Source of the DNA: Methanobacteriota archaeon
GTDB lineage: Archaea > Halobacteriota > Bog-38 > Methanoflorentales > Methanoflorentaceae
Length of the DNA: 64,000 nt
Assembly: GCA_963720465.1 (NCBI GenBank)
Contig: OY970393.1
Coordinates: 288,001-352,000 of the forward strand
Direction of reading: 5' to 3'
Shown here: positions 1 through 64,000 of the stretch, in pieces
Layout: each line of letters opens with the position of its first letter
Position numbering within the stretch: position 1 is the stretch's first letter
Made by a program: the position numbers and the translations under genes
The notes under the pieces: generated by a model
Database searches by the model: none
The model's input: the letters and a program-made list of their open reading frames with translations, nothing else
What the model was told of the DNA's origin: nothing

Positions 1-1
1 C

Positions 2-274
2 TTTCAGAAGGAAATACAAGAGAGGTACGGCGAGATCGACAAGACATCGGGCTCATTTTTCCTTCTTTCGGTTCTCTTGGAGGAATGCGGCGAGCTTGCG
101 ACCGCGATTCGACGCCAGGAAGCAACCGCGGCGGAAGAGGTCGCAGACGTGGTTTTTTGTGCCCTCTCAATTGCCAATCTTCTCGATGTCGACGTCGACC
201 ATTTGTTGCAGGAAAAATATCTGCGGAGAGGATTTGACGAAGTTACGCGAAGCTGGACCGACTTTCAGACGTGA
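2..274 (+). CDS. MazG-like nucleotide pyrophosphohydrolase (5' end outside window)
   Basis: Frame open from base 2: FQKEIQERYGEID...LLEECGELATAIR...EEVADVVF, the EExGEL/EExAD MazG motifs. Confidence 0.8.
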   Translation, partial: FQKEIQERYGEIDKTSGSFFLLSVLLEECGELATAIRRQEATAAEEVADVVFCALSIANLLDVDVDHLLQEKYLRRGFDEVTRSWTDFQT

Positions 275-363
275 AACAGGCGTGGCACAATCCCGCGCAC
301 GCGCCCTGCCGAAACTCGAGCAATAGTCAGCGATTGTTCGCACGCTCCGTTGAAGCGACACGC

Positions 364-1596
364 TCACCACGGCGGGTTCAGCTCGGGGTTCAGCACCCAT
401 CGAAGTGACTTATCAGGGAATACCCGTTGCCAGGCAAGACTTCGTAGCTCCTCGTCACTCAGTTCGCGTGTCAGCAATTCAGCTTCATACCGTTTTAGTT
501 CCTCTTGGTTTGCGTTTGTCGTCGGGTGTCGGTGTGCGGCGGTGCAACCCGGAGAATCACCGGCCGTTGATAGACGGTACGTCCCTATGCGTCGCGCCAG
601 CTTGATGTTTTCCGTCTTGTCGAGACCTATTAGTGGGCGGTAGACGGGAACATTTGCGGCTTCGTCGATTGCAAGGAGATTCTGAGTGGTCTGGCTTGCG
701 ACCTGTCCGATGCTCTCTCCAGTTACTATTCCGTGCGCGTTCTCTTCTTTTGCGATTGATGCGGCGATCCGGTACATCATGCGCTTGCAAAGTACACAGG
801 TCATTCGCGGGGCCAGCTTTTTGAATTCACTCAAACTGGCTCCATGATGCACCACTGCGAAATCCAGCGGACGTCCCGCCCACACGGCGAGCGCTCTGAC
901 GACGGCCTCTGCCCGCTGCCTCCCGGTGTCACCAAGATATGGCTCACAGTCAAAAAACAGTGGAACGATCGTGCAGCCGCGCTTCATCATAAGCCATGCC
1001 GCGACTGGCGAGTCGATTCCTCCGGAGACGAGAGCGATCACTTTTCCTTGGGTTCCCAAAGGCAGGCCTCCGACCCCCGGGACGACCTCAGTGTAGAGAT
1101 ACGCGCTGCTTGCTCGCACTTCAATAAACAGCTGGACGTCTGGCGTTGATAATCGCACGGGCGCACCAGTTGCTTTTTCAATTGTACGTCCGACAACTTC
1201 GCCGATGTCTTTGCTTGAGTAGTCGTGCGTTCCCGTCCGACGTGCTCGAATGCCAAAAGATTTTCCTTCGGTAAGCAACGGTGAAGCAATTCGCACTGCA
1301 GCTGACTGCATGGCATCCAGAGTAGCTGCACTTGTTTGGACAGGGCTGGCTGAAACGACTCCAAAAACGCTTGCAACTGCCGGAGCTGCTGCCGAATCAC
1401 GTGTCTTGACAAAGATGCGGCCGAAATCCCTGACAACGGCATCATATGAGATTGTACAAAAGCGGAGCATTCTCTCTATATTCTTTACGAGCGTGCGCTC
1501 GTATCGACTTCTGACTCTGTCGCTCTTGATTCCGATCTCGCCGTAGCGGACGAGGATCGCGTCGAGTCTCTGCATCTGGTCAGCTTCATTCGTCAT
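364..1596 (-). CDS. thiI: tRNA 4-thiouridine synthase
   Basis: N-terminal VRYGEIGIK, THUMP domain, PP-loop LVSGGIDSPVA, GESIGQVASQT. Confidence 0.95.
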   Translation of the reverse strand: MTNEADQMQRLDAILVRYGEIGIKSDRVRSRYERTLVKNIERMLRFCTISYDAVVRDFGRIFVKTRDSAAAPAVASVFGVVSASPVQTSAATLDAMQSAAVRIASPLLTEGKSFGIRARRTGTHDYSSKDIGEVVGRTIEKATGAPVRLSTPDVQLFIEVRASSAYLYTEVVPGVGGLPLGTQGKVIALVSGGIDSPVAAWLMMKRGCTIVPLFFDCEPYLGDTGRQRAEAVVRALAVWAGRPLDFAVVHHGASLSEFKKLAPRMTCVLCKRMMYRIAASIAKEENAHGIVTGESIGQVASQTTQNLLAIDEAANVPVYRPLIGLDKTENIKLARRIGTYRLSTAGDSPGCTAAHRHPTTNANQEELKRYEAELLTRELSDEELRSLAWQRVFPDKSLRWVLNPELNPPW

Positions 1597-1807
1597 GATG
1601 TATCCGCTAGCACTCCGGTCTTTTCTCGTTGTTCGCGTTTTTGCAACTCTCTATGACGCTTATTCCTGATAAAAGGTAACAACAGGCTAAGTGTTGTACG
1701 AAGAGCCTCTATTAGCAACCGCCCCGAGATCTGGAGCTGCGGCCGACGTGGAAGTGCCTGCGACGCTGATGTAAAGCATTTATATACGTCTAAACATAGT
1801 AAACTTG

Positions 1808-1903
1808 GCCGCCGTGGCTAAGCTCGGCATAGCGGCTGATTCGTATTTGAGCACTGCTCAAAGAATTATCAGCAGATCGAGGGTTCAAATCCCTCCGGCG
1901 GCT
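1808..1903 (+). tRNA. tRNA-Thr(CGT) with 22-nt intron at 37/38 (1846-1867)
   Basis: Acceptor GCCGCCG/CGGCGGC, anticodon stem GCTGA/TCAGC around TT-CGT-A|A, T-arm GAGGG-TTCAAAT-CCCTC; TTTATATA box ~1779. Confidence 0.93.
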
Positions 1904-2041
1904 TGCCCAAGGTGCTACTTTTTGCCAAGATTTTGGCGCGTCCTTTTGGAGTGTTATTCGAGAAGGACGAGATTTAGAATTTATATCATTAGGTGTAACA
2001 ATACATAAGGTTTATCATCCATAAAGGCAATCCGAAAAACG

Positions 2042-2182
2042 ATGGCCGAGGAGACGAAGCGTCAGAGTATGAAGGAGGACATAATCGAGCAAATAGAGAA
2101 GCTCGACGTCTTGCGTGAAAAGGGATTCATCACTAGCCAAGCGTACGAAAAACGAAAAGCTGAATTACTCGAAATCCTCTGA
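2042..2182 (+). CDS. Stand-alone SHOCT-domain microprotein (46 aa, not in ORF track)
   Basis: MAEETKRQSMKEDIIEQIEKLDVLREKGFITSQAYEKRKAELLEIL fits the SHOCT pattern; AT-rich promoter-like region upstream. Confidence 0.75.
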   Translation: MAEETKRQSMKEDIIEQIEKLDVLREKGFITSQAYEKRKAELLEIL

Positions 2183-2205
2183 GATCGCGCACGTCTGTGC
2201 AGCGG

Positions 2206-3525
2206 TCACTTGACGCCTTGTTTTCTCAAGAACTTTTGCATCTCTTTTTGAGAGCGGACACCTTTCATCGCCCGCTGCATCGCTTTGTGATACTTCAAGA
2301 GCTCGCGCACGTAGTCAGAAGTGACTCCTGAACCGCGCGCGATCCGCTTTATTCGTGAACTTCGAATTATCCGTGGATGCTCGAGCTCTTCGTCAGTCAT
2401 TGAGTCCATTACGACTTTGAAACGTTCTAGGGTTTCTTTCGTTGATTGAAGCGCCCCGTTGGGGATGTCGACGCCGAGCGATCCGAGCGGAAGCATTTGA
2501 ACGATTTTGGTCAGAGGGCCCATCTTGCGTATCGCATCCATTTGTTTGTACATGTCTTTGAGCGTAAACTCGCCTTTGAGCATCGCCTCCGCCTCTTCCA
2601 TCTCGATGGGGGGTTCTTCTTCGATCATCTCGACGAGGGTTTTCATGTCGCCCATGCCGAGCAGTCGAGAGATGAATCGGTCTGGTTCGAACTTCTCGAG
2701 GTCGTCGATGGTTTCGCCCATGCCGATAAACGCGATGCCCGTTCCGACCTCGGCCACCGCAGAGAGCGCCCCGCCGCCTTTCGCAGTCCCGTCGAGCTTC
2801 GTCACAATAACGCCCGTTAAGCCGATTGCTTCGTTGAACGCTTTCGCTTGTTCGCTCGCTTGCTGACCGATGCCAGAGTCGAGCACCAGAAAGCGCTGGT
2901 CCGCTTTCGACGTTTCGTTGATTGCCTTCATCTCGAGAACCAAGTCCGTTTCGAGTGCGTGGCGGCCCGCGGTGTCGACGAGTATGACGTCATAGCGTTT
3001 CAGTTCGGCTAAGCCCCGGGTCGTGATCTCGACCGCGTCGCTGCTCTCCGATTCGCCGTAGAAAGCGACGCCGATTCGCTCGCAGAGCTGCGAAAGCTGA
3101 TCGTACGCGCCAGGGCGGTAGGTGTCCGCGCAGATGACCGCGGCTTTTAGACCTTTTTTCTGAAAAAATCGCGCGAGCTTCGCTGTAGTTGTGGTTTTGC
3201 CGCTGCCTTGGAGGCCGACCATAATCACTGTATGACGGGTGAGCGGCACTGAGATTGGCTCACCGAGCAGCGCGACAAGCTCTTGATACACTATGTTGAT
3301 GACGTGCTGACGCGGATTCAGCTTCCCGGAGAGCTCTTCTTTTAGCGCCCGGTCTTTGATGCGTTTCGACAGCTGTTGCACCAGAGCGACGTTGACGTCG
3401 GCGCTGAGGAGCGCCCGCTGAATGTCTTTGACGACTTCGTTGAGCGTTTTTTCGTCGATGCGATTTGCTCGCGCTATTTTCTTTAGCGTATCACGAAGTG
3501 AGCTGCCGAGGTTTTCCATTACCAT
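2206..3525 (-). CDS. srp54: Signal recognition particle protein SRP54
   Basis: GLQGSGKTTT, DTAGR, TKLDGTAKGGG, M-domain SRIKRIARGSG. Confidence 0.97.
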   Translation of the reverse strand: MVMENLGSSLRDTLKKIARANRIDEKTLNEVVKDIQRALLSADVNVALVQQLSKRIKDRALKEELSGKLNPRQHVINIVYQELVALLGEPISVPLTRHTVIMVGLQGSGKTTTTAKLARFFQKKGLKAAVICADTYRPGAYDQLSQLCERIGVAFYGESESSDAVEITTRGLAELKRYDVILVDTAGRHALETDLVLEMKAINETSKADQRFLVLDSGIGQQASEQAKAFNEAIGLTGVIVTKLDGTAKGGGALSAVAEVGTGIAFIGMGETIDDLEKFEPDRFISRLLGMGDMKTLVEMIEEEPPIEMEEAEAMLKGEFTLKDMYKQMDAIRKMGPLTKIVQMLPLGSLGVDIPNGALQSTKETLERFKVVMDSMTDEELEHPRIIRSSRIKRIARGSGVTSDYVRELLKYHKAMQRAMKGVRSQKEMQKFLRKQGVK

Positions 3526-4647
3526 TTACGTCTCTGCCTCGCCGAACAGTCTGCTCAGAAGCCACTGGGGGTTGAACTTGACAATGTCGTCATATTTTTG
3601 TCCGAGTCCTAAAAAGAGGATTGGCTTGTTCGTCGCGTGCGCTATTGAGATGGCGGTCCCTCCTTTTGAATCGGCATCCACTTTGGTGAGAATTGATCCA
3701 TCGATAGCCATTGCGGTATTGAACTGCAGCGCACGTTCCACCGCGTCATTGCCCGCGAGGGCTTCGTCGACAAAAACCACAAGATCCGCGTCAATCACTC
3801 GCTCAATTTTCTTGAGTTGATTCATGAGGTTAACATTGGTGTGGATTCGCCCGGCGGTATCTGCAAGCACCACGTCCTTGTGTTTCGCGCGCGCATACTG
3901 CACCGCGTCATAGATGACAGCAGCGGGGTCCGCACCCTGCTGGTGCTTGATGAGCTTCACTCCCAGGTTATCGGCGTGTCGCTCAATCTGTTCAAGTGCG
4001 CCGGCCCTGTACGTGTCCCCTGCCGCGAGCACAACAGCATACCCCTGATTTTTGAGGCGGTATGCCAGTTTTGCAATGGTTGTAGTCTTTCCTGTGCCAT
4101 TGATGCCGGTAAACACGATGGTCACAGGTTTTGGTGCTTTTTTGACAAGTTCGTCGAAATCAAGGCTGTTCACGTCGAGCACTTTTAAAATTCCGTCGCG
4201 CAACGCCTGCTCGACCAGTGCCCCGACGTCCTGACGCCACTTGCGCTTGGTGCCAATCAGCTCTTTTTTTACCGTGTCAACGATCTCTTCAGAGACTGAC
4301 ATCGCCACATCGCTTTCCAGGAGGGCAATCTCAAGATCCCATAGGGGCTCTTCTAGGTCTTTTTCCTTTATTTCTCTCTCAAAAAGGGATCTGCCCCTTG
4401 TGGGTCTTGTGGCCTCTCCTGGCACTTCCTGCTGCGTAGCTGCTTCAACTGATTGAGAGACTCCGACTGCTTCGTCATCGTGAGCAGCGGGAGGCGTATA
4501 TGTCTCGCCTGCGGTTTCTTCTGGACCTTCGGCTAGACGTGCTGCATCATTTGAAGAGGCCTCGACCTCTGCATCATCAAGCTCGTGCTCTTTGTTAGTG
4601 ACAGTCTTCTTGAACTGATTGAGTTTTTGCCGCAGGCCTTCAAACAT
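3526..4647 (-). CDS. ftsY: SRP receptor FtsY
   Basis: Acidic N-terminus, GINGTGKTTT, DTAGR, TKVDADSKGG. Confidence 0.97.
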   Translation of the reverse strand: MFEGLRQKLNQFKKTVTNKEHELDDAEVEASSNDAARLAEGPEETAGETYTPPAAHDDEAVGVSQSVEAATQQEVPGEATRPTRGRSLFEREIKEKDLEEPLWDLEIALLESDVAMSVSEEIVDTVKKELIGTKRKWRQDVGALVEQALRDGILKVLDVNSLDFDELVKKAPKPVTIVFTGINGTGKTTTIAKLAYRLKNQGYAVVLAAGDTYRAGALEQIERHADNLGVKLIKHQQGADPAAVIYDAVQYARAKHKDVVLADTAGRIHTNVNLMNQLKKIERVIDADLVVFVDEALAGNDAVERALQFNTAMAIDGSILTKVDADSKGGTAISIAHATNKPILFLGLGQKYDDIVKFNPQWLLSRLFGEAET

Positions 4648-5073
4648 CTAGCGTGCCGCCTGTGACTGCGATTGGTACTCCTGTAATTTCGCTTGGAGCG
4701 CGTAGATCTGTGAGCCGATCTGATTCAGTCGAGTCGCGAATTGTCCTTGCATGTCCGTTAGTTTTTTCTTTCGGTCGCTGAGGTACGAAACCGCGTCAGT
4801 GATGTCCACCTCAGCAGAGACGTTCGCGCCGAGTCCGATGATAACCCTTTTCGTTTGAGGAATGCTGCCATAGACGAACGAGCTTGCCCCGATCGGTATA
4901 AGCGTTTCTTTGCCGACCTTTGGCTTGGAAAGAGCTTCAACAGCCGTGATCGCGTTTTCTATCTCGTTGATGGTGAAGCTGATGACCTCCATTTGTTGCT
5001 CGTACGCACGCGCTTCTGCCTCTGTTTGTTGGAGTTGGGCGACCAACACGCGCACTTCTTGCTCGCTAGCCAT
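4648..5073 (-). CDS. pfdA: Prefoldin alpha subunit
   Basis: Coiled coils around ETLIPIGASSFV/VIIGLGANV hairpins; conserved position before ftsY; start taken at MASEQ. Confidence 0.92.
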   Translation of the reverse strand: MASEQEVRVLVAQLQQTEAEARAYEQQMEVISFTINEIENAITAVEALSKPKVGKETLIPIGASSFVYGSIPQTKRVIIGLGANVSAEVDITDAVSYLSDRKKKLTDMQGQFATRLNQIGSQIYALQAKLQEYQSQSQAAR

Positions 5074-5077
5074 GCTA

Positions 5078-5266
5078 TCACACTTCTTCCGCTTCGATGG
5101 ATTCAATTCGAATCATTTTCCGCTTTAGGCCATGCTCACTGCCGATGAGTGAGTAGAGCTTTTCGGCTGCATTTTTCTCGTTGTTGCTCGAGAGTTTTTT
5201 TGTGAATCGTTCCCACGAACGTCCTGCTTTAAAGGAACCCGTTATTTGAAAGGTTTTGCTTTCCAC
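5078..5266 (-). CDS. rpl18a: 50S ribosomal protein LX (L18Ae/L20a)
   Basis: FTKK...A.EKLYSLIGSEHGLKR; eIF6-LX-pfdA synteny. Confidence 0.92.
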   Translation of the reverse strand: MESKTFQITGSFKAGRSWERFTKKLSSNNEKNAAEKLYSLIGSEHGLKRKMIRIESIEAEEV

Positions 5267-5428
5267 AGTTACACCATCCGTTAATCAGCGTGTGATAAGC
5301 GCATCGGGCGTGCGCACATGAGGTCGACGTCCTCCTGCCGAGGATCCTCGGTCATTGAGTTATTCGCGAGGTTATCTGTTAAATAGCTATCCAAACTGAC
5401 GAGCGCGGCGTTTGTGACGGTCTAAAGG

Positions 5429-6097
5429 CTACAGAAACCCTAACGAGTCCTCTATCCGCCCGAGCTCTATTCCTGTCGTCTCTAGGCCTACGACGTAGCC
5501 CTTTGTGTTTGCAAGAAGTGAAGATCCCACGAGCGGTGATCCATAGTTCACGGTGCCGATGTTGACGGGAACGCCGAAGGTGTCATCCAGCTTCGAAAGC
5601 TCTCCCTCTGTCGCTTTTGGATGCGCCAAAACGCCTTTGTTCGTTGCGCACGCAGCCATCCCCACCGTCTTCAGTCCGGCGACCGTTCCGCGCTGCACGT
5701 CCACTCCTAAGGCCTCAGAAATGACTCGTTCGGCTCGAGCGATTAGGTTGGGATGGATCAGCGCCGCGGTATCGTTTGCGAGGATGACGTTCCCAGCGGC
5801 ATTGATCCTGCCGGGGAGCTTTCGCACAGGCAATCCTCCGCAACTCGCCTTGAGCTGTGCGATCTCGTGCCTGAGCGCGTTATTTGAAACGACATATCCC
5901 TTCGAGTTTCCAGCGACGAGCGATCCGACGACCGCGCTCGAGCCTATGAGGAGTGGGACGGAGGTCACGTCCAGCTCCTGCAGGAAGTTGAGTTGCTCTT
6001 CCTCGGTAGGCGCTGGTGCACTAAGCAAGAAATCTTCGGTACACGCAGCAAAGACGCCGAGCACGGCGCTTCCGCCTATCGAAATGCGCTTGACCAC
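5429..6097 (-). CDS. eif6: Translation initiation factor 6
   Basis: GSLVAGNSKG, GNVILAND, GTVNYGSPLVGS, TTGIELGRIEDSL; GTG start after GAGG. Confidence 0.95.
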   Translation of the reverse strand: MVKRISIGGSAVLGVFAACTEDFLLSAPAPTEEEQLNFLQELDVTSVPLLIGSSAVVGSLVAGNSKGYVVSNNALRHEIAQLKASCGGLPVRKLPGRINAAGNVILANDTAALIHPNLIARAERVISEALGVDVQRGTVAGLKTVGMAACATNKGVLAHPKATEGELSKLDDTFGVPVNIGTVNYGSPLVGSSLLANTKGYVVGLETTGIELGRIEDSLGFL

Positions 6098-6140
6098 GGT
6101 GGATCCTCTAAAGGTGGGTTTCTTTTTGCGAACTCGAACA

Positions 6141-6422
6141 TCACGATTCGGTCGCGAGTTCTGCCTCGACGACGCCATCGTCGAACTTCATCGCCCGGAC
6201 GGTGATCTTATTCGGCGGATTGCTCGAACCTCTCTCCCAGACTTTTTTGTTGATCGAGGGATCAAGCTTGACTTTATCTTCTTCGGCGCTCAAATGGTGG
6301 GCGAGGTACTGACGAATTTCCGACATCGCCTTTTTGCTGCGTCTCCACCTGGGCGTATGTTTCACCGCTCGCAGTGGTATGGTGTACACCCGTTCTTCTT
6401 CCACTTTCGTGTCTTTCGCCAT
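6141..6422 (-). CDS. rpl31e: 50S ribosomal protein L31e
   Basis: ERVYTIPLR...INKKVWERG..NPP.KI.VR. Confidence 0.96.
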   Translation of the reverse strand: MAKDTKVEEERVYTIPLRAVKHTPRWRRSKKAMSEIRQYLAHHLSAEEDKVKLDPSINKKVWERGSSNPPNKITVRAMKFDDGVVEAELATES

Positions 6423-6428
6423 GAACGA

Positions 6429-6581
6429 TCACACCTTGAGATGACCGCGTCTCCAGTGCCGCCTTTTTGGATGGGTCGTCACGTTGCGGTTTGAACGTAC
6501 CGTAACCCAAGCCGGCACGCGCCTATTTTGACTTGTGGCTTTTGCGAGTCGCTTCTTTTTCCCCTTAGTTACTTTGCTCAT
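6429..6581 (-). CDS. rpl39e: 50S ribosomal protein L39e
   Basis: [17 protein letters not shown]...HPKRRHWRR. Confidence 0.96.
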
Positions 6582-6692
6582 TACAGTCCCTCTGTTGCGG
6601 ATCTCGGTGGATTGCTCGGCATTTTCAAACATCCTCGCGATCAGAGTAGCCTATTGCATTTCATCGTTAATAATTGTTTACGCCAATACGGC

Positions 6693-7280
6693 TCAAAAAA
6701 CCACGCTTTTTCGTCCTGTGACCCTTGACTGGATGTGTTCTGGAGGGAAAACGGCCTTCACGGCCTCGGAGCCGTACGAACTCTCCATAACTCTACGCAA
6801 TTCGACCTCGTAGTCAAACGAGATGCACTCCCCGTACGTGACCTCGAGGTGCGCGTCGGCAAGTGCGTCGATCGCCCTTCGCCCGTAGCCGAGGAGCGGT
6901 CGCACGTAGTCGATCGCTGAGCGATCTTCCAGACTTCGAGCCTCACGCACGTTCAGGAGCGGCGCCTTGTCGTCTCGGCGCGTGCCGTCGGCGACTACCT
7001 GATAGCGTGCGGCGGCGCGTTCAAGCGCCGTTTTGTGCAGGTGGTTGATGCCTCTGTTTGGGTATCCGTCCTCGATCATCGCGTCGACGGTGGCCGTTGC
7101 GAGGGCCGCCTCAAAGCCGATTATCACGTGGGGAAAACCGAGTATGCGCGCCACTGACGCTGCGTCATTCGGCACAATTCCGAACGATACCGTAACGAGC
7201 TCAATTTGCACAAAAGGGCTGAGAAGAATAGCTGCGAGCGCGCTATCCTTGCCGCCGCTGAACAAAACGCCGACCTTCAT
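6693..7280 (-). CDS. PP-loop (adenine nucleotide alpha-hydrolase) family protein
   Basis: LFSGGKDS, ADGTRRDD, DYEVELR; conserved archaeal position between PDCD5-like gene and L39e. Confidence 0.85.
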   Translation of the reverse strand: MKVGVLFSGGKDSALAAILLSPFVQIELVTVSFGIVPNDAASVARILGFPHVIIGFEAALATATVDAMIEDGYPNRGINHLHKTALERAAARYQVVADGTRRDDKAPLLNVREARSLEDRSAIDYVRPLLGYGRRAIDALADAHLEVTYGECISFDYEVELRRVMESSYGSEAVKAVFPPEHIQSRVTGRKSVVF

Positions 7281-7606
7281 CTGCGCGTGATGCGTATGTT
7301 CTGCTTCTTGGGGGCAATTTGTTTAAGGAGTTGCTTAAGCTGTTCGTCAGTTATCGTTCCCGTGAGCCTGCCACTTTGGTACAAGGCGAGTAGCTGCGAC
7401 TCCACTGAGTCGGCAAAGTCGGGACGCGTCAGTCGAATGCTGTTCAGCCGTTCCCGAGCTTCGGGGGTGAGTACCTGTCGCAGCAAGGCGCTTTTCCGCG
7501 CCTGTGCCTGTTCTATCTCTTCCGTAGACGGCCCTTGCGTTCCGCTCTGCTGCGCTTGGAGTTGTTCGAGGCGTCGCCTCCGTATTTGTTCAAGGTCATC
7601 ATCCAT
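7277..7606 (-). CDS. PDCD5-like dsDNA-binding protein
   Basis: DDDLEQIRRRRLEQL...LTPEARERL..IRL.RPD. Confidence 0.93.
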   Translation of the reverse strand: MDDDLEQIRRRRLEQLQAQQSGTQGPSTEEIEQAQARKSALLRQVLTPEARERLNSIRLTRPDFADSVESQLLALYQSGRLTGTITDEQLKQLLKQIAPKKQNIRITRR

Positions 7607-7627
7607 AATCCTCACACTCCGGGTCGC

Positions 7628-8047
7628 CTATGCGCTTTGTGCGAGCTCATACGCGCTGTTGTCGAGGAACGATCTGCCTTGTGACGAGATCTCGCGACCT
7701 TTTGGGGTCGTCTTAACGAACCCCGCGTTCTCGAGCTGTTGCATCGCTTTTCGAATTATTGAGCCGCTCCCCTTGACAAACCGCTCAGGTGTTGACGAGT
7801 TGTCGGTTTTGCCCCCGTAGACCGAGCGGAGTCGTTGCGTGCCAACGGGGCCGTCCATTGCGATGCGTCGCAACAGCGCGGCGCAGCGGACATACCACCA
7901 GTCATCGTTCTGCGGCGGGTGCTCCCTGTGCACCCCCGTCTTTACCCACGACGCCCATTCTGGGGGGGTGAATCGTTCGTCGCTCTTCAGCTTCGTTGCA
8001 GTAAGTTCGATCAGTTTATTTGCAGGAACATCGTACAGCGTCGTCAT
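7628..8047 (-). CDS. rps19e: 30S ribosomal protein S19e
   Basis: PPEWA..VKTG.HRE.PP...DWWYVR; [14 protein letters not shown]. Confidence 0.97.
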
Positions 8048-8108
8048 TTAATCTCCTAATTGGACTTTTCTACTGGAACCAAGCGTCTTTACGTTTTTTT
8101 TACTTATA

Positions 8109-8420
8109 TCATTTTCTCTGATACGCGCTGCCATTTTGAGCCGTTTTTTTGATGCGGTACGGCGAAAGATACACAGCGGTGGCGCCTTTCAAATCGACCA
8201 ATCGTGCACCTGAGCTGTGCTCGAGTTCGTGCGCGATCTCTTCCCGACTTGATTCGAACAAGGCGGCCTTAAGCATCTTTACTTTGACCATCTTCTGCAG
8301 CTTGAGTTGACGTCGCAGTTCGAGTGCGATCGAATCGTTTGCGCCGTTCTTGCCGATCCAGAGCGTCGGTATAAGCTCTGCTGAGAGTGCCTTAAGTTTT
8401 TGCATGTCACTTTTGATCAT
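8109..8420 (-). CDS. YhbY/CRM-domain RNA-binding protein
   Basis: PTLWIGKNG...VKVK; located between rnp4 and rps19e. Confidence 0.88.
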   Translation of the reverse strand: MIKSDMQKLKALSAELIPTLWIGKNGANDSIALELRRQLKLQKMVKVKMLKAALFESSREEIAHELEHSSGARLVDLKGATAVYLSPYRIKKTAQNGSAYQRK

Positions 8421-8439
8421 GTGTGTCTTGGATTGCGGT

Positions 8440-8736
8440 TCAATAGCGTCTCAGGTCACCGCACTTTAAGCACGTTATAACGGTACGTTTGTCTTTTATG
8501 CGCACGCGTGCATTCGCTCCGTAGACGAAATACGTCCCACAGCTTCTGCAAAAACGCATCTTCTTTTTTCTGAGTGGCAGGCGGTACCTGGTTGCCAGCC
8601 GCCGAACAAGTTCGACATAGCGATCGCTTCGCTGCGCGTGCACCGGAAACTCTGTGGCGGCCGCTTCGAACAAACGGTCTATGCGCTGCGAAACGATGCC
8701 GTTGATAAACTCCTTCTTTTTTCGTCGTCGGGACAT
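8440..8736 (-). CDS. rnp4: Ribonuclease P protein component 4 (Rpp21)
   Basis: RIDRLF...RYVEL...FCRSC...TCLKCG..RRY. Confidence 0.93.
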   Translation of the reverse strand: MSRRRKKKEFINGIVSQRIDRLFEAAATEFPVHAQRSDRYVELVRRLATRYRLPLRKKKMRFCRSCGTYFVYGANARVRIKDKRTVITCLKCGDLRRY

Positions 8737-8795
8737 TTTCTAAGCACGCCGTGCAAAGCATTAATATACGTTCTGTTAAAGTAGTTTTGCGTCGC

Positions 8796-8879
8796 GCACC
8801 GATGGTCTAGTGGCTATGACTTGGGCCTTCCAACGCGTGAAGAAAGCCCACAACCCGGGTTCGAATCCCGGTCGGTGCA
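8796..8879 (+). tRNA. tRNA-Gly(TCC) with 12-nt intron at 37/38 (8833-8844)
   Basis: Acceptor GCACCGA/TCGGTGC, anticodon stem TGGGC/GCCCA, CT-TCC-A|A, T-arm CCGGG-TTCGAAT-CCCGG; central splice helix CTTC/GAAG. Confidence 0.95.
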
Positions 8880-8905
8880 TTCTCGCGCACGCAGTACCGA
8901 CGGCG

Positions 8906-9175
8906 TCACAGCATTCGGGTTACCGCAACGACTTGAACGCTTTCTACCTCGTCGATTACCGACAGGGATGCTTCGACAGCTTCAGTTCCGCCCTCTTTGT
9001 CCTCAACGATGACGGTGATCAGCAGCGCGTTAAGCCCAAACGCTATCGGCTGCACTTCGCAGCTATGGATCCGTCCGTACTGGGCGACCTGGGATTCAAT
9101 TCGAGTGCTTAGGTTCTTAAAGTCAACGTCGGGGCCGTTGGGCATTATCTTTATCTGTGCGGCTACTTCTCCCAT
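8906..9175 (-). CDS. ef1b: Translation elongation factor 1-beta
   Basis: MGEVAAQIKIMP...PIAFGL.AL; GGTEAVE. Confidence 0.95.
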   Translation of the reverse strand: MGEVAAQIKIMPNGPDVDFKNLSTRIESQVAQYGRIHSCEVQPIAFGLNALLITVIVEDKEGGTEAVEASLSVIDEVESVQVVAVTRML

Positions 9176-9331
9176 TTAAGGGCCTCCAAAACCGTACGAA
9201 CATCGGTACGGATTGCTCAACTTCTTGCGCCTCTTGCATCGCGCGATTATCTCTCCGCACGAGGGGCACGGGTACGCTATGGCGTTATCCCTTGTTATTC
9301 GGGTGCCGCATGATATGCACGTTTTCTCCAT
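9176..9331 (-). CDS. HVO_2753-like small zinc-finger protein (last two CxxC motifs degenerate)
   Basis: CISCG...YPCPSCG..I.RC...K...Y.C..GF.GP; conserved position before ef1b. Confidence 0.85.
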   Translation of the reverse strand: MEKTCISCGTRITRDNAIAYPCPSCGEIIARCKRRKKLSNPYRCSYGFGGP

Positions 9332-9416
9332 TCTTTCACTTCTCCTTGCGCGGTTCATTGAAAAGTGAGCATCGCCCGTGTTGGCTACTTTTACAGTACC
9401 GCGATGCCTTTATAAA

Positions 9417-10019
9417 CTATTTTCGTCCAATGATCGTCGTACCGATCGTACTGCGTCGCTGGATAGCGGCGATGACCCGTTCAAAGTGGCGACCGTTCAC
9501 AATAGTGCAATTCAAACTGTACTTTTCCAAGAGCTGAGGGAGGAACGCATCGACGCACGTTTGTGATGTGAGCTCGCTAGCAGCGATGCGCGAAGTCATT
9601 CCTTTTGTTGAAAAAATTCCGTCGACATCGGTTGCTATGACTAGATCGGCGTGCAGTTCGTAGGCAACCCAACACGCGATGGAGTCGCTAGTAGCCTCCC
9701 ACGAGTGTGGCAATGGATCGCACTCATACAGAATTTTGAACGGCAACAGAATGCAAATCCCAGGCTCAAGCGCGCACAGATCTTCAACCAATGTCGCTCC
9801 GGACGTGCCCAGATAGAAGCCATATTGATTCATTGCCAGAACGGCCATCCAGTGAGCAGTCGCATCATCGACGCGGTCTCCATAGCGCCGGACAGTCTGT
9901 GCAAATGGTCCACCGCCTGGTACCACCAGCGCGTCCACGTGAGCAGCACTCAGGTACGCAATCAAGTTCGAGGCGACCTCAATTAGGCTGCCTCCGACTT
10001 TGAGCACGGTGTGCGTCAT
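9417..10019 (-). CDS. Amino-acid-kinase family protein, MfnE-like (methanofuran pathway)
   Basis: VLKVGGSL, VPGGGPFA, AHWMAVLAM, LPHSWEATSDSIA, TDVDG. Confidence 0.85.
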   Translation of the reverse strand: MTHTVLKVGGSLIEVASNLIAYLSAAHVDALVVPGGGPFAQTVRRYGDRVDDATAHWMAVLAMNQYGFYLGTSGATLVEDLCALEPGICILLPFKILYECDPLPHSWEATSDSIACWVAYELHADLVIATDVDGIFSTKGMTSRIAASELTSQTCVDAFLPQLLEKYSLNCTIVNGRHFERVIAAIQRRSTIGTTIIGRK

Positions 10020-10388
10020 CCTGTTCTGCTCCCGCATCCCGACCGACGGGGGTCGTGCCACGCTACATCTCTTTTTTGCAGCAAAGGCGATATCTGTTTT
10101 GTCAGGGCCCCGGCACAAGAGATCGAAAGGGTCTATATAAGAGACTTTTGATGTGCTAGGATTCTCAGCAGTTTTTTCTGAAAACGTAGCGCCGCACAAA
10201 GATCGTTCCTAGCTTGGGAGGCGAGGTTAATCGGACGCGTGAAAAAGCGCTTGAAATGTCGTCGGCAAGCCTTGCGGAAAAACTCACGCGATCAAATCGA
10301 GATCGATCGTTGGGTGCTACCGTAATTGTCTCAGCGACCTCTTCGTGTGACTTCAGAATCCCAGCACATCAGAGTCATTTGCGAGCGG

Positions 10389-11963
10389 CTACGGCGGCTT
10401 TTCTTCTGGGATGACCGCGGCCCCCAAACGGCCGAGGTCGAGGCGATCCCACGGAGTCGGCGGAAGTGGTATGTTCATCATTTCATGGCTCAGGTCGTGA
10501 CGTTCCCATTGCAGATACATGTCTTTATAATCATCAGGAAATGAGTCACGACTGCCAGCGATTTTCAAACGCTCCTTGATAAAAGGCTTTAGGTCTCTCT
10601 TTTGCTGGCGGATTGTGCGTAGAATTGTTGTGTCAACCACGTCTCTGCCGTCCCAAAGCCGAAGGATAGGCGTTAGATGAAACATATGCACGAGCCGCGC
10701 GTCTTCCAGCGGCAATTGCTCCGTTGATTCTGCCCATTGCTTGATGAGCGCATGTTCCTTTCTCCAGATCGCCACGCGTCGTGATGTGATCTCTTTTGTT
10801 AGTTGCCGACATCGCGTGCGTCGCGTTATGGGAGCGTCAACTTCGTCGAAAGCCCGCATAAAGCCTTGGTCCATATTGATCTTGATGAGGCCGATATTGA
10901 GCTCTGCAAACCCGTGAACGGGAATCAAGGGATCAATAACGGTAAGGTCTACGCGTCGATCGCTTTGCTGCGCAGCTGCCAGATCGCCGTTGGTGATTTC
11001 GTCAAGAACAATCGCTGCCGCCCGATTTGCTATGTCGAGGAGGTCACGATCGTCGCTGCTGCCCACGGCCCAGTCCATGCAGTTCGTGCTAAAGTCTTCC
11101 GTCCGTATGTCAAACAGACTGCTTGTGGTCCAGTCCTCGGTCGGGTAATCCGCAACCGAGTCTTCGCGGTCTCGACTGAGGCGCGGAAGACAGAGAATAG
11201 CAAAGATCGTGTCGGCGCCGCAGTCTATCGCTCCCCGGATAGGGACAACTTCCCGAACAGAGCCATCGATATACCAGCTGCCGTCCACCTCGACGGGGGG
11301 AAATATCCCCGGAACCGCTGCTGATGCGAGGGCGGCTTTAATGAGCTTCTCTCGTGACTCACACAGTACGTTCACTTTGTCGCCCTTGTTGTCCCTGTCG
11401 CGATCGGTGTCGCACGACCTGTTATAAAAGCAGGTGTGCGCTCCTGTCTTAAGATCTGTCGCGTAAAGACGGAATGCTATTTCTGACGTAAGCGCTTTGT
11501 CGAGATCTTCAACGTCCTCACTCATCTTCTTTTCGAGGCGATCGGCCGGGTAGAGCGAGCGCTTGTCTTTAACGATCTTGATCATGTTTTCGAGATCCTT
11601 GACGGCGCTCGAAACATCCCCGAATAGTTGGAGGCTTGATTCGTGCAAAAGGCCTCCCATCGTGCAAACCCAGGAACCCACTGCACCGTCGACGACGGTT
11701 TTTAGCAAGGGGGCTAATTCTTCTGACCACTCGTGCTGCGGAATCAGATCGACCCGAGTGTTGACGTCCTTAAACCAATACCGTTCCAGCTTGTCAGCGC
11801 AGTCTTCACCCGTAGCAACGATCGCTGCGTTGATCGCACCGATTGAGGTGCCACAAACACACTTAATATCTGGCAAAACGCCCTTTTCATACAGATATTT
11901 GAGCGCTCCGACTTGAAAATCGCCGAGGGTTCCCCCGCCGCCGAGCACAACTCCAGTTGGCAT
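10389..11963 (-). CDS. Patatin-like phospholipase with long C-terminal extension
   Basis: GGGGTLG oxyanion loop, GTSIG nucleophile, ASAAVPGIFPPV...YIDG; RBS GGAGGT. Confidence 0.9.
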   Translation of the reverse strand: MPTGVVLGGGGTLGDFQVGALKYLYEKGVLPDIKCVCGTSIGAINAAIVATGEDCADKLERYWFKDVNTRVDLIPQHEWSEELAPLLKTVVDGAVGSWVCTMGGLLHESSLQLFGDVSSAVKDLENMIKIVKDKRSLYPADRLEKKMSEDVEDLDKALTSEIAFRLYATDLKTGAHTCFYNRSCDTDRDRDNKGDKVNVLCESREKLIKAALASAAVPGIFPPVEVDGSWYIDGSVREVVPIRGAIDCGADTIFAILCLPRLSRDREDSVADYPTEDWTTSSLFDIRTEDFSTNCMDWAVGSSDDRDLLDIANRAAAIVLDEITNGDLAAAQQSDRRVDLTVIDPLIPVHGFAELNIGLIKINMDQGFMRAFDEVDAPITRRTRCRQLTKEITSRRVAIWRKEHALIKQWAESTEQLPLEDARLVHMFHLTPILRLWDGRDVVDTTILRTIRQQKRDLKPFIKERLKIAGSRDSFPDDYKDMYLQWERHDLSHEMMNIPLPPTPWDRLDLGRLGAAVIPEEKPP

Positions 11964-12478
11964 ACCTTTACCTCCCTACCGCAATTCATCGCGGCGCTTG
12001 ACCCGCGATCTGCCTGTATGCTCGCGCGTATTTCGTGCCAAACGTTCCAGGACGACGTTAGAGGCGTTACGTCACGGCAGCCAGGTCACTCGTCGCGACG
12101 CGCGATTTTAGGGCAGGCCGCGGTGATCGAAGCTGCGTCGCTGCACGCTTGACGAATCGAAGATCGTTGCATCAATACGTGCGAGCTTACATTTTCGCGG
12201 GTTGACAGTAGGGATGTTGTTTCAATCAAAAAAGTTGTCGACGCTGAGCGCTGTTCCTCGAGACGAGGCGATCGGTGTTAACATGACTAACACACAGCGT
12301 GCCGCTAAATCAGACGTATTCGGATCCTCGAGCCGCGATAATGTAACCTCGCCCGCTAGCTGAATCGGTTATCTCGGCCAGGTATAAGCGCTAGGAACTC
12401 CCCCAAAGTCTGCTGTCCCACCAGCAAGTTTAGCACGGGCACGGCTAAGTTGCGTGCAGCCAGCGCTCACTTGGAAGT

Positions 12479-12721
12479 TCAGCTGCGCTCTTTCGAATAA
12501 CTGATCAACGTGTCGCGCACACATGAAAAATGCTCTGAGACATCATCGTCAAAAGCCGCGCTTCCGCCGTGGTCTGCTTCACCGTCTTTTGCTGCCATCG
12601 AACCCGCGAGCTGGTCAACGGCGCGGGTCAAGCGATCTGCGCACGTTCGGCAATCGGCAAGCGTCGCATTAGGACAGCCGACGCGGAGTCCATAGTAGCA
12701 CACATCGTGTTCTTGGTTCAT
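12479..12721 (-). CDS. Small Cys-rich protein (80 aa), paralog of 22207-22473
   Basis: CYYGLRVGCPNATLADCRTCADRLTRAV aligns with CYYGVHFGCLNAACDPNCDTCAERLTNAV. Confidence 0.7.
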   Translation of the reverse strand: MNQEHDVCYYGLRVGCPNATLADCRTCADRLTRAVDQLAGSMAAKDGEADHGGSAAFDDDVSEHFSCVRDTLISYSKERS

Positions 12722-12725
12722 ACTC

Positions 12726-12860
12726 TTAGGGTGGCGCTCTGTTGCTGGGGCTCTCAACAAGGATCTCCGCCACCGTGGGATCAATCTCAAGTATGGTGCG
12801 AAGCGTCTGTTCAATAATGGCGATGTCGCTTTCCAGTTTCGTTAGTTCCCTGTTTGCCAT
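12726..12860 (-). CDS. Hypothetical 44-aa protein
   Basis: Strong RBS GGAGGTGA before ATG; MANRELTKLESDIAIIEQTLRTILEIDP; ends 4 nt before the next ORF. Confidence 0.6.
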   Translation of the reverse strand: MANRELTKLESDIAIIEQTLRTILEIDPTVAEILVESPSNRAPP

Positions 12861-13160
12861 CACGGTCACCTCCAAACCAGACTGCGCAAGAAAGTTTCTT
12901 AAGGCCGCGTGAGACAGGCTTTGTGTGCGAAAGTGTGACAAAGAGCTTGTGCCACACCCTCTCTGAATGTAGAGCGGAACCGGACCGCGGTGCCGCGTGC
13001 CGCATTCAGCTCGAAAAAACGCTGCTAATGCACAATACTAGCGAACTCAAATCTTCTTAAGCGCTCATTTTTCAGCATCGTGCTTAACGGAGGCCCGTGT
13101 GGGCAAACGATAACCAGGGCTAGTGCTAGATAAGAACCTACTTATATGCAATATCTCTAG

Positions 13161-14075
13161 ATGCACTTGAGAACTTTGAGAACTATGCATCTCAGTCAGG
13201 AAGTGCGAGCCTACGGCACCCTCATGCGGCTGCCTTATGTGCTCATGCTCGCCCTTCTATGCATCCTCTTTATCGTCACGTTCCAAAAAGGCTTACCCGA
13301 GCTTGGGCTCGTGGGTTTGGCGGTCATTACCGTAGCGATGGTAACTGCAGGAAGCGCGGCCATAAACGATTACTGCGATCGCGATTCAGACGCGCTCACG
13401 CATCCTGAAAGGCCTATCCCTTCGAACCACATCTCTGCTGCTCACGCCGCGGAGTTTTCTGCTCTGGCGTTCTTTGCTGCAATCGGGGTCTCACTTACGA
13501 TTAACGTCTTTGCTTTTGGCATTGTGCTCGTAAATGTTGGACTCTTCATTCTGTACGCGCGTGCGATAAAGCGAGTCTCTGGGTTTGTGAGCAACTTGGT
13601 TATGGGATATCTGGGAGCAACGATTGCTCTCTTCTCGGGTGCGGTAGTATTTCATACAATCAATGTCACGTCGCTCTCGTTCGTAGGTTTGATTGCCGGA
13701 GCTGCTATCGGTTTAAACGTTCTCAAAGACGTTTTGACCTTAACTGGGGACCGAAAAGTTGGATATCCCACCCTTGCGGCAAAGCGAGGGATACGCGTAG
13801 CAGCGATTGTCGGCGCTCTTTTCCTTCTTCTCTCTGCAATAACGTCGCCATTGCCGTTTTTTGTTGGGGCTGTCAGCGTTGCCTATTTGTTTCCTATTGC
13901 TGTTTGGGGCTGCTTCGTCTTCGTTACGGCCCTTACCCTCCTGAGAGCACCAAACATCGAAAATGTGACAGCGCAACTCAGGATCTTCACGACGTACTTT
14001 CCGTATGTTGCGGGACTCGCCGGCGTTGCGTATATACTTCCCTTCGCCGTCTGGGGGGCGCATTACAGTGTCTGA
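13161..14075 (+). CDS. UbiA-family prenyltransferase (DGGGP-synthase-like)
   Basis: AINDYCDRDSD..THPERPIPS, second motif KDVLTLTGD, multiple TM helices. Confidence 0.9.
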   Translation: MHLRTLRTMHLSQEVRAYGTLMRLPYVLMLALLCILFIVTFQKGLPELGLVGLAVITVAMVTAGSAAINDYCDRDSDALTHPERPIPSNHISAAHAAEFSALAFFAAIGVSLTINVFAFGIVLVNVGLFILYARAIKRVSGFVSNLVMGYLGATIALFSGAVVFHTINVTSLSFVGLIAGAAIGLNVLKDVLTLTGDRKVGYPTLAAKRGIRVAAIVGALFLLLSAITSPLPFFVGAVSVAYLFPIAVWGCFVFVTALTLLRAPNIENVTAQLRIFTTYFPYVAGLAGVAYILPFAVWGAHYSV

Positions 14076-14105
14076 AGAAAAATCGCACAGTCTAGCTGGT
14101 GCAAA

Positions 14106-14410
14106 ATGGCGTCTCAGGTAGCTGATCACGCCGACAATCTAGAGTCACCTCTTGGTCAGACGAGGAACATATTTGATATATGCAATATCCTCAATGGGTC
14201 AAGAAAAGCTGCAGGTCAGTTACTGCGACTTCATAAAGAGACTTACGCCGCTTCTCTTTACAGCTGGGACGCGTTTTTTGCACGTCGAGTCAATTACGGC
14301 AGGAAATACAAGAAAGACAATCACAAGAAGCTCGCGCGAATAGGTGACGCTTACATCCGAGACATAGATGCCAAAAAAATGGAATGGAACTCGGCCAAGG
14401 GATGCGTTAA
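14106..14410 (+). pseudogene. Decayed 5' copy of the downstream methyltransferase
   Basis: NLESPLGQTRNIFDICNIL and ARIGDAYIRDIDAKK match NLELYLAQIRDIFDIPRII and ARVVDAYIEDKHAKK. Confidence 0.65.
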
Positions 14411-14588
14411 CTATGGAAGGCGATCGAGGCGAGGGTACCCAACACTCACATTAGAGCGCGGCGCACGCAGCAGCAATTGCTGGGGCGCTTGTCCTTCTAA
14501 TCTCCGCCATAACGTCGCCCTTTCATATCTCGTGAGGGCCGCCAGCGCTGCCTACGCGCTCGCGGTAGCTGCCTGGGGGTCCAGTGAA

Positions 14589-15566
14589 ATGCCTGAAGAA
14601 ACTATTGAATGGAAAACTACTGAATTGACGACCGATTCCACAGCAGACCGCCGCGCTGTAGGACAAGATCCAAATCTCGAGCTATACCTTGCGCAGATTC
14701 GTGACATATTCGACATACCTCGTATTATTGATGCGCCGCGCGATAAGCCGCAGATTATCAACTATTATTTGGCGAATAAACTTTCGTATAGATTGGCATG
14801 GAGTTTGGAGGGATTTATCCACTGCGGCATTAGCTACGACGGAAAACGCAAAAAAGAAGATTTCAGGGAACAAGCTAGAGTAGTTGATGCGTATATCGAA
14901 GACAAACACGCTAAAAAGGTGCTCGAGCTTGGCTATGGATTGGGTTCAAACTCCGCATACCTTGCAAGGCGCAACCCTCACGTGACCTTTGACGCGATTG
15001 ATATATCTAACAAGCCTTTGAGAAGTTTCACAACGATACCAAACTTGAGTTTTTGTTTCGGGGACTATCACAATTTGAGCCAGTTCAAGGATGACTCGTA
15101 CGATATCGTCTTTGTCATTGAGGCTTTGTGTTACTCAACTCAGAAATTAAAAGTATTTCGTGAGGTTAAAACGAAGTTAAAAAATGACGGCTTTTTAATT
15201 GTTTTTGACCCGTACACGAGAAATCGTGTGACTCCTCTGAGTGAGTCGGAAAAAACCATGTGGAAACTCATTTACAGAGGCTCTGTGCTTAAAACGTTCG
15301 AACGCGTGGACGATGTTGAGGATGCGATGCGAAAGGAGTTCTCAATCGTTATCGCTAAGGACCTATCGACGTGTGTTCTTCCGTCCTTGGAGGCACAGGA
15401 ATCCAAGGCGCGCCACTACTTTAATCATCCTGCTATTGCGAGAGTTATCAACAAGGTTCTTCCATTTGACGTCGTAAGACATCTGCCGCAGATATTGCTG
15501 ATGCCCACAAGCGTGCGAAGGCAGGTCGGGTGCTATTACTTACACGTGCTAAAAAACGATCGGTGA
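14589..15566 (+). CDS. Class I SAM-dependent methyltransferase
   Basis: VLELGYGLG, AIDIS, GDY, YDIVFVIEALCY, LKNDGFLIVFD. Confidence 0.88.
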   Translation: MPEETIEWKTTELTTDSTADRRAVGQDPNLELYLAQIRDIFDIPRIIDAPRDKPQIINYYLANKLSYRLAWSLEGFIHCGISYDGKRKKEDFREQARVVDAYIEDKHAKKVLELGYGLGSNSAYLARRNPHVTFDAIDISNKPLRSFTTIPNLSFCFGDYHNLSQFKDDSYDIVFVIEALCYSTQKLKVFREVKTKLKNDGFLIVFDPYTRNRVTPLSESEKTMWKLIYRGSVLKTFERVDDVEDAMRKEFSIVIAKDLSTCVLPSLEAQESKARHYFNHPAIARVINKVLPFDVVRHLPQILLMPTSVRRQVGCYYLHVLKNDR

Positions 15567-15597
15567 CATATCTTGCAAGGCGCTTTGCGCCAGCCAG

Positions 15598-16437
15598 TCA
15601 AACCTGCGGTGGGCCTTGTTTTTGTAGTTCTTCAATTCGCCTTGCCGCAGGAACTGACTGTTGCCACAGCATTTCAAAGGTCTCTATCAGGTAATCAGCG
15701 TAGGTGGGGTCATCGGTATAGAGCATTGCAATGGGTTGAGTCAGTGAGAGATGCTTGATATCCAAGTTAATACCATGCAAACAAGTTTTTCTGTCCAGCA
15801 CAGCGAAATATACCCCTCGGTATCCATCTAAATGGCGTACTTCCTCGCCAACGGCCAGTGCTTCTTTAACGAATTCAATTGCGGAGTATGATACATCAGT
15901 CAGCATTCTGAAGCTCGCTCCGCGCTCTATAAGCTTCTTGATTTCGTCTAATATGCCGAATAGCGAAGCGACAGCGATCACCTCTTCAGGACTTACCAGG
16001 ATCACTTCATTCTCGCATGCAGTTGTGAGAGCATTAGCGATGCCGACGAGTTCCTTAATGCTTTTGATAATCTTGAACGTCTTAACTTCGTCCGAGGGCC
16101 GGAACCGCTGTCGCTTTGAGAGCTGCTGCAGCTCCCGCCTTCGCGCCTCCATCTCTCGCAGCTCACTCTCCTGCTTTTTCACTGCGGCTTGGAGAGCGGC
16201 GTCCAGGTCCACTGCGGCGTAAATCGTTGGAGAGTCGAGTGAGGGCCGCACCATGCCTTTTTCAATGAGGCCAGTCAGCGTGCGGTGCACGTCCTCGCGA
16301 TATGTCTTGAGCGACTTTGCGAGAGGCGAGGGGCTCTTGGGGCCGTACTTGAGCAGGTGAAGATAGGTCTGTGCCTCCTTTTCGTTAAGCCCGAAGCCAA
16401 CCAGACGAGCGATAAACTGTGCGTCGTCGTCCATCAT
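15598..16437 (-). CDS. TrmB-family regulator (wHTH + effector domain)
   Basis: GLNEKEAQTYLHLLKYGP...VHRTL..L.EKGMV; C-terminal FEMLW. Confidence 0.9.
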   Translation of the reverse strand: MMDDDAQFIARLVGFGLNEKEAQTYLHLLKYGPKSPSPLAKSLKTYREDVHRTLTGLIEKGMVRPSLDSPTIYAAVDLDAALQAAVKKQESELREMEARRRELQQLSKRQRFRPSDEVKTFKIIKSIKELVGIANALTTACENEVILVSPEEVIAVASLFGILDEIKKLIERGASFRMLTDVSYSAIEFVKEALAVGEEVRHLDGYRGVYFAVLDRKTCLHGINLDIKHLSLTQPIAMLYTDDPTYADYLIETFEMLWQQSVPAARRIEELQKQGPPQV

Positions 16438-16814
16438 GACGAGATATCGTAAGCCGTAAATAAACGTTACTGTCCTGATTTTTATATTGCCCTATTTTGT
16501 TAATTAGATGTTTAACGTTCTAGAGCGCCTTACGCTCTGCTTTTATCGTGTGATTATGCTTGGCGGTTATTATCAGTTCAATGCGCTGAGAATAATTGCG
16601 AGATCAACATCTGAGTCGTGCAAACTCATGGGGGATGCTAGAGTAGATCGTTATCAGTCAACTTACCCTTTCGGGGCAACAATAGGAATGCCGAGTGTTT
16701 TTATGAACTATGGTCTAGCACCGGTCGCAATAAGTATTACAGCGGCAATATGGAAGCAGCTCTGGCAGCGTGCAACTGGTCGGTCGAGTGCTCTCAATGT
16801 GCGCAGACCTTCTC

Positions 16815-17273
16815 CTAAAACTCGTGTATCCGCTTCTGCGCATCAGTCGCTTCTGCCCAGGCTATATCGAAGTTTGAAAGGAGGTACTCGGCGTAGTCAG
16901 GATCATCAGTCCAGAATGCCACGATCTTGTCATCAAGCGAGAGATCTTTGACGTTGAAGTTAGTCGAACTAATGCTTTGGCTCTTATCTCCGACGAGCAG
17001 AAACGAGCCGATATCGTTTTCAATATGGCGCAGGTCTACGCCAATGTCGAGGAGTACGCTTACAGTTTCCGCGTATGGTGATGAGATCGTAGTTATTCCG
17101 CGCACTCGTCCACCCTTTTGCATCAGGCCTCTCGATTTCAAGTTGTATTGCGCGGCCATTGCCAACATCGGTGCTGGGAAAAGCCACGCAATGTCAATCT
17201 CTGCAGATTCTATGATGCTTGAACAAACCGTTATGACATCTTTCAGACTTTCAACGATCGTCTCATGAACCAT
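16815..17273 (-). CDS. HTH-less TrmB effector-domain-only protein
   Basis: ESAE.DIAWL, GGRVRGIT, WTDDPDYAEYL; own TATA box; no HTH. Confidence 0.82.
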   Translation of the reverse strand: MVHETIVESLKDVITVCSSIIESAEIDIAWLFPAPMLAMAAQYNLKSRGLMQKGGRVRGITTISSPYAETVSVLLDIGVDLRHIENDIGSFLLVGDKSQSISSTNFNVKDLSLDDKIVAFWTDDPDYAEYLLSNFDIAWAEATDAQKRIHEF

Positions 17274-17294
17274 TAACAGAGTGAAATGTCTCGG

Positions 17295-17330
17295 GGTTTA
17301 TAATGTTGCGTGACATCGTTTCCTTCACGT
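17295..17330 (-). promoter_or_regulatory. TATA box with adjacent CGTGA-N11-TCACG inverted repeat
   Basis: Near-identical layout at 19347-19382. Confidence 0.6.
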
Positions 17331-17414
17331 GCTATTATGCCGAGTAGCTGAGTTTCGCTGGGAGGTATGCATTGAGCTTCTCATTGCCGAGCATCCGCGC
17401 TCGCTTTTCACGAC

Positions 17415-17525
17415 TGCGCCTCGTTTTAAAAGCTTTTGAATCCGCTCCGCCGCCGGAAATAACGGCTGCGACAATACCTCAAATGTGGCCGTCATGTGTC
17501 GAGCGTAAGCAGCTAATCGGTCCAC
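17415..17525 (-). pseudogene. C-terminal remnant of a TrmB paralog
   Basis: AYARHMTATFEVLSQPLFPAAERIQKLL matches AYAQYLTSTFEMLWKQAIPAEQRIEQLL. Confidence 0.6.
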
Positions 17526-17704
17526 AGTGCTGCACCTCGTTAATCAAGCGAAAAACGGGGTATATTTGGGCTAATCTAACTCATAACGCTCGTCAAAAAC
17601 GGAGGTACGTTTCAGTTCAATAGGCTAAGCGTGCGTAGCAAAACGTCACGACACTTCGCAGTCAAGAACAGAGATTATATAGGCGAGTCGGTGATGGGCA
17701 TCCA

Positions 17705-18538
17705 TCAACTTTTCGGAGGGCCTTGCTGTAACAGCTGTTCTATACGCTGCTCTGCAGGGATCGCCTGTTTCCACAACATCTCAAACGTTGACGTGAGGTA
17801 CTGAGCATATGCTGGGTCATCGGTCCAAAGTCCGGAGACAGGCTCGTTGAGGGATATACGCTTGACTTCCGCGTTGATCGCGCTTATAGAGATTTTTCTG
17901 TCAAACACGACGAATGTAACCCCGTGTTCATCAATATGGCGCACTTCTTCACCGATGGCTATCATTTCTCGCACCGGCGCAATAAATGGATACGAAATGT
18001 CGATGATGGCTCGCACCTTTCCTCCGCGCTTGATAAATTCATACGCAGCCTCGTTGACTCCAAAGAGGGAGGCGACAACAGTCAGGTAAGCAGGAGCGGC
18101 TATCAGTCATTCCTCTTGCATCGAGTCAATTAAGGGCATAGAGACAGCGACGAGTTCCTTAATGCTCTTGATGATCTTGAACGTGCTCACTTCATCGGAG
18201 GCCCGGAATCGTTGTTGTTGCGAGAGCTCCTGAAGCTCACGCTTCCTTTCCTCCATCTCCCGGAGTTCGCTCTCCTGCTTCTGCAGAGCGGACCCGAGGG
18301 CGGTGTCGAGGTCGACGGCTGCGTAAACGGTGGGGGAATCAAATGAGGGACGTACCATGCCCTTCTCGATCAACTCAGTGAGGGTGCGGTGCACATCTTC
18401 GCGATACGTCTTCAGCGATTTGGCGATCGGGGACGGAGTCTTGGGGCCGTACTTAAGCAGGTGTAGATACAACAGTGCCTCTTTTTCGGTGAGCCCGAAT
18501 CCAATTAAACGGCGGGTGAACTCGTCGTCAGTGGCCAT
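17705..18538 (-). pseudogene. Full-length TrmB paralog with a single in-frame TGA (18107-18109)
   Basis: ORFs 18107-18538 and 17705-18016 share one frame; MQEE*LIAAP continues to VASLFG as in the paralogs. Confidence 0.85.
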
Positions 18539-18840
18539 TATTGGTCACAACGCATGTGAGCTAAATAATAGATATAGGTTAGCTTCGAAAAAGAAAGGCG
18601 AGGTCAAATACGCTATTTCGAGCGTTACAGCGTCACAGTTCAGTGCTTCAGTAGCATTGAGCCTACATCATTACGCACGGCGTGAGCGGCGGTCGATTGA
18701 AAGCACTATAAGCATCTGCTGTCGGAAAATATTTACGATGTCTACGCAATATGAGAAGAATACGCATGAAAGAATTTTAGTGAACAATCTTGGATATCTT
18801 TACTGATACTATTTGAGCATGCGCTCTTTAACTCGGCGCA

Positions 18841-19326
18841 TTAGAGATGCGAGGGGCTGTCACTAAGCTCTTGTATCCGCTTTTGTGCATCAGTAGCTTC
18901 TACCCAAGTTCTATCAAAGCTTGACAGGAGGTATTCGGCATAATCTGGGTTCTCAGTCCAGAGCGCTACAATCTTATCGTCAAGTGAGAGATCCTTGACA
19001 TTAACGTCAATCGCACTGACGCTTTGCCTGCAGTCTCCTACTACCATAAACGCCCCACTGTACTGTTCCACGTGGCGGACGCCTATCCCAATGTCGATGA
19101 GTTTGCTTACCACTTCGATATACGGCGGTGACACTTGGGTGATCCCTCGCACGTGTCCTCCTTTTTGTATCAGCACTCTGGATTTGTCATTCAGACAGAA
19201 GTGAGCGGCCAAGACCAATAGAGGGGCAGGGACGAGCCAGGAAACTTCCTTCTCTGCAGATTCTAGGATAGTTGAAGCCACAGCTATAGCGTCTTTAACG
19301 CTTTCAATAATGGTCCCATCTATCAT
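18841..19326 (-). CDS. HTH-less TrmB effector-domain-only protein
   Basis: IIESVKDA...ESAEKEVSWL...LSLDDKIVALWT. Confidence 0.82.
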   Translation of the reverse strand: MIDGTIIESVKDAIAVASTILESAEKEVSWLVPAPLLVLAAHFCLNDKSRVLIQKGGHVRGITQVSPPYIEVVSKLIDIGIGVRHVEQYSGAFMVVGDCRQSVSAIDVNVKDLSLDDKIVALWTENPDYAEYLLSSFDRTWVEATDAQKRIQELSDSPSHL

Positions 19327-19346
19327 CAAGCAAAACAGGAGGCCTC

Positions 19347-19382
19347 GGTTTATAAAGCTGCGTGACAAAGTTTACTTCACGT
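19347..19382 (-). promoter_or_regulatory. TATA box with adjacent CGTGA-N11-TCACG inverted repeat
   Basis: GGTTTATAAAGCTGCGTGACAAAGTTTACTTCACGT parallels 17295-17330. Confidence 0.6.
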
Positions 19383-19451
19383 TCTAGGTCAGCGACTAAA
19401 AAAGTACTAAAAAGTAAGCAAGGTCAAGCATTTTCCCAAGCGTAGCCCGGC

Positions 19452-20288
19452 TTATGTCTGCGGAGGTCCGTGTTCTAAAAGCTCTTGTATTCGCTGTTCC
19501 GCTGGAACAGCTTGCTTCCAAAACATTTCGAAAGTTGAGACGAGATAGTCAGCATACACGGGATCGTCGGTGTACAGCATGCTGAGCGGCTCATCGAGTC
19601 TAAGATGTTGAATATCAACGTTGATCGCACTGATGCAGTGCTTTTTGTCAAAGACTCCGAAGAACGCCCCGCGGTAATCGGCAAAGTGGCGCACATCGGC
19701 ACCGATATCCAAAAGAGAGCGAATTATGTCGATGAGCCGATACGAGATATCGGCAATGCCGCGGATTTGCGCTCCGCGCTCCTTGAGTTCTTTTTTTGCC
19801 TCAATAATGCCAAACACTTCGCTAAATTCTACTCCTTCCCGATTTGACAGCCATAAGAACTCTTCTTTGGCTGAAAGGATGACAGGTATGGCTGTGCCGA
19901 TAACTTCCTTGATACTTTTGAGGATCTTAAACGTTGCGACGTCTTCGGAGGGTCGAAATCGTTGCTGCTTTGCTAGTTCCTGCAACTCCCGCGTTCGCGC
20001 CTGCATTTCGCGGAGCTCGCTTTCATGTTTCTTGAGCGCGGCCTGGAGCGCGGTGTCGAGGTCCACCGCGGCGTACATTGTAGGTGAATCGAGGGAGGGG
20101 CGCACCATGCCTTTTTCAATCAAGCTTGTAAGCGTACGGTGCACGTCTTCTCGGTAGGTCTTCAGGGATTTCGCGAGAGGCGACGGGGTTTTTGGTCCGT
20201 ACTTGAGCAAGTGAAGGTAGAGCTGTGCCTCCTTTTCGCTGAGCCCGAAGTCTATAAGACGAGTAATGAAGTCGTCGTCGTCACCCAT
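19452..20288 (-). CDS. TrmB-family regulator (wHTH + effector domain)
   Basis: GLSEKEAQLYLHLLKYGPKTPSPLAKSLKTYREDVHRTL. Confidence 0.9.
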   Translation of the reverse strand: MGDDDDFITRLIDFGLSEKEAQLYLHLLKYGPKTPSPLAKSLKTYREDVHRTLTSLIEKGMVRPSLDSPTMYAAVDLDTALQAALKKHESELREMQARTRELQELAKQQRFRPSEDVATFKILKSIKEVIGTAIPVILSAKEEFLWLSNREGVEFSEVFGIIEAKKELKERGAQIRGIADISYRLIDIIRSLLDIGADVRHFADYRGAFFGVFDKKHCISAINVDIQHLRLDEPLSMLYTDDPVYADYLVSTFEMFWKQAVPAEQRIQELLEHGPPQT

Positions 20289-20394
20289 AATCACAGTAAT
20301 TGGACGGCAGCCAGTAGAAAGCGTTACTATCTATAGCTCAGATCAAGAAGCGCCCTAGCGGCAACTGCCGGTTAAACAAACGAAAGAGTGCGTT

Positions 20395-20859
20395 CTACAG
20401 TTCTCGGATCCGCTTTTCTGCATCGACTCCTTCGCTCCATGCGGTCTCAAACGTGGCGATGAGGAATTCAGTGTAGGATTGGTCATTGGTCCAGAATGCA
20501 ACTAGCGGATCGTCAAGCGAGACATCCACGCTATTCACGTTGATCGAACTGATGCTCTCTTTCTTGTCTACGACAAGCATGAACGCTCCCTGGTACTGAT
20601 CGATGTGGCGTAATTCTTCGCCGTTGTCCACGAGTTTGCGCGCCACATCAAGGGAGCTTCCTGAAATCTTGGTGATCCCCCGTACGCGTCCGCCGTTTTC
20701 TATCAGCATTTTGGTCTTGTTTGGTATGCCGAATTGAAAGGATAAGGCCAGTATGGCAGGTTCGAGAAGCCACATGACTTCCTTTTCCGCGGATTCTACG
20801 ATATTTGATCCTGCGGCTAAGGCGTCCTTGACACTTTCAATAATGATCCCTTTGGCCAT
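20395..20859 (-). CDS. HTH-less TrmB effector-domain-only protein
   Basis: MAKGIIIESVKDA...ESAEKEVMWL...VSLDDPLVAFWT. Confidence 0.82.
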   Translation of the reverse strand: MAKGIIIESVKDALAAGSNIVESAEKEVMWLLEPAILALSFQFGIPNKTKMLIENGGRVRGITKISGSSLDVARKLVDNGEELRHIDQYQGAFMLVVDKKESISSINVNSVDVSLDDPLVAFWTNDQSYTEFLIATFETAWSEGVDAEKRIREL

Positions 20860-20996
20860 TATTATCAGATAACGTCCTCGAGCTGATAAAGCTGTGCCTC
20901 CTAGCACGTCGTGAGGGTTCTCGTCGCTTGGATGCGCCTGTGCTGTTTGTACCAAACTGAAACGTCTCAATTCGAGGTTGGAACGGACTCTAATGA

Positions 20997-22241
20997 CTAG
21001 TGCTCTTCCCGCAGCAGCTCGTTTATGCGCTGTTCTGCGCCAGACGCCTGCTCCCAAGCCATCTCGAACGCGCTCATAAGGAATTCCGCTTGCGCAACGC
21101 CATCGCTCCATAGCGCCTCAACATTTTCGTCGAGCGAAAGGGTGGCCTTAAGAGCGGCGTGAATGAGGCTTATGCTTCGCTTGCCATCGGCCACGGCCAA
21201 CGTCATCCCGCGGTATTGGTTTGTATGCCGCAGTTCAATGCCACCATCCAGGTACGCGCGTCCAGCAGAAAGGTTCTGAAGCGAGATATCGAGCACGCTG
21301 CGGACACGCACGTCGCGGCCCACCGCACATTTAAGATGATCGAGGAACCCCCCCATCGTGATGAGGTTGAATCGGGGATGGGCGACGAATACAAGAGACG
21401 TCTCTGCCGAGTTGATGAGCTGTGAGATGGCAGCAACAAGTTCGCCGACGGTTTTCAGCATCTTGAACGCGTGGGCGTCGTCTGCTCCGCGGCTCAGCGC
21501 GCCTTTTGCGTCCCCCGCAAGCTCGTTCTTGACCCTCTGCAACCGATGCAGCTCGCACAGCCGGGACGTGAGCGCGCCGTCGAGTGCGTCTACAAGGTCT
21601 ATAGGCGCGTAGCACGATGAATCCTCCTTGCTTTTCACGATTACACCTGCGTCAATCAATCTCGCGCAACGGCGATAAGCGTCCTCGCGGTACGTCTCGA
21701 GGGATCGCGCGAGGTCTCCAGCACGCTTCGGTCCGTACTTGAGTAAATGCACGTAGAGCTGTGCCTCCTTCTCACCAAGCCCGAGCTCAGTCAGTAGTTC
21801 CGTGAGCCCTTGCTCATTATCGAGAGCGAGAGCTTTAGATGGGGGGGTTTCATCTGCGGTACGTAATTGCGTGCTATTCGCGAGTACGATGAGCTCCCGC
21901 TTTATCGCCTCCATCCGACGAAGTTCGCGTTGGCGCGGAAGCAGCACGGCGTCGAGAGCATCTTCTAAATCGATCGCTGTATAGACAGCCGGGCTCTCTT
22001 TCTTTGCGGTCACAATGGTCTTATCGGCGAGGCTTGCAAGTATTCGATAAACCTGAAGGCGATACGTCTTGAGGGATCGCGCGAGGTCTCCAGCACGCTT
22101 CGGTCCGTACTTGAGTAAATGCACGTAGAGCTGTGCCTCCTTCTCACCAAGCCCGAGCTCACTCAGTAGTTTTGCGCACGGTTCTGCATCGATGCCACAT
22201 GCCCCGTTACTCGTGCGGTAACTCGCTATCTCGCCATACAT
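20997..22241 (-). CDS. TrmB-family regulator with two tandem wHTH domains + effector domain
   Basis: ELGLGEKEAQLYVHLLKYGPKRAGDLARSL occurs twice; RBS GGAGG before MYGE. Confidence 0.85.
   Translation of the reverse strand: MYGEIASYRTSNGACGIDAEPCAKLLSELGLGEKEAQLYVHLLKYGPKRAGDLARSLKTYRLQVYRILASLADKTIVTAKKESPAVYTAIDLEDALDAVLLPRQRELRRMEAIKRELIVLANSTQLRTADETPPSKALALDNEQGLTELLTELGLGEKEAQLYVHLLKYGPKRAGDLARSLETYREDAYRRCARLIDAGVIVKSKEDSSCYAPIDLVDALDGALTSRLCELHRLQRVKNELAGDAKGALSRGADDAHAFKMLKTVGELVAAISQLINSAETSLVFVAHPRFNLITMGGFLDHLKCAVGRDVRVRSVLDISLQNLSAGRAYLDGGIELRHTNQYRGMTLAVADGKRSISLIHAALKATLSLDENVEALWSDGVAQAEFLMSAFEMAWEQASGAEQRINELLREEH
21699..21789. repeat. 91-bp exact direct repeat, copy 1 (copy 2 at 22071-22161)
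   Basis: gagggatcgc...cccgagctca identical in both HTH-coding segments. Confidence 0.9.
22071..22161. repeat. 91-bp exact direct repeat, copy 2
   Basis: Identical to 21699-21789. Confidence 0.9.
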
Positions 22242-22473
22242 TGTGCTCCTCCCGCAAAATGTTCGCCACTTTTTTTTCACGCGCCTCTGCAGCGACGCCA
22301 GTGCCGGGCCATGTACATATGCGCGGCGCGTCGGTGCTGCTAACACCCTGATGCAGCACGTAATTTACTGCGTTTGTTAGGCGTTCTGCGCACGTGTCGC
22401 AGTTGGGGTCGCACGCGGCGTTGAGGCAGCCAAAGTGGACGCCGTAATAGCACCCCAACTTCTTCGTGACCAT
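22207..22473 (-). CDS. Small Cys-rich protein, paralog of 12479-12721
   Basis: CYYG..FGC.NA....C.TCA.RLT.AV; GAGG RBS and TTATA box upstream. Confidence 0.68.
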   Translation of the reverse strand: MVTKKLGCYYGVHFGCLNAACDPNCDTCAERLTNAVNYVLHQGVSSTDAPRICTWPGTGVAAEAREKKVANILREEHNVWRDSELPHE

Positions 22474-22693
22474 GCGTGTTGCCTCCTACTCGATCCTACG
22501 CGAAAAAGCGGTATAAGGCCGCGTGAACACATTTGTGTGTCACACGTAGGTGGAGGCGGCAAAAGCGCGAGCACATTGCCGGCGCTTCTGTCACACGCGC
22601 AAAAAAAAAAATAATGTTCGATTACCGATGCGTGAGCCTGTAACGTTCGTGCACGCCTTTCCTCGTCGCGCGTGTTTAGAGGCGACGCGTCGA

Positions 22694-23680
22694 TTACCGC
22701 TGAAACGCGTAGTGCGCCAGGTTTGCCACCGCAAATGCCGGGAACACCTTTGAAAGGGTTTTGCCGTACTGTTGTGAGAGCAAGCTGCACTCAAGCCTCA
22801 CTTTTGAAGCGGCTTTAGCTATCAGAAATTCCCCGAGGCCCGCGCCCACGACCGCGTTCAAGTCGTATTTGCGTGCTTGAAAAGCGAGGGCCTGGGCAAG
22901 CTCATCGACTTGAGCACTCTCTACTTGTCGGGCAACGTCGTGCGCGTTCTTGTGGCCAAGTTCATCCACGTCACAAAGCAGGATCCTTGCGATTCTTCGA
23001 TAACAGTGCTCCAGATCACGCGGTTCACCATCCGGCGTGTCGCATGCGTACTCCTCGGCGCTAATGTTACCGAGAACTCGATGGACGTCGCCGGCAATCG
23101 CGAACAGTTCGGAAGCCAGCCGATACTTCTCTCCATTGACGGTTGCGAGCCGCAAGATGGTCGCGATATTCGTTCTGAGCGCTCCTGCGTAGATGAGTTC
23201 TCGTTCGCGTAACCGTTCAAAGTCCGTTGTCGATGCCGCGGGTTTTCCGTCCCGTATGGGAATCACGTCGCACGTCGTGCTCCCGAGGTCTACGAATATG
23301 CAGTCGCTGACACGCTGCGAAACAAACGTGGCTGAAGCCGCCCAGTTTGACGCGGCGTACAAGGAGGCCTCGCTCTCAGCGATCTGCCGTGTAAACTGGC
23401 CGCGAACGTTCAGGTAGTAGGGCCTAGCGAAAACTGAGTCGACTGATGACGCGATCGAGCAGATCCCTTTCTTCTTACTCGCAAACGCGTCAGCGAGCTC
23501 GCCTGTGATCACCACGCCGACGCGTTTAGGCTGAAACTCATCCCTTATGCGTCGCAACTCGCCGGAGAGGTCGTTTTCCCGCCACAGTGGCAGGTACAGG
23601 CTTTTCGCCTGCCCGCTGGCGGAGGCAACTTTTGTATTTGCTCCTCCGATGTCGATTCCAATCGTATCGTTTAGGGCCAT
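22694..23680 (-). CDS. mfnF: Hydantoinase/oxoprolinase-family protein, MfnF-like
   Basis: GIDIGGANTK, ITGELADAF, ASNWAAS, DLGSTTCDVIP, CDTPDG. Confidence 0.85.
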   Translation of the reverse strand: MALNDTIGIDIGGANTKVASASGQAKSLYLPLWRENDLSGELRRIRDEFQPKRVGVVITGELADAFASKKKGICSIASSVDSVFARPYYLNVRGQFTRQIAESEASLYAASNWAASATFVSQRVSDCIFVDLGSTTCDVIPIRDGKPAASTTDFERLRERELIYAGALRTNIATILRLATVNGEKYRLASELFAIAGDVHRVLGNISAEEYACDTPDGEPRDLEHCYRRIARILLCDVDELGHKNAHDVARQVESAQVDELAQALAFQARKYDLNAVVGAGLGEFLIAKAASKVRLECSLLSQQYGKTLSKVFPAFAVANLAHYAFQR

Positions 23681-23688
23681 TTGGGTGT

Positions 23689-24573
23689 TTAAACAGGACT
23701 AACAGTTCTGCAGTCGGTTCGGAAGGTGTGTGTGCCGTGAGGTTTCAGACACGTTGGTAATTGTTGCCCGAATCGCGCTTTGAAAATCAAATCGGCAACG
23801 TTCCCTATCACCTTGTCGACACTAACGATGGCCGTCGTCGGACGCGGATTCACGTCAACGATGTTAACGACGCCGTCGGGTTGAAGCACAATGTCGACGC
23901 CGACGTACCCTTCGCACCCCAGCAGCTGTGCGGCTTTTACCGCTTGATTGGTGACGCGGTTGGCGTTAGGAACTGCGTACGGCGTCGTGTTTCCGACGTA
24001 ATGAATCGCATCATCTATGCGAAGGTGCTGCTTGTTGATCGAAAGCGGAAGCGCGGTTCTGCCAATGACGAGGCTTACGCTTATGTGGTCCCCTGTCACG
24101 AACTTTGAAACAATCGTGTTCTCGTCTATGCAGTTAGCATCTAACGTTTCGACGACCCTCACCTCTTCCGCTCCGCAGCCGTAGCGTGGCTTCAGAACGT
24201 AAGGGCCTGTTGAAGGGTTTATTTCGGGAACGGTCAGCGATCCTTCCGAAAGCGCGAGAGACGCGCTGAGCTTGTCCGCCGCTCTCCTTACCCCCTCCGA
24301 GGGACAGCCGAGATTCGTGGTGTGCTGTTCCACGAGCGCTGTGAAATCGTACAAGATGCTGTCAGGTGCTATGATCATGCCTGCGTCGCAGGATCGTGCT
24401 AGCTGTTGTACCTGGCTGTAAAAAGCGTCAACGTTGCCGGTGCGAACGTGCGGCACGTGCACGACGTGTCCCGTGCGTTCAAAGCCTCCTTTCAGCGTGT
24501 CGAGCATGGCTCGCCCCTCTTTAGCGAGATTAGGCAGCATTACGCTTGCGTATTCGGCGAGGAGTATGTCCAC
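23689..24573 (-). CDS. mfnD: ATP-grasp enzyme, tyramine-L-glutamate ligase-like
   Basis: EGRAML..L, KPRYGCG, GYVGVD, DVNPRPTT; adjacent to the mfnF-like gene. Confidence 0.82.
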   Translation of the reverse strand: MDILLAEYASVMLPNLAKEGRAMLDTLKGGFERTGHVVHVPHVRTGNVDAFYSQVQQLARSCDAGMIIAPDSILYDFTALVEQHTTNLGCPSEGVRRAADKLSASLALSEGSLTVPEINPSTGPYVLKPRYGCGAEEVRVVETLDANCIDENTIVSKFVTGDHISVSLVIGRTALPLSINKQHLRIDDAIHYVGNTTPYAVPNANRVTNQAVKAAQLLGCEGYVGVDIVLQPDGVVNIVDVNPRPTTAIVSVDKVIGNVADLIFKARFGQQLPTCLKPHGTHTFRTDCRTVSPV

Positions 24574-24588
24574 AGAGCCTCCTTGGAT

Positions 24589-25365
24589 TCACTGCAGCGC
24601 GCGATCGGTCAGGATCGCGTGAGCTGATGAAACGAGCTCTCGGAATGTCGCTTCGCTCGGTATGACGTCTACACACACGTCGAAACTGCCGAGTGCGTCT
24701 GCTGTCGGCTTTCCGATGGCGCCAACAACCAGATTCGCAAGTCTCTCGATGAGGTGTCCTCTTACGCCGACTTGGTCGGCGCAGTCAAACAGTGCGCGCA
24801 CCGTCATGGAGCTCGTAAAGAGAACGCCGGCGACGTCGCTTTCTACAAGCTCGCGGATGAAGTCACGCTGCTGCCGGCCACAGAGCAGTTTCAGCGTGTA
24901 CAGCACGATCTCGTTTACTGTGGCACCGCTGTTCTTGAGCCCCTCGGTTAGCTCGGAGCTGCCAAAGGCGCTGCGCAAGACCCATATGTTCTTGCGCTCA
25001 ACATCGCGCAGCATTTGGACGATGCCGTGTGAGCTATACTCTGACGGCATCATGTCGACGCGGAGATGCGCTTTGAGCATCGCGCTCCTCGTCTTGGGAC
25101 CTATGACCACCACTCGCGTCCAAGATGGAAAGCTTGCTGCATTCAATCTGAGTTCCGCGCAGCTGCGCGCGCCGTTCGCGCTCGTAATCACGACGTAGTC
25201 GATGCGGCCCGTTTTGAGCTCGTCCAAGAACATAGGCCAGAGTAAGTCTCGTATCGGCACGATGTCGACCAGTGCGGTCGCGAGCACGCCGTACCCGAAG
25301 GATTCGACAACTTTTTTCGAATCCTCCAGTTGCTTGTCAGGTCGAATGATTGCTAGTGTCTTCAT
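24589..25365 (-). CDS. hemD: Uroporphyrinogen-III synthase
   Basis: IRP, TSANG, IGPKT, FTSS, AIGKPTA; hem cluster. Confidence 0.92.
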   Translation of the reverse strand: MKTLAIIRPDKQLEDSKKVVESFGYGVLATALVDIVPIRDLLWPMFLDELKTGRIDYVVITSANGARSCAELRLNAASFPSWTRVVVIGPKTRSAMLKAHLRVDMMPSEYSSHGIVQMLRDVERKNIWVLRSAFGSSELTEGLKNSGATVNEIVLYTLKLLCGRQQRDFIRELVESDVAGVLFTSSMTVRALFDCADQVGVRGHLIERLANLVVGAIGKPTADALGSFDVCVDVIPSEATFRELVSSAHAILTDRALQ

Positions 25366-26113
25366 CGAATGGCTGTAGGATGCGTTTGAGTTTGACTACG
25401 TCGCCGATTATAAGCACTGCCGGGGCTTTCAGATCGGCATCTTTGGCCTTGCGTGCGATGTCGCTAAGAGTGCCGACGACAACTTTCTGCTGTGGCGTCG
25501 TTCCCTGTGCTATGATCGCCGCAGGCGTTTGCGCGTCCTTTCCACACGCGACCAGGTTCGCGACGTTTTCTGCGAGCGTGCCCACGCCCATTAGCACGAC
25601 GAGGGTACCATCAAGCTGTGCGAGAACTTCCCACTGCAGCTGGTTGCCCCCCGCTTCGTGACCTGTAATAATGGTGACGCTTGAGGCGTAATCTCGGTGC
25701 GTGACCGGTATGCCGGCATACGCGGGAACGGCGACCGCTGATGAGATGCCGGGCACGACCTCCACGTCGACTCCGTGCGTCATGAGCTCTTCTGCCTCTT
25801 CGCCTCCCCGACCGAACACGAAAGGATCACCTCCTTTGAGCCGCACGACTTTCTTGCCCTGACGAGCGTAGCTGACAAGCAGCGCGTTTATCTTATGCTG
25901 CGGCACCTTGTGGCGGTCCGGATCCTTTCCCACATCTAGGAGCTCCGTCTCGTGGGGAACGAGCGCGATGATGCGTTCGTCGACGAGTTTGTCGTACAAC
26001 ACCACGTCGGCGTCTTTAATCACGTGCTCTGCTTTTCGTGTCAGCAGGCCCGGATCACCCGGTCCCGCGCCTACCAGAAAGACCTTTCCTCTACTGTTGG
26101 GTGTCGGGTTCAC
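25337..26113 (-). CDS. cobA: Uroporphyrinogen-III C-methyltransferase
   Basis: LVGAGPGDPGLLT, RLKGGDPFVFGRGGEE, VPGISS. Confidence 0.96.
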   Translation of the reverse strand: MNPTPNSRGKVFLVGAGPGDPGLLTRKAEHVIKDADVVLYDKLVDERIIALVPHETELLDVGKDPDRHKVPQHKINALLVSYARQGKKVVRLKGGDPFVFGRGGEEAEELMTHGVDVEVVPGISSAVAVPAYAGIPVTHRDYASSVTIITGHEAGGNQLQWEVLAQLDGTLVVLMGVGTLAENVANLVACGKDAQTPAAIIAQGTTPQQKVVVGTLSDIARKAKDADLKAPAVLIIGDVVKLKRILQPFDEDTSNHST

Positions 26114-26120
26114 GTATCGG

Positions 26121-27020
26121 CTAAGCGCTGAAGCCCGTTCCGACGGCTTCTGCGATTAACGCCTCACCTCCACTTTCCTTTATTCGGAGTGCGAATGCTC
26201 GTGAACCGCGGTCGCAGTTCTCTACAAGGATGTGATCGGCGAGGCGGACCGTCCGTTGTCCGTCAAGGGAGAGCACCTCGGCGGTAACGCTGACCAAGTC
26301 GCCTTGGAGTTGTGCGAAGACGCCGAGTGGGACTAAACATCCGCCGCCCAGAGTCTCCATGATGGTGCGCTCGACCATCGCTTCGACGAGCGTCGCTCGG
26401 TCATTGAGTGTGGCAACGGCATCGTCCTCTCGGAGCTCCTCGCTCGCCATTACGACGATTATTCCTTGATTCGGTGAGGGAACGAACGGCAAGCGCTTCT
26501 GGTTGATGCGGATGCCCAAGCGCTCAAGCCCTGCTTCGGCCAGAACGATCGCGTTAAACTCGCTCGCTCTTAGTTTTCGCATTCGTGTGTCAACGTTGCC
26601 TCGAATTTGTCTTCGAACATACTGCGGAAAGTAGCGCGCCAATTGCGCGTGCCGTCTCAAGCTTGAGGTGCCTATGACGGCTCCGTCACGCAGCGGACGT
26701 TCAAATATAAGAACGTCATAGGGTGCAGAACGCGGCAGCACGGCGCACACGCCTATCTGCTGCGGCCGTTTCGTTGGCACGTCCTTCATACTGTGCACGG
26801 CGATGTCGATGTCGCCAGTGAGCATACGGTCGTCTATCTCGCGCACAAACGCTCCGATTCCGGCATCGCGGAAGGGCTTGTCGGTGAAACTGTCGCCGCT
26901 CGTTTTTACGATGACAAGCTTGCTTTCTACACCGTTCTTTGCCAGCAAGCTCTTAACGGTCTCTGCTTGAATCAACGCGAGTTTGCTGCCTCGAGTGCCG
27001 ATACGCAGTATGTTGATCAC
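26121..27020 (-). CDS. hemC: Hydroxymethylbilane synthase
   Basis: IGTRGSKLAL, AVHSMKDVPT, GTSSLRR, LGGGC..P. Confidence 0.96.
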   Translation of the reverse strand: MINILRIGTRGSKLALIQAETVKSLLAKNGVESKLVIVKTSGDSFTDKPFRDAGIGAFVREIDDRMLTGDIDIAVHSMKDVPTKRPQQIGVCAVLPRSAPYDVLIFERPLRDGAVIGTSSLRRHAQLARYFPQYVRRQIRGNVDTRMRKLRASEFNAIVLAEAGLERLGIRINQKRLPFVPSPNQGIIVVMASEELREDDAVATLNDRATLVEAMVERTIMETLGGGCLVPLGVFAQLQGDLVSVTAEVLSLDGQRTVRLADHILVENCDRGSRAFALRIKESGGEALIAEAVGTGFSA

Positions 27021-27055
27021 TCTCTATTCGTTGTTCGCAGTCGCCACTAAAAATA

Positions 27056-28344
27056 CTAATAACCTGGGGTGTCGATGTCAAGGCTATAAAGCCGTTCCAA
27101 CGCGTTTGCGCACGCACGGATGGTGTATTCCAGATCTTCGTTTGAGTGTGCCAGTGAGATAAAGTTGGTCTCATATTGTGACGGAGCCAAGAAGATTCCC
27201 TCGTCGCGCATAAACGCGCTGAATTTCTTGTACAGGGCTGCGTCGCAGGTCAGCGCGTCTTGGTAGTTCCTGACCGGTTTTTCAGTGAAAAAGACTTGGA
27301 ACATCGTTCCTACCCCCTGCACCGAGATGTGGACATCGAGCTCTTCGAGGAGGTCGACAAGCATCCGTCTGAGGAGGTCTCCTAAGCCGTTGACGCGTCG
27401 ATAGCCCTCCTCGTTCAAAACGCTGAGCGTCGCTAGGCCGGCGGCGAGTGAAACGGGATGGCCGCTGAACGTCCCCGCGTTGAATACGCCTCCCGACGGG
27501 GCGACACACTCCATAATTTCCCTTGTGCCGCCAAAAACCCCTATCGGAAATCCTCCGCCGACGATTTTTCCGAGGGTAGTGAGATCAGGAGTGACCCCGT
27601 AGAGGCACTGTGCCCCGCCGATGCACAGCCGGAAGCCAGTAATCACCTCGTCAAATATCAGCAGCGTCTCATTCTCTTCGGTGACTTTTCGCACGTCGGA
27701 CAAATAGCCCTCTTCGGGCACTACCGGTCCTATATTGCCCATAACCGGTTCAATAATAAGACAGGCCGCGTCATTTTTTTCCAAAGTGCCCGAAAGGGCT
27801 TCAACGTCGTTGAACGGCACTTGTACGGTGTGTTTCACCGCTGCGGCGGGTACCCCCAACGAGCTCGGAGCCGAGATCGCGACCGATCCTGGCTTTACAA
27901 GTACCGCATCGTGCGCGCCGTGGTACCCCCCTCAACCTTCACGATGGTATCCTCTCCGGTAAACCCACGGGCGGCGCGAATCGCGCTCATCGTGGCCTCC
28001 GTCCCCGTCGACACGAATCGAAGCATCTCCATTGACGGAAAGTCCACTTGAATGCGCTCCGCTAGGTCAATCTCGGCCTTGACGGGGGTGCCATAATCCC
28101 ACCCCAACTTCAGTTGTTCGGCGACCGCCGCGTAGACCGCCGGGTGAGCGTGGCCAAGGATGAGCGGTCCATAGCCCATGCAGTAATCAATGTACAGGTT
28201 GCCGTCGGCGTCCCATATCCGAGAATCGCTCGCCTTCTGGACGTAAAACGGGTAGGGGTCAATCGCCCTCACCGGACTTGAAACGCCGCCCGGCATCAAC
28301 TTTCGGGCTTTTTCATACAGCTTCGCAGACTCGTCTGTTCGCAT
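27056..28344 (-). CDS. hemL: Glutamate-1-semialdehyde 2,1-aminomutase (apparent 1-nt frameshift at 27926-27931)
   Basis: [34 protein letters not shown]; one more G in the G6 run restores EGGYHGAHD. Confidence 0.93.
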
Positions 28345-28355
28345 CGGTACCCTCC

Positions 28356-29315
28356 TCACTGTGAGGCTAGTCTCTTTGCCGCCTCTTTGGCAAAATACGT
28401 TACGATCATATCGGCTCCGGCGCGCTTTATCGAAAGGAGCGTCTCGTAGACAGCGTCATCCGTCAAATGGCCGTTGTCGATCGCCGATCGCAACATGGCG
28501 TATTCCCCGCTGACGCTGTACGCTGCGACCGGGACGCCGAAGGTTTGCTTAATCCGGTAGATGATATCAAGATAGGGCAGCGCTGGTTTGATCATAATGA
28601 TATCGGCACCCTCTTCTAAGTCCAAACGCACCTCACGCACCGCTTCGTCGGTGTTGGCAGGATCCATTTGATGAGCTGAGCGATCACCGAACGCGCATCC
28701 CGAATCCACCGCGTCCCGGAACGGCGCATAGAAGCTCGAACAGTATTTTACGGCGTACGGCATGAGGGTGACCCCGTCGAACCCTTCTTCGTCCAGCTTC
28801 GTTCGTATCGCGCCGACCATGCCGTCGATCATGCCCGATGGTGCGACGATGTCGACCCCCGCGCGCGCGTACGATGCCGCGACCCTCTGGAGCATCTCCA
28901 AGGTCGGCCCAGTGCGGATCGTGCCCGCGTCATCGACGATGCCGCAGTGTCCGTGGCTCGTGTACTCACACAGGCAAGTGTCGGCGATAATCGTGGCTTT
29001 TGACACGTCCGCCTTTATCGCGCGTATGGTATTTTGTACGATGCCGCTGAGCGCGGAGCTCCCGGTGTGGTTCTTGTGGCGTGGCACCCCGAACACGATT
29101 ATGGCGGGAATGCCCAGCTCGGTGACCTCCTCGGCTTCGAGCATAGCGGTTTCAACGGTGTGACGAGAGAACCCGGGCAGGGAGGGAATCGGGACCGGCG
29201 CTCGCAGGTTCTCGTCGACAAACAGCGGGCATATCAAATCGTGCGCGTGCAGTGACGTCTCTCGAACCAACGTGCTGATGCCCTTTTTTCGCAGTCGAGC
29301 GGGTCGACCGGCCAC
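28356..29315 (-). CDS. hemB: Porphobilinogen synthase
   Basis: [38 protein letters not shown]. Confidence 0.96.
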
Positions 29316-29316
29316 G

Positions 29317-30564
29317 TCAATCAGCCTCGCGTTTGAAGAGCTTGTGCGCCGAGCGCATCAAGTCATCATCGTCGTTCGCCGCCGCCTCTCGCAGGGAAGC
29401 GGTGAGCTCGAACAGCAGCTTGTTGACGATCGAAGCGGTGAGGTCGTCGAGGATCTGTCGATAGTTGTCCAGATCATCCTCCCTTTGTATGCGTTTGCGC
29501 GCTTTTTCCAGTTCGCGAATTCTGAGCTCCTCTGCGCTCTGATACAAGCCCGCGATCAGCTCATTGGCGCGAGCTTTCTTGTACTGCTCTTCGAGAAGGT
29601 TTAACTCCTGACCGATGATCGCGACTACTTTTCCGATCTCAGAACGCCGCTTTTTAAGGTTGTTCTCCGTGATCTTCCGGAGGTCGTCGATGTTGTGCAG
29701 CTCGACACTGTCGATCGTTGCTACGGCCTCTTCGACGTCCCGCGGGTTGGCGATGTCGATGATGACGAGCGAGTGGCCATTTCGGCGCTGCATCGCGCGG
29801 CTCACCTGATCACGCGTCAATATGCAGTGTGGCGCGGCTGTTGCACTTATAACGAGGTCCGCTTCGCACAGGTAATCGTCGATTGTGTCAAATCGTATCG
29901 CCGTTCCGCCAAGCTGCTTGGCGAGGGTTTGGGCCCGCCGAAAGGTTCTGTTGGACACGAACATCGCTTTCAGTTTTCGTTCGGCGAGGGCGACCATCAC
30001 GAGTGTCCCCAGCTCGCCGGCCCCGATGCTCAGAATCGACTTGTCGTCGAGGGTGCCCATAAGACGTTCGGCAAGGTCGACGGCGGCAGAGCCTACGGAG
30101 ACGGAACCGCGGTTGATCTGTGTCTCGGTTCGCACGCGCTTGCCGACCTTAATAGCTTTGGAAAACGCCAAGCCTAGCTCTAGTCCCAGCGTTCGCTCTT
30201 TGCTCGCGGTTTCCACCGCGTCCTTAAGCTGACCGAGTATTTGGTCCTCGCCGACGATCATCGAATCGAGGCCCGATGCCAGGCGCATCAAGTGTCGGAG
30301 TGACTCGCGTGACTCATAGTGGGCGATGAGCTCGTGGGGCACCGACGGGAAGAAACGTGCGGTGAAAGCGGCGACGTCGAACTCGCTGTTGACGTCGAGG
30401 TAGAGCTCGATCCGGTTGCACGTCTGGACGATGGCACACTCACGAACACCGTCTGCCGAACGCATTGCCCGCAACGCGTCCTTTAGGTCGTCGATGCGGG
30501 CGCACTCGAGATCGTTAAGGCTTGCCCATTTGTGCGAGATTGAGAGGTTGGTAATCCCATTCAC
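29317..30564 (-). CDS. hemA: Glutamyl-tRNA reductase
   Basis: QTCNRIE, SGLDSMIVGEDQILGQ, GAGELG, DIANPRDV. Confidence 0.96.
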   Translation of the reverse strand: MNGITNLSISHKWASLNDLECARIDDLKDALRAMRSADGVRECAIVQTCNRIELYLDVNSEFDVAAFTARFFPSVPHELIAHYESRESLRHLMRLASGLDSMIVGEDQILGQLKDAVETASKERTLGLELGLAFSKAIKVGKRVRTETQINRGSVSVGSAAVDLAERLMGTLDDKSILSIGAGELGTLVMVALAERKLKAMFVSNRTFRRAQTLAKQLGGTAIRFDTIDDYLCEADLVISATAAPHCILTRDQVSRAMQRRNGHSLVIIDIANPRDVEEAVATIDSVELHNIDDLRKITENNLKKRRSEIGKVVAIIGQELNLLEEQYKKARANELIAGLYQSAEELRIRELEKARKRIQREDDLDNYRQILDDLTASIVNKLLFELTASLREAAANDDDDLMRSAHKLFKREAD

Positions 30565-30575
30565 GTAAGAACCCC

Positions 30576-31226
30576 TTATATCGTGGCGTGAGACTCGATT
30601 CGCTCGTGTTCCACGATTTCGAGCGCCGCGTGGAGCCCCGCGTCGTAGCTGCTCGCTAGTGCCACCCACACGCCGTGGTCACTGATGATTGACTCAAGGA
30701 TGCGCCTTCGTTCAAGCTGGCTGTCAATCTCCTTTTTTAGAATGCTTCGTAGCTCGCTTTGGAGCGTAACCATGAGGGCGACGTTCTCTATGAGCTCCTC
30801 GATGCGCAGCCTCAGAAATCGGGCTGCCGCGGGACTTTTGCCCATCGTCGAGATCCCGATGTGGATGTCGTCCTTGTGGATGACCGACGGTACGATGACC
30901 TCGCCGATGTCGTCAACCTGGTTTACGAGGATATTCATAGCCTTTGCCTGATCTGCTATTAATCCGTTGAGCGCGCGGTTGTTGGTCGCAGGAACGACAA
31001 TGAACGCGCCTTCGAGGTACTTTTTGACGTCTTTTAGATCGTCGACGATCGCGTCGATGAGCCCACTGTCTGCCATTTTCATCAGTTCAGGAGTGAAGCT
31101 CGTGCTCACTACTCTGGTCGGCCCGTAGGCGCAAAACATCTTGGCCTTCCTCTCTCCGACGTGTCCACCGCCGAATATAACGATGCACTTGTCTCTCAGG
31201 TCGATAAAAAGGGGCACGTGAGCCAT
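30576..31226 (-). CDS. sirC: Precorrin-2 dehydrogenase (SirC/CysG N-terminal family)
   Basis: PLFIDL, FGGGHVGERK, ISTMGKSPA. Confidence 0.9.
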   Translation of the reverse strand: MAHVPLFIDLRDKCIVIFGGGHVGERKAKMFCAYGPTRVVSTSFTPELMKMADSGLIDAIVDDLKDVKKYLEGAFIVVPATNNRALNGLIADQAKAMNILVNQVDDIGEVIVPSVIHKDDIHIGISTMGKSPAAARFLRLRIEELIENVALMVTLQSELRSILKKEIDSQLERRRILESIISDHGVWVALASSYDAGLHAALEIVEHERIESHATI

Positions 31227-31434
31227 AACAATGCCAATTCTGAACGGTGTGATTCGCTGATCGCTCGCCAAAATGACGCAGCGCTCGTTTTAGGATCGCC
31301 CGGCTGGTTCAAATTTCTACCACGTTATCCTCATATAAATGCTTACCTCCAGTCCGGTGGCGTGACGATCGCCGTTGCGTCTCCATTTCAGGCTAAAAAT
31401 CGCGGGAAGAGGGAAGGAGCTGTGCGTAGCCCCT

Positions 31435-32163
31435 TTACTCATGCGTCGTGCTCTCTTCGGGGGATGTCACATCGATTTCTATGTCTTTGAGCGTGCCATC
31501 ATCAGTTTTTACTACGGCAATCAGTTTGATCAGCTTTCCAGCCTGCAGGTCGATCTTTTGCGCGGATCCTTGTGACACCAATTTGCGTAGTGACTTTTGT
31601 GCCCGCCGCTTTACCATGTCACTCGGATCTTGCAGCGCCTTAGCCAACGGATCGAACGCCTTACTGTCACCGATCGTTCCTAGAGCCTTGGTTGAACTGT
31701 ATCGGATTATTGCGTCTCGGTCGGAGAGCAGTGCTATTAACGGCTCTATGGCACGCGCATCGCCTATCTGCCCAAGGGCTTCTATCGACCAGTAACGCGT
31801 GTTTAAGTCCGGGCCATCAATGACCCGTAGCAACGGCTTGACGGCTGGGCGACCGATTTTCACCAGCGCCTCGGCACAATACGCGTCGATCCCTCCCCAG
31901 GTTTTTCTGAAGGCGCTAATGAGGTACAGTATGGCGCGTGTAGAGCCGATCTCTCCCAGCGCCCAGGCGGCGTTCCGGCGTACCGACCAGTGATCGTCGT
32001 TTAGCGCCTCTATCAGGGCGTCTGTAGCGGCTTCGTCCCGCAGCTCTCCGAGCGCTTCGGCAACCTCTGACCGAATGTCTGCGTCGGGGTCTTTCAGCGC
32101 ATTAATCAGTCCGTAGAGGTTTTTTTTCTCCTTGAGGTTCGCGATGTCTGCTTTCGTTCGCAT
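31435..32163 (-). CDS. HEAT/PBS-lyase repeat protein
   Basis: Repeated L.D....R..A..ALG.IGD.A..PL units. Confidence 0.9.
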   Translation of the reverse strand: MRTKADIANLKEKKNLYGLINALKDPDADIRSEVAEALGELRDEAATDALIEALNDDHWSVRRNAAWALGEIGSTRAILYLISAFRKTWGGIDAYCAEALVKIGRPAVKPLLRVIDGPDLNTRYWSIEALGQIGDARAIEPLIALLSDRDAIIRYSSTKALGTIGDSKAFDPLAKALQDPSDMVKRRAQKSLRKLVSQGSAQKIDLQAGKLIKLIAVVKTDDGTLKDIEIDVTSPEESTTHE

Positions 32164-32216
32164 ATGCGCGCACGTTGATTGTCGTCGAGCGAGTTCCACG
32201 CGTTGTCAGTAAACGG

Positions 32217-33161
32217 CTAGCCCGTGATTTTCGCAATCGACCCGCTTTTTGAGAGCACGACGACGCGACTGACGGGAGATCCCGCGGCGACGGCGTAGCC
32301 CTCTCGTTCTGCGATATCGTGCGCAAACGACATAACGTCTTCGTACGACATCATAGCCGCGCGCGGCAGTCGTTTCCGCGAGAAGCCGAGATGCATGTAT
32401 GATTTCACCTCGACGTAGTCGGGTTCGGCCAATTCGATGAGCTTTGCATAGCCTGGCTCCCCGAAAGCGTTGACCTCGTTTGCGAGCGTGATGCGAATCG
32501 CAGTGCGTGAGGGATGATCAGCGAGAACGCGCAGTGACTCGAGCAGGTGCTCAAATCGACGCGTTCGTGGCCTGCACACCGCATAGAAATGCTCTTCATC
32601 CGGGCTATTCAGTGAGACATAAAGTTGGGTCGGGCGTACCTCTTCGAGCACCTCCGGGTGGCTGCCGTTTGACACGACGAAGGTTGTTAGGTGTTTGCTG
32701 TGATAGCGTTTGATAAGCTCGTCGAGATAAGGGTACAGCGTTGGTTCGCCGCTGAGCGAGATGGCCACTTGGCTCGGCTTATACGCTTCTTCCAGCTTGT
32801 GCATGTCCGTTGTTGGAGAGCCTTTATAGCCTGAGATAAGCCTCCTCTGTGCCGCTATCGACCCGTCGACGAGGGTTTGCGGCTCGTCGAAGGTAGGTTT
32901 CTCCGCCGGGTCATGATCAGTAGCCCTCCAGCAGTGCAGGCACTGCTGGTTGCAGTGCAGCGTCGGCGTCATTTGAATGCACCGGTGGGCGTGAATGCCA
33001 TAGAACTGCTCTTTATAGCACACGCCTTCGTTGCGGAGTGACTTTTTCAGCCAAAGACAGGGTTTGACGGCCCCCCCACAGCCTACAGCGTGATAGCCCT
33101 GTTTTGCCAGCGTCTGGCGGTACGATACCGGGGCTGACTCGTTAGCCTTCTTTCGTCGCAT
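32217..33161 (-). CDS. taw1: 4-demethylwyosine synthase (radical SAM)
   Basis: VKPCLW, CYKEQFYGI..HRC.Q.TP, CNQQCLHCWR, ISLSGEPTLY. Confidence 0.95.
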   Translation of the reverse strand: MRRKKANESAPVSYRQTLAKQGYHAVGCGGAVKPCLWLKKSLRNEGVCYKEQFYGIHAHRCIQMTPTLHCNQQCLHCWRATDHDPAEKPTFDEPQTLVDGSIAAQRRLISGYKGSPTTDMHKLEEAYKPSQVAISLSGEPTLYPYLDELIKRYHSKHLTTFVVSNGSHPEVLEEVRPTQLYVSLNSPDEEHFYAVCRPRTRRFEHLLESLRVLADHPSRTAIRITLANEVNAFGEPGYAKLIELAEPDYVEVKSYMHLGFSRKRLPRAAMMSYEDVMSFAHDIAEREGYAVAAGSPVSRVVVLSKSGSIAKITG

Positions 33162-33181
33162 GACGGGCGCTCCCTTTACGC

Positions 33182-34852
33182 TTACATCGAATCGACAGGT
33201 TCGATTCCGAGACAATTGAGTACGTTTCGTAACACGATGCGCGCACACGTTACCAAAGCTAGCCGTGCGCGGGACATCGCGGGCTCTGCGGAGAGCACGG
33301 GCATGAACCGATAGAACTGATTAAACGCCTCAGCAAGCTCACGCGCATAGGCGGCTAGCGCGCTTACGCTCAGGTTCACCGTCACGTCTTCGATCACTGC
33401 GGGAAACAGCGCACACAGCTTTATGAGCTTCACCTCGTATTCGTCGGTCAGCAAGTCCGGCTCGTACTGATTGTCGAACGTGGTTTTTATGAGAATGTTC
33501 GTCGCGCGCGCGTGCGCGTACTGTAGAAACGGCCCTCCCTGACGTTCGAAATCGAGGGCTTCGTTCCAGTCAAAGACCATCGGCTTGTCAGCCGACACCC
33601 GGAGCATGTCGTAACGCGTCGCGCCGATGCCCACAGCTTGTGCTATCGCGCGCTTTTCGTTTTCTGACAGCGTCGGGCGCCGCTTGGCGACCTCCTCGTA
33701 CGCTTTTTCGGTCACCCTTTCTAATACCTCGTCGGCGCTGACGAAGTGGCCGCGACGCGTGCTCATTGAGCCTTCTGGCAGCGAGACGAACTCAAAAAAG
33801 ACGACCTCGGGAGCGTTGATGCTGAGGAGCTCGAGCGCTTTGCCGACCTGAAGGGCAGCGAGCTTGTGGTCGGCGCCGAGCACGTCGATCATGCGGTTGC
33901 ATCGTCCCGCCTTCCAGACGTGATAGGCGATATCGCGCGTTGCGTACACCGACGTGCCGTCGGAGCGCCGCACTACGAGGTTCTTGCTGATTCCGAACGG
34001 CGACAAATCAACGTGCGTTGACCCGTCACGTTCAGTGACCCCGTGACTTTGCAGCTCGGCGATGATGCCGTCGATGTCGTCGAGGAACTCGCTCTCCCAC
34101 ACAAACCGATCGTGAGCGACGTGCAGGTTTTTGAGGGTCTTGCTGATGCCGCGCAAGCAAAACTCGACCGCGTCCTTGAAAAGCCACTGTACGTCTTGAT
34201 CGCCGCTTTCGAAGAGCTGCATGAGCTGCCGGACCTCAACCAGCTTTGCGGGGTGGAGTTCCACATCAGCGTTCGCCTTGACATATATGTCGGCGGTGGC
34301 GTGATCTGACTTCTTTCCCTCGGTGAGCGCGAAGTTCATGATGCCCCAGACGACCAGCGCAATCTGTCGGCCCATATCGTTGACGTAGTATTGGGTTTCC
34401 ACGCGGTACCCCGCCTGCTGCAGACAGCGCTTGAGCGTGTCGCCGATCACCGAGTTACGAATGTGACCAACGTGCAGGGGTCCGTTAGGATTCGCTGACG
34501 TGTGTTCGAGAACCACTGACCCCTTGGCGTCAATGTTGCCGTAGTCACGGTCTGCCTCAAGCACGGTGCGAAGCGTATGATGTAGGTAGTCGTCGCTCGC
34601 GAAGAAGTTAAGGTACGGTCCGGCTGCCTCGGCCCGCACTACGAGCTCGTCAGCGCCGAGGTATTCGGCGACGTTTTGCGCAATCTCCTGAGGCTTCAGC
34701 CTGAGGACGGGCGCGAGCTTAAAGGCTATGAGGCTGGTCAGATCGGCGTAGCCGGGCTTGACGGTAAGTGCGAGATGGTCGCTCGGATACTGGCACTTTT
34801 CCAACGCTCCAACTAATAGCTGCTCGACGTGCCTGCGGAAAGTCAGAAACAC
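33182..34852 (-). CDS. argS: Arginine--tRNA ligase
   Basis: EHTSANPNGPLHVGH, MSTRRG, FLQYAHAR. Confidence 0.97.
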   Translation of the reverse strand: MFLTFRRHVEQLLVGALEKCQYPSDHLALTVKPGYADLTSLIAFKLAPVLRLKPQEIAQNVAEYLGADELVVRAEAAGPYLNFFASDDYLHHTLRTVLEADRDYGNIDAKGSVVLEHTSANPNGPLHVGHIRNSVIGDTLKRCLQQAGYRVETQYYVNDMGRQIALVVWGIMNFALTEGKKSDHATADIYVKANADVELHPAKLVEVRQLMQLFESGDQDVQWLFKDAVEFCLRGISKTLKNLHVAHDRFVWESEFLDDIDGIIAELQSHGVTERDGSTHVDLSPFGISKNLVVRRSDGTSVYATRDIAYHVWKAGRCNRMIDVLGADHKLAALQVGKALELLSINAPEVVFFEFVSLPEGSMSTRRGHFVSADEVLERVTEKAYEEVAKRRPTLSENEKRAIAQAVGIGATRYDMLRVSADKPMVFDWNEALDFERQGGPFLQYAHARATNILIKTTFDNQYEPDLLTDEYEVKLIKLCALFPAVIEDVTVNLSVSALAAYARELAEAFNQFYRFMPVLSAEPAMSRARLALVTCARIVLRNVLNCLGIEPVDSM

Positions 34853-34861
34853 GAGGCCTCC

Positions 34862-36094
34862 TTAGTGCTCGTCGATCGCAAAGCGCAGAATTGCTGCGAT
34901 GCCACCGAATGCTCGCATAAGCTGCTCTCCCTCGTTGAAGTCGGTCGAGATGAATTCGACTGCCGTGCCCGTATCTCCCGCTCGGCGGATGAGCTCATCT
35001 ACGACATCTTCCTCGCGTACCCGTTCCATGGTGCCCTCACACTTGGGGCACACCCCCGCCCCTTTGATCCCGCGAATCGTCTCCTCGAGCGTGAATCCGC
35101 ACAGAGGACAGCTGTTGGTCACGCGCTGGATGCGAAGTGCCTCTGAGAGAAGGAGGGTGTCGACAGCGCCCACCTGCAGTGCCTTTCGCACCTGTTTCTC
35201 TCCGTAGGTCGCCTTGTTGGAATCGTGCACGAGCTCCTTGAGGAAGCGTTCTACTACGTTCTTCTCGCGCATCAAGTCGAGCTCTTGCAGCACTTCGGCG
35301 CCGTTTTCGACAAGTTCGGAGAGGCCGAACTCGTCCGTGTAGGAGGCGTCAAACGCCCCAAGAATCCGCTGCTGCAGTTCGTGATGGAGGTACTCACCGT
35401 CGACGAATTCTTCCTTGGTCGGGCTGGGGCCCCCGATGAGCACGCCTTTGAGTTCAGGGTGTTGGAGAAACTCGTTGTTTGCGGCCTCGCCTATGCGTTT
35501 GAAGAACTCGTGAATGGCGATGAGCCGCAGGCGCTCAAAACGGCGCTGCGACTGCCCGCCCTTCGTGTGTTTGCCTGGGACCCCTGAAGTGAGGTGCTTT
35601 GTCGGCTCGATGCGCTTGCCGTTGAGGATGCCGACCGTCGCTTCGTTTCGGTCAAGCACGACGAGTCCGAAAACGTCCTTTTCCTTAAGCATTTCCTTGA
35701 GCGGCTCGAGGTTGAAGGTTGAATCGCAGCGGTACTGATATGATTTGATGGGTTCGATCGGCTCAACGACGAGCGTTTCCATGGTCGTCTTATCGCCGCC
35801 GAGCGAGATCGTCCCGGTGAAGATTACGATGCCTTTTGACGGCGGAAAACGATAGTACTTGAGGCGCGACATGATCGACGAGAGCGCGCTCTGCACGTTG
35901 GTGCGCGTGCTCTTCGACTTGATGTTCGCCGCCTGGCCGTACTCGTCGCGAAGCTGACTCGTCACGTCTGAGATCTGCTTGTCGGGCGGGATGTAAATGG
36001 TGATGAGTTCCGTGGCTTGGCCTTTCTTGCCCTCAAGGTTCTCGATAACGCGCTTGAATTCGTAGCGTTTTATTGATTCGATTGGGTCGCTCAT
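34862..36094 (-). CDS. prf1: Peptide chain release factor aRF1
   Basis: NIKS, YRCD, GGQS motifs. Confidence 0.97.
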   Translation of the reverse strand: MSDPIESIKRYEFKRVIENLEGKKGQATELITIYIPPDKQISDVTSQLRDEYGQAANIKSKSTRTNVQSALSSIMSRLKYYRFPPSKGIVIFTGTISLGGDKTTMETLVVEPIEPIKSYQYRCDSTFNLEPLKEMLKEKDVFGLVVLDRNEATVGILNGKRIEPTKHLTSGVPGKHTKGGQSQRRFERLRLIAIHEFFKRIGEAANNEFLQHPELKGVLIGGPSPTKEEFVDGEYLHHELQQRILGAFDASYTDEFGLSELVENGAEVLQELDLMREKNVVERFLKELVHDSNKATYGEKQVRKALQVGAVDTLLLSEALRIQRVTNSCPLCGFTLEETIRGIKGAGVCPKCEGTMERVREEDVVDELIRRAGDTGTAVEFISTDFNEGEQLMRAFGGIAAILRFAIDEH

Positions 36095-36346
36095 ATCGGT
36101 AGATCCCTGCCTCGCACACGGACAAAAAGTTAAAAAGGACCACGCGTCTCGCGGCTGGTCGCTCGACAGAGGATATAGTGAGCGCTTTATTTAAAAACCT
36201 TTTAGCGCGTATACAGCCAAGCAGGGCGAGGGAAGCTATATATGGCCGCGGGACAAAAGTATATAGTGTACGAGGCGCTTGAGCGGTCCGTTCTGTGACC
36301 GGATGCTGCAATGAGCTTCGCACCGTTGCTTGTTACAGGAGTCTAC

Positions 36347-36577
36347 ATGTGTCTTGCAATTCCTGCAGAGGTTATTAAGGTCGAAGGGAATAAAGGCGTC
36401 GTCGACTACGGCGGTTTGGAACAGGAGATAAGCCTGGATCTCGTTGAGGACGTCCGCCCGGGGGACTACGTGCTGATCCACGTCGGCTTCGCCATCGAGA
36501 AGCTGAGTAAGGAAGCTGCGCTCGAAACGCTTGCGATTTTTAAGGAGTTGGAAGAGCTCGAGCAGGAAAATGCATGA
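36347..36577 (+). CDS. hypC: Hydrogenase maturation chaperone HypC
   Basis: MCLAIPA, GDYVLIHVGFAI. Confidence 0.95.
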   Translation: MCLAIPAEVIKVEGNKGVVDYGGLEQEISLDLVEDVRPGDYVLIHVGFAIEKLSKEAALETLAIFKELEELEQENA

Positions 36578-36920
36578 GTTTGGCATCGCGACCGAGATCG
36601 TCAACGTCGTGACAGAAACGGTCGAAAGCAGACCGGTGAAACGGCTGATCTCGGTGACCGTTGAGGTCGGTCAGCTCGCGATGGTGAACCCTGAGCAGCT
36701 CAAGTTCTCTTTTGAAATGATTACTGAAGGCGGCCCCTTTGAGGGCGCAGAAATGAGAGTCGAAACGCTTCCCGCCGTCGCTAAGTGCAAGTGCGGCTTT
36801 GAGGGTGCGTTGGGCGACGAAGACTACGTGTGTCCTAAGTGCGGTGGCATGTACGAGCTGCTGGCAGGAAGGGGCATCTGTATTAAGAATCTCGAGGTTG
36901 AGCTCGAAGACGAGAGCTAG
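36570..36920 (+). CDS. hypA: Hydrogenase nickel chaperone HypA
   Basis: MHE start, VGQL..V.PEQL.F.F, CKCG/CPKCG. Confidence 0.93.
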   Translation: MHEFGIATEIVNVVTETVESRPVKRLISVTVEVGQLAMVNPEQLKFSFEMITEGGPFEGAEMRVETLPAVAKCKCGFEGALGDEDYVCPKCGGMYELLAGRGICIKNLEVELEDES

Positions 36921-36940
36921 ACGGCGAGGCGGACTGAATC

Positions 36941-37975
36941 ATGCAAACGCAAGGAGCAAAGGACGACGAACACGTAAGCTTGCTTCATGGGGCTGGCGGC
37001 GAGATGATGAACGCCCTCATCGCCGACGTTCTGACGAAGATCAAGAATACGAACGTCGGCGGCATTGGTTTGGAATCATTGGACGATGGCGCGGCCATTC
37101 CGCTGGCTCAAGGTGGCTATCTCGTACTCGCCACAGACACCCATGTGGTCAAGCCGATCTTCTTTCCCGGAGGGGATATCGGAAGGCTGTCGATATCTGG
37201 AACGGTCAACGACCTGGCCATGATGGGCGCGGCGCCGCTCGCGCTGACAAGCGCGATTGTTATGGAGGATGGCTTTGCGATCAGCGATTTGCGCAGGATT
37301 GTGGCATCGATGGATGAGGCGACTCAGGAGGTAGATGCAGCGATCGTGACTGGTGATACCAAAGTCGTAGAGAAGGGCGCACTTGACAAGATACTCATTA
37401 ACACGGCGGGGATCGGTTTTGTAGAGAAGCCGGTGCGGGACTGCGGTCTGAAGCCCGGGAATAAGCTCATCATCACAGGCACGATCGGCGATCACGGCAT
37501 CGCGGTGCTTGCCAAGCGGGAGGACTTCCACTTTCGCACGGAGCTGCGCTCGGATGTCGCCCCGATCTGGTACACCGTTAAGGCCGCACTCGACGTTGAC
37601 GCTTCTGCAATAACGGCCATGAAGGATCCCACGAGGGGTGGCGTGGCGAGCGCTCTGAACGACATGGCACGTAAAAGCGGCGTGGAGATCGTAATCGAGG
37701 AAAAGCTTCTGCCGATTAATCAGTCAATACAGGCTGCTGCTGAAATGTTGGGAATTGACGTGCTGGAAGTTGCCAATGAGGGGAAGGCGATTATCGGCGT
37801 AGAGGCCGACAGAGCTGAGGCAGTGCTCAATGCGATTAAGAAGACCAAGTATGGGAGAGTCGCTGCTATAATTGGCGAGGTTAGAACCGGCAAAAAAGTC
37901 CTGATGACGACACGTATCGGCGGAACCCGCTTTGTGGATGCCCCCCTAGGCGATCCCGTGCCTCGCGTGTGCTGA
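36941..37975 (+). CDS. hypE: Hydrogenase maturation protein HypE
   Basis: HGAGG, FFPGGDIG, GTVNDL, DPTRGG, C-terminal PRVC. Confidence 0.96.
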   Translation: MQTQGAKDDEHVSLLHGAGGEMMNALIADVLTKIKNTNVGGIGLESLDDGAAIPLAQGGYLVLATDTHVVKPIFFPGGDIGRLSISGTVNDLAMMGAAPLALTSAIVMEDGFAISDLRRIVASMDEATQEVDAAIVTGDTKVVEKGALDKILINTAGIGFVEKPVRDCGLKPGNKLIITGTIGDHGIAVLAKREDFHFRTELRSDVAPIWYTVKAALDVDASAITAMKDPTRGGVASALNDMARKSGVEIVIEEKLLPINQSIQAAAEMLGIDVLEVANEGKAIIGVEADRAEAVLNAIKKTKYGRVAAIIGEVRTGKKVLMTTRIGGTRFVDAPLGDPVPRVC

Positions 37976-38019
37976 GCACTCACGCAGTTCTGAATTGCTT
38001 TTAGTGCTCGCGCTCCTTC

Positions 38020-38139
38020 GCAGAAAGCTCTATTATCAATGCTCGGCTAGATCAATGCTCGGCTAGCAAGCTGTGCTGTGTCAGGCCGTCACTTGGCGTG
38101 CGCAAGCCCGAGTAGTGTAGCGGCCTATCGTAGAGACCC
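38020..38139 (+). repeat. Decayed copy of tRNA-Asp promoter + 5' half (oldest att-like junction) with 16-bp tandem duplication 38035-38066
   Basis: gcagaaagctctattatcaat...gcgtgcgcaagcccgagtagtgtagcggcctatc matches 41799-41892 and 59055-59148. Confidence 0.85.
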
Positions 38140-38289
38140 CTCCAGCTTTTCTCCTCTTTTTAACTCTTGTCGCAGAACTACAGGCTATTTTGCGATCGCT
38201 GAGCGGGTGCCATAGTACCATCCTGACAAGTGAAATGGCGCAGGAGGATCTCTACCCGATCAACGAGGTCGCTAAAATCTCCGGTAAGC

Positions 38290-38490
38290 TGCAGTCCACA
38301 TTTTCGCGAGGCTAGCTAGCAAATTACAAAAAGTGGCATGCTGCCGGTCTCGATGACAAGAGGATTAACTGGATGGCAAAGCGACCGCGACGCACGAATG
38401 GCATAATCAGGAAGGCAACCACACATGCTGTGCGAGACGCCGCCTTAGATAGATACAAGCGCGAATACGCGAAACGCAAGGTGTCCGTAG
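38290..38490 (+). pseudogene. Integrase remnant (start of int(C))
   Basis: LANYKKWHAAGLDDKRINWM...GII...AVRDAAL..Y...YAKRKV matches LNHYKKWRIEGLDRKSSNWM...AVRDVALTKY...YSKRKV of 41982-42953. Confidence 0.8.
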
Positions 38491-38786
38491 TCAGCGGTGA
38501 GACTATCTTGTCCTTCTTCAGTTCAGGAACACCGACGCCGGTATCGTGAACCTTAATAGCAACAGTGTCGTCTAAGCGAGAGGCGCTGATGGTCAGCTCC
38601 CGTCATCGGGCACCGCCGTACCGAGTTCAAAATAAGGTTGGCGAAGACGCGGTGCATGACGTACGGTTCGGGTCATCTGTCGATTCGCGGTGATGATGAC
38701 GGGAACGTTATGGCGCTTTGCTACTTTTGGTGTAGGGCTCCATCCCGGCGTCAGCCGCTGAATCAGATCAAGAGTAGGCTGTTGCC

Positions 38787-39143
<357 letters not shown>

Positions 39144-39187
39144 CTAGCTCGATCTGTGCCATGCGCCAGCGCGTACCGCTTTCCGGT

Positions 39188-40408
39188 CTAGATGCGATAC
39201 GCAATTTCGTCGTGCGTTGACAAATCGAGCCCTTGCTCTTCATCGTCAGAACCTACACGCAGGCCAATTGTTAAGTCTATCGATTTGGCGATGACCAGAG
39301 TTACGACAAACGAGTACGCAAATGTGACGGCAATGCCCAACGCTTGCACCGCGAGTTGATGCGCGTTGCCGTAGAGTAAGCCGGTTCCAGCCGCGTTGAT
39401 GAACGGGCTCGCAAAAAGACCGACAGCAAGCACACCCCAGATTCCTGAGAACCCGTGAATGCCGAAGACGTCGAGAGCATCGTCGTAGCCGAGCCGTGGC
39501 TTGATGTATGAAATGGCGGTATACGAAATGAGCGCCGCGCCGAATCCGATAACCATGGTGCTCATCACATTGACGAACCCGGCCGCAGGTGTGATCGCAG
39601 CAAGTCCGGCAATGGCGCCTGACGCCGCGCCGAGCAGCGTCACCTTGCCGAAGCGAAGGTACTCGATGAGCATCCACACGAGCAAGCCGACGGCAGCTGA
39701 GGTGTTTGTCACAATAAACGCCGAAGTCGCGAGCTGTCCAGCGGCGAGAGCCGAGCCGGCGTTAAATCCAAACCAGCCTACCCAGAGGAGCCCGGCGCCG
39801 AGGATGGAATAGGCGAGCTGTTGTGGGAACAATCTCTTGTCCTGCCGTGGCTTAAGGAGGAGGACGAGGGCAAGAGCCGCGACCCCACTGTTTATATGGA
39901 CGACAATGCCTCCTGCAAAGTCGAGAACGCCGAGTTGTGCGAGCCATCCGCCTCCCCAGACCCAGTGCGCGACCGGCAGGTAAACGAGCGTGAGCCACAG
40001 CGGAATGAAAAGCATCCACGCACCGAACTTGATGCGCTCGACAAGTGCGCCGGAGATAAGAGCGACGGTAATCGCTGCAAACGCCATCTCAAATACTGCG
40101 TAGAGCCCTAGCGGGATCGTGCCGTACAACGCATGCGATTCAAGGACGCCTTGGAAGAAGGGATTGGTCGGTATTCCGATAATCCCGTGGATGTCACTCC
40201 CAAAGACCGTTCCATAGCCGCAGATAAACCAAATCACGCTCACGACTGCATAAGCTGCAAACGACAAAAATAGCGTGTTTAGCACGTTTTCTTTTTTTAC
40301 CAACCCGGAATAGAACAGGGCGAGCCCCGGGATGGTCATCAGGATGACAAGTGCCGTCGAGATGAGCATCCAGGCCGTATCACCAGAATTCAAGACTGCT
40401 ATGACCAT
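39188..40408 (-). CDS. amtB: Ammonium transporter
   Basis: [43 protein letters not shown]. Confidence 0.97.
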
Positions 40409-40455
40409 ATTATCCTCCAAGTCTCTAACGACCGAGAGCCCGTAGCTCGCGAGTC

Positions 40456-40469
40456 GGAAGGCGGAATCC
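40456..40469. promoter_or_regulatory. Putative NrpR-type nitrogen operator
   Basis: GGAA-ggcgga-ATCC (one mismatch to GGAA-N6-TTCC) ~25 nt downstream of a minus-strand TTTATA box serving amtB. Confidence 0.5.
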
Positions 40470-40915
40470 TGTTGCCCCTCATTTCATCTGTCCTATAAAT
40501 ATCGTTCGTTTTGCCACAGCGAAGCGCCTCAGACGTGCAAGAACCTAATCCATGCGCGTAGCAAAAACCCAAAGTCTTTAGGAATTTCCGGCGAAACGTG
40601 ATCCTTTTTAGAAAATGGTGTTAGTCTTCGTTACGATAGTCGGATTCGTTACAGGATTCGTTATACGGGGCGGCATAAAATCTCGCGCGCGAGCATCTGC
40701 GTTGAGTGGGATGCGTACTGTTTTAGCGGTTATGCTAGGTGAAAATTAGACTTCAGCTAATACCCCATGTCCCGTCTTGAGCTGGCCAGCAGTCAACACG
40801 GCTTGGCTTCTAAACGACACGCTCATATTGGAGCGAATCATATTCAGTTCACTCCCATGAATTGAGATCGCGCAACGATGTGAAGAGAAACTCGGCTTCG
40901 GAACGGTGAATAAAG

Positions 40916-41401
40916 ATGAGCGACGGGCGCCTTGGGCTCAGCGCTGAAGAAATACAGAGGTTCGAAGAACACGGCGTAGGGATTGGTGATGTTCTCGCCG
41001 AAGCACGACTCTTCACAACGGTTTCTGGAATTCTGTTCGGTTTCTTGCTTACCGCATCAGTCGCCGATACAAGTCAGCTTCCCGGAATTATCCAGCGCAT
41101 CCTTCTGCTTCTAGCACTTGTCTGCACGGCGTCTGCCACGCTGATGTTCATTTTGCCCCCCTTATACCATCATCTGCGCTTTCCAATGGACCAAAAGCAA
41201 AGGGCGCAATTTTTCTGGCGGAGTCACAAGTTTCTCGTGTGGGGCATAGTCCCTCTGTATGCGGGTGTGTATTTCTCGGTTTTTCTCGCCTTATATTCAC
41301 TCATCGGGGCTTATGCCGTTATATTGGCGACAGGAATACTGATAGTCCCTTTTATTGCATACGAGCTGAGGAAGGTCGGCGACCCAAAGGAACTTGGGTA
41401 G
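40916..41401 (+). CDS. 4-TM membrane protein, DUF6328-like
   Basis: EARLFTTVSGILFGFLL and PPLYHH resemble the family pattern. Confidence 0.65.
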   Translation: MSDGRLGLSAEEIQRFEEHGVGIGDVLAEARLFTTVSGILFGFLLTASVADTSQLPGIIQRILLLLALVCTASATLMFILPPLYHHLRFPMDQKQRAQFFWRSHKFLVWGIVPLYAGVYFSVFLALYSLIGAYAVILATGILIVPFIAYELRKVGDPKELG

Positions 41402-41589
41402 ACGCTAGCAACAAATTCTTCGGGCATTCAACGCATCATCCGCCGCGGCGGACGCAACAGTAATGACGCTTACTCAATGCAGCGCACCACGACCTCGCCC
41501 AGTGCAGCATCTAGGCTACAAACAAAGACGGATACATATGCGACCGTGCAGACGGCGCTTGTCTCAAAAGTGTGCCGATTAATCGGGCG

Positions 41590-41868
41590 CATCTAACACT
41601 CTTGAAACTGGAAGTGAGGGAAAGCATGCATTTTTTATCGTCATTAGCGAACTATACCAAAAAGTGACAGTGTTTTAAAACAGAGAGAAGAAGTCTCAAA
41701 AAACAGATGCAGATGTAGCAGGCTTCGGCGGAGTCTTTGTTAAAAACGCGTCGGATTCCACGAAACAGTCAGAGGCAGACTCACGCTCGAAAAGCACAGC
41801 AGAAAGCTTTATTATCAATACTCGGCTAGTAAGCTGTGCTGCGTCAGGCAGTCGCTTTGCGTGCGCAA
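41590..41868 (+). pseudogene. Decayed int(N) copy
   Basis: ETGSEGKHAFFIV...DSVLKQREEV...DSRSKSTAESFIINTRL matches ORF 58740; two frameshifts. Confidence 0.8.
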
Positions 41869-41908
41869 GCCCGGGTAGTGTAGCGGCCTATCATGGAGCC
41901 CTGTCGAG
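41776..41908 (+). repeat. attL-like direct repeat: tRNA-Asp promoter + 5' half through the anticodon loop
   Basis: 41799-41908 identical to 59055-59164 (110 bp); 133 bp with 2 mismatches. Confidence 0.92.
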
Positions 41909-42953
41909 CGCTCCTTCTGTTTTTGAAGCTCTTTTTGCCTTTAAAGGAGTTTATAGATCTCTTACTCCAATTGAGTCAGATTTGATCGGTGACAAGACAA
42001 GGATAACGCGCCCAAACGATTCAGTGAACGGTCAAAGCCTCGCTTCGCTCCAATTGACATTCTCGCTAAATCAACTTAATCATTACAAAAAATGGCGTAT
42101 AGAAGGTCTTGATCGGAAAAGCAGTAACTGGATGAACAAAGCGGCTGAGATTGTTTGGAACTGTACGCAGGGCATTATCAGCGAGATAACAATGGATGCG
42201 GTGCGGGATGTTGCCTTAACCAAATATACGTGCGTTTATTCAAAACGAAAGGTATTGTATTTCGCCAAAGGTCTTCTCAAATATCTTACTAAAACAACCT
42301 TCGACACTCGTTTTCAGTCGTTTGAACTCTTCTTGGCCATGCCTAAGGTGCTCAAAACGCGGAAGCACGTGACGAGCCGCATCGTGACTACAGAAGACGT
42401 TGAAAACGTGCTTAAAGCAATTGAACGGGCGTATAACGGCGGGCGAATTGACGCCTCTCATTATCACAACTACAACGCCTTAGTGTTATTCGGCGCGTTT
42501 ACAGGGCAACGACCTTTGGCAACAATAGCACGACTAAGAGTTGGCCAGTTCGAGGAAGCTGTAAAGATGCAGAAACCGTTCGTCGATATTCTTCCGGAGC
42601 AAGACAAAATTCGGATGCAACACTACTGCCCTCTTCACCCACAAGTTGTAGAGGCGATATTGCCAGTTTTAGATAGCCGGCGAGATAGCGAGACTGTTTT
42701 TGAGCAGCTTTCGTTTCAAGAGTGGCTTAAGCACACCAACATTCGGTTGCTGCACGGCGGCGCTCGCATAGTCAACGGAGACCTAAGAAAGTTTTGTGAG
42801 CAACATAGCGATATCATTCAGTGGGATCAGTCAAACAAGAATTACATTCTCACTCACGGCGTTTCCGGAGTTGATTGGCGGTTTTACAAACATCCGCTGC
42901 CTGAGCACGTGTACGACGTATATATGCAGTATTGGGCGGCTGTGCGATTCTGA
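41907..42953 (+). CDS. Tyrosine recombinase catalytic fragment int(C)
   Basis: FTGQRP (Arg-I), DKIR (Lys), GDLRKF (Arg-II), LTHG, WRFY (Tyr); frame open back through the tRNA half-site. Confidence 0.85.
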   Translation, partial: SAPSVFEALFAFKGVYRSLTPIESDLIGDKTRITRPNDSVNGQSLASLQLTFSLNQLNHYKKWRIEGLDRKSSNWMNKAAEIVWNCTQGIISEITMDAVRDVALTKYTCVYSKRKVLYFAKGLLKYLTKTTFDTRFQSFELFLAMPKVLKTRKHVTSRIVTTEDVENVLKAIERAYNGGRIDASHYHNYNALVLFGAFTGQRPLATIARLRVGQFEEAVKMQKPFVDILPEQDKIRMQHYCPLHPQVVEAILPVLDSRRDSETVFEQLSFQEWLKHTNIRLLHGGARIVNGDLRKFCEQHSDIIQWDQSNKNYILTHGVSGVDWRFYKHPLPEHVYDVYMQYWAAVRF

Positions 42954-43011
42954 TTCAATGCAAAAAAAGAAGGAAAAGAAAGCGCGAACGCTACCTACTA
43001 TTCACGCAGAC

Positions 43012-43353
43012 TTACCGCTTCACCGCTGCCATCTGTTCTGCTTTGGCCTTGAGAACCTGCCGCGCGAGTTCCTTTCCGGTTTCGTAATCTAAAACTTCGT
43101 GCACCTCGCTCTCACTCCATGGGAAGTTAGCGAACGCGCCCGCGAACAAGCCTTTGGCGTCTGCGGTGCTAATTGCGTATCCTGAGACTGCGTTTGCGAA
43201 CCAGCCGACCTCGAGTAGTCGACCACTCTTTAGCCCTTGGTCAATTCCTGCCCACAGCATCTCATTCAACTTTAAACCTTCAGCCGGATCAATCGGCCAC
43301 GGCGCATTCGGGTTCAAACGCCAAAGCGTTATATACTTCGGTATATCCCTCAC
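43012..43353 (-). CDS. Hypothetical protein, DUF3303-like
   Basis: KYITLW...G...EVGWF....GYAI; RBS GGAGGTGA; the expected start reads ATA. Confidence 0.6.
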   Translation of the reverse strand: MRDIPKYITLWRLNPNAPWPIDPAEGLKLNEMLWAGIDQGLKSGRLLEVGWFANAVSGYAISTADAKGLFAGAFANFPWSESEVHEVLDYETGKELARQVLKAKAEQMAAVKR

Positions 43354-43511
43354 CTCCTTTGACGTAGGCGGCAGTTGTTAGCCGCCGCTCAAAAACAAGT
43401 AAAAAGGCGCGTTAAAGGAATAAGTGTTGTTGTTACAGTCGCTTGTTACAGAGATTGACGTGATTTTTCAGTCGCGGAGCGACACACAATTTTGCAGTTC
43501 AATGACTAGAA

Positions 43512-43635
43512 GACCAGCTAAATAAGAATCACATTCTCACTCATGGCGTTTCAGGAGTTGATTGGCGATTCCACAAACACCCTCTTCCCGCTTCGGTGTG
43601 ACGCCTATCTGAAATACTGGAGAGTTGTGAGACTC
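43512..43635 (+). repeat. Integrase 3'-end copy 1
   Basis: DQLNKNHILTHGVSGVDWRFHKHPLP...YLKYW. Confidence 0.88.
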
Positions 43636-43666
43636 GACGCTTTTGCCCAGTTAAAAAGGCCGCTCG

Positions 43667-43939
43667 CTATTCCTTGCCTCGCTTGAGTTTCTGATATTCT
43701 CGTTCAGTGATCCTGTCTGTCATTCCACTCCCCATAAAGACGCTCGCGCCGTGTGCAACTAATCCGATTCCCCAAAAACCGAGCACAAAGACGAACCACG
43801 GGAACCCGGCACCTGTAAACCACCATACGGCGACGAGAAAAAGGTTCACCACTACATAAATTGTGAAATGGATATAGAATCCGACCTTTTCTTCAGCCCG
43901 CTTTCGGGCCAGTCTCATCAGCTCTTCATCGCTTTGCAC
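43667..43939 (-). CDS. 2TM-domain protein
   Basis: ARKR....GFYIH..IYVVVN..L...W....PWF.....WGIGL..H. Confidence 0.88.
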   Translation of the reverse strand: MQSDEELMRLARKRAEEKVGFYIHFTIYVVVNLFLVAVWWFTGAGFPWFVFVLGFWGIGLVAHGASVFMGSGMTDRITEREYQKLKRGKE

Positions 43940-43986
43940 TATTTCACCTCCGAGATATGGTCTCAGATTGGATCATGCTTTGTTCG

Positions 43987-44409
43987 TCAACTCCACTCGT
44001 AGAACACATTGGTTCCGACCTTATCGTCGCCCCCGCCTTCCACGACGCAGATGGTGCGGTTGATCCACGCAAGCTTCTCAGACGTCGTCATGAAGGTCAC
44101 GGTGCCCGTGAGCTTCCCTCCCGCGCCAGGGGCTTTTCCTGCATAGCAGAGTTTCCAGACTACGGAATCGCCGTCAGTCGTGGTCATGACCCCTTGCGCG
44201 GTGCCCGTTGTTATGCCCGTGGGCCGTACAAGATTGCGCATAGTTCCCATATTGGTGGCCTTGACGCCTTTGGCCCTTCCAAAGCCGGTAATCTCGCCAG
44301 TTACGCTATACTCAGATTCAACGCCTTCGGATCCTACGGATTTTATGGCAAACCCTCTTGGAGTGATTTTTTCCTCAAATAGCTTCTCTCCTATGGCCAA
44401 AATCTTCAC
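43987..44409 (-). CDS. Hypothetical beta-rich protein
   Basis: Clean 140-aa ORF; F.TTSEKLAWIN...YEW pattern seen in archaeal hypotheticals. Confidence 0.65.
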   Translation of the reverse strand: MKILAIGEKLFEEKITPRGFAIKSVGSEGVESEYSVTGEITGFGRAKGVKATNMGTMRNLVRPTGITTGTAQGVMTTTDGDSVVWKLCYAGKAPGAGGKLTGTVTFMTTSEKLAWINRTICVVEGGGDDKVGTNVFYEWS

Positions 44410-44473
44410 CTGTTGCGCTGATTCTGCCTTCAGTATTTATTAGCTACCCCCAACGCGAGCGAAAAAAAGCAGA

Positions 44474-44550
44474 TTGACGCACGCGGAGCAAGCATTCTCA
44501 ACATAAGCTGCCTGAGCAGGTCTACGACGTATATATAAAATATTGGCAAA
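44474..44550 (+). repeat. Integrase 3'-end copy 2
   Basis: LTH...HKLPEQVYDVYIKYW. Confidence 0.8.
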
Positions 44551-44607
44551 ATACCCAGCTAGAAAATTAAACTGTCGCTAACAGTTTGATCAAATGAACA
44601 CTGAAGC

Positions 44608-44805
44608 GTGAGGAGTAAAGCCTGGGTTAACCTCTTTGTGAGTGCTCTTATCATCGCTACCATCATCGTTGCAGTCACCGATGCTCTTGAATTTTATGTT
44701 GTCTGGAGTGGAAAAGCAAAAATAACGCCATTGTTCGTTATCTTGGTTATCGTAGTGACGATGGTACCTATGGCAATCAACCTCTGGGTTCACATTTTCA
44801 GGTAG
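44608..44805 (+). CDS. Small two-TM membrane protein
   Basis: Two hydrophobic stretches in 65 aa. Confidence 0.45.
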   Translation: MRSKAWVNLFVSALIIATIIVAVTDALEFYVVWSGKAKITPLFVILVIVVTMVPMAINLWVHIFR

Positions 44806-44845
44806 CTTGGCAAGGCGCCATATCGCGGCTCATAAAAGGATTAGA

Positions 44846-45071
44846 GTCGAGTAGGGTACCTACCAGCATCAGCTCCCAGATTCAATGCATGATATCTACA
44901 TGAATTATTGGGTAGATGTGCGTTTAACGACCTAAGCTCATTTCTTATGCTTCCTCCGGGTCACAGCAGCGCGATCAATGAACAACGTTTTTGTTTGCCC
45001 GCCCATTTTGGTGTACATCGGAAGACCGTTTGTCAGGCACGCACGAGGAAACTCGATCTGAGTGGCGTAGA
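44846..45071 (+). repeat. Integrase 3'-end copy 3 plus stub of the 47504 methyltransferase leader and start
   Basis: YQHQLPDSMHDIYMNYWVDVRLTT*; 44915-45071 parallels 47373-47530. Confidence 0.85.
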
Positions 45072-45231
45072 GGCTCCGACTCTTAATCACGCGTGAACCC
45101 CATTCGCGCTTATAATTAATTCGGGGATCGTGGCACCGAGTCTAGCAATTATGACCATCCTTGGTTAATTGAATCTAGCAAGTGGCGGTGCTGTTCCCAA
45201 GCCAACTTATAGAATCTCAACGAACACAGTG

Positions 45232-45726
45232 ATGAGGGCTGTGGTGAACACCAGCTTTATAATAAGGCCAATGTCTCGTAATGATTTTAGCGAGCTTACG
45301 GAAGTTATAGATACGTCTTTTTTATGGTTTGTAAGGTCTTTGGCGCTTCATAGCGTGCGAGAAGGGCAACAAGTGCTTATAAGCGAAGCGCAAGGAACAG
45401 CGGTTGGATTTGTTAAACTAACCAATTTTCAAGTGGGTAGCGGTAAGTTCGGGCGCATACAATGGATTGCGGTTCACCCGCAATTTCGCAGAAAAGGAAT
45501 TGCGACTGCACTCGTGAATGCTGGATTTGAGTCTTTGACACACGCAGGGGCAAAAGCTGTTTTTGTTACGGTGAGGAGGAGAAATACTGCGTCTTTAACA
45601 GTATTTCGCAGCCAGGGCTTTAGAAAAATAGGATTTTTGGAACTCTGGCCGCTTTTCGGGTTGCGGATATTCGAGTTTTATAGAGAAATTTGGCTTGCCC
45701 CTTGGATACTTGTTTTAATGCAATGA
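45232..45726 (+). CDS. GNAT-family N-acetyltransferase
   Basis: IAVHPQFRRKGIATAL, N.ASL..F...GF. Confidence 0.88.
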   Translation: MRAVVNTSFIIRPMSRNDFSELTEVIDTSFLWFVRSLALHSVREGQQVLISEAQGTAVGFVKLTNFQVGSGKFGRIQWIAVHPQFRRKGIATALVNAGFESLTHAGAKAVFVTVRRRNTASLTVFRSQGFRKIGFLELWPLFGLRIFEFYREIWLAPWILVLMQ

Positions 45727-45787
45727 TTAGTTTGGCAGCGCACACAACAAAAAGTTAGGCTAAATACGCTAAAGATCCTTGCAATAC

Positions 45788-45930
45788 CGTGATACGATCG
45801 GGTGTGATCAATCAAATCGATCGTATGCTTGACTCACGGAGTTCGCGGTGTCGACGGGAAGCAGCACAAGCATCCGCTGCCGGAACACGTGTACGACGTG
45901 TATATGCGATATTGGGCGGATGTGCGATTC
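45788..45930 (+). repeat. Integrase 3'-end copy 4
   Basis: DTIGCDQSNRSY/LTHGVRGVDGKQHKHPLPEHVYDVYMRYWADVRF. Confidence 0.9.
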
Positions 45931-45995
45931 ACACCGTGGAAAGACCTGTAGTGACTGCTGACAGGTGAAAAGATAACATAACAACGGGAGGTTAA

Positions 45996-46451
45996 TCACA
46001 GGCTTTTTTCTTTCAATCCACGCGCAAATACTCGTGCGTGCTCTAAATCTTCCTCGTTTGGCCTTCCTTTGTTAATCCCTCCGACGAGTCTCAAAGGCCC
46101 GACCGTATCCCATCCCTTGCACGAGAATTCACCAACAATAGCGAATCCTCGGCTCTCGAGTAGTTCCTTAAAAGCAGCGTAGTGTTTTGTCCCCCCTCTG
46201 CCACTCGTGGAGAACACAAAGGCCTGTTTTTCTGTGACAACGGGAAGTGCCTCGGCAAACTGCGTGATGGTCTTGTGGAACTTCATGCCGTAGATGCCGG
46301 AACCAAACCCGACGAGATCATAAGTCGTCACATTGTCAGCTTGTGCCTGATTGACAGGAACAAGATCTGCCGCCAACTCTTCTGCCATCACCTTCGCTAT
46401 TTTTTCCGTGTTCTGGTGGTGGATAGAAGCATAAACAATCAATGACTTCAT
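45996..46451 (-). CDS. Flavodoxin-family protein
   Basis: IVYASIHHQNTEKIA, GFGSGIY, FSTSG, NKGRPNEEDL. Confidence 0.92.
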   Translation of the reverse strand: MKSLIVYASIHHQNTEKIAKVMAEELAADLVPVNQAQADNVTTYDLVGFGSGIYGMKFHKTITQFAEALPVVTEKQAFVFSTSGRGGTKHYAAFKELLESRGFAIVGEFSCKGWDTVGPLRLVGGINKGRPNEEDLEHARVFARGLKEKSL

Positions 46452-46694
46452 GACGGAAGTCTGATAGCGCTAATCTTATATTAGCAATAAAGGCCAGCTA
46501 GCGACCAGTTGTGACGATTTACAGCGTCTCACATTATAGGGAGAGCGCAGACTTGTTCTATACGTTTTATGAGCACGTTATGCACGCTCTTTCTTCTGTG
46601 AAGTCGAAAGGTGACTTATTAGTAAAGGAGCGCAGCAATATTTATATTAGTTAAACCTATTAAGCTGTATTAGATTGAAATAAGGTGATATAAG

Positions 46695-46988
46695 GTGGAT
46701 AACCAGAACAATGAACAGACGAGCTGTATAGACGTGCACTATGAGCGTGACAATAAGAGGCTGGCTGGAGCGGTGTGTGTGGCGCTCAGCAAGAATGTAG
46801 GGAGAAAAGATCGCAAGGTTGACCTCATCTTCATGCCGGAGGAGGAACATGCTTTTTCGGTGAGGAGCACTACTGAACTGATAAACATTCTCGATCATTG
46901 GAAGGTGTCGTTCGAAGAGCGAAAGCGGGTTTTTGACTTCGTTGCTGAGCGGTTGCGCATGCTTGCTGGTGAGGACACAGTAGCGTAG
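46695..46988 (+). CDS. Hypothetical protein (97 aa)
   Basis: RBS AGGTGA before GTG, AT-rich promoter-like region upstream. Confidence 0.5.
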   Translation: MDNQNNEQTSCIDVHYERDNKRLAGAVCVALSKNVGRKDRKVDLIFMPEEEHAFSVRSTTELINILDHWKVSFEERKRVFDFVAERLRMLAGEDTVA

Positions 46989-47005
46989 TAAAGGGAAGGA
47001 AGTTT

Positions 47006-47393
47006 GTGGAGTTTAGGGAACATCCAAAATCCGCAAGCTCTCAACTAAAAAGATAGGATCTACCACAAATCAGACTACCTCCGCGGCTTGCTAACACCGT
47101 CGACCAAAAAATCGATATCTTCGAAACCGAGCACACTGGCACTATAGCTCTTTTTGGAAGTGGGTCAAACGAAGGAAGATCCCGATGTCACAGTTTCCCG
47201 GCATTTCGTGCTTGGTGACCTGCGGAGGTTGTGCGAAGAACAAGGCGATACGATAGGGTGGGTCAATCAAATCGCGGTATATTATGACGCACGGCGTCAG
47301 CGGTATCGACTGGAAGCACTATAGCATCCGCTGCCGGCTAACGTGTACGACGTCTATATGCAGTACTGGGCGGATGTGCGTTTAACGATCTAA
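47006..47393 (+). pseudogene. Internally deleted integrase: int(N) start fused to 3'-end copy 5
   Basis: GTSKIRKLST...PQIRLPPRLANTVDQKIDIFETEH then GDLRRLCEEQGDTIGW...THGVSGIDWKHY...VYDVYMQYWADVRLTI*. Confidence 0.85.
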
Positions 47394-47503
47394 GCTCGTT
47401 TCTTATGCTTCTTCTCGGTCACAGTAGCGCGGGGAACGAACAATGTTTTTACTTAGCCAGCCCATTTTGGTGTACAATCGGAAGACATTCGTAAGGTAGT
47501 ACG

Positions 47504-48304
47504 ATGAAACTTGATCTGAGTGGCGTAGAGAAGACGTTACTCGTTCCTCTGTGGGGGCGGGCAAAACTTAGTCGAGAGAACCCTTCCATCCTTAACGATA
47601 CGAAGGCGACTGAACTCGTTGAACAGCTTGATTACGATTTTTCGAGGTTCGACAAAACTCTCGGCATACTCGGAAATCTTATGTTCGCGGCAATAGCGAA
47701 GCATGTCGACGAGAAGACCCGCGCGTACATCGCTGAGCATCCCAAAGCGTCGGTCATTGATCTTGGGGCGGGCCTTGATACTACATATTACCGGGTCGAC
47801 AACGGATCGATTCACTGGTACGACCTTGACCTTCCTGCGGCTATCGACCTTCGACGGCGACTGATTCCCGAAGCCGCTCGGTCGACGAGCATCGCAAAAT
47901 CATTGCTGGATACCAGTTGGTTTGACGATATTACTGACACTGCGAACGGCGTATTTATGATCGCAGCAGGAGTGCTCATCTTTTTTCAAGAGTCTGACAT
48001 TAAATCGTTCTTCTCATCGCTAGCAGACAGTCTCCCCGGCATGGAGATCGTGTTTAATACGCAGTCAACATTCGCCAAACTGAGGAGCAATTGGGGCATG
48101 CGGAGGATGGGGATGAAAACAACGAAATGGGCCATGAAGGATGCACGCACGATAACAAAATGGGATAATCGCATCAAGGTTTTGGATCAGCTTCCCTTGT
48201 TTAAGAACATTCCACGAAACCCTGCGTGGGGTAGCTCGGTCAAGAGATTGATGAATCTTTCCGACAGCAATGGAATGATGAACGTTGTTCACCTGCGAGT
48301 ATAG
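47504..48304 (+). CDS. Class I SAM methyltransferase (LCM/TcmP-like)
   Basis: TLLVPLWGRA, DLGAGLDT..YR, WYDLDLP. Confidence 0.9.
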   Translation: MKLDLSGVEKTLLVPLWGRAKLSRENPSILNDTKATELVEQLDYDFSRFDKTLGILGNLMFAAIAKHVDEKTRAYIAEHPKASVIDLGAGLDTTYYRVDNGSIHWYDLDLPAAIDLRRRLIPEAARSTSIAKSLLDTSWFDDITDTANGVFMIAAGVLIFFQESDIKSFFSSLADSLPGMEIVFNTQSTFAKLRSNWGMRRMGMKTTKWAMKDARTITKWDNRIKVLDQLPLFKNIPRNPAWGSSVKRLMNLSDSNGMMNVVHLRV

Positions 48305-48383
48305 CGTTCATAGTTTGGCTGACATAACTAGAATTGACGACCATAGAAAACGTCAGGGGCACTGGCTTAGTTTTACACGTGCT

Positions 48384-48954
48384 TCACCATACGAATGGGA
48401 TTAGTCTCCACGTATGCTTCTTGTACGCTGCGTACTGATCTCCAAAAGACGCGACGAGCATGCGCTCTTCGACTTCAATGCGATAGCGGTACGCTGCGAC
48501 AAAGGTCAACGTTACGAGTACCTGCGACAATCCAATTGACCGTCGCCAATCCTGCCCCTACCCATAATACGATAACCCCCAGATATCCGGGGTGACGCAC
48601 GTACTTGTACGGCCCTTCCTGAACGACGCGCTGCCCCTCTGATATGTGTAACGTGCGAGTGTAGAATCTACCGAGCGTCTGAAATGCCCACACCCGAAGC
48701 GTGATGCCGCAGAGCATAACGACGATGCCGATCCAACCGATAACATCGACCATGACGCCTAGTTGGAAGTAGTTGAGCGCGTTAGCGACAATGACAAGAA
48801 TAATGTTTATGAAGAGCGCCAGACTCAGGAGCCGCGTGCTCGCCTGATCGAACGGGCCTCCCTTGAGCGTTGTAGCTGCTTGGCCCTTTCGCCTGCTTTC
48901 GGTGATCGCGTAGTACACGATCAAGATGAGGTATGCAACAAGTATCGAGTACAT
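48384..48954 (-). pseudogene. Isoprenylcysteine carboxyl-methyltransferase family, frameshift near 48521
   Basis: GPYKYVRHPGY; shifted frame gives RIEVEERMLVASFGDQYAAYKKHTWRLIPFVW*. Confidence 0.85.
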
Positions 48955-49167
48955 AGAGCTGGGATCTTTGTGTGATCAGTGATTGAACGACGTAGACTTA
49001 TGCTTCTTTCTGTTTGAATTTTCCAAGCTCATGCAGTTTGGCGTTAACCCAATAATCTTTTCTTAAGCACAACCGATGTCTCGATTTGCCGCGTAGGAGT
49101 GAATGACATCTTCTTCTGCTCCTCAAGCACATGATCCTTCGCTGCGACTGCGGTTCAAGTCAACAAC

Positions 49168-49857
49168 CTACAACATCATCGCCGACGTCACGCCACGTGC
49201 GATAAGGAAGATGCCGACGATGAAGAACACAGCGGCAATGAGCTGACTGCCGTGTTTCTTTAAGAAACGGATGATCGGATCGAAGATGCGGTCGAAATTT
49301 CGGGGAGTCACGGCATAAATGGCGAGTGGCCCCCAACACCAGCATAGCGCTATGGCCATTACTAGGAAAAATGCGATTGCTTTGTCGTGAACGGATAGCA
49401 CGACGACCCCGATATCTTTGCTTGCGGCGAGAGCTGGAAGCGATGAGAAGATATTGCCGAAGCCGAAGGCGATTCCCATTGAAACCAGTGCTCCTGAGCC
49501 CATTGTCGTCGCGTCAAAAGTTTTTGATTCCTGTTTCTTCAGGAGCGAACGAGCGCTTGCGTAGAGGAGCAGGAGACCGAGGATGAAGTCGATCGCCACC
49601 GTCGCCAACGACGGCTTGCCACTGGTCGTCGTCAGGCTTCCGATGGCTAGAAAAACTAGGCATATCAGCGAAAATACGACACAGTACGTTGCGACAAAGA
49701 TCGCTCCTTTTTTGAGCCGGTGTTCCGCTGAGCTCAGTACGGTCATGACGGTTATGACCGCCAACGGGCTTATCATGGCCGCGATGGCAAGTGGTATTAC
49801 GACCGCGAGAAGTTGGGGTAGGCTGACGAGCTCGCCTCCGAATATGGGGATCGCCAT
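49168..49857 (-). CDS. GAP/Sap-family membrane protein
   Basis: PLAIAAMISP, six TM segments, FLKKHG..L.A.V...VG..LI..G. Confidence 0.75.
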   Translation of the reverse strand: MAIPIFGGELVSLPQLLAVVIPLAIAAMISPLAVITVMTVLSSAEHRLKKGAIFVATYCVVFSLICLVFLAIGSLTTTSGKPSLATVAIDFILGLLLLYASARSLLKKQESKTFDATTMGSGALVSMGIAFGFGNIFSSLPALAASKDIGVVVLSVHDKAIAFFLVMAIALCWCWGPLAIYAVTPRNFDRIFDPIIRFLKKHGSQLIAAVFFIVGIFLIARGVTSAMML

Positions 49858-49906
49858 TGCTTCACTTCCGTTCTTCAGAGCATAGCAGCCATTTAAGCGC
49901 CGTAAC

Positions 49907-50308
49907 TTAAGCGTTCCGATTTAGCGCCGAGTCTGAGCGTGAAACCAACGTGAATAAGACCGAACGGCCGATGTTGCGTCTTCCCACGTGCCCACTAAAA
50001 TAGTGGAGGTGCGCTCGCGACCCTGCTAAAATCGATGTGACAAACACAGTGAGGGTCAGGGCAAGCTGTTCTTTCAACTCAAGCGCGAACGTTCGCAAAT
50101 ACGACCCTTCAAGCCGTTTGGCTCTGCCGAGGCAATAGCTGCAGGCCGCTCCGTAAATGACCATATACCGTAGTTTAGCATCTAGCTGGGCCCGTTCAAC
50201 GCTTTTTATAAGATCTTCCAGCGGTATTGTGTGCAGGTAGGCGGCAAAGAGGTTATAGATTGCCTCTCTGGTCTCGGCTTTAACTTTCGGGGTGTATATG
50301 CTTTGCAC
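49907..50308 (-). pseudogene. 3'-truncated paralog of the 149-aa unknown protein
   Basis: YNLFAAY...IYGAACSYCLGRA.RL.GSYLRTFALELKEQLA; diverges after TSIL. Confidence 0.8.
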
Positions 50309-50589
50309 AAAAGGCAGATTGATCCTGCAGCTGATAATGGCGCTGCGAGAACGTGCTGAAAGTAAGTGTAGTTTTTCAAATGCAATTCAGGTTTCTTTGG
50401 GCAACTGCTAACTGTCATTTGGTAGCTCATTTCGTAGTTTTAAGCTCAAATAAGCTTTCTTTTCATAACGAACTTGAAGCGTGAGGATTCTCGCCGCTGT
50501 ATATCAAGGAAAGCAAAATGTAACAGACTGACATGTTGACCTAAGGAGCTGCAAGTTATGAAAAAAAAAATCATGTAAATGTCAAAGAG

Positions 50590-51123
50590 ATGAATTTTGA
50601 TCAATTATTTAAACAAATTTCTCCGGAAGAGATATCCGACAATGTATTTACGTTGGCAGGAAAAGATTTTGCGGTTATTACTGCGGGCAAGGAAGATCAT
50701 TATAATTCCATGACAGGCAGTGGGGGTGGTTTGGGGCTTCTTTTCAAGAAACCCACCACTTGGTGTATTCTTCGAGCAGACCGTTATACGCTTGAAATAA
50801 TTCAAAAAGAGCACACATATACGCTGTCTTACTTCCCGAATGAATATAAGGAACAAATACTCTTTTTGGGAAGTAAATCCGGAAGAGATAGTGAGAAAAT
50901 GAAAGAAGTTGAATTGACAAGTGTTCAAACTCCTTCCGGAGATATGTCTTTCAAAGAAGCCAGACTAATTATTGAATGTAAATTAACGGAAATTACTACC
51001 GCCAATCCCAATGATTTTTACACACAAGAAGCTAAAGACTGGATAAACGAAGCTTACAAAGAAGCAAGCGATTATCGCAAATACGTATTTGGGGAAATCA
51101 CCCATGTTTGGGTAAAGAAATAA
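50590..51123 (+). CDS. Flavin reductase-like protein
   Basis: ITAG....NSMT...GG.G.L..KP, RYT, GSKSGRD, IECK, FGEI. Confidence 0.85.
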   Translation: MNFDQLFKQISPEEISDNVFTLAGKDFAVITAGKEDHYNSMTGSGGGLGLLFKKPTTWCILRADRYTLEIIQKEHTYTLSYFPNEYKEQILFLGSKSGRDSEKMKEVELTSVQTPSGDMSFKEARLIIECKLTEITTANPNDFYTQEAKDWINEAYKEASDYRKYVFGEITHVWVKK

Positions 51124-51194
51124 GAATAAGATTAATCGACATTACGCCAATGTCTCTTTGAAAATCCGTGATCGGCTCGCGGGTTGAGTTTTGC

Positions 51195-51345
51195 ACGCGA
51201 CGGAATCTCATCACTTTAAACTCCGCTCCTCGCGATAACCTTCTTCGTAGATTTCGAGCACAGCAATCAAGCTTTTCTGCATCGTGTGTGCACATCACCT
51301 GCGCCAACACGTCAATGATCTGGTGAAGAGGGGTCTCTTCCTTTC
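51195..51345 (-). repeat. 3' remnant of the 149-aa gene
   Basis: ETPLHQIIDVLAQVMCTHDAEKL. Confidence 0.8.
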
Positions 51346-51497
51346 GGCGTCTGCACTCGGCGCCTCTTGACATCACTTTCAATCGGAGTCTTTATCGTGC
51401 CTTCTGACACGCGTTGGGGCGTCTATATATACTGCGAATAATCGTGTGTATACAAAATCACTTGGAGTAGATGGGCGCAAAAGGGTGATAATCGAAT

Positions 51498-52373
51498 ATG
51501 GTGCAGGAAGAAGCCTATGAAAAAATTAGTTCCACTGCTAAGCTAGTAGCGCACATAAGGAGCTTTACCGATATTCCGTTTGCTAAGGAGATAGCCGTAG
51601 CAAGCGGAGCAGAGAAAGACTTTCAAACATTAGCAGGCAAGAGCGCGGAATTTATGACTCAGTCTGCTTTCAATTTGGAGGCACGCTGCAAAACTACTGA
51701 TCAGATCATTGCACGTTACCATATTACACAAGTTTTGGAAATCGCTGCTGGACTTTCACCGCGTGGTCTCGCAATGACCGAAAATCCTGACGTAGTCTAT
51801 GTAGCCACTGATTTGCCGCAGATTTTAGAACAAGAAAAAGCAATTGCCGAATCCATATTTGCAAAATTGAACATACATCGTTCAAACCTGTATTACCGGG
51901 TTGCAAATGCACTTGATCGAGAGAGCTTGTTGCAAGCGGCTATTCCTTTTCGATCAGACAAGCCTGTTGCGATTATCACGGAGGGCTTACTTCCGTACCT
52001 TACCAGCGGAGAAAAAGAAACCTTGGCAGGCAACATCCATGCCCTTCTTAGACAATATGACGGAGTATGGGTTACACCGGATGTGAACACCAAACAAACC
52101 CTCAAGTTTTTTTCTCAAGCAGATGACACTATGCAGCAACGGATGCAGAATGTATCTGGCGCGACTGGGCGTGACATCGAAACGAACACATTTGAAGACG
52201 AAAATGCTGTGCGACAGTTTTTCACCAATGCTGGATTTACGATCGAAGAATATCCTTGGTCAAATGTTCTTGAAGATCTGTCTTCGGTGAAACTCTCGAA
52301 TCTCAATCGAGAGGAAATTCTTGAGATTCTACAGATGCTTATGACTTTGATTTTAACAATCCGTTCGAGCTGA
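51498..52373 (+). CDS. Class I SAM methyltransferase (LCM-like)
   Basis: IS.TAKLVA..R, VLEIAAGLSPRGL, TDLP, ITEGLLPYL. Confidence 0.88.
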   Translation: MVQEEAYEKISSTAKLVAHIRSFTDIPFAKEIAVASGAEKDFQTLAGKSAEFMTQSAFNLEARCKTTDQIIARYHITQVLEIAAGLSPRGLAMTENPDVVYVATDLPQILEQEKAIAESIFAKLNIHRSNLYYRVANALDRESLLQAAIPFRSDKPVAIITEGLLPYLTSGEKETLAGNIHALLRQYDGVWVTPDVNTKQTLKFFSQADDTMQQRMQNVSGATGRDIETNTFEDENAVRQFFTNAGFTIEEYPWSNVLEDLSSVKLSNLNREEILEILQMLMTLILTIRSS

Positions 52374-52388
52374 AAGCCGCTTTGCGCC

Positions 52389-52990
52389 GCGTATTCGTGT
52401 CACCATTTCCCTAGCTCATGACCCATCATTTCTTTTTCGATTCCTTCGATCTCTACCCATTCAGCAGCGCGGTGGCTAAACACGTAGTTGCGCCTGAAAA
52501 AGCCCTTGGAGCACGCTGCGGTTCATTATAACTGCAAGATTGATGCAACCAAAGGGTTCGAATTGGAATCTCATCACTTGGAAGTTCGTTCTTCGTGGTA
52601 CCCGCCTTCGTAGATTTCGAGCACTGAAATCGCAAGCTTCTCGGCGTCGTGCGTGCACATCTCCTGCTGCAACACGTCAATGATCTGGAGGAGAGGTGGC
52701 TCAGCAGCCTTGTCAACGTCTGGGTGCCCACGCGCCCTCCGCTAAAATCGATGTGACAAATGTGGCGAGAGACTGGGCAAGCTGTTCTTTCAACTCAAGC
52801 GTAAAAGTTCGCAAATACCACCCATCAGGCAGTTACACTTGCTGAGGCAGTGCCTACAGGCTAAGCTGCAAACGACCACGTGCTGCAGCTTAGCATCTCG
52901 ACACGCTCTTTGGAGGCTATCTTTTAACCGATCGAACGGCCCTGTGTGGATGCACGCCGCAAAGAGGTTGTAAAGAGCATGCTTCTGCTA
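52389..52990 (-). pseudogene. Decayed near-complete copy of the 149-aa gene plus downstream repeat
   Basis: Colinear with 54003-54605, many frameshifts. Confidence 0.8.
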
Positions 52991-53166
52991 GTTGCTTCTT
53001 GTTGATACGAAACGAGAACAGTGCTTACCGATTCTGCTATAGTCGATGCGGCCGATTGTTGCGCCCCACCGAAAGGAAATCGGAGACACACTGTCAGAGC
53101 AAATCGCAAGATAGATCAAAAGGAAAGCCCCCTTAACGCTTAACAAATGCAAGGGAGGTGAAACAC

Positions 53167-53766
53167 GTGAACGAAGACAAATGCGCAAAATGCGGCACTC
53201 CCGCTGCACCAGGTACAAAGTTTTGCGAGAGCTGTGGCGCACCGCTACCAGCCGCTGCACAACCCGCGCAGGGTTCAGCTTCTGCGGCAGCCGCTTCCGC
53301 GTATGCAACGCCAGAGCCCCAAGTGCAGTATCAGGGCGTCGCCATCCGTTTTGTGGCGCTCATCATCGATGGCCTTATTTTAGGGATTATCGACTACATA
53401 CTCATTTTTCTGTTTACTGGATCAGCCACTACGATTGATAGGTCAACTGGCGCAGTTTCGCTTGGGCCGGCGTACCCTGCGTACTACGTTGCTTTGGGTA
53501 TTGTGCTCGGACTGCTCTACTTTACGCTTCTCCTAGGGCGTTATGGCCAATCGGTCGGTATGATGGCAGTCAAGATAAAAGTAGTCAGCGAGGCGAACAG
53601 CGGACCGATCACATACGGAGCAGCGTTTATCCGCACGATTCTGCTGTATATTGACCAGATTCCGTACGTCATTCCGTACCTGCTCGGCGCAATCCTTATT
53701 TGGACCTCAGACAAGAAACAGCGTCTCGGCGATCGTGTCGCGCACACCGTCGTGGTGAAAGCTTGA
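53167..53766 (+). CDS. Zinc-ribbon + RDD-family membrane protein
   Basis: CAKCG..FCESCG; RFVALIID, GQSVG, KQRLGD.VA.T.VV; RBS GGAGGTGA. Confidence 0.92.
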   Translation: MNEDKCAKCGTPAAPGTKFCESCGAPLPAAAQPAQGSASAAAASAYATPEPQVQYQGVAIRFVALIIDGLILGIIDYILIFLFTGSATTIDRSTGAVSLGPAYPAYYVALGIVLGLLYFTLLLGRYGQSVGMMAVKIKVVSEANSGPITYGAAFIRTILLYIDQIPYVIPYLLGAILIWTSDKKQRLGDRVAHTVVVKA

Positions 53767-54002
53767 TAGGGGCTGTCACCCCTTTTTTCTCTTTTTTAGT
53801 CACCAATAAAGTCTGCTTCGCTGTCTCTCTGAGCCCGCAAACACGATCCAGAGAACAGCCGCCTCCAATAAGACGATTTGGAACTGCTTCCACAAGGGTT
53901 CAATTTGTGAAGTAGGTGATGGCCCGACTGCCAGAGTGCGCTGGAGTAAAAAAACAGCGAAACGGTGCGAGAGCGCCTGCAACAAAAGACCTTCGTCTTA
54001 TC

Positions 54003-54156
54003 TTAGCGTATTCCTTTCGCTCTCTTCTTAGCTCCTTGTTCGTCATTTTTTTGTCGATTTCCTTTGATTTCTAAAGCCCGTTCAGAAGCATGGTGGCAAA
54101 AGCACGCAGTTACGCCTTAACAAGCCCTTGGATGCGCGCAGCAGTTCTTCATAACT
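54003..54156 (-). repeat. ~150-bp dispersed repeat containing AACGG-N10-TCAAAGGAAATCGA
   Basis: Matches 58354-58481 and 52389-52533. Confidence 0.85.
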
Positions 54157-54194
54157 ACAAGAGGGGCGCAACTAAGGGTTCGAGAGGAATCTCG

Positions 54195-54644
54195 TCACTT
54201 GGAAGTTCGTTCTTGGTGGTACCCACCTTTGTAGATTTCCAGCACCGAAATCGCAAGCTTCTCGGCGTCGTGCGTGCACATCACCTGCTGCAACACTTCA
54301 ATGATCTGGCGAAGCGGTGGCTCAGCACCCTCTTTATCATCTACGCGCCCACTCGGGTGAGTCAGAATCGATGTGACAAACGTAGCAAGGGTGTGTGCAA
54401 GCTGTTCTTTTAACTCAAGCGCGAACGTTCGCAAATACGACCCGTCAAGCCGTTCGGCCCTGCCGAGGCAGTAGCTGCAGGCCGCTCCGTATATGACTAC
54501 ATACCTGAGCTGCGCGTCTCGCCGGGCCCGTTCGACGCTGCCAATCAGCTCTTCCAGCGGCACGGTGCGAATGTAGGCAGCGAAAAGGTTGTAAAGAGCC
54601 TGCTTCGTCTCATTTGTGTCTTTCTTAACATTAACTCCTTGCAC
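54195..54644 (-). CDS. Unknown 149-aa helical protein with CSYC motif (only intact copy of five)
   Basis: Amino-acid conservation with 49907-50308 and three remnants. Confidence 0.75.
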   Translation of the reverse strand: MQGVNVKKDTNETKQALYNLFAAYIRTVPLEELIGSVERARRDAQLRYVVIYGAACSYCLGRAERLDGSYLRTFALELKEQLAHTLATFVTSILTHPSGRVDDKEGAEPPLRQIIEVLQQVMCTHDAEKLAISVLEIYKGGYHQERTSK

Positions 54645-55048
54645 AAAGGTTGAATCTGTGCTGTAAGTGATAACGCGACTGTAAGCACGTGCTGAAAGTG
54701 AATTACGAGATTAGAGTGTTTGTTTTTAGTTACTGCTAATCTCGCAGATCTCAAGTAACGACATCGCCACCTTTTGTGCATCGTACTCCACGTGCCTGTG
54801 CAGCACCTTCGCTATCTCATTAAGGGTCGATTCATCTCCTTAGGGCAGGGGCCAGACCGCGTAAACCTGCGCCGCCTGCTGTGCCACGGCGCGACGTCGA
54901 CCGATCCCTCCGTAAGGAGTTGCGACCCAAGCGCGGCGCTTAGCTGTGAACCGATGCTGAAGACTGACGGTCATCACCTGCAAAAAACCGAAAAATGCGC
55001 GAACACATAAACTATATGACCCTGTCTGTGCGAGAGTAGGTTCGCATT

Positions 55049-55774
55049 ATGCACGCTGCACTGCTGACCCTCCATGCACCCTTGGCATCCGCCTATTTCG
55101 GCGGGTTTGACTACGACGTTACCCACTTCATAAGGGGGCTCAACAACGGCGGTCTTCTCAATACGCTATTTTGGTGGGTCACGTTCACGGGCAGCATCAC
55201 CTTCATGGTACTCATCACGATCGCACTCTACCTCGCCGGTCTCCGCAAAGAAGCGCTTGTCTTCGCTATTATCTTCATAATAACGACTGCGTTCGCGACC
55301 GCAGTGAAGTACGCCATTGCACGCCCACGGCCGAGCGATTTGGGCGTACCACCAGAGGCTGAGCCGTCGTTTCCGAGCGCCCACACCGCGAACGCCTTTG
55401 CCTTCGCGACGACGCTTTCGTCTTATCACCGAAAGTTCACTATTGTGCTGTTCGCGTGGGCCATTCTTGTGGGATTTAGCAGGCTCTACCTAGGCCTCCA
55501 TTACTTCACCGACATCATCGGGGGGGCCATCCTCGGCATCGTCGTTAGCCTCGTCGTGACCCATGCCGCCGGGCGCGTTGATGGAGAGCTCACACGCATT
55601 GTGCACGAATCGCCGATGCTAACGACGTGGAAGGGCGTCTTCAAGGTGCCGTTGGTCGTCGCGCTCCAGTTTTTCCAAGTAGCATACGCGCTGGCCACTG
55701 AGCTGATCCGAGAGGTTTTCAGCATCATCCATCGCAAAAGTGGGGGTAAACCGACGTTGAGGGGAGTTGAATGA
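55049..55774 (+). CDS. PAP2-family phosphatase
   Basis: K....RPRP, SFPSAH, SRLYLGLHY..D. Confidence 0.92.
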   Translation: MHAALLTLHAPLASAYFGGFDYDVTHFIRGLNNGGLLNTLFWWVTFTGSITFMVLITIALYLAGLRKEALVFAIIFIITTAFATAVKYAIARPRPSDLGVPPEAEPSFPSAHTANAFAFATTLSSYHRKFTIVLFAWAILVGFSRLYLGLHYFTDIIGGAILGIVVSLVVTHAAGRVDGELTRIVHESPMLTTWKGVFKVPLVVALQFFQVAYALATELIREVFSIIHRKSGGKPTLRGVE

Positions 55775-56023
55775 GGTTATGACGGAAACTTTTTTTCTAG
55801 CCGACGCTTGACCGTAAGGAGGTACACCTCATGGACTAATCATGAAAATTATTGAATGACAAGCTCTAACGGAACGCACGAGCTGCGAGGTGATACGCAA
55901 AGCTTAGACCGGCATAATTACAGCGAACAACTCAGCTAGATGGAGTGCGCTTTATCTCACGGCGTGCACGCAAGAGCACGTGATGTTCCTTTGCTGGCCG
56001 GTTAAACTACCCACTCGATGTAG

Positions 56024-56299
56024 TTACGGCAGTAGCCCTTGAACAATGCCCTTCAGTTCAGCCAGCATCTCTGCCAAGGCGTTTCCGCTAAAGATTTCAT
56101 TCGGGTTCTGCAGGGATTTGCTCAGAAACCCGTGGATGAGTCGCGTGACTGAGTCGGTTATCTGTTGGTTCACCATCGTGTAGCGAGACGCAGGAGCCTG
56201 CGTTGGTGAAAGCGGCGTGGCGCTGACGGCGAGCGGCATCGCGAGTAAGAGCACGATAGTAACGATAAAAGCGAGCGGCACAATACGAGTTCGGTTCAT
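56024..56299 (-). CDS. Small secreted hypothetical protein
   Basis: RBS GGAGGTGA; signal-peptide-like N-terminus ending AVSA. Confidence 0.6.
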   Translation of the reverse strand: MNRTRIVPLAFIVTIVLLLAMPLAVSATPLSPTQAPASRYTMVNQQITDSVTRLIHGFLSKSLQNPNEIFSGNALAEMLAELKGIVQGLLP

Positions 56300-56390
56300 C
56301 GACCAATCACCTCCTGTAGTAGTATGCACCTAACAGGGGGAAAGCAGCAATAAATATTGGGGCTAAGCTGCTCGGCGCGCAGTGCCGGCG

Positions 56391-56648
56391 CTATCTTTTC
56401 GGTTTGGTAGTGACGAGCGCCACGAGAGCAAGCAGTGACGCAATAATGGCCACAAGTTCCGCGTAGGCGATATCCGCTGCACCGCCCATCACATCACTCG
56501 CCGCTAAGATGATGACTCCCACGATATACACACCGATAAAGAGGGGCTGCACGTTTCTGTTGCCCCGCACTATGTAAACGAATTGAATTATCCACCCAAG
56601 AGCGATAAGGCCGAATCCGACAAGCATTAAGGAACTAACCACGAACAA
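56391..56648 (-). CDS. Small 3-TM membrane protein
   Basis: GWIIQ...F...Y..GV pattern, three hydrophobic helices. Confidence 0.6.
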   Translation of the reverse strand: MFVVSSLMLVGFGLIALGWIIQFVYIVRGNRNVQPLFIGVYIVGVIILAASDVMGGAADIAYAELVAIIASLLALVALVTTKPKR

Positions 56649-56705
56649 GCATAGGCGGATAACCGATTTTATAAGTTTCTCTTTTTCTTGACTACAAACG
56701 CGCCG

Positions 56706-56850
56706 AAGATGTGGCGGAGAGGTGGCTCAGCAGCACTTTCCGCGTTTAGGCGCACGCGGCGGTGCCAGAATCGATGTGACAAACGTAGCGAGGGTTTGGG
56801 CCAGCTGTTCTTTTAACTCAAGCGCAAACGTTCGCAGGCATGACCCTTGC
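56706..56850 (-). repeat. Internal remnant of the 149-aa gene
   Basis: LRTFALELKEQLAQTLATFVTSIL; abuts the ClC stop codon. Confidence 0.82.
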
Positions 56851-58236
56851 CTATCGCGGTCGCTGCCGCACTCTAAAATGTTTGGCAATGAAACCCTTGA
56901 TTCTATTAATGACCTTCAGGCCGGCTTTCGTGACACTCCCCGCTCTGGGCTGCACCGTCGGCTCACACTCCGCAACCTCCTTACCGATCTGAACCTGAAT
57001 AGACCGGGATTTCTCCGTCGCAAGCACCTGCGATGGATAGATGCTTCGGTGACCAGACATCACGTAGCTGACAACGCACGCTACTGCCGCGTACGGCGCG
57101 ACTGCTGGCCCAAAGAGCTCAATTGATATGATACTCGCGGCGATGGGAGTGTTGGTGGCTCCCGCAAGAACGGCTACGAGGCCAATTGCCGCAAACGTCG
57201 CCGAATTCAAGCCAAATACCTGCGCGAAGAGAGCACCGGCCGTTGAACCGATAAAGAAGATCGGGGTGATGATACCGCCGCTTCCCCCAAAGCCCAACGT
57301 TATGCTCGTGAACACGATCTTTAACGGGAAGGCGTACCAGACGGCGTGCTGCCCCTGCAGCGTAGCCTGAGTCGTGGCTAACCCGAGCCCAAGGTACTGC
57401 GTCGAGAATATCAGGGTCAACAGTATGAGTGCCGCCCCGCCGATGATGCCCTTGGCAGGCGCCCATATGGGCAGACGTTCTGCCGCCTTTTTGAAGAGAT
57501 TGAAGAGCTCTATGAGGAGGAGCGCGACGATCCCAAAGAAGATGCCTGCAACAATCACTTGCGCCAAGAAGAACCCGCTGAAGACGGGCACGAACTGGAG
57601 GGGACTGTAGAAATAGGTAATGCCAAGGGCAGCCGACACCTGATAGCTGACGATCCCCGCGATAAACGCGGGGAGAAGCACGTCGTACATTAGGCCTCCT
57701 ACAAAGAGGACTTCGACCCCGAAGATGGCACCGCCCAGAGGCGTACCAAAGACGGAGGCAAATCCGGCGCTGACCCCACAGATGACCAATTTCCGACGGT
57801 CACGGTCGTCGAACTTCAGGAGATCGCCAAATAGTGAAGAGAGCCCCGCCCCTATCTGGGCGCCCGGCTCTTCTTTGCCTGCCGAGCCCCCTGACGCGAT
57901 AGTGATGAGCGTGGCAGCGAGCTTTACCAAAACCGTTGACGGCTTTATTTTCCCGGATCGTTTATGAAGGGCATCAATAATCATCGCCGTGCCGTGCCCT
58001 TCATCGCCTGGGGTAAGATATTTCGTCATCGCGCTGCTGACAAGGAGCGCTAGGGGAAGGAGGAGAAAGTAATAGGGGAACTGGCCGGTGAGGGCAATGC
58101 TGTAGTTCAAGACCTTAAGGAAAACGGCTACCGCTAAGCCGACGGCGACTCCAGCGAGTGTGCCTAGCACGCACCACTTGCAAACGCTGATGAATAAGAC
58201 GATTTGCCTAGGGAGGATATTAGACGCATTCGACAC
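56851..58236 (-). CDS. ClC-family chloride/anion channel protein
   Basis: GGSAGKE.P..QIG, GVSAGFASVFGTPLGG..F..E, GGSGG..TP.F.IG, TNTPIAA. Confidence 0.92.
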   Translation of the reverse strand: MSNASNILPRQIVLFISVCKWCVLGTLAGVAVGLAVAVFLKVLNYSIALTGQFPYYFLLLPLALLVSSAMTKYLTPGDEGHGTAMIIDALHKRSGKIKPSTVLVKLAATLITIASGGSAGKEEPGAQIGAGLSSLFGDLLKFDDRDRRKLVICGVSAGFASVFGTPLGGAIFGVEVLFVGGLMYDVLLPAFIAGIVSYQVSAALGITYFYSPLQFVPVFSGFFLAQVIVAGIFFGIVALLLIELFNLFKKAAERLPIWAPAKGIIGGAALILLTLIFSTQYLGLGLATTQATLQGQHAVWYAFPLKIVFTSITLGFGGSGGIITPIFFIGSTAGALFAQVFGLNSATFAAIGLVAVLAGATNTPIAASIISIELFGPAVAPYAAVACVVSYVMSGHRSIYPSQVLATEKSRSIQVQIGKEVAECEPTVQPRAGSVTKAGLKVINRIKGFIAKHFRVRQRPR

Positions 58237-58353
58237 AGGTAAAAAAGACCGAGCAAGGCTTTAATGGTTACTCTTTGGTCGCACCCAGAAGTCGACTTTG
58301 GGCGCGGGGCCACAAGGGTTTGCTTGCTTCCTAATTTTCATGCTTATGGTCGA

Positions 58354-58481
58354 TTAGCGTATTCCTTTCGACTTCACCATAACTTCTATATATCATCTCT
58401 TTTTTCGATTTCCTTTGATTTCAAAGGCCCGTTCAGAATCGTGGTGGCAAAAGCACGTTGTTGCGCCTTAAAGAGCCCTTG
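58354..58481 (-). repeat. Dispersed repeat containing AACGG-N10-TCAAAGGAAATCGA
   Basis: Matches 54003-54130. Confidence 0.85.
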
Positions 58482-58739
58482 CAGCGCAACTGCCGCGAAT
58501 CATGACGGTTATGCTTGAACGGCGCTTCTAGAGACACATGCAAGCGATCTGCACGCACAAGATAAGCATCCAAAGCTCAAAACCCCCTATGCTCTCTCGA
58601 TAGCTAGTTGCCGCTGGGCGTGGTTGAATGTCAACGTTTCGAATCTCTCTTGCGCGACACACACAGCTGTTAAGCAAACTCTTATTCTAGTAACCCGATA
58701 ATAATACCCGGTTATCGTTGGTTCGTACTTGGTGTCGTT

Positions 58740-59219
58740 ATGCAGCACATCGGAAAGTCAAAAATCGGCAAGTTATCTGCCAAAGGGAATGACTACCCAC
58801 AACTTCGCTTGCCTCTACAATACGCAAATACTGTAGGCGAGGTAGCTGATGTCTTTGAGACTGAACACGAGGGAAAACAAGCATTTCTCATCGTGACAGA
58901 ACATAGTGTGCCAAAGGAAGACACGGTTTTAAAACCGAGAGAAGAAGTTTTAAAACCATGTGCAGATTTGGCACAGCCTTTAACGGAAATCCTTCCTAGA
59001 AGTGCACATGCTTCCGCGGAACCGTTCGCGACAGACTCGCGCTCGAAAAGCACCGCAGAAAGCTTTATTATCAATACTCGGCTAGTAAGCTGTGCTGCGT
59101 CAGGCAGTCGCTTTGCGTGCGCAAGCCCGGGTAGTGTAGCGGCCTATCATGGAGCCCTGTCGAGGCTCCGACTCGGGTTCAAATCCCGACTCGGGCGCTC
59201 CTTTTTTGCTTTCTTTTGA
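58740..59219 (+). CDS. Integrase N-terminal fragment int(N) (AbrB-like YPxLRLP domain), reads through tRNA-Asp
   Basis: In frame with int(C) across the att repeat; homologous N-terminus fused to an int tail at 47006-47393. Confidence 0.75.
   Translation: MQHIGKSKIGKLSAKGNDYPQLRLPLQYANTVGEVADVFETEHEGKQAFLIVTEHSVPKEDTVLKPREEVLKPCADLAQPLTEILPRSAHASAEPFATDSRSKSTAESFIINTRLVSCAASGSRFACASPGSVAAYHGALSRLRLGFKSRLGRSFFAFF
59055..59075 (+). promoter_or_regulatory. BRE/TATA-like tRNA-Asp promoter embedded in int(N)
   Basis: GAAAGC-TTTATTAT ~55 nt before the tRNA; present in all three att-like copies (TCTATTAT at 38.0 kb). Confidence 0.6.
59125..59197 (+). tRNA. tRNA-Asp(GTC)
   Basis: GCCCGGG/CTCGGGC acceptor, GAGCC-CTGTCGA-GGCTC, TCGGG-TTCAAAT-CCCGA, T-run downstream. 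Confidence 0.97.
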
Positions 59220-59464
59220 ACAATTGGAGTCTCACACAGCTCTTGATTATATGATTCAGTACTTTCGAACGATCTTTCCAATTTAGCTAATTTAGCTAAA
59301 TGCGGCTCCACAAAAAATCCCCGAATCCCATCAATCTCAATTTCATAGATATTCACGATTTGACCTGCGAGTTCTTTGAAGTCTCGTGGCAAGCGAATGA
59401 TGGGATAAGAAAATGTCGGATTACGCGATTGGAGTGAGATTTTTGTGGTGAATATTTTTTTCAT
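59147..59464 (-). CDS. Second int(N)-like fragment reading antisense into the tRNA 3' half
   Basis: YPIIRLPRDFKELAGQIVNIYE homologous to YPQLRLPLQYANTVGEVADVFE; ends RPSRDLNPSRSLDRAP. Confidence 0.7.
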   Translation of the reverse strand: MKKIFTTKISLQSRNPTFSYPIIRLPRDFKELAGQIVNIYEIEIDGIRGFFVEPHLAKLAKLERSFESTESYNQELCETPIVQKKAKKERPSRDLNPSRSLDRAP

Positions 59465-59679
59465 TAGTATTAAGACTAACAAATTTTTGGATAATAAACT
59501 TGTTATTTGAAGCATCTTGCGATGATCATTCACCACAACGGCCTAACTCGGTGGTGTCAAGCGGAAGTTGTGAAGCAAGTTAGCTATGTAGTGTAGTCGC
59601 TAAATGAGCATCAAAAAGCAGAGAGAGAAACTTTTGAAATAGCATATAGTGTTTATATTTTACAAAGACGTTGCGTACG

Positions 59680-60696
59680 ATGGCCGAAAACAAACAACAA
59701 CATTTTGTGGCCAAATCATATCTGAAAAGTTTTTGTCTGCAAAATACGGAATCACTCTATCGCTTCGATCTAGTAGCTAGCAAATCGAAAAAGCGAAATA
59801 TCGAGAAGATTTTTCGAGAACCTTATTTCTATGCCGATGGCTCGGTGGCCCCGATATTCGAGCTTGCATTATCTGCATTAGAGGATAAGCACGGTCAAAC
59901 CATTCAACAAATTTTGAAGACGCAAACACTCACAATCACCTCGCTTAAGGATTTCATGTACCTGCATCTTTTAGTTCTCATTACAAAAACGCGAACAAAA
60001 GCATCAAGAGAAGAGATAGAGGATATGGCTCGTTCTTCCTTAATTAGAAAACTTCCCTATCTAGCTGAGTCTGAAATGGCTAGAGAAGCTCTTAATAAGT
60101 TCATCGAGCAAAAATCGCCGCATTTAGATGTCTTGAAATTCGTGTCTAAGCATTCATATGCGGTCACTGATTTGGCGCCCACGCTATTAATCAATAAGAC
60201 AGATCCCTTTACGCCCTTCATTACGTCTGATTCTCCGGTGATCTTTCACAACCTAATCGACGGAGATTTGACGGGTCTTATTTGCAAGGGCTTAATCATA
60301 GTTCTGCCGCTTAATGAAAAAGTTGCTCTCTGTCTATTTGACATTTATAGATATAAACCAAAGAACGTAATAAACAACAACATTGTAGTATCAGATAACA
60401 AAGATGTTAATACGCTGAATCGACTGCATATAATAAACGCAGCAGGATTTCTCATTTTTTCAAAGCAGCAGTATCACGACTATGTTTTGTCGCTTCAAAC
60501 AGACCTGTTATGGAACCCGCTTAACAAACCTAATTCCTTGAAATTGTCATTTTTTGAAATATACAATGAGGATTCTTTTCGCGGAGATAGACTCTTTGAG
60601 CCGAGAAATGGAGAGATAGCTGCTTCTTTGAACGAGGCGATTAAAGAGATACGCAAAGAAGTTACGTCATTGCCGAGTGATCGCGCGAGAACCTAA
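59680..60696 (+). CDS. DUF4238-family protein
   Basis: KQQHFV..SYL..F, FY, FITSDSPV, LPL. Confidence 0.85.
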   Translation: MAENKQQHFVAKSYLKSFCLQNTESLYRFDLVASKSKKRNIEKIFREPYFYADGSVAPIFELALSALEDKHGQTIQQILKTQTLTITSLKDFMYLHLLVLITKTRTKASREEIEDMARSSLIRKLPYLAESEMAREALNKFIEQKSPHLDVLKFVSKHSYAVTDLAPTLLINKTDPFTPFITSDSPVIFHNLIDGDLTGLICKGLIIVLPLNEKVALCLFDIYRYKPKNVINNNIVVSDNKDVNTLNRLHIINAAGFLIFSKQQYHDYVLSLQTDLLWNPLNKPNSLKLSFFEIYNEDSFRGDRLFEPRNGEIAASLNEAIKEIRKEVTSLPSDRART

Positions 60697-60699
60697 ATA

Positions 60700-61455
60700 C
60701 TACGGCAAAGCCTTAATTGCCTCTATCTTGAGTTTGTTTAAGTCTTTGTTGTGCCCTAATTCGTATTTCTTATCTGCCTCTTTCGAAATTTCGTACAGGG
60801 CATCTATGGCAACATTCACAGCCGCCACCGCATTAAAGTCGCCTTCTATTACTCCTGATGGCGACCAATGAGCGATCTGCGAGAACTCGTTATAGATTAC
60901 ATCATATTGGTCGCGAATCTGTCGCCGTAGCTTCGTGTCACTTATCCTGTTGATTAAATCGGAAAGCGACATCTTGCTAAAGGTCAAACTCTCTCTAGGG
61001 AGATAATTGAAGCCGAAATCTTTTTCCGCTCGGTCTACCATGTCTGCACCAAACTTGTGCTCAACCTTTTCATACAGCCATTTGTGTTTTGCGGCCAGCG
61101 AAACCGTGTTCGCTACTTTCTTTCCGTCTTCGTAAACCATAAACAAGCGCCATTTGTCGGCGATATCGTGATAGTCTCTGTAATACTCAAAGTTGATGAC
61201 CCCTTCGAGAATAGTTCTAGCTACAAGAATAGCTTCATGGTAGAACCCGTTTTCCGCCAGCAATTGAATGCTCTGGCTATATAAAATCGTGCGATGTAAG
61301 AAATGATAAACAAAGAAATTATTGTTTCTCTCTTTCTCGTTCGTCTCAACAGAGCATTTTGTTCGAAACTCTTTCTCAACAGCTTGCGCAAGAATGATAA
61401 AATCTTTAAGATGAGCTCTAAGAGCTGGCAAGTACATTGATTCATGTCTTGGCAT
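60700..61455 (-). CDS. DUF5677-like (HEPN-like helical) protein
   Basis: A.LVARTILE...N..Y and Y...Y..FSQIAH motifs. Confidence 0.7.
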   Translation of the reverse strand: MPRHESMYLPALRAHLKDFIILAQAVEKEFRTKCSVETNEKERNNNFFVYHFLHRTILYSQSIQLLAENGFYHEAILVARTILEGVINFEYYRDYHDIADKWRLFMVYEDGKKVANTVSLAAKHKWLYEKVEHKFGADMVDRAEKDFGFNYLPRESLTFSKMSLSDLINRISDTKLRRQIRDQYDVIYNEFSQIAHWSPSGVIEGDFNAVAAVNVAIDALYEISKEADKKYELGHNKDLNKLKIEAIKALP

Positions 61456-61602
61456 AATTTTGGAAGGAGAGAGCTTGTGTTATACTAACACGCTCAACTG
61501 ATTCGATAACGTTTGCGATTATGTTTTTGCTATCGATGACTCATAGGTTGCGATCCCGCTAATTTGGTTTATCGTGCCTCCCACCAATATCGTTCGCCTG
61601 TA

Positions 61603-62049
61603 TTAGACATCTTTATTGTCTAGTGCAGCGTAACGTGCTGCTCGCGCGCTAGCTAGCTTAAAATCTTCCGCTTGGAGTTCTTTCTTTTGTGCTTCTGTAA
61701 CAAACCATTGATGAGGCCACGTCATTCTGCTGTGAGCGTCTTTCGTTTCAATACGGATACCTCTCGACATAACCTCCCCATCCAGATCTGTTAAGAAAAC
61801 GAAGTATACGCCGTCTTTTGTTCTCCAAAATAATTCACATACTTCCTCTTTTGCATCTTCAAGCTTGCTCCTACCAGAATTCCACTGAGCGGAAGGGCTT
61901 AACGCTTTACTGATTAACCGTGTCTGGCGGTCTTCAAAATCAATTTCAATTCCATCAACACTAATCTTGTGGGGCTTAATTTTCGCTTTTTCTTTGTCTG
62001 CCTCTTCTTGCAATCGTTCCCGCTCTTTGCGTTCTTCGTCACTTATCAC
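61603..62049 (-). CDS. Hypothetical protein (148 aa)
   Basis: Clean ORF, GGAGG RBS before GTG. Confidence 0.55.
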   Translation of the reverse strand: MISDEERKERERLQEEADKEKAKIKPHKISVDGIEIDFEDRQTRLISKALSPSAQWNSGRSKLEDAKEEVCELFWRTKDGVYFVFLTDLDGEVMSRGIRIETKDAHSRMTWPHQWFVTEAQKKELQAEDFKLASARAARYAALDNKDV

Positions 62050-62335
62050 GTTTTTTTAGCCTCCGCGCATTAATGCACAAGAACGCGGCTTAAGCCTATG
62101 GGAACCGTTTGCGAGGCAGTTTTGAGGTCATAACTCCTTATGCGAGGGTTTGCTCTTTAAACAGAGCCGTTCACTGCATTTAAATCGAAAAAAAGAATAT
62201 GAGCGAGGAACTGTCGAACGGAGGCACTGGCGAGGCACCCTCTTCTCAGATGATACTTCGAGAGCTCGGTTCATAAACGAAGCTACACTACTTCTGTTTT
62301 GCTAACAGAAAACGATTTGTGCTCTTGACCAAAAA

Positions 62336-62779
62336 ATGCCCTTCTTGTGGGGTAATTCAACATTATCGAAAAAAGAATGGTATAAGAAGGCCCGTTGCTC
62401 GAAAAGCTCAGGCGGCGGCAGCGGCAACGCAGGGATAGCGGTCAAAGTCAACTCGCAACAAACAGCAAGCCAGATAGGGACCTACAGCACGCCAGCAGCA
62501 GGTAACGAGTTTATTATCTTCAACGTGACAGTCACCAACCTCAACCAAGACAATGAGCTACTCGGCAACCCGAACTTCTTTAAGCTCACCACAGCCGACG
62601 GCGCAGTATATCAATACAGTTCCTCGACATTCTCAGCCCCCAACGCCCTCCAAGGCGTGCAGAACACGAATGCAGGCGACAAAGTGTCAGGAGTCGTAGC
62701 GTTCGAGGTCCCGCAGGGTGCGATTGCCAAAACCCTAACATACAACGACGACATAAACGTAGTCGTGACTAATTTGTAA
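62336..62779 (+). CDS. DUF4352-family Ig-like surface protein, N-terminus probably lost
   Basis: P.AGNEF...NVTVTN, F.L...DG..Y, G.VAFEVP; no signal peptide in the ORF as it stands. Confidence 0.75.
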   Translation: MPFLWGNSTLSKKEWYKKARCSKSSGGGSGNAGIAVKVNSQQTASQIGTYSTPAAGNEFIIFNVTVTNLNQDNELLGNPNFFKLTTADGAVYQYSSSTFSAPNALQGVQNTNAGDKVSGVVAFEVPQGAIAKTLTYNDDINVVVTNL

Positions 62780-62901
62780 CGTTCCCTTTTCCTTTTTTTC
62801 TTTTAGCTACGCTATACCTTGGGATACGCAATTCCTAAGCTATGTGCCGACCGTCAGTGCGAGGCTTACATGCCGTCCTTCCTTGGTTTTGGCAGGTCTT
62901 G

Positions 62902-62935
62902 AACGGAGCCCGTCAGTCGAAGGAAATCGAAAAAA
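62902..62935 (+). repeat. AACGG-N10-TCGAAGGAAATCGAAAAAA motif
   Basis: Same as 63697-63730 and the reverse of 58400-58433. Confidence 0.75.
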
Positions 62936-62946
62936 GCGCTTCGTTG

Positions 62947-63543
62947 CTACAAACGACGACCTTTCTGCAGGTCAAATCTTGGTTGACTTTGATTCGCAGT
63001 TTGCGCTCTGAGCAACTTCTTTTTCTGCTCAGCGAATTCTTCATCCGTCAAGATGCCTTCGCTCTTCAGTTCTGCTAACTTCTTTAATTCATCTGCTACG
63101 TTGATTCCCGTCACTGTGGGTTGCTGTGCAGGCACAGGTGTATAAGAAGAGCTAGATGCTGCGTCCTGATGTTGATGCACTATTCCGATGATTTTATCAG
63201 CATTTTCTTTGAAGAGGCCGTCGATTACGAAGGAGCCATGAGTGCCCGTGCTTATATGAAGGGCTACGGTCGCAGTGAGTGTGTTCAGAAATCCCCTATT
63301 CTTTTTAATGCTGTTAATCTGCGCGTAGGGAAGCTCAGTTACATCTTTTAGCAATCCAAACAAGATTGGACGGTGTAGTATCAGTGCCCTCTTTGTGGCA
63401 TCAATCGAACTCAGTCCAAGTGAAATCAGTCCATACCACCACCATTGAGATACGGTGAGCAATACATCGCACTCTTTACAGGTTCCTATTTGCTCATCTA
63501 ATGGTGTGCCACAATTTCTACAGCGACGTGTTAGAAACGCCAT
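62947..63543 (-). CDS. Zinc-ribbon + bacterial PH-like + SHOCT protein
   Basis: CRNC/CKEC; PY.QI.SI; ADELKKLAELKSEGILTDEEFAEQKKKLL. Confidence 0.85.
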   Translation of the reverse strand: MAFLTRRCRNCGTPLDEQIGTCKECDVLLTVSQWWWYGLISLGLSSIDATKRALILHRPILFGLLKDVTELPYAQINSIKKNRGFLNTLTATVALHISTGTHGSFVIDGLFKENADKIIGIVHQHQDAASSSSYTPVPAQQPTVTGINVADELKKLAELKSEGILTDEEFAEQKKKLLRAQTANQSQPRFDLQKGRRL

Positions 63544-63696
63544 ACTACAACCTCCAAGCCCTCATACTCTTATAGAAGATGCTAATGTTAGCTTAAAGCG
63601 TTGTGGTTTTGCTGCCGAATCTCAATTCTGTTCAGTAGAGGCCAGGCGCGGGGTGGTTTTAGGTTGATCACTTCACACGTTCTGCTTCAGGTCTGC

Positions 63697-63730
63697 AACG
63701 GAACTCAAAAATCAAAGGAAATCGAAAAAA
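63697..63730 (+). repeat. AACGG-N10-TCAAAGGAAATCGAAAAAA motif
   Basis: Same as 62902-62935. Confidence 0.75.
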
Positions 63731-64000
63731 GAAGCAACTTTTTAGGGGCTGAGGTGGTGGCAAAGGGATACCCTAAGCAACGATAAAGGCAAAGCTCAAT
63801 CGTAAAAAGTGACAGGAAGTGCCCGTCTGTTATGGTGCTGAGTCTCAAATATCTCTGCGACGTTCCCAATTTCGTCTGCGTGGGTCTTTGGCAGCCTAAT
63901 AAGTGGCTAAACGACGCCCGCTTTGGCATTCAACTTGGTGACCTTTGATTTTCCAATGTGTTGCATAGAGCCCTCACCCCGCTTGACGAGACGTGCCCCC

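What the first reader, a model, noticed from the sequence alone, without database searches (positions are those of the whole stretch)
41907..48304. Integron-like stack: the integrase's own 3' end is repeated five more times, each copy followed by different cargo genes
Seen: after int(C) (ends 42953), diverged copies of its last ~25-65 codons (THG..G.DW...HPLP..VYDVY..YW) lie at 43512, 44474, 44846, 45788 and ~47200, all on the + strand. They stop at nearly the same 3' point and start at variable 5' points. Each is followed by one or two unrelated genes: DUF3303-like (after int(C) itself); 2TM + hypothetical; small membrane protein; GNAT; flavodoxin + hypothetical; methyltransferase. Known: some archaeal split integrases (IntpTN3 type) also recombine short homologous segments. 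Inference: cargo accumulates by recombination within the integrase 3' end, which would serve as the cassette site, with the newest unit nearest the intact gene. That would be a gene-capture platform without attC hairpins.
Basis: partly seen in the sequence, partly recalled or inferred. Interest (0 to 1): 0.9.

Follow-up and report, generated by a model that had tools for sequence, protein, structure and literature searches.

The report
Stacked integrase tails shuffle cargo genes
Inside a mobile element lodged in an archaeal tRNA gene, five dead copies of the integrase gene's last codons separate small cargo genes, and comparison with about a hundred related loci shows that these stubs are the seams at which cargo modules are swapped and piled up.

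Summary
After int(C) (41982-42953) lie five co-oriented, 5'-truncated copies of its 3' end: 43512-43636, 44498-44547, 44844-44927, 45781-45932 and 47143-47385.

The pattern is lineage-wide. By my count this genome holds 49 such tails. Across the genome and 102 related loci there are 148 non-redundant tails.

The integrase is a split ("suicidal"), pTN3-like tyrosine recombinase. Its att is a perfect 110-nt repeat covering the tRNA-Asp promoter and 5' half.

- **Tails are relics.** Most are broken. Their 5' ends vary for the same unit. Intact int-cargo versions exist in relatives, and one tail carries the int(N) head.
- **Tails are also recombination seams.**
  - Unrelated int bodies are followed by 96-100% identical DNA, with the switch in the last ~40-65 nt of int.
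  - Of 30 tail pairs sharing an upstream unit and junction, 15 have unrelated downstream cargo.
- **No fixed site.** Crossover positions differ, there are no hairpins, and cassette ends are not fixed.

This scan reached a similar view on another genome (e1-1503585).

The parts
41592..41798 (+). relic of an int(N) from an older element on the left (38020-41908); it reads in frame into att and int(C) but lacks the N-terminal head
   Evidence: tblastn with int(N): residues 36-141, 58% identity. The frame is open from 41679. No head was found by HMM.
41799..41908 (+). attL: perfect 110-nt copy of 59055-59164, covering 70 nt of tRNA-Asp upstream DNA plus the first 40 nt of the tRNA
   Evidence: position-by-position comparison; alignment and sequence
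41982..42953 (+). int(C), the catalytic part of a split tyrosine recombinase (323 aa from the first start codon)
   Evidence: ORF. Invariant R177, K209, R269, H292 and Y302 in 11 homologues. The 10 best fold matches are tyrosine recombinases or a recombinase-like regulator.
42889..42935 (+). conserved terminal block of int (HPLPEHVYDVYMQYW coding); the zone where crossovers cluster in related loci
   Evidence: repeat family D1; crossover mapping
43012..43353 (-). 113-aa cargo gene behind the live int; no Pfam family
   Evidence: Paralogues lie elsewhere in the genome, and a copy lies behind the int of L019.
43512..43636 (+). tail 1: frameshifted relic of an L004-type int(C)
   Evidence: profile 802-928. 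It aligns end to end with the 3' end of the intact L004 int, whose neighbour is the same 2TM gene.
43667..44409 (-). cargo: 2TM protein (43667-43939) and a 140-aa hypothetical (43987-44409); no tail between them
   Evidence: Pfam 2TM 2.9e-21. Copies at genome 2296.5 kb (89% nt) and 367.4 kb (90% nt). dN/dS 0.04 and 0.44.
44498..44547 (+). tail 2, of the type ending KYWQNTQLGN/EN*, always linked to the small membrane gene behind it
   Evidence: The junction with the upstream gene is shared with genome 367351, L031, L056 and L087.
44608..44805 (+). cargo: 65-aa membrane protein
   Evidence: There are four further copies in the genome, three of them directly behind a detected tail, and one copy behind the intact int of L029.
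44844..45072 (+). tail 3 (44844-44927) plus a remnant of the methyltransferase leader and first codons (to 45072)
   Evidence: It has the same upstream unit as genome 366993 and L080_8536 but a different downstream.
45169..45726 (+). cargo: GNAT acetyltransferase; no tail of its own in front
   Evidence: Pfam 6.1e-15
45781..45932 (+). tail 4, with an in-frame stop
   Evidence: The GNAT flank and junction position match L087_16177, where a different tail and the small membrane gene follow.
45996..46988 (.). cargo: flavodoxin (45996-46451, minus strand) and a 97-aa hypothetical (46695-46988, plus strand)
   Evidence: Pfam Flavodoxin_5 1.4e-11
47060..47155 (+). head: relic of int(N) residues ~18-50, abutting tail 5
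   Evidence: tblastn 54.5%, E 7e-6; translation; head HMM E 1.7e-06
47143..47385 (+). tail 5, with frameshifts; together with the head it is an int gene that lost its middle, including att
47504..49099 (.). cargo: LCM-type methyltransferase (47504-48304, plus), ICMT-type methyltransferase (48475-48954, minus) and a 3' relic of a GNAT-like gene (about 48998-49099)
   Evidence: Pfam. The unit is shared with L024 (85% over 1769 nt), where the GNAT-like gene is whole.
49100..49857 (-). tail-less unit: SfLAP-family membrane protein (49168-49857); the junction at 49099/49100 lies 35 nt past where the int stop is in relatives
   Evidence: alignment with L011 (intact int), L021 and genome 1551 and 82 kb; Pfam
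58740..59165 (+). int(N): 142 codons with an N-terminal head domain, running through the tRNA promoter and 5' half
   Evidence: ORF; tblastn
59125..59198 (+). intact tRNA-Asp(GTC), the integration target; attR is 59055-59164
   Evidence: ARAGORN; Rfam 54.5 bits

Best explanation
The stack lies inside a 17.4-kb integrated element (41799-59164). Its integrase is a split, pTN3-like tyrosine recombinase that entered the 5' half of tRNA-Asp.

Each tail is the dead 3' stub of a once-complete int gene of a related element. The gene or genes behind it are the cargo that lay behind that int.

The stubs are not only debris. Together with the live int's own end they carry a conserved block of about 50-60 nt. 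That block is the seam at which modules are exchanged between arrays and elements.

The likely pathway (inferred, not shown):
1. A related element arrives at the same tRNA, giving tandem integration.
2. Recombination between a tail or int end of the incomer and the resident int end or a tail removes the internal att and int body. This fuses the two cargo sets.
3. Occasional illegitimate deletions create new stubs and clip neighbouring genes.

What is shown: the relic nature of the tails, the mosaic breakpoints, and the re-assortment of units.

What is inferred: the order of events and the enzyme. The enzyme could be host homologous recombination or a homology-guided activity of Int, as described for IntpTN3.
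For: **Split integrase.**
- Perfect 110-nt att repeat.
- int(N) lies at the far end.
- Conserved R, K, R, H and Y residues, and a tyrosine-recombinase fold.

**Tails are relics.**
- Broken frames in 42 of 57 tails of >=150 nt and 49 of 95 shorter ones, against 30 of 100 full bodies.
- The same unit has nested truncations.
- Intact int-cargo ancestors exist in L004, L011 and L029.
- Head-plus-tail fossil at 47060-47385.
- The junction at 49099/49100 cuts a gene that is whole in L024.

**Cargo is kept by selection.** dN/dS is 0.04-0.44 in 7 of 7 pairs.

**Tails are seams.**
- Three pairs of int bodies at 55-79% identity are followed by 96-98% identical DNA, and the switch lies in the last ~40-65 nt of int.
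- 16 lineage pairs share downstream DNA. Their homology breaks lie at -268, -62, -53, -50, -41, -35, -23, -23, -22, -14, +3, +6, +29, +37, +39 and +39 relative to the stop.
- 15 of 30 same-junction tail pairs have unrelated downstream DNA, about 10 independent events by my grouping.
- The small-membrane-gene module is attached to two int lineages, with the switch at the block.
- The same units occur in another order in L024, and in arrays tied to other tRNAs, for example tRNA-His.

**Scale.** 148 non-redundant tails against 90 full bodies, 10 3'-truncated and 13 other fragments.
Against: - **No enzyme is identified and no intermediate was seen.** The laid runs are contigs only and their joints are ambiguous.
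- **The tail block is short for host recombination.** The 47-nt core is 64-87% identical between the window's copies. Homologous recombination in Thermococcus kodakarensis is reported only for 500 bp or more (passage in PMC5495485).
- **Crossover positions are imprecise.** They are read from pairs without both parents, so each is bounded on one side only. Later decay of tails can shift them.
- **Many tail junctions are shared by descent between loci.** Counts of tails therefore overstate independent events.
- **Most loci come from metagenome assemblies.** Mis-joins at repeats cannot be excluded for single contigs, although intragenomic cases in the closed genome show the same pattern.
- **Mid-length relics are almost absent.** Only 2 of 148 tails start before profile position 543. 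I explain this only by argument.
- **Tail length does not clearly track divergence.** rho 0.15, p 0.09.
Confidence: 0.6

Rival explanations
1. Passive debris only. Elements piled up in tandem at tRNA-Asp. Random deletions then removed everything except selected cargo and the int stubs that abut it. The tails play no part in recombination.
For: - Three att copies and int(N) relics show repeated integration at this tRNA.
- Truncations are nested, tail-less junctions exist, and neighbouring genes are clipped.
- There is a head-plus-tail fossil.
- Tail starts are spread smoothly with no single peak.
- Stubs next to selected genes would survive longest.
Against: - Half of the same-junction tail pairs (15 of 30) have different downstream cargo.
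- Breaks of homology cluster in the last 62 nt of int: 9 of the 10 that fall inside int.
- Only 2 of 148 tails are longer than about 390 nt, although 90 full bodies exist. Uniform deletion end points would not give that.
- No att and only one head lie between the tails of this stack. None was found in the arrays at 364-371 kb and 2292-2313 kb.
- The same units sit in arrays at different tRNAs.
Confidence: 0.15
2. A true integron analogue. Int cuts and rejoins at a defined site in the last codons of its own gene and of every tail. Circular tail-plus-cargo cassettes are excised and inserted next to the live int.
For: - Arrays are co-oriented and start behind int, in 3 arrays of this genome and in many loci.
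- Crossovers concentrate in one conserved block.
- Modules re-assort.
- A related class of enzyme, IntpTN3, recombines non-att homologous segments of about 100 bp in vitro and in vivo (abstract and passages of PMC5495485).
Against: - Crossovers do not share one position: at or before about -55 in G_2296864/L024_4404, and after -14 in L076_5550/L080_8536.
- The same module has variable tail lengths and variable right ends.
- Orientation is mixed and units end in truncated genes.
- The tails share no hairpin.
- The block is no more similar to att than chance: 103 of 500 shuffles reach the observed score.
- No circular junction was seen, though the data could not have shown one.
Confidence: 0.15

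Closest known systems
pTN3-like 'suicidal' integrases of Thermococcales (IntpTN3; Cossu et al. 2017, PMC5495485; review PMC8371274)
   Same: - The att lies inside the int ORF, so the gene is split on integration.
- The target is the 5' half of a tRNA gene, so the restored tRNA sits behind element-borne upstream DNA. The review calls this unique to pTN3-like integrases among archaea (passage).
- IntpTN3 also recombines short homologous non-att segments. That activity would explain seams in 50-250-nt tails.
   Different: - No detectable sequence relation: Pfam PF16795 was hit by 0 of 11 family members, and PF00589 only weakly by 3 of 11. No PDB sequence match.
- The host is an uncultured archaeon of peat and freshwater sediment, going by record titles and run labels. 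It is not a hyperthermophile.
- Stacks of int tails are not described for pTN3 elements in the passages I read.
SSV1/SSV2 integrases and 'gene capture' by partitioned int genes (She et al. 2001, cited in PMC8371274 and PMC7253208; I did not read that paper)
   Same: Split int(N) and int(C) flank the integrated element. The captured DNA stays in the chromosome.
   Different: Here many 3' stubs lie in series inside one element and act as exchange points. Badel et al. 2020 state that tandem integration of suicidal-integrase elements was never observed in their 73-integrase data set (passages). I did not see their supplementary tables.
Module exchange between tandemly integrated archaeal elements by homologous recombination (Redder et al. 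2009, as summarised in PMC8371274)
   Same: Tandem integration at one tRNA followed by recombination between homologous parts gives hybrids and new cargo combinations.
   Different: The homologous part used here is a very short, conserved end of the integrase gene. It persists as orphan copies, which makes a repeated scaffold of many units.
Integrons (IntI, attI, attC cassettes)
   Same: - A tyrosine recombinase gene stands at the head of a co-oriented series of repeats.
- Each repeat is linked to one or two unrelated genes.
- Units re-assort between arrays.
   Different: - No attC-like hairpin.
- The repeat is the recombinase gene's own coding end.
- Units have no fixed ends, carry genes in both orientations, and include gene fragments.
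- The crossover position varies.
- The whole platform is itself a tRNA-integrating element.
Tandem accretion of genomic islands at bacterial tRNA genes
   Same: One tRNA gene is used repeatedly, with decayed integrase genes and mixed cargo.
   Different: In that case att copies separate the units. Here no att lies between the tails of the stack.

Membership tests
Tyrosine recombinase superfamily | Catalytic residues in order R ... K ... (H/K)xxR ... H/W ... Y near the C-terminus | tested here: met
   R177, K209, R269, H292 and Y302 are invariant in 11 of 11 aligned homologues. Assigning these residues to catalytic roles is my inference from order and spacing.
Tyrosine recombinase superfamily | Two-domain recombinase fold | tested here: met
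   AlphaFold model, pLDDT 74. The 10 best Foldseek PDB matches are all tyrosine recombinases or the recombinase-like MrpR: archaeal Xer 4a8e, Tn1549 Int, Brujita Int, Cre, XerH, lambda Int, IntI. The scores are weak: E 5e-3 to 5e-2, TM 0.25-0.38.
Tyrosine recombinase superfamily | Match to Pfam Phage_integrase (PF00589) above threshold | tested here: not met
   0 of 11 above threshold; 3 of 11 give weak hits, best E 0.027.
Suicidal (SSV-type, type I) archaeal integrases | The att site lies inside the int ORF; integration splits the gene into int(C) and int(N) at the two ends of the element | tested here: met
   The frame is open through att into int(C). int(N) 58740-59165 runs through the other att copy. 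The two copies are a perfect 110-nt repeat. Unsplit versions of 425-443 aa exist in public data.
Suicidal (SSV-type, type I) archaeal integrases | Phage_integr_3 domain (PF16795), named by the review as common to the SSV, pTN3-like and pT26-2-like families | tested here: not met
   0 of 11 members at E<=10. It works like these enzymes but is not a sequence member of the described families.
pTN3-like integrases | attB is the 5' half of a tRNA gene | tested here: met
   att covers tRNA-Asp positions 1-40 plus 70 nt upstream.
pTN3-like integrases | Low-specificity, homology-guided recombination of non-att DNA | not testable with these tools
   This needs the purified or expressed enzyme.
Integron | attC: imperfect inverted repeat that folds as a hairpin at each cassette end | tested here: not met
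   There are 3 inverted-repeat pairs in 42800-47450. None is shared by the tails.
Integron | Cassettes with defined ends, one orientation, mostly promoterless | tested here: not met
   Orientation is mixed. The same unit has variable tail length and right ends. Units end in gene fragments.
Integron | Cassettes re-assort by recombination at the repeat | tested here: met
   15 of 30 same-junction tail pairs have different downstream units. The switches lie inside the tails.
Tandem accretion at a tRNA gene | att copies between successive units | tested here: not met
   att copies lie only at 38020-38161, 41799-41908 and 59055-59164. None lies between the five tails.

The most novel reading that the evidence does not exclude
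The integrase itself recombines DNA at the conserved last ~20 codons of its own gene, guided by homology as IntpTN3 does. The gene's end and its orphan copies would then form a built-in cassette site. That would make this an archaeal gene-capture platform, functionally parallel to integrons but without attC hairpins, carried on a tRNA-integrating element.
Probability: 0.17. Interest if true: 0.85.

Novelty: new variant of a known kind. Interest (0 to 1): 0.6.

Why it matters
Split ("suicidal") integrases were described in hyperthermophilic archaea, with a few cases in Methanosarcinales. One study reported that tandem insertions of such elements were never observed.

Here a large integrase family that Pfam does not recognise does the same thing in uncultured archaea of peat and sediment. 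It has 633 relatives at E<=0.001.

These elements leave a regular, repeated architecture. The end of the integrase gene survives as many orphan copies, and these mark, and apparently mediate, the joining of cargo modules.

That gives a concrete, testable route by which small accessory genes are assembled and moved between elements with different tRNA targets. The accessory genes seen here are membrane proteins, methyltransferases, acetyltransferases, flavodoxin, and elsewhere in the island an ammonium transporter.

If the integrase is the catalyst, this would be a second, independent invention of a cassette platform.

Tried and rejected
**My first reading, held until.** I read the stack as plain tandem accretion plus random erosion, with the tails as passive relics. 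I dropped it as the whole story after searches showed switches of relatedness inside tails and int ends.

**Leads that went nowhere:**
- **Heads next to tails.** If every tail were a deleted tandem junction, int(N) heads should precede tails. The head HMM found only one in this stack (47060-47155) and none in the arrays at 364-371 kb or 2292-2313 kb.
- **Age against length.** Tail length against similarity of the last 66 nt to the nearest full int gave rho 0.15, p 0.09, n 132. This is inconclusive.
- **Young tails.** Of 164 tails, 33 had a full int at >=88% identity over >=60 nt. By my reading eight of the 30 kept were self-hits of int-tail doublets. The rest gave junctions from 307 to 886 with no sharp site.
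- **End points of similarity between moderately related int bodies.** They are scattered over the whole gene and do not separate recombination from rate variation.
- **Doublets (int followed within 20-60 nt by a tail).** Four of the five inspected (g1558, g1902, g2105, L006) share the spacer, so I count them as one ancestral event, not as recurrence.
- **Pseudo-att.** The tail block and att are no more alike than chance: 103 of 500 shuffles reach the observed score.
- **Hairpins.** None is shared by the tails.
- **Rfam.** Nothing in the region beyond chance-level hits.
- **PDB by sequence.** No match with the protein or with the profile.
- **Viral contigs.** No relative.

**Reads.** The four runs that hold the stretch are kept as contigs only. 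One of them may be the source of this DNA. Joints such as 45042->47501 (X2, depth 22) and 42910->49168 (X3) could be paralogous units, related strains or real variants. They give no verdict on excision or circular forms.

**Supplements.** Supplementary tables of PMC7253208 and PMC5495485 were not seen. They may list cases that bear on 'tandem never observed'.

**Searches for prior description.** Searches listed no paper on stacks of integrase 3' ends in archaea. I read listings only, apart from passages of PMC7253208, PMC8371274 and PMC5495485.

Full report
**What is there.**
The window is part of a closed 2.31-Mb archaeal genome. Record titles of its relatives call them Euryarchaeota, Methanomicrobia or Halobacteriota archaeon MAGs, several from bog, fen or peat projects. 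The runs that hold the stretch are labelled freshwater sediment.

At 41982-42953 lies a 323-codon ORF whose frame stays open upstream to 41679. Just upstream, 41799-41908 is a perfect 110-nt copy of 59055-59164. That stretch is 70 nt of DNA upstream of tRNA-Asp(GTC) plus the first 40 nt of the tRNA.

A 142-codon ORF at 58740-59165 reads through the second copy and matches the stretch upstream of the first. So 41799-59164 is an integrated element whose integrase gene was cut in two at its own att site, giving int(C) on the left and int(N) on the right.

- Eleven homologues share invariant R177, K209, R269, H292 and Y302.
- The ten best structural matches of a pLDDT-74 model are tyrosine recombinases or a recombinase-like regulator, at weak scores.
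- Pfam does not recognise the family. PF16795 was hit by 0 of 11 members and PF00589 only weakly by 3 of 11. The PDB gives no sequence match.
- The family is large: 633 proteins at E<=0.001, including unsplit forms of 425-443 aa.
- The 5'-half tRNA target matches what the review of archaeal recombinases calls unique to pTN3-like integrases (passage).

**The observation.**
Five 5'-truncated, co-oriented copies of the int 3' end follow the live gene, at 43512-43636, 44498-44547, 44844-44927, 45781-45932 and 47143-47385. All end at or near the stop, and their starts differ (profile positions 802, 864, 845, 777, 682 of 930).

The genes between them are a 2TM protein, hypotheticals, a small membrane protein, a GNAT, a flavodoxin and an LCM-type methyltransferase. 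The gene behind the live int has no Pfam match, so 'DUF3303-like' is not confirmed.

**It is not one locus.**
By my count of the listing, the genome holds 65 int(C)-like pieces:
- 9 full int(C) bodies;
- 3 3'-truncated pieces;
- 49 tails that reach the 3' end;
- 4 other fragments.

They are clustered in arrays.
- One array belongs to a 22-kb element at tRNA-His with the same layout.
- Another sits in a roughly 40-kb element that entered tRNA-Asp from the other side (56-nt perfect att).

With 23 loci from genomes and 79 from metagenomes, 315 hits collapse to 270 clusters at 97% identity:

| Class | Count |
|---|---|
| Full bodies | 90 |
| Tails | 148 |
| 3'-truncated | 10 |
| Other fragments | 13 |
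| Cut by a locus edge (dropped) | 9 |

Of the 148 tails, 146 start at profile position 543 or later. From 540 in bins of 50 the counts are 3, 5, 11, 14, 28, 41 and 44. This is a smooth rise to the 3' end with no single peak.

**Tails are relics of whole int genes.**
- **They are mostly broken.** An in-frame stop or net frameshift occurs in 42 of 57 tails of >=150 nt and 49 of 95 shorter ones, against 30 of 100 full bodies.
- **Tail 1 aligns along its whole length with the end of the intact int(C) of L004.** The neighbour of that int is the same 2TM gene. A copy at genome 2296.8 kb is cut further in.
- **The tail linked to the small membrane gene has its own ending (KYWQNTQLGN*).** It occurs with 14 to 91 codons retained and with different right junctions. 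L029 has a full int in front of that gene.
- **The methyltransferase-linked tail occurs in three lengths.**
- **Tail 5 is directly preceded by a relic of int(N) residues ~18-50.** It is therefore an int gene that lost its middle, att included.
- **Some junctions have no tail.**
  - At 49099/49100 a GNAT-like gene, whole in L024, is cut and joined to DNA that in L011 lies 35 nt behind an int stop.
  - At 45072 the methyltransferase start is cut and joined to the GNAT region.
- **Cargo is under purifying selection.** dN/dS is 0.04-0.44 in 7 of 7 pairs, and all copies are intact.

**Tails are also seams.**
Three further results changed my reading.

1. **Different int bodies, same downstream DNA.** Among 5432 pairs of full int genes, 15 share downstream DNA. 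Several of these have very different int bodies:
   - L036/L037: 79% in the body, 98% downstream.
   - L025/L088: 55-59% in the body, 96% downstream.
   - Genome 371062/L032_6158: 68-72% in the body, 96% downstream.

   Alignments show the switch to near-identity inside the last ~40-65 nt of int, in the conserved HPLP..VYDVYM.YW block. One further pair switches at about position 500-600.
2. **Breaks of homology cluster at the int end.** I compared 262 int ends and tails, each with 400 nt upstream and 300 nt downstream. Sixteen lineage pairs share >=93% identical downstream DNA but lose it upstream. The breaks lie at -268, -62, -53, -50, -41, -35, -23, -23, -22, -14, +3, +6, +29, +37, +39 and +39 from the stop. 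So 9 of the 10 breaks inside int lie in its last 62 nt. In these 9 pairs both members keep more int sequence than that, so the breaks are not truncation points.
3. **The mirror test.** I compared 141 tails of up to 260 nt. Thirty pairs have the same junction position (within 8 nt) and >=88% identical upstream DNA. In 15 the downstream DNA is also the same. In the other 15 it is unrelated. By my grouping these 15 represent about ten independent events.
   - Alignments show identity running through the upstream cargo, the junction and the first part of the tail, then fading inside the tail (G_2296864/L024_4404 and L004_15500/L087_13823).
   - In another case the identity fades near the tail's start (window tail 4/L087_16177).
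   - Window tails 2, 3 and 4 take part in such pairs.

Further support:
- The small-membrane-gene module is attached to two int lineages, with the switch at the block.
- L024, the closest relative (int 90% identical, att 99%), carries the methyltransferase unit before the 2TM unit, the reverse of the window.

**Mechanism.**
The crossover positions are not one site. One lies at or before about -55 and another after -14. There is no hairpin and no likeness to att. So I read the recombination as homology-guided within a short conserved patch, not as a classical site-specific exchange.

A pathway that needs no new chemistry is as follows:
1. A related, tail-bearing element integrates in tandem at the tRNA.
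2. Recombination between one of its tails (or its int end) and the resident int end (or a tail) deletes the internal int(N)-att-int(C).
3. The cargo sets are joined and the array is stabilised.

Illegitimate deletions make new stubs and clip genes. This would account for several features:
- no att lies between tails;
- the same units occur in arrays at different tRNAs;
- int bodies and cargo are uncoupled;
- mid-length relics are nearly absent, because units that spread are those already reduced to the patch. This last point is argument, not a test.

Which enzyme acts is open. Host recombination in one archaeon is reported only for >=500 bp. IntpTN3 recombines homologous segments of about 100 bp (abstract and passages of PMC5495485).

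**Comparison and novelty.**
The element works like pTN3-type suicidal integrase elements but is not a sequence member of the described families.

Badel et al. 2020 state that tandem or multiple integrations of suicidal-integrase elements at one site were never observed in their data (passages; supplements not seen). Here one tRNA-Asp carries three att copies on its left, a mirror-image element on its right, and a reconstituted but headless hybrid int.

Module exchange by recombination between tandem elements has been proposed for fuselloviruses (as summarised in PMC8371274). New here is the regular scaffold of orphan int ends that serve as the exchange points.

Three searches listed no description of it. 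This scan noted the same pattern on another genome (e1-1503585), with a similar conclusion. Notes on three further genomes describe the simple elements and an int-plus-remnant doublet.

**Caveats.**
- Most loci are metagenome assemblies.
- Many junctions are shared by descent, so counts are not counts of events.
- Crossovers are bounded on one side only.
- No intermediate or activity was observed.

Noticed in passing
window 49907-56850: A second, mirror-image stack lies on the minus strand. It has one intact 149-aa gene (54195-54644, no Pfam family) and partial copies at 50027-50308, 51214-51337, 52577-53008 and 56652-56846, interleaved with flavin reductase, methyltransferase, RDD, PAP2 and ClC genes. 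In L006, L007 and L008 this gene is the divergent neighbour of int(N).
   Followed up: partly
window 59147-59536 (minus strand) and genome 386189-387233: A second int(N) runs antisense into the 3' half of the same tRNA-Asp. Its att (window 59157-59212) is repeated perfectly over 56 nt next to an int(C) about 40 kb away. That element contains further tail arrays, including the one at 364-371 kb.
   Followed up: partly
window 38020-41908: An older element lies on the left. It has a diverged att copy (84-94%), a 5' fragment of int(C) (38289-38483) and, as cargo, glnK and an ammonium transporter. Paralogues of these (65% and 75% aa) lie at genome 447-449 kb. In relatives L001-L005 the host flank runs straight into att at this point.
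   Followed up: partly
L032 5256-7292, L034, L042 8884-10928, L052, L096; genome 370704-371969: Two int(C) genes lie head to head about 215 nt apart. They look like the left ends of two elements in opposite orientation abutting one target.
   Followed up: no
window 43987-44837; genome 367004-367857; L031, L056, L087: A two-unit block (140-aa hypothetical, tail, small membrane gene) with the same internal junction occurs in at least five places. Blocks of several units therefore travel together.
   Followed up: partly
window 45042/47501 in run X2: A contig at depth 22 joins the tail-3 flank directly to the methyltransferase gene and skips 2458 nt. It could be a deletion between the two methyltransferase-type repeats, an ancestral form, or a related strain.
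   Followed up: no
window 1807-1904 and 8796-8879: ARAGORN calls two tRNA genes with four-base anticodons. Rfam scores both as tRNA at 54.8 bits. They probably contain introns.
   Followed up: no
genome 15.5-19 kb: Four or five tandem paralogues of the RDD-family gene found in the element (53158-53766), at 51-64% aa identity.
   Followed up: no

Follow-up and report, generated by a model that had tools for sequence, protein, structure and literature searches.

A sole tRNA-Asp gene lies between two arrays of elements that probably carry a divergent family of self-splitting tyrosine recombinases

Results

Two convergent open reading frames overlap the tRNA-Asp gene

The DNA analysed here (the window) is a stretch of 64,000 nt from an archaeon whose genome carries mcrA; coordinates are those of the window, and are continued past base 64,000 where the locus extends beyond it. 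ARAGORN placed a tRNA-Asp(GTC) gene at 59125-59198 (+), the only tRNA-Asp among the 37 tRNAs called in the 2.31-Mb genome. Its anticodon arm reads GGAGCC-CTGTCGA-GGCTCC. An earlier note on this DNA had described two convergent ORFs overlapping the gene, at 58740 on the plus and 59464 on the minus strand, with a common N-terminal domain, and we found both the ORFs and the domain. The first ORF, 58740-59219 (+), codes for 159 residues and reads in sense across the entire tRNA. The second, 59147-59536 (-), reads the 3' part of the tRNA in antisense and terminates in RDLNPSRSLDRAP; from an ATG at 59464 it codes for 105 residues. They lie on opposite strands and have 73 nt in common. Over about 52 residues at the N terminus the two products are 29% identical (BLASTP, E = 5e-7), and both show the pattern K..YP.(I/L)RLP..G..E/Q..G..F that the earlier note had described.

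We conclude that the 58740 and 59464 ORFs are the int(N) halves of self-splitting integrases with an SSV-like architecture. The int(N) at 58740..59219 (+), which belongs to the element that we call B, consists of an N-domain (residues 1-55) and a linker, followed by the translated upstream region of the tRNA and tRNA bases 1-40 (ending ..SPGSVAAYHGALS); beyond base 40 the frame continues over the remaining tRNA up to its stop. The int(N) of the right-hand array, 59147..59464 (-), likewise has an N-domain and a linker, followed by the antisense of 14 bases downstream of the tRNA and of the tRNA 3' part (KKAKKERPSRDLNPSRSLD). It had been suggested that both strands of the tRNA are protein-coding; this holds for the unsplit integrase genes, and the leftover ORFs are putative coding frames.

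RNA-library contigs 90-99% alike to this DNA, from three studies, cover 58636-58998 (X15, X16), 58784-58964 (X17) and 58926-59212 (X15), and among the RNA libraries the 59303-59900 bin has depth in X16 only (0.62); these contigs come from relatives and possibly from carried-over DNA, and hence are no proof of transcription.

Partial copies of the tRNA mark the ends of a left-hand array

Two repeats link the tRNA to distant positions. Segment 59032-59164 recurs at 41776-41908 (133 nt, 98.5% identity, E 1e-66), and 59157-59212 recurs at genome position 387178-387233 (56 nt, 100% identity, E 2e-25); both matches are far above chance expectation. The first defines the inner left att, 59032..59164 (+), which derives from element B and comprises a putative BRE/TATA (AAAGC TTTATTAT, 59059-59071, with the TTTATTAT box at 59064-59071) and tRNA bases 1-40. 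The second defines the inner right att, 59157..59212 (+), with tRNA bases 33-74 and 14 nt of downstream sequence. The block upstream of the tRNA is kept in the inner and outer copies in four genomes of the genus, and a AAAGCTTTAAT box is also found at the unoccupied site of relative G018. The BRE/TATA-like box may act as the promoter of the tRNA.

On the left, a chromosomal hypE-like gene (36941-37975) is followed by the outermost and oldest att copy, 38020..38138 (+), a decayed version of the tRNA-Asp upstream region and bases 1-33. The repeat search detects this third 5' copy at 38051-38129 (91% over 79 nt, with tRNA bases 1-33 at 88%). This att has an apparent internal duplication and aligns with the outer copies that adjoin hypE in relatives. 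Then comes element A, small and decayed (38.1-41.9 kb), with PII and Amt genes aboard. It has retained an int(C) remnant at 38316..38492 (+), which matches positions 61-123 of the family profile (E 3e-12; 51% identity by tblastn), and a decayed int(N) at 41592..41868 (+), with one in-frame stop and 56% identity to residues 36-141 of the 58740 ORF (tblastn). The left att copy, 41776..41908 (+), holds tRNA bases 1-40 preceded by about 93 nt of the tRNA's upstream sequence, and identity stops at base 40. It is followed by the int(C) of element B, 41909..42953 (+), with core-binding and catalytic domains (listed ORF 41982-42953). From the att copy at 41869-41908 to this ORF the sequence is stop-free in the same frame as in int(N), and the open frame through the left att into int(C) spans 424 residues. 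Downstream, the family profile and tblastn detected five integrase 3'-end remnants (+) at 43512, 44490, 44858, 45826 and 47193-47387, limited to the last ~20-45 codons; in the same stretch (43512..47387, +), positions 47057-47155 hold a fragment of an N-domain.

In the one DNA run inspected (X2), no excised circle of the elements was seen. One contig of this run goes back from 59148 to 41700, but both ends fall within the 133-nt repeat and the mapped stretch, or at their edges, and we read it as repeat placement rather than as a circle junction. Two opposite-strand joints, at 54227/59159 and 58576/59199, are probably due to related loci in other parts of the genome.

The right-hand array extends beyond the window

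The earlier note had predicted a copy of the tRNA 3' half past base 64,000, together with a minus-strand int(C) in frame with the 59464 ORF. Two further copies of the 3' part were found there, each followed by an int(C) homologue on the minus strand, and the nearer one is in the predicted frame. The near int(C), 77823->76852 (-), adjoins a decayed 3' copy at 77863-77900 (genome 365863-365900). This att has an 18-nt deletion and the int(C) one stop; the att reading RPSR..SLNRAYLG matches both the int(N) (..RPSRDLNPSRSLDRA) and the full-length homologue P0037 (..SLDRAYLG). The far int(C), at 98.2-99.2 kb (-), adjoins the perfect 56-nt copy (99178-99233) and is decayed, with one stop and frameshifts. 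It begins SLDSLWK, as does the fused protein P0189 (SLDSLRK), and the frame shifts afterwards. The N-domain of the 59464 ORF is closest to that of P0189 (61%), yet the catalytic part of P0189 is like the 99-kb copy, unlike the nearer one at 77.9 kb; pairing the right-hand int(N) with an int(C) by N-domain similarity is thus ambiguous.

The tRNA-proximal end of the right-hand element, 59671..63543, is low-GC cargo (about 41%) with genes for DUF4238, DUF5677, DUF4352 and SHOCT/bPH proteins. At 63817..63966 (-) lies an N-domain pseudogene with one stop, its DNA 92% identical to a tRNA-His int(N) elsewhere in the genome. From the end of the hypE-like gene at 37975 to a TrmB-like gene just past 99.3 kb, the two arrays together measure about 61 kb. 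The inserted DNA includes housekeeping-like genes (Amt/PII, a CLC channel, TBP and a formate-dehydrogenase-like pair), and the "elements" may therefore be mosaics. All integrase copies at the tRNA-Asp locus are fossils, split or broken.

Repeat boundaries overlap around the anticodon loop

Among 5' copies of at least 98% identity, seven of eight end at tRNA base 39-40 and the eighth reaches base 45; at the same threshold, the first base is 28-29 or 33 in 13 of 14 3' copies. The two kinds of copy overlap only around the anticodon loop (tRNA bases 29/33-40). Strand exchange by both types may accordingly take place in the 7-nt loop, with the symmetric stem as core arms. The overlap of the boundaries is the one observation behind a shared core in the anticodon arm, a point that favours an alternative in which the insertions on both sides are real and each subfamily recognises its own part of the tRNA: the upstream region and D-arm on the left, the T-arm and 3' flank on the right. 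The overlap in the loop would then be incidental. The left-type att is long (about 110-133 nt) and extends far upstream of the tRNA, and the 3' copies have two different starts, as this alternative would have it. That the boundaries confine the common segment to the anticodon loop and part of the stem in 7/8 and 13/14 cases speaks against it, as does a review that places cleavage by the SSV1 integrase at the anticodon-loop borders. We consider separate recognition rather unlikely and favour exchange in the loop. The proposal that the symmetric arm is the shared core thus stands as far as the boundaries go; in the left-type att, the right core arm reads CGCTCC where the tRNA has GGCTCC.

A repeated motif points away from the tRNA on both sides

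The window has four matches to TCRAAGGAAATCGA, against 0.10 expected by chance, and none of 100 shuffles reached four. They lie at 54054-54067 (-), 58405-58418 (-), 62917-62930 (+) and 63712-63725 (+). In each, AACGG stands ten bases upstream, and all four AACGG-N10-TCRAAGGAAATCGA copies are directed away from the tRNA, as had been noticed before. Genome-wide there are six exact copies, including these four. The motif is part of a block of 25-130 nt that the copies have in common, downstream of several unrelated repeated genes. The 58405 copy and one in relative G006 are located ~120 nt upstream of an N-domain start and divergent from it; the other copies have no such link to an N-domain, and the motif could not be linked to integrases or to integration. 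Its reverse complement is T-rich, and inspection by eye showed neither a consistent hairpin nor a consistent TATA box at the motif.

The two-sided arrangement recurs in the genus

Integrase pieces are present within 1.5 kb on both sides of the tRNA in 6 of the 10 genomes of the genus with a complete tRNA-Asp locus. In G018, hypE is followed directly by tRNA-Asp. In G011, G008 and G010 the order is hypE, outer 5' copy, int(C) and complete tRNA. Immediately before the tRNA, G011 and G010 have a detected int(N); in G008 none was detected there. In G008, TrmB-like genes lie ~2 kb downstream of the tRNA. G010 has a 3' half copy on the opposite strand 7.7 kb downstream.

The integrases form a divergent family with a predicted tyrosine-recombinase fold

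The left and right int(C) are 59% identical, and at least 633 int(C) homologues were found among metagenome-derived proteins, some of them named integrase by JGI. Of the 23 genomes sampled from the host's taxonomic family, 22 contain these integrases, as do 42 of 301 from the phylum. Outside cellular genomes, P0037 was compared by tblastn with 72,556 plasmid and 50,697 phage records and matched none, and among IMG/VR viral contigs no relative was confirmed by family alignment. No Pfam family was matched by int(C) or int(N). PF00589 did not match int(C) even at E <= 10, and its 10 matches in the genome include none at the tRNA-Asp integrase loci; PF16795 had no match in the genome. No similarity of the family to the SSV1 integrase was detected by hhalign (probability 0.2%), and the family profile found no recombinase among PDB sequences. 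The label "integrase" thus rests on the predicted fold, conserved residues, a weak match to a PHROG integrase family (E 3.8e-4) and genomic context.

We modelled P0037 with AlphaFold2 (65 sequences). The 10-residue mean pLDDT is at least 85, and mostly above 90, over residues 141-390, except for one low block at 241-250. In Foldseek against the PDB, all 30 listed matches at E <= 0.01 are tyrosine recombinases, among them lambda Int (3e-5), Tn1549 Int, XerA, Brujita Int, XerD, Cre and an integron integrase. The alignments span 260-353 columns; TM-scores are low (0.22-0.41), as expected because the two domains are mobile. The family is thus confidently predicted to have the two-domain fold of tyrosine recombinases, with core-binding and catalytic domains. 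In the family alignment, the candidate catalytic residues R296, K328 and H333 are invariant and R388, H411, Y421 and Y433 near-invariant, in sequence order; the superfamily series is R, K, HxxR, H/W, Y, and the motif around R388 is GDLR, without His. K328 lies between two modelled strands. The att peptide, placed from the motif position at about residues 108-127, falls in a low-confidence linker of the model (pLDDT below 50 over 102-132). The N-domain is modelled as a strand, a short helix, a hairpin and a helix, and this model had no PDB match at E <= 0.001 in Foldseek. The idea that it might be an AbrB/SpoVT-like DNA-binding domain was not supported: it had no Pfam match, and VapB chains appeared in Foldseek only at E > 1.5.

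Fused proteins tie the N-domain to the catalytic part

The short ORFs could also be independent genes for small DNA-binding proteins that overlap the tRNA by chance. Among 1.84 billion representative proteins the N-domain has 68 matches, 67 of which are only 55-172 residues long, and most of its 31 loci in the host genome do not adjoin a called tRNA, as such genes would lead one to expect. Three proteins from other samples (P0037, P0076 and P0189), however, contain the N-domain, the tRNA-coded att peptide and the catalytic part in one chain, and because of them we tie the N-domain to integrases. P0189, which is 61% identical to the 59464 int(N) and was the one match when int(N) was searched among longer proteins, has the same att peptide ahead of its catalytic part as the fused homologues P0037 and P0082. 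Moreover, the short N-domain copies end in tRNA translations, and in-frame int(C) partners stand at the distal repeats. We regard chance overlap as extremely improbable; that the 59464 family might be independent of integrases had been raised earlier, and the fusions argue otherwise.

Three att layouts were found in the family, the tRNA 5' half in sense, the 3' half in antisense and the 3' half in sense, each on its own branch of the tree. A comparison of integrase phylogeny with att orientation had been proposed, and the layouts do sort by branch: in a tree of 126 members there are 2 layout changes, against a mean of 14.9 after shuffling, and none of 200 shuffles was as low. The 14 members with the 5' half in sense are on one side of a branch with support 92, and the 20 with the 3' half in sense form a clade with support 99. 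Members of one family thus do occupy both sides of one tRNA in opposite orientations, as the earlier note had it; its picture of a mirror-image pair has to be widened to a third layout.

These data also bear on whether there is a single true type of integration, the mirror side having arisen by an inversion or rearrangement ending in the tRNA. Inverted att copies do exist, as in G010, and a two-sided remnant at genome position 1277699-1278313 lies far from its tRNA-Val(cac) gene. The 5' type, however, has its own int(C) branch and its own att, including the upstream region; among 120 homologues from other samples, 13 have the in-frame peptide SPGSVAAYHGALS joined directly to the catalytic part; and the same layout adjoins hypE in four genomes. 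We therefore hold an origin by inversion to be highly improbable.

Discussion

We are fairly sure that the tRNA-Asp gene lies between two arrays of now immobile elements that carry a single divergent family of self-splitting tyrosine recombinases. The attachment site lies inside the integrase ORF, in the linker between the small N-terminal domain and the core-binding/catalytic part, so that on integration the ORF is broken into an int(N) and an int(C) piece. In the left array, attP would be a sense copy of the tRNA upstream region and bases 1-40; each insertion would push the old 5' part leftwards and leave int(N) abutting the rebuilt tRNA. In the right array, attP would be an antisense copy of bases 29/33-74 and 14 nt downstream; here the old 3' part would be pushed rightwards, with int(N) again left abutting the tRNA. 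The linker may tolerate any stop-free reading of the att, and the family could then change the half, the strand and the frame in which it uses the tRNA. The working tRNA gene would now be element-derived on either side of the anticodon loop.

If this is correct, three of the six frames of tRNA-Asp serve as coding sequence, and the sole tRNA-Asp gene, promoter included, would have been rebuilt from element DNA on either side of the anticodon loop. An essential gene of the host would thereby rely on sequence brought in by the elements, either of which could be lost safely only by precise excision. The tRNA gene would be a two-sided docking site that has gathered about 61 kb of foreign DNA, and the family a natural series for studying how a tyrosine recombinase changes its target orientation. 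For annotation, the locus is a warning that a short ORF lying across a tRNA gene, in sense or antisense, can be half of an integrase that Pfam models miss.

Descriptions of self-splitting integrases mostly concern hyperthermophilic archaea and treat these enzymes as a single sequence family. Here, a sequence-unrelated family would do the same in an mcrA-bearing archaeon, with both halves and both strands of one tRNA. Possibly, it is a second, independently evolved lineage, with its att in a disordered linker and free to switch tRNA halves, strands and frames; we offer this only tentatively.

In SSV-type integration, as described in PMC8371274 and PMC7253208, integration leaves the gene as separate int(N) and int(C) halves, the att corresponds to a portion of a tRNA gene, most often the 3' portion, and an integrated element is trapped; a 2021 review treats the PF16795 group as the single origin of such suicidal integration. 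As in the SSV-type (SSV1, pT26-2; PF16795), the att here follows a short N-terminal part within the integrase ORF (the SSV1 record also annotates its attachment site inside the int gene), both arrays have split in-frame halves, and direct repeats identical to part of the tRNA gene flank the elements. Unlike it, the tRNA-Asp family has no detectable sequence relationship to that group; its listed structural matches are classical recombinases (lambda Int, Tn1549 Int, XerA, Cre) with no SSV1 entry; the host carries mcrA; and one family has three att layouts.

The pTN3-like integrases of Thermococcales are called unique among archaea in a review for their use of the 5' half, and the rebuilt tRNA is there said to be expressed from the integrase promoter. 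They share with the left array an att made of the tRNA 5' half and an element that supplies the upstream region of the rebuilt tRNA. In contrast, the att here copies the tRNA's own upstream block with its BRE/TATA-like box, and close relatives within the family use the 3' half.

The anticodon loop is a sublocation used by tRNA-targeting tyrosine recombinases (Williams 2002, as cited in PMC8371274). A 7-nt loop with a palindromic stem corresponds to the layout of overlap plus core sites, and the repeat boundaries fit it; elements normally restore the 3' part only, whereas here two-sided arrays recur in the genus. With lambda-type integrases the family has in common a small N-domain followed by core-binding and catalytic domains, and its best structural match is 5j0n. 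It differs from them in that the N-domain model has no significant PDB match and in that attP lies inside the integrase gene.

Two ORFs enter tRNA-Asp from opposite sides

tRNA-Asp(GTC), placed by ARAGORN at window positions 59125-59198 on the plus strand, is the sole tRNA-Asp among the 37 tRNAs called in the 2,313,764-bp, single-contig host genome, of which the window is positions 288001-352000. Its anticodon arm reads GGAGCC-CTGTCGA-GGCTCC. As the earlier note had claimed, two convergent ORFs overlap the gene and have an N-terminal pattern in common. One (58740-59219, plus strand) spans the entire tRNA in sense. The other (59147-59536, minus strand) enters its 3' part antisense and, from an ATG at 59464, encodes 105 residues ending in ..RPSRDLNPSRSLDRAP. 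Over about the first 52 residues, 15/52 are identical between the two (E 5e-7). GC content goes from 0.52-0.57 at 53-58 kb of the window to about 0.41-0.42 at 59-62 kb. A short plus-strand ORF (59149-59286), with its ATG within tRNA-Asp, reads MEPCRGSDSGSNPDSGAPFLLSF..; the same start is found in 14 of 120 homologues. Two ARAGORN 'tRNA-???' calls with four-base anticodons (1807-1904 and 8796-8879) may be intron-containing tRNAs.

Partial tRNA copies and integrase halves on both sides

We used window 59025-59298 as the query of a short-word BLAST against the whole genome. In the left array, which runs from a hypE-like gene to tRNA-Asp, segment 59032-59164 (93 nt of upstream sequence plus tRNA bases 1-40) recurs at 41776-41908 with 98.5% identity, and a third, decayed 5' copy (91%) lies at 38051-38129. 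The attachment site (att, a copy of part of the tRNA read inside the integrase ORF) at 41869-41908 is read as ..SPGSVAAYHGALS, in a frame that runs stop-free into ORF 41982-42953; the open frame around this ORF is 424 aa long. The junction ..ASPGSVAAYHGALSS.P..FE.LF.. is also present in metagenomic homologues, such as database proteins P0002 and P0003. The stop-free frame through the left att, together with the same junction in homologues, indicates that 58740-59164 and 41909-42953 are the N- and C-terminal halves, int(N) and int(C), of one putative self-splitting integrase gene. Element B extends over about 41.9-59.16 kb. An older, 3.7-kb element A is defined by an int(C) remnant (38316-38492), downstream of the outermost 5' copy, and a decayed int(N) (41592-41906; 56% identical, one stop), upstream of the 41776-41908 att copy. 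A PII gene and an ammonium-transporter (Amt) gene, recognized by eye from translations, lie between these remnants (38787-40420) and may be cargo of element A. A repeated protein family (..RTFALELKEQLA..TFVTSIL..), encoded at 49907-50308, 54195-54644 and 56727-56888, had no Pfam match and has DNA relatives at many further genome sites.

The right array runs from tRNA-Asp to a TrmB-like gene. The earlier note had predicted a 3'-half repeat and a minus-strand int(C) beyond base 64000, and both were found. Segment 59157-59212 (tRNA bases 33-74 plus 14 nt) recurs free of mismatches at genome positions 387178-387233 (window-coordinates 99178-99233), and partial matches lie at genome positions 365863-365900 (window-coordinates 77863-77900). 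The latter copy is the tRNA-Asp 3' part with a few substitutions and an in-frame deletion of 18 nt, which falls between the tRNA's two CGACTCGGG repeats. Beside it is a near-complete minus-strand int(C) (77823 to 76852), 59% identical to the left int(C) and with one internal stop, which reads its own att as KRPSRSLNRAYLG, in the frame of the 59464 ORF; the att junction is the same as in P0037, an unsplit protein of 449 aa (..KKERPSRDLNPSRSLDRAYLG..). The perfect 99.2-kb copy adjoins a more decayed int(C) (99201 to 98214; one stop and frameshifts), in which SLDSLWK directly follows the att, matching SLDSLRK of the fused protein P0189. Either int(C) may be the partner of the 59464 int(N); the choice is ambiguous because the small N-terminal domain (N-domain) of the 59464 ORF has its nearest match in P0189 (61%). 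The partition of the right-hand 40 kb into elements is likewise uncertain. This inserted region also holds, in sequence stretch L001 at 2751-7028 (window-coordinates 66751-71028), genes for a TATA-binding protein and for a formate-dehydrogenase-like pair, in which a molybdopterin oxidoreductase is accompanied by an FrhB/FdhB-like subunit.

In at least 14 integrase remnants, located at window 43512-47387 and at window-coordinates 79283-97118, just the final ~20-45 codons survive (profile positions ~311-353). Almost all of these are oriented as the local int(C), and some have downstream sequence in common across both arrays, for instance ahead of LCM-type methyltransferase genes.

Attachment layouts follow the integrase tree

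We typed the att layout of the 120 best homologues by their tRNA-Asp peptides. The 5' half was read in sense in 13/120, the 3' half antisense in 2/120 and the 3' half in sense (..PCRGSDSGSNPDSGAP..) in 16/120; in 89/120 the layout was untypable. Fourteen of the 16 begin at an ATG within the tRNA, and in this third layout int(C) could be translatable from a start codon inside the tRNA gene. The '5' sense' and '3' antisense' layouts are mirror images, since in each of them the stretch identical to the tRNA is N-terminal of the anticodon loop; both leave int(N) beside the working tRNA, whereas '3' sense' leaves int(C) there. The leftover int(N) ORFs may be expressed.

A quick, unrooted maximum-likelihood tree (short search; 126 rows, 88 untyped) was built from the 120 homologues, one of which (the window's own) was relabelled, plus six additions: the right-hand copy, its stop replaced by X; P0189; and four copies from relatives, for which position gave the layout. 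All 14 '5' sense' rows fell on one side of a branch with support of 92, the 20 '3' sense' rows formed a single clade (support 99), and the four '3' antisense' rows lay between these groups or on a long branch. Layout required two changes on the tree, against a shuffled mean of 14.9 (0/200 shuffles as low), and layouts thus sort by branch. The earlier proposal that one integrase family uses a single tRNA in opposite orientations is supported by the similarity of the two int(C) and by the mirror-image layouts.

Relatives and other sites

The complete tRNA-Asp sequence is present in nine more same-genus genomes, together with separate partial copies. Among 5' copies of at least 98% identity, 7/8 end at base 39-40, the eighth, the window's own, reaching base 45; the 14 such 3' copies start at base 28-29 (seven), 33 (six) or 35 (one). 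We infer that the anticodon loop is the common core of both att types. Integrase pieces lie within 1.5 kb on both sides of tRNA-Asp in 6/10 same-genus genomes, as 5' sense plus 3' antisense in the host (G000), G006 and G002, and as 5' sense plus 3' sense in G010, G009 and G007; with wider flanks, G008 also has remnants on both sides. G018 belongs to a different genus; its left site is unoccupied, the tRNA coming immediately after hypE, and to the right of the tRNA there is an int(N) of the antisense type. The outermost 5' copy adjoins hypE in G011, G008, G010 and the window, and TrmB-like genes lie ~2 kb beyond the tRNA in G008 and just beyond 99.3 kb in the host.

Inner and outer copies have in common the 75 nt that precede the tRNA, including an AAAGC-TTTA(T/A)TAT box, which also occurs in G018, where the site is unoccupied. 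It would appear, then, that the 5'-type att brings along the promoter of the tRNA itself, if this block is, as we infer, a promoter. In G010 (stretch L036, G010:C5, 18009-19012), a 3' half copy with int(C) beside it lies 7.7 kb downstream of the tRNA and in the opposite orientation to it, which suggests an inversion between elements.

Relatives of int(C) occur in 42/301 sampled genomes of the phylum. Among these are 22 of the 23 other genomes from the taxonomic family of the host, and for many of them at least seven matches are listed. In the host genome, which encodes McrA, tblastn found 64 pieces, 20 of them within 38-99 kb (window-coordinates). The same integrase family was found at other host tRNA loci (G000:C1:721463-722559, 61928-62372, 2276581-2277124 and 1558669-1560201). 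At tRNA-Leu(caa), 9 nt separate the gene from an int(N) upstream of it, and an int(C) piece follows after ~380 nt. One antisense int(N) lies downstream of tRNA-Val(gac) and another downstream of tRNA-His, and tRNA-Val(tac) is directly followed by a sense-type int(C) with an open frame that begins within the tRNA. A second two-sided site (G000:C1:1277699-1278313), far from the tRNA-Val(cac) gene (191891-191964), has two convergent int(N)-like ORFs over a fragment like the tRNA-Val(CAC) 3' part, read in sense (..GGRRFESGRAH) and antisense (..GPAGFESATSAV).

A recombinase family recognized by its predicted fold

The N-domain occurs at 31 loci in the host genome; no intact unsplit gene was found among those examined. 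Of 1.84 billion representative proteins searched, 68 matched it at E <= 0.001, and 67 of these are of 55-172 aa; the sole exception, P0167, resembles an unrelated repeat protein. Many short copies have C-termini that are translations of other tRNAs. In P0037, P0076 and P0189 the N-domain is joined to the catalytic part via a tRNA-coded peptide, and a long ORF of G018 has a stretch like the N-domain end (by eye), att peptide and catalytic part together. The N-domain model (residues 1-50, pLDDT 83-96) shows a strand, a loop with YPxIRLP, a short helix, a hairpin and a helix, with no significant structural match in the PDB. An arm-binding or multimerising role is conceivable.

Neither int(N) nor int(C) matched Pfam, even at E <= 10. 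In genome scans, none of ten PF00589 matches fell at the tRNA-Asp integrase loci, and PF16795 had no match. A profile of 65 family members found no recombinase among PDB sequences and did not resemble SSV1 integrase (hhalign probability 0.2%). A PHROG integrase family matched weakly (E 3.8e-4), and JGI names many homologues 'integrase'. In the AlphaFold2 model of P0037, per-10-residue mean pLDDT was at least 85, mostly above 90, over most of residues 141-390, with one low block (241-250). All 30 Foldseek PDB matches listed at E <= 0.01 were tyrosine recombinases aligned across both domains, among them lambda Int, Tn1549 Int, XerA, Brujita Int, XerD, Cre and the integron integrase. R296, K328 and H333 are invariant in the family alignment, and R388, H411 and Y421 nearly so. 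By this predicted fold we assign the family to the tyrosine-recombinase superfamily.

The two-sided integrase site at tRNA-Asp is real and the earlier interpretation essentially right. A small open-access search found no published description of the family or of a two-sided tRNA site. In the account of PMC8371274, suicidal integrases carry PF16795 and have a single-event origin, use of the tRNA 5' half is unique to pTN3-like enzymes among archaea, and SSV1 Int cuts at the anticodon-loop borders; the pT26-2 group is described with five mesophilic Methanosarcinales members (PMC7253208). Self-splitting integration into a tRNA gene is known; what appears to be new is that a recombinase family distinct in sequence makes use of the two halves, and of the two strands, of a single tRNA. 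Its mode of working is that of the SSV-type integrases, but by sequence it is not a member of them.
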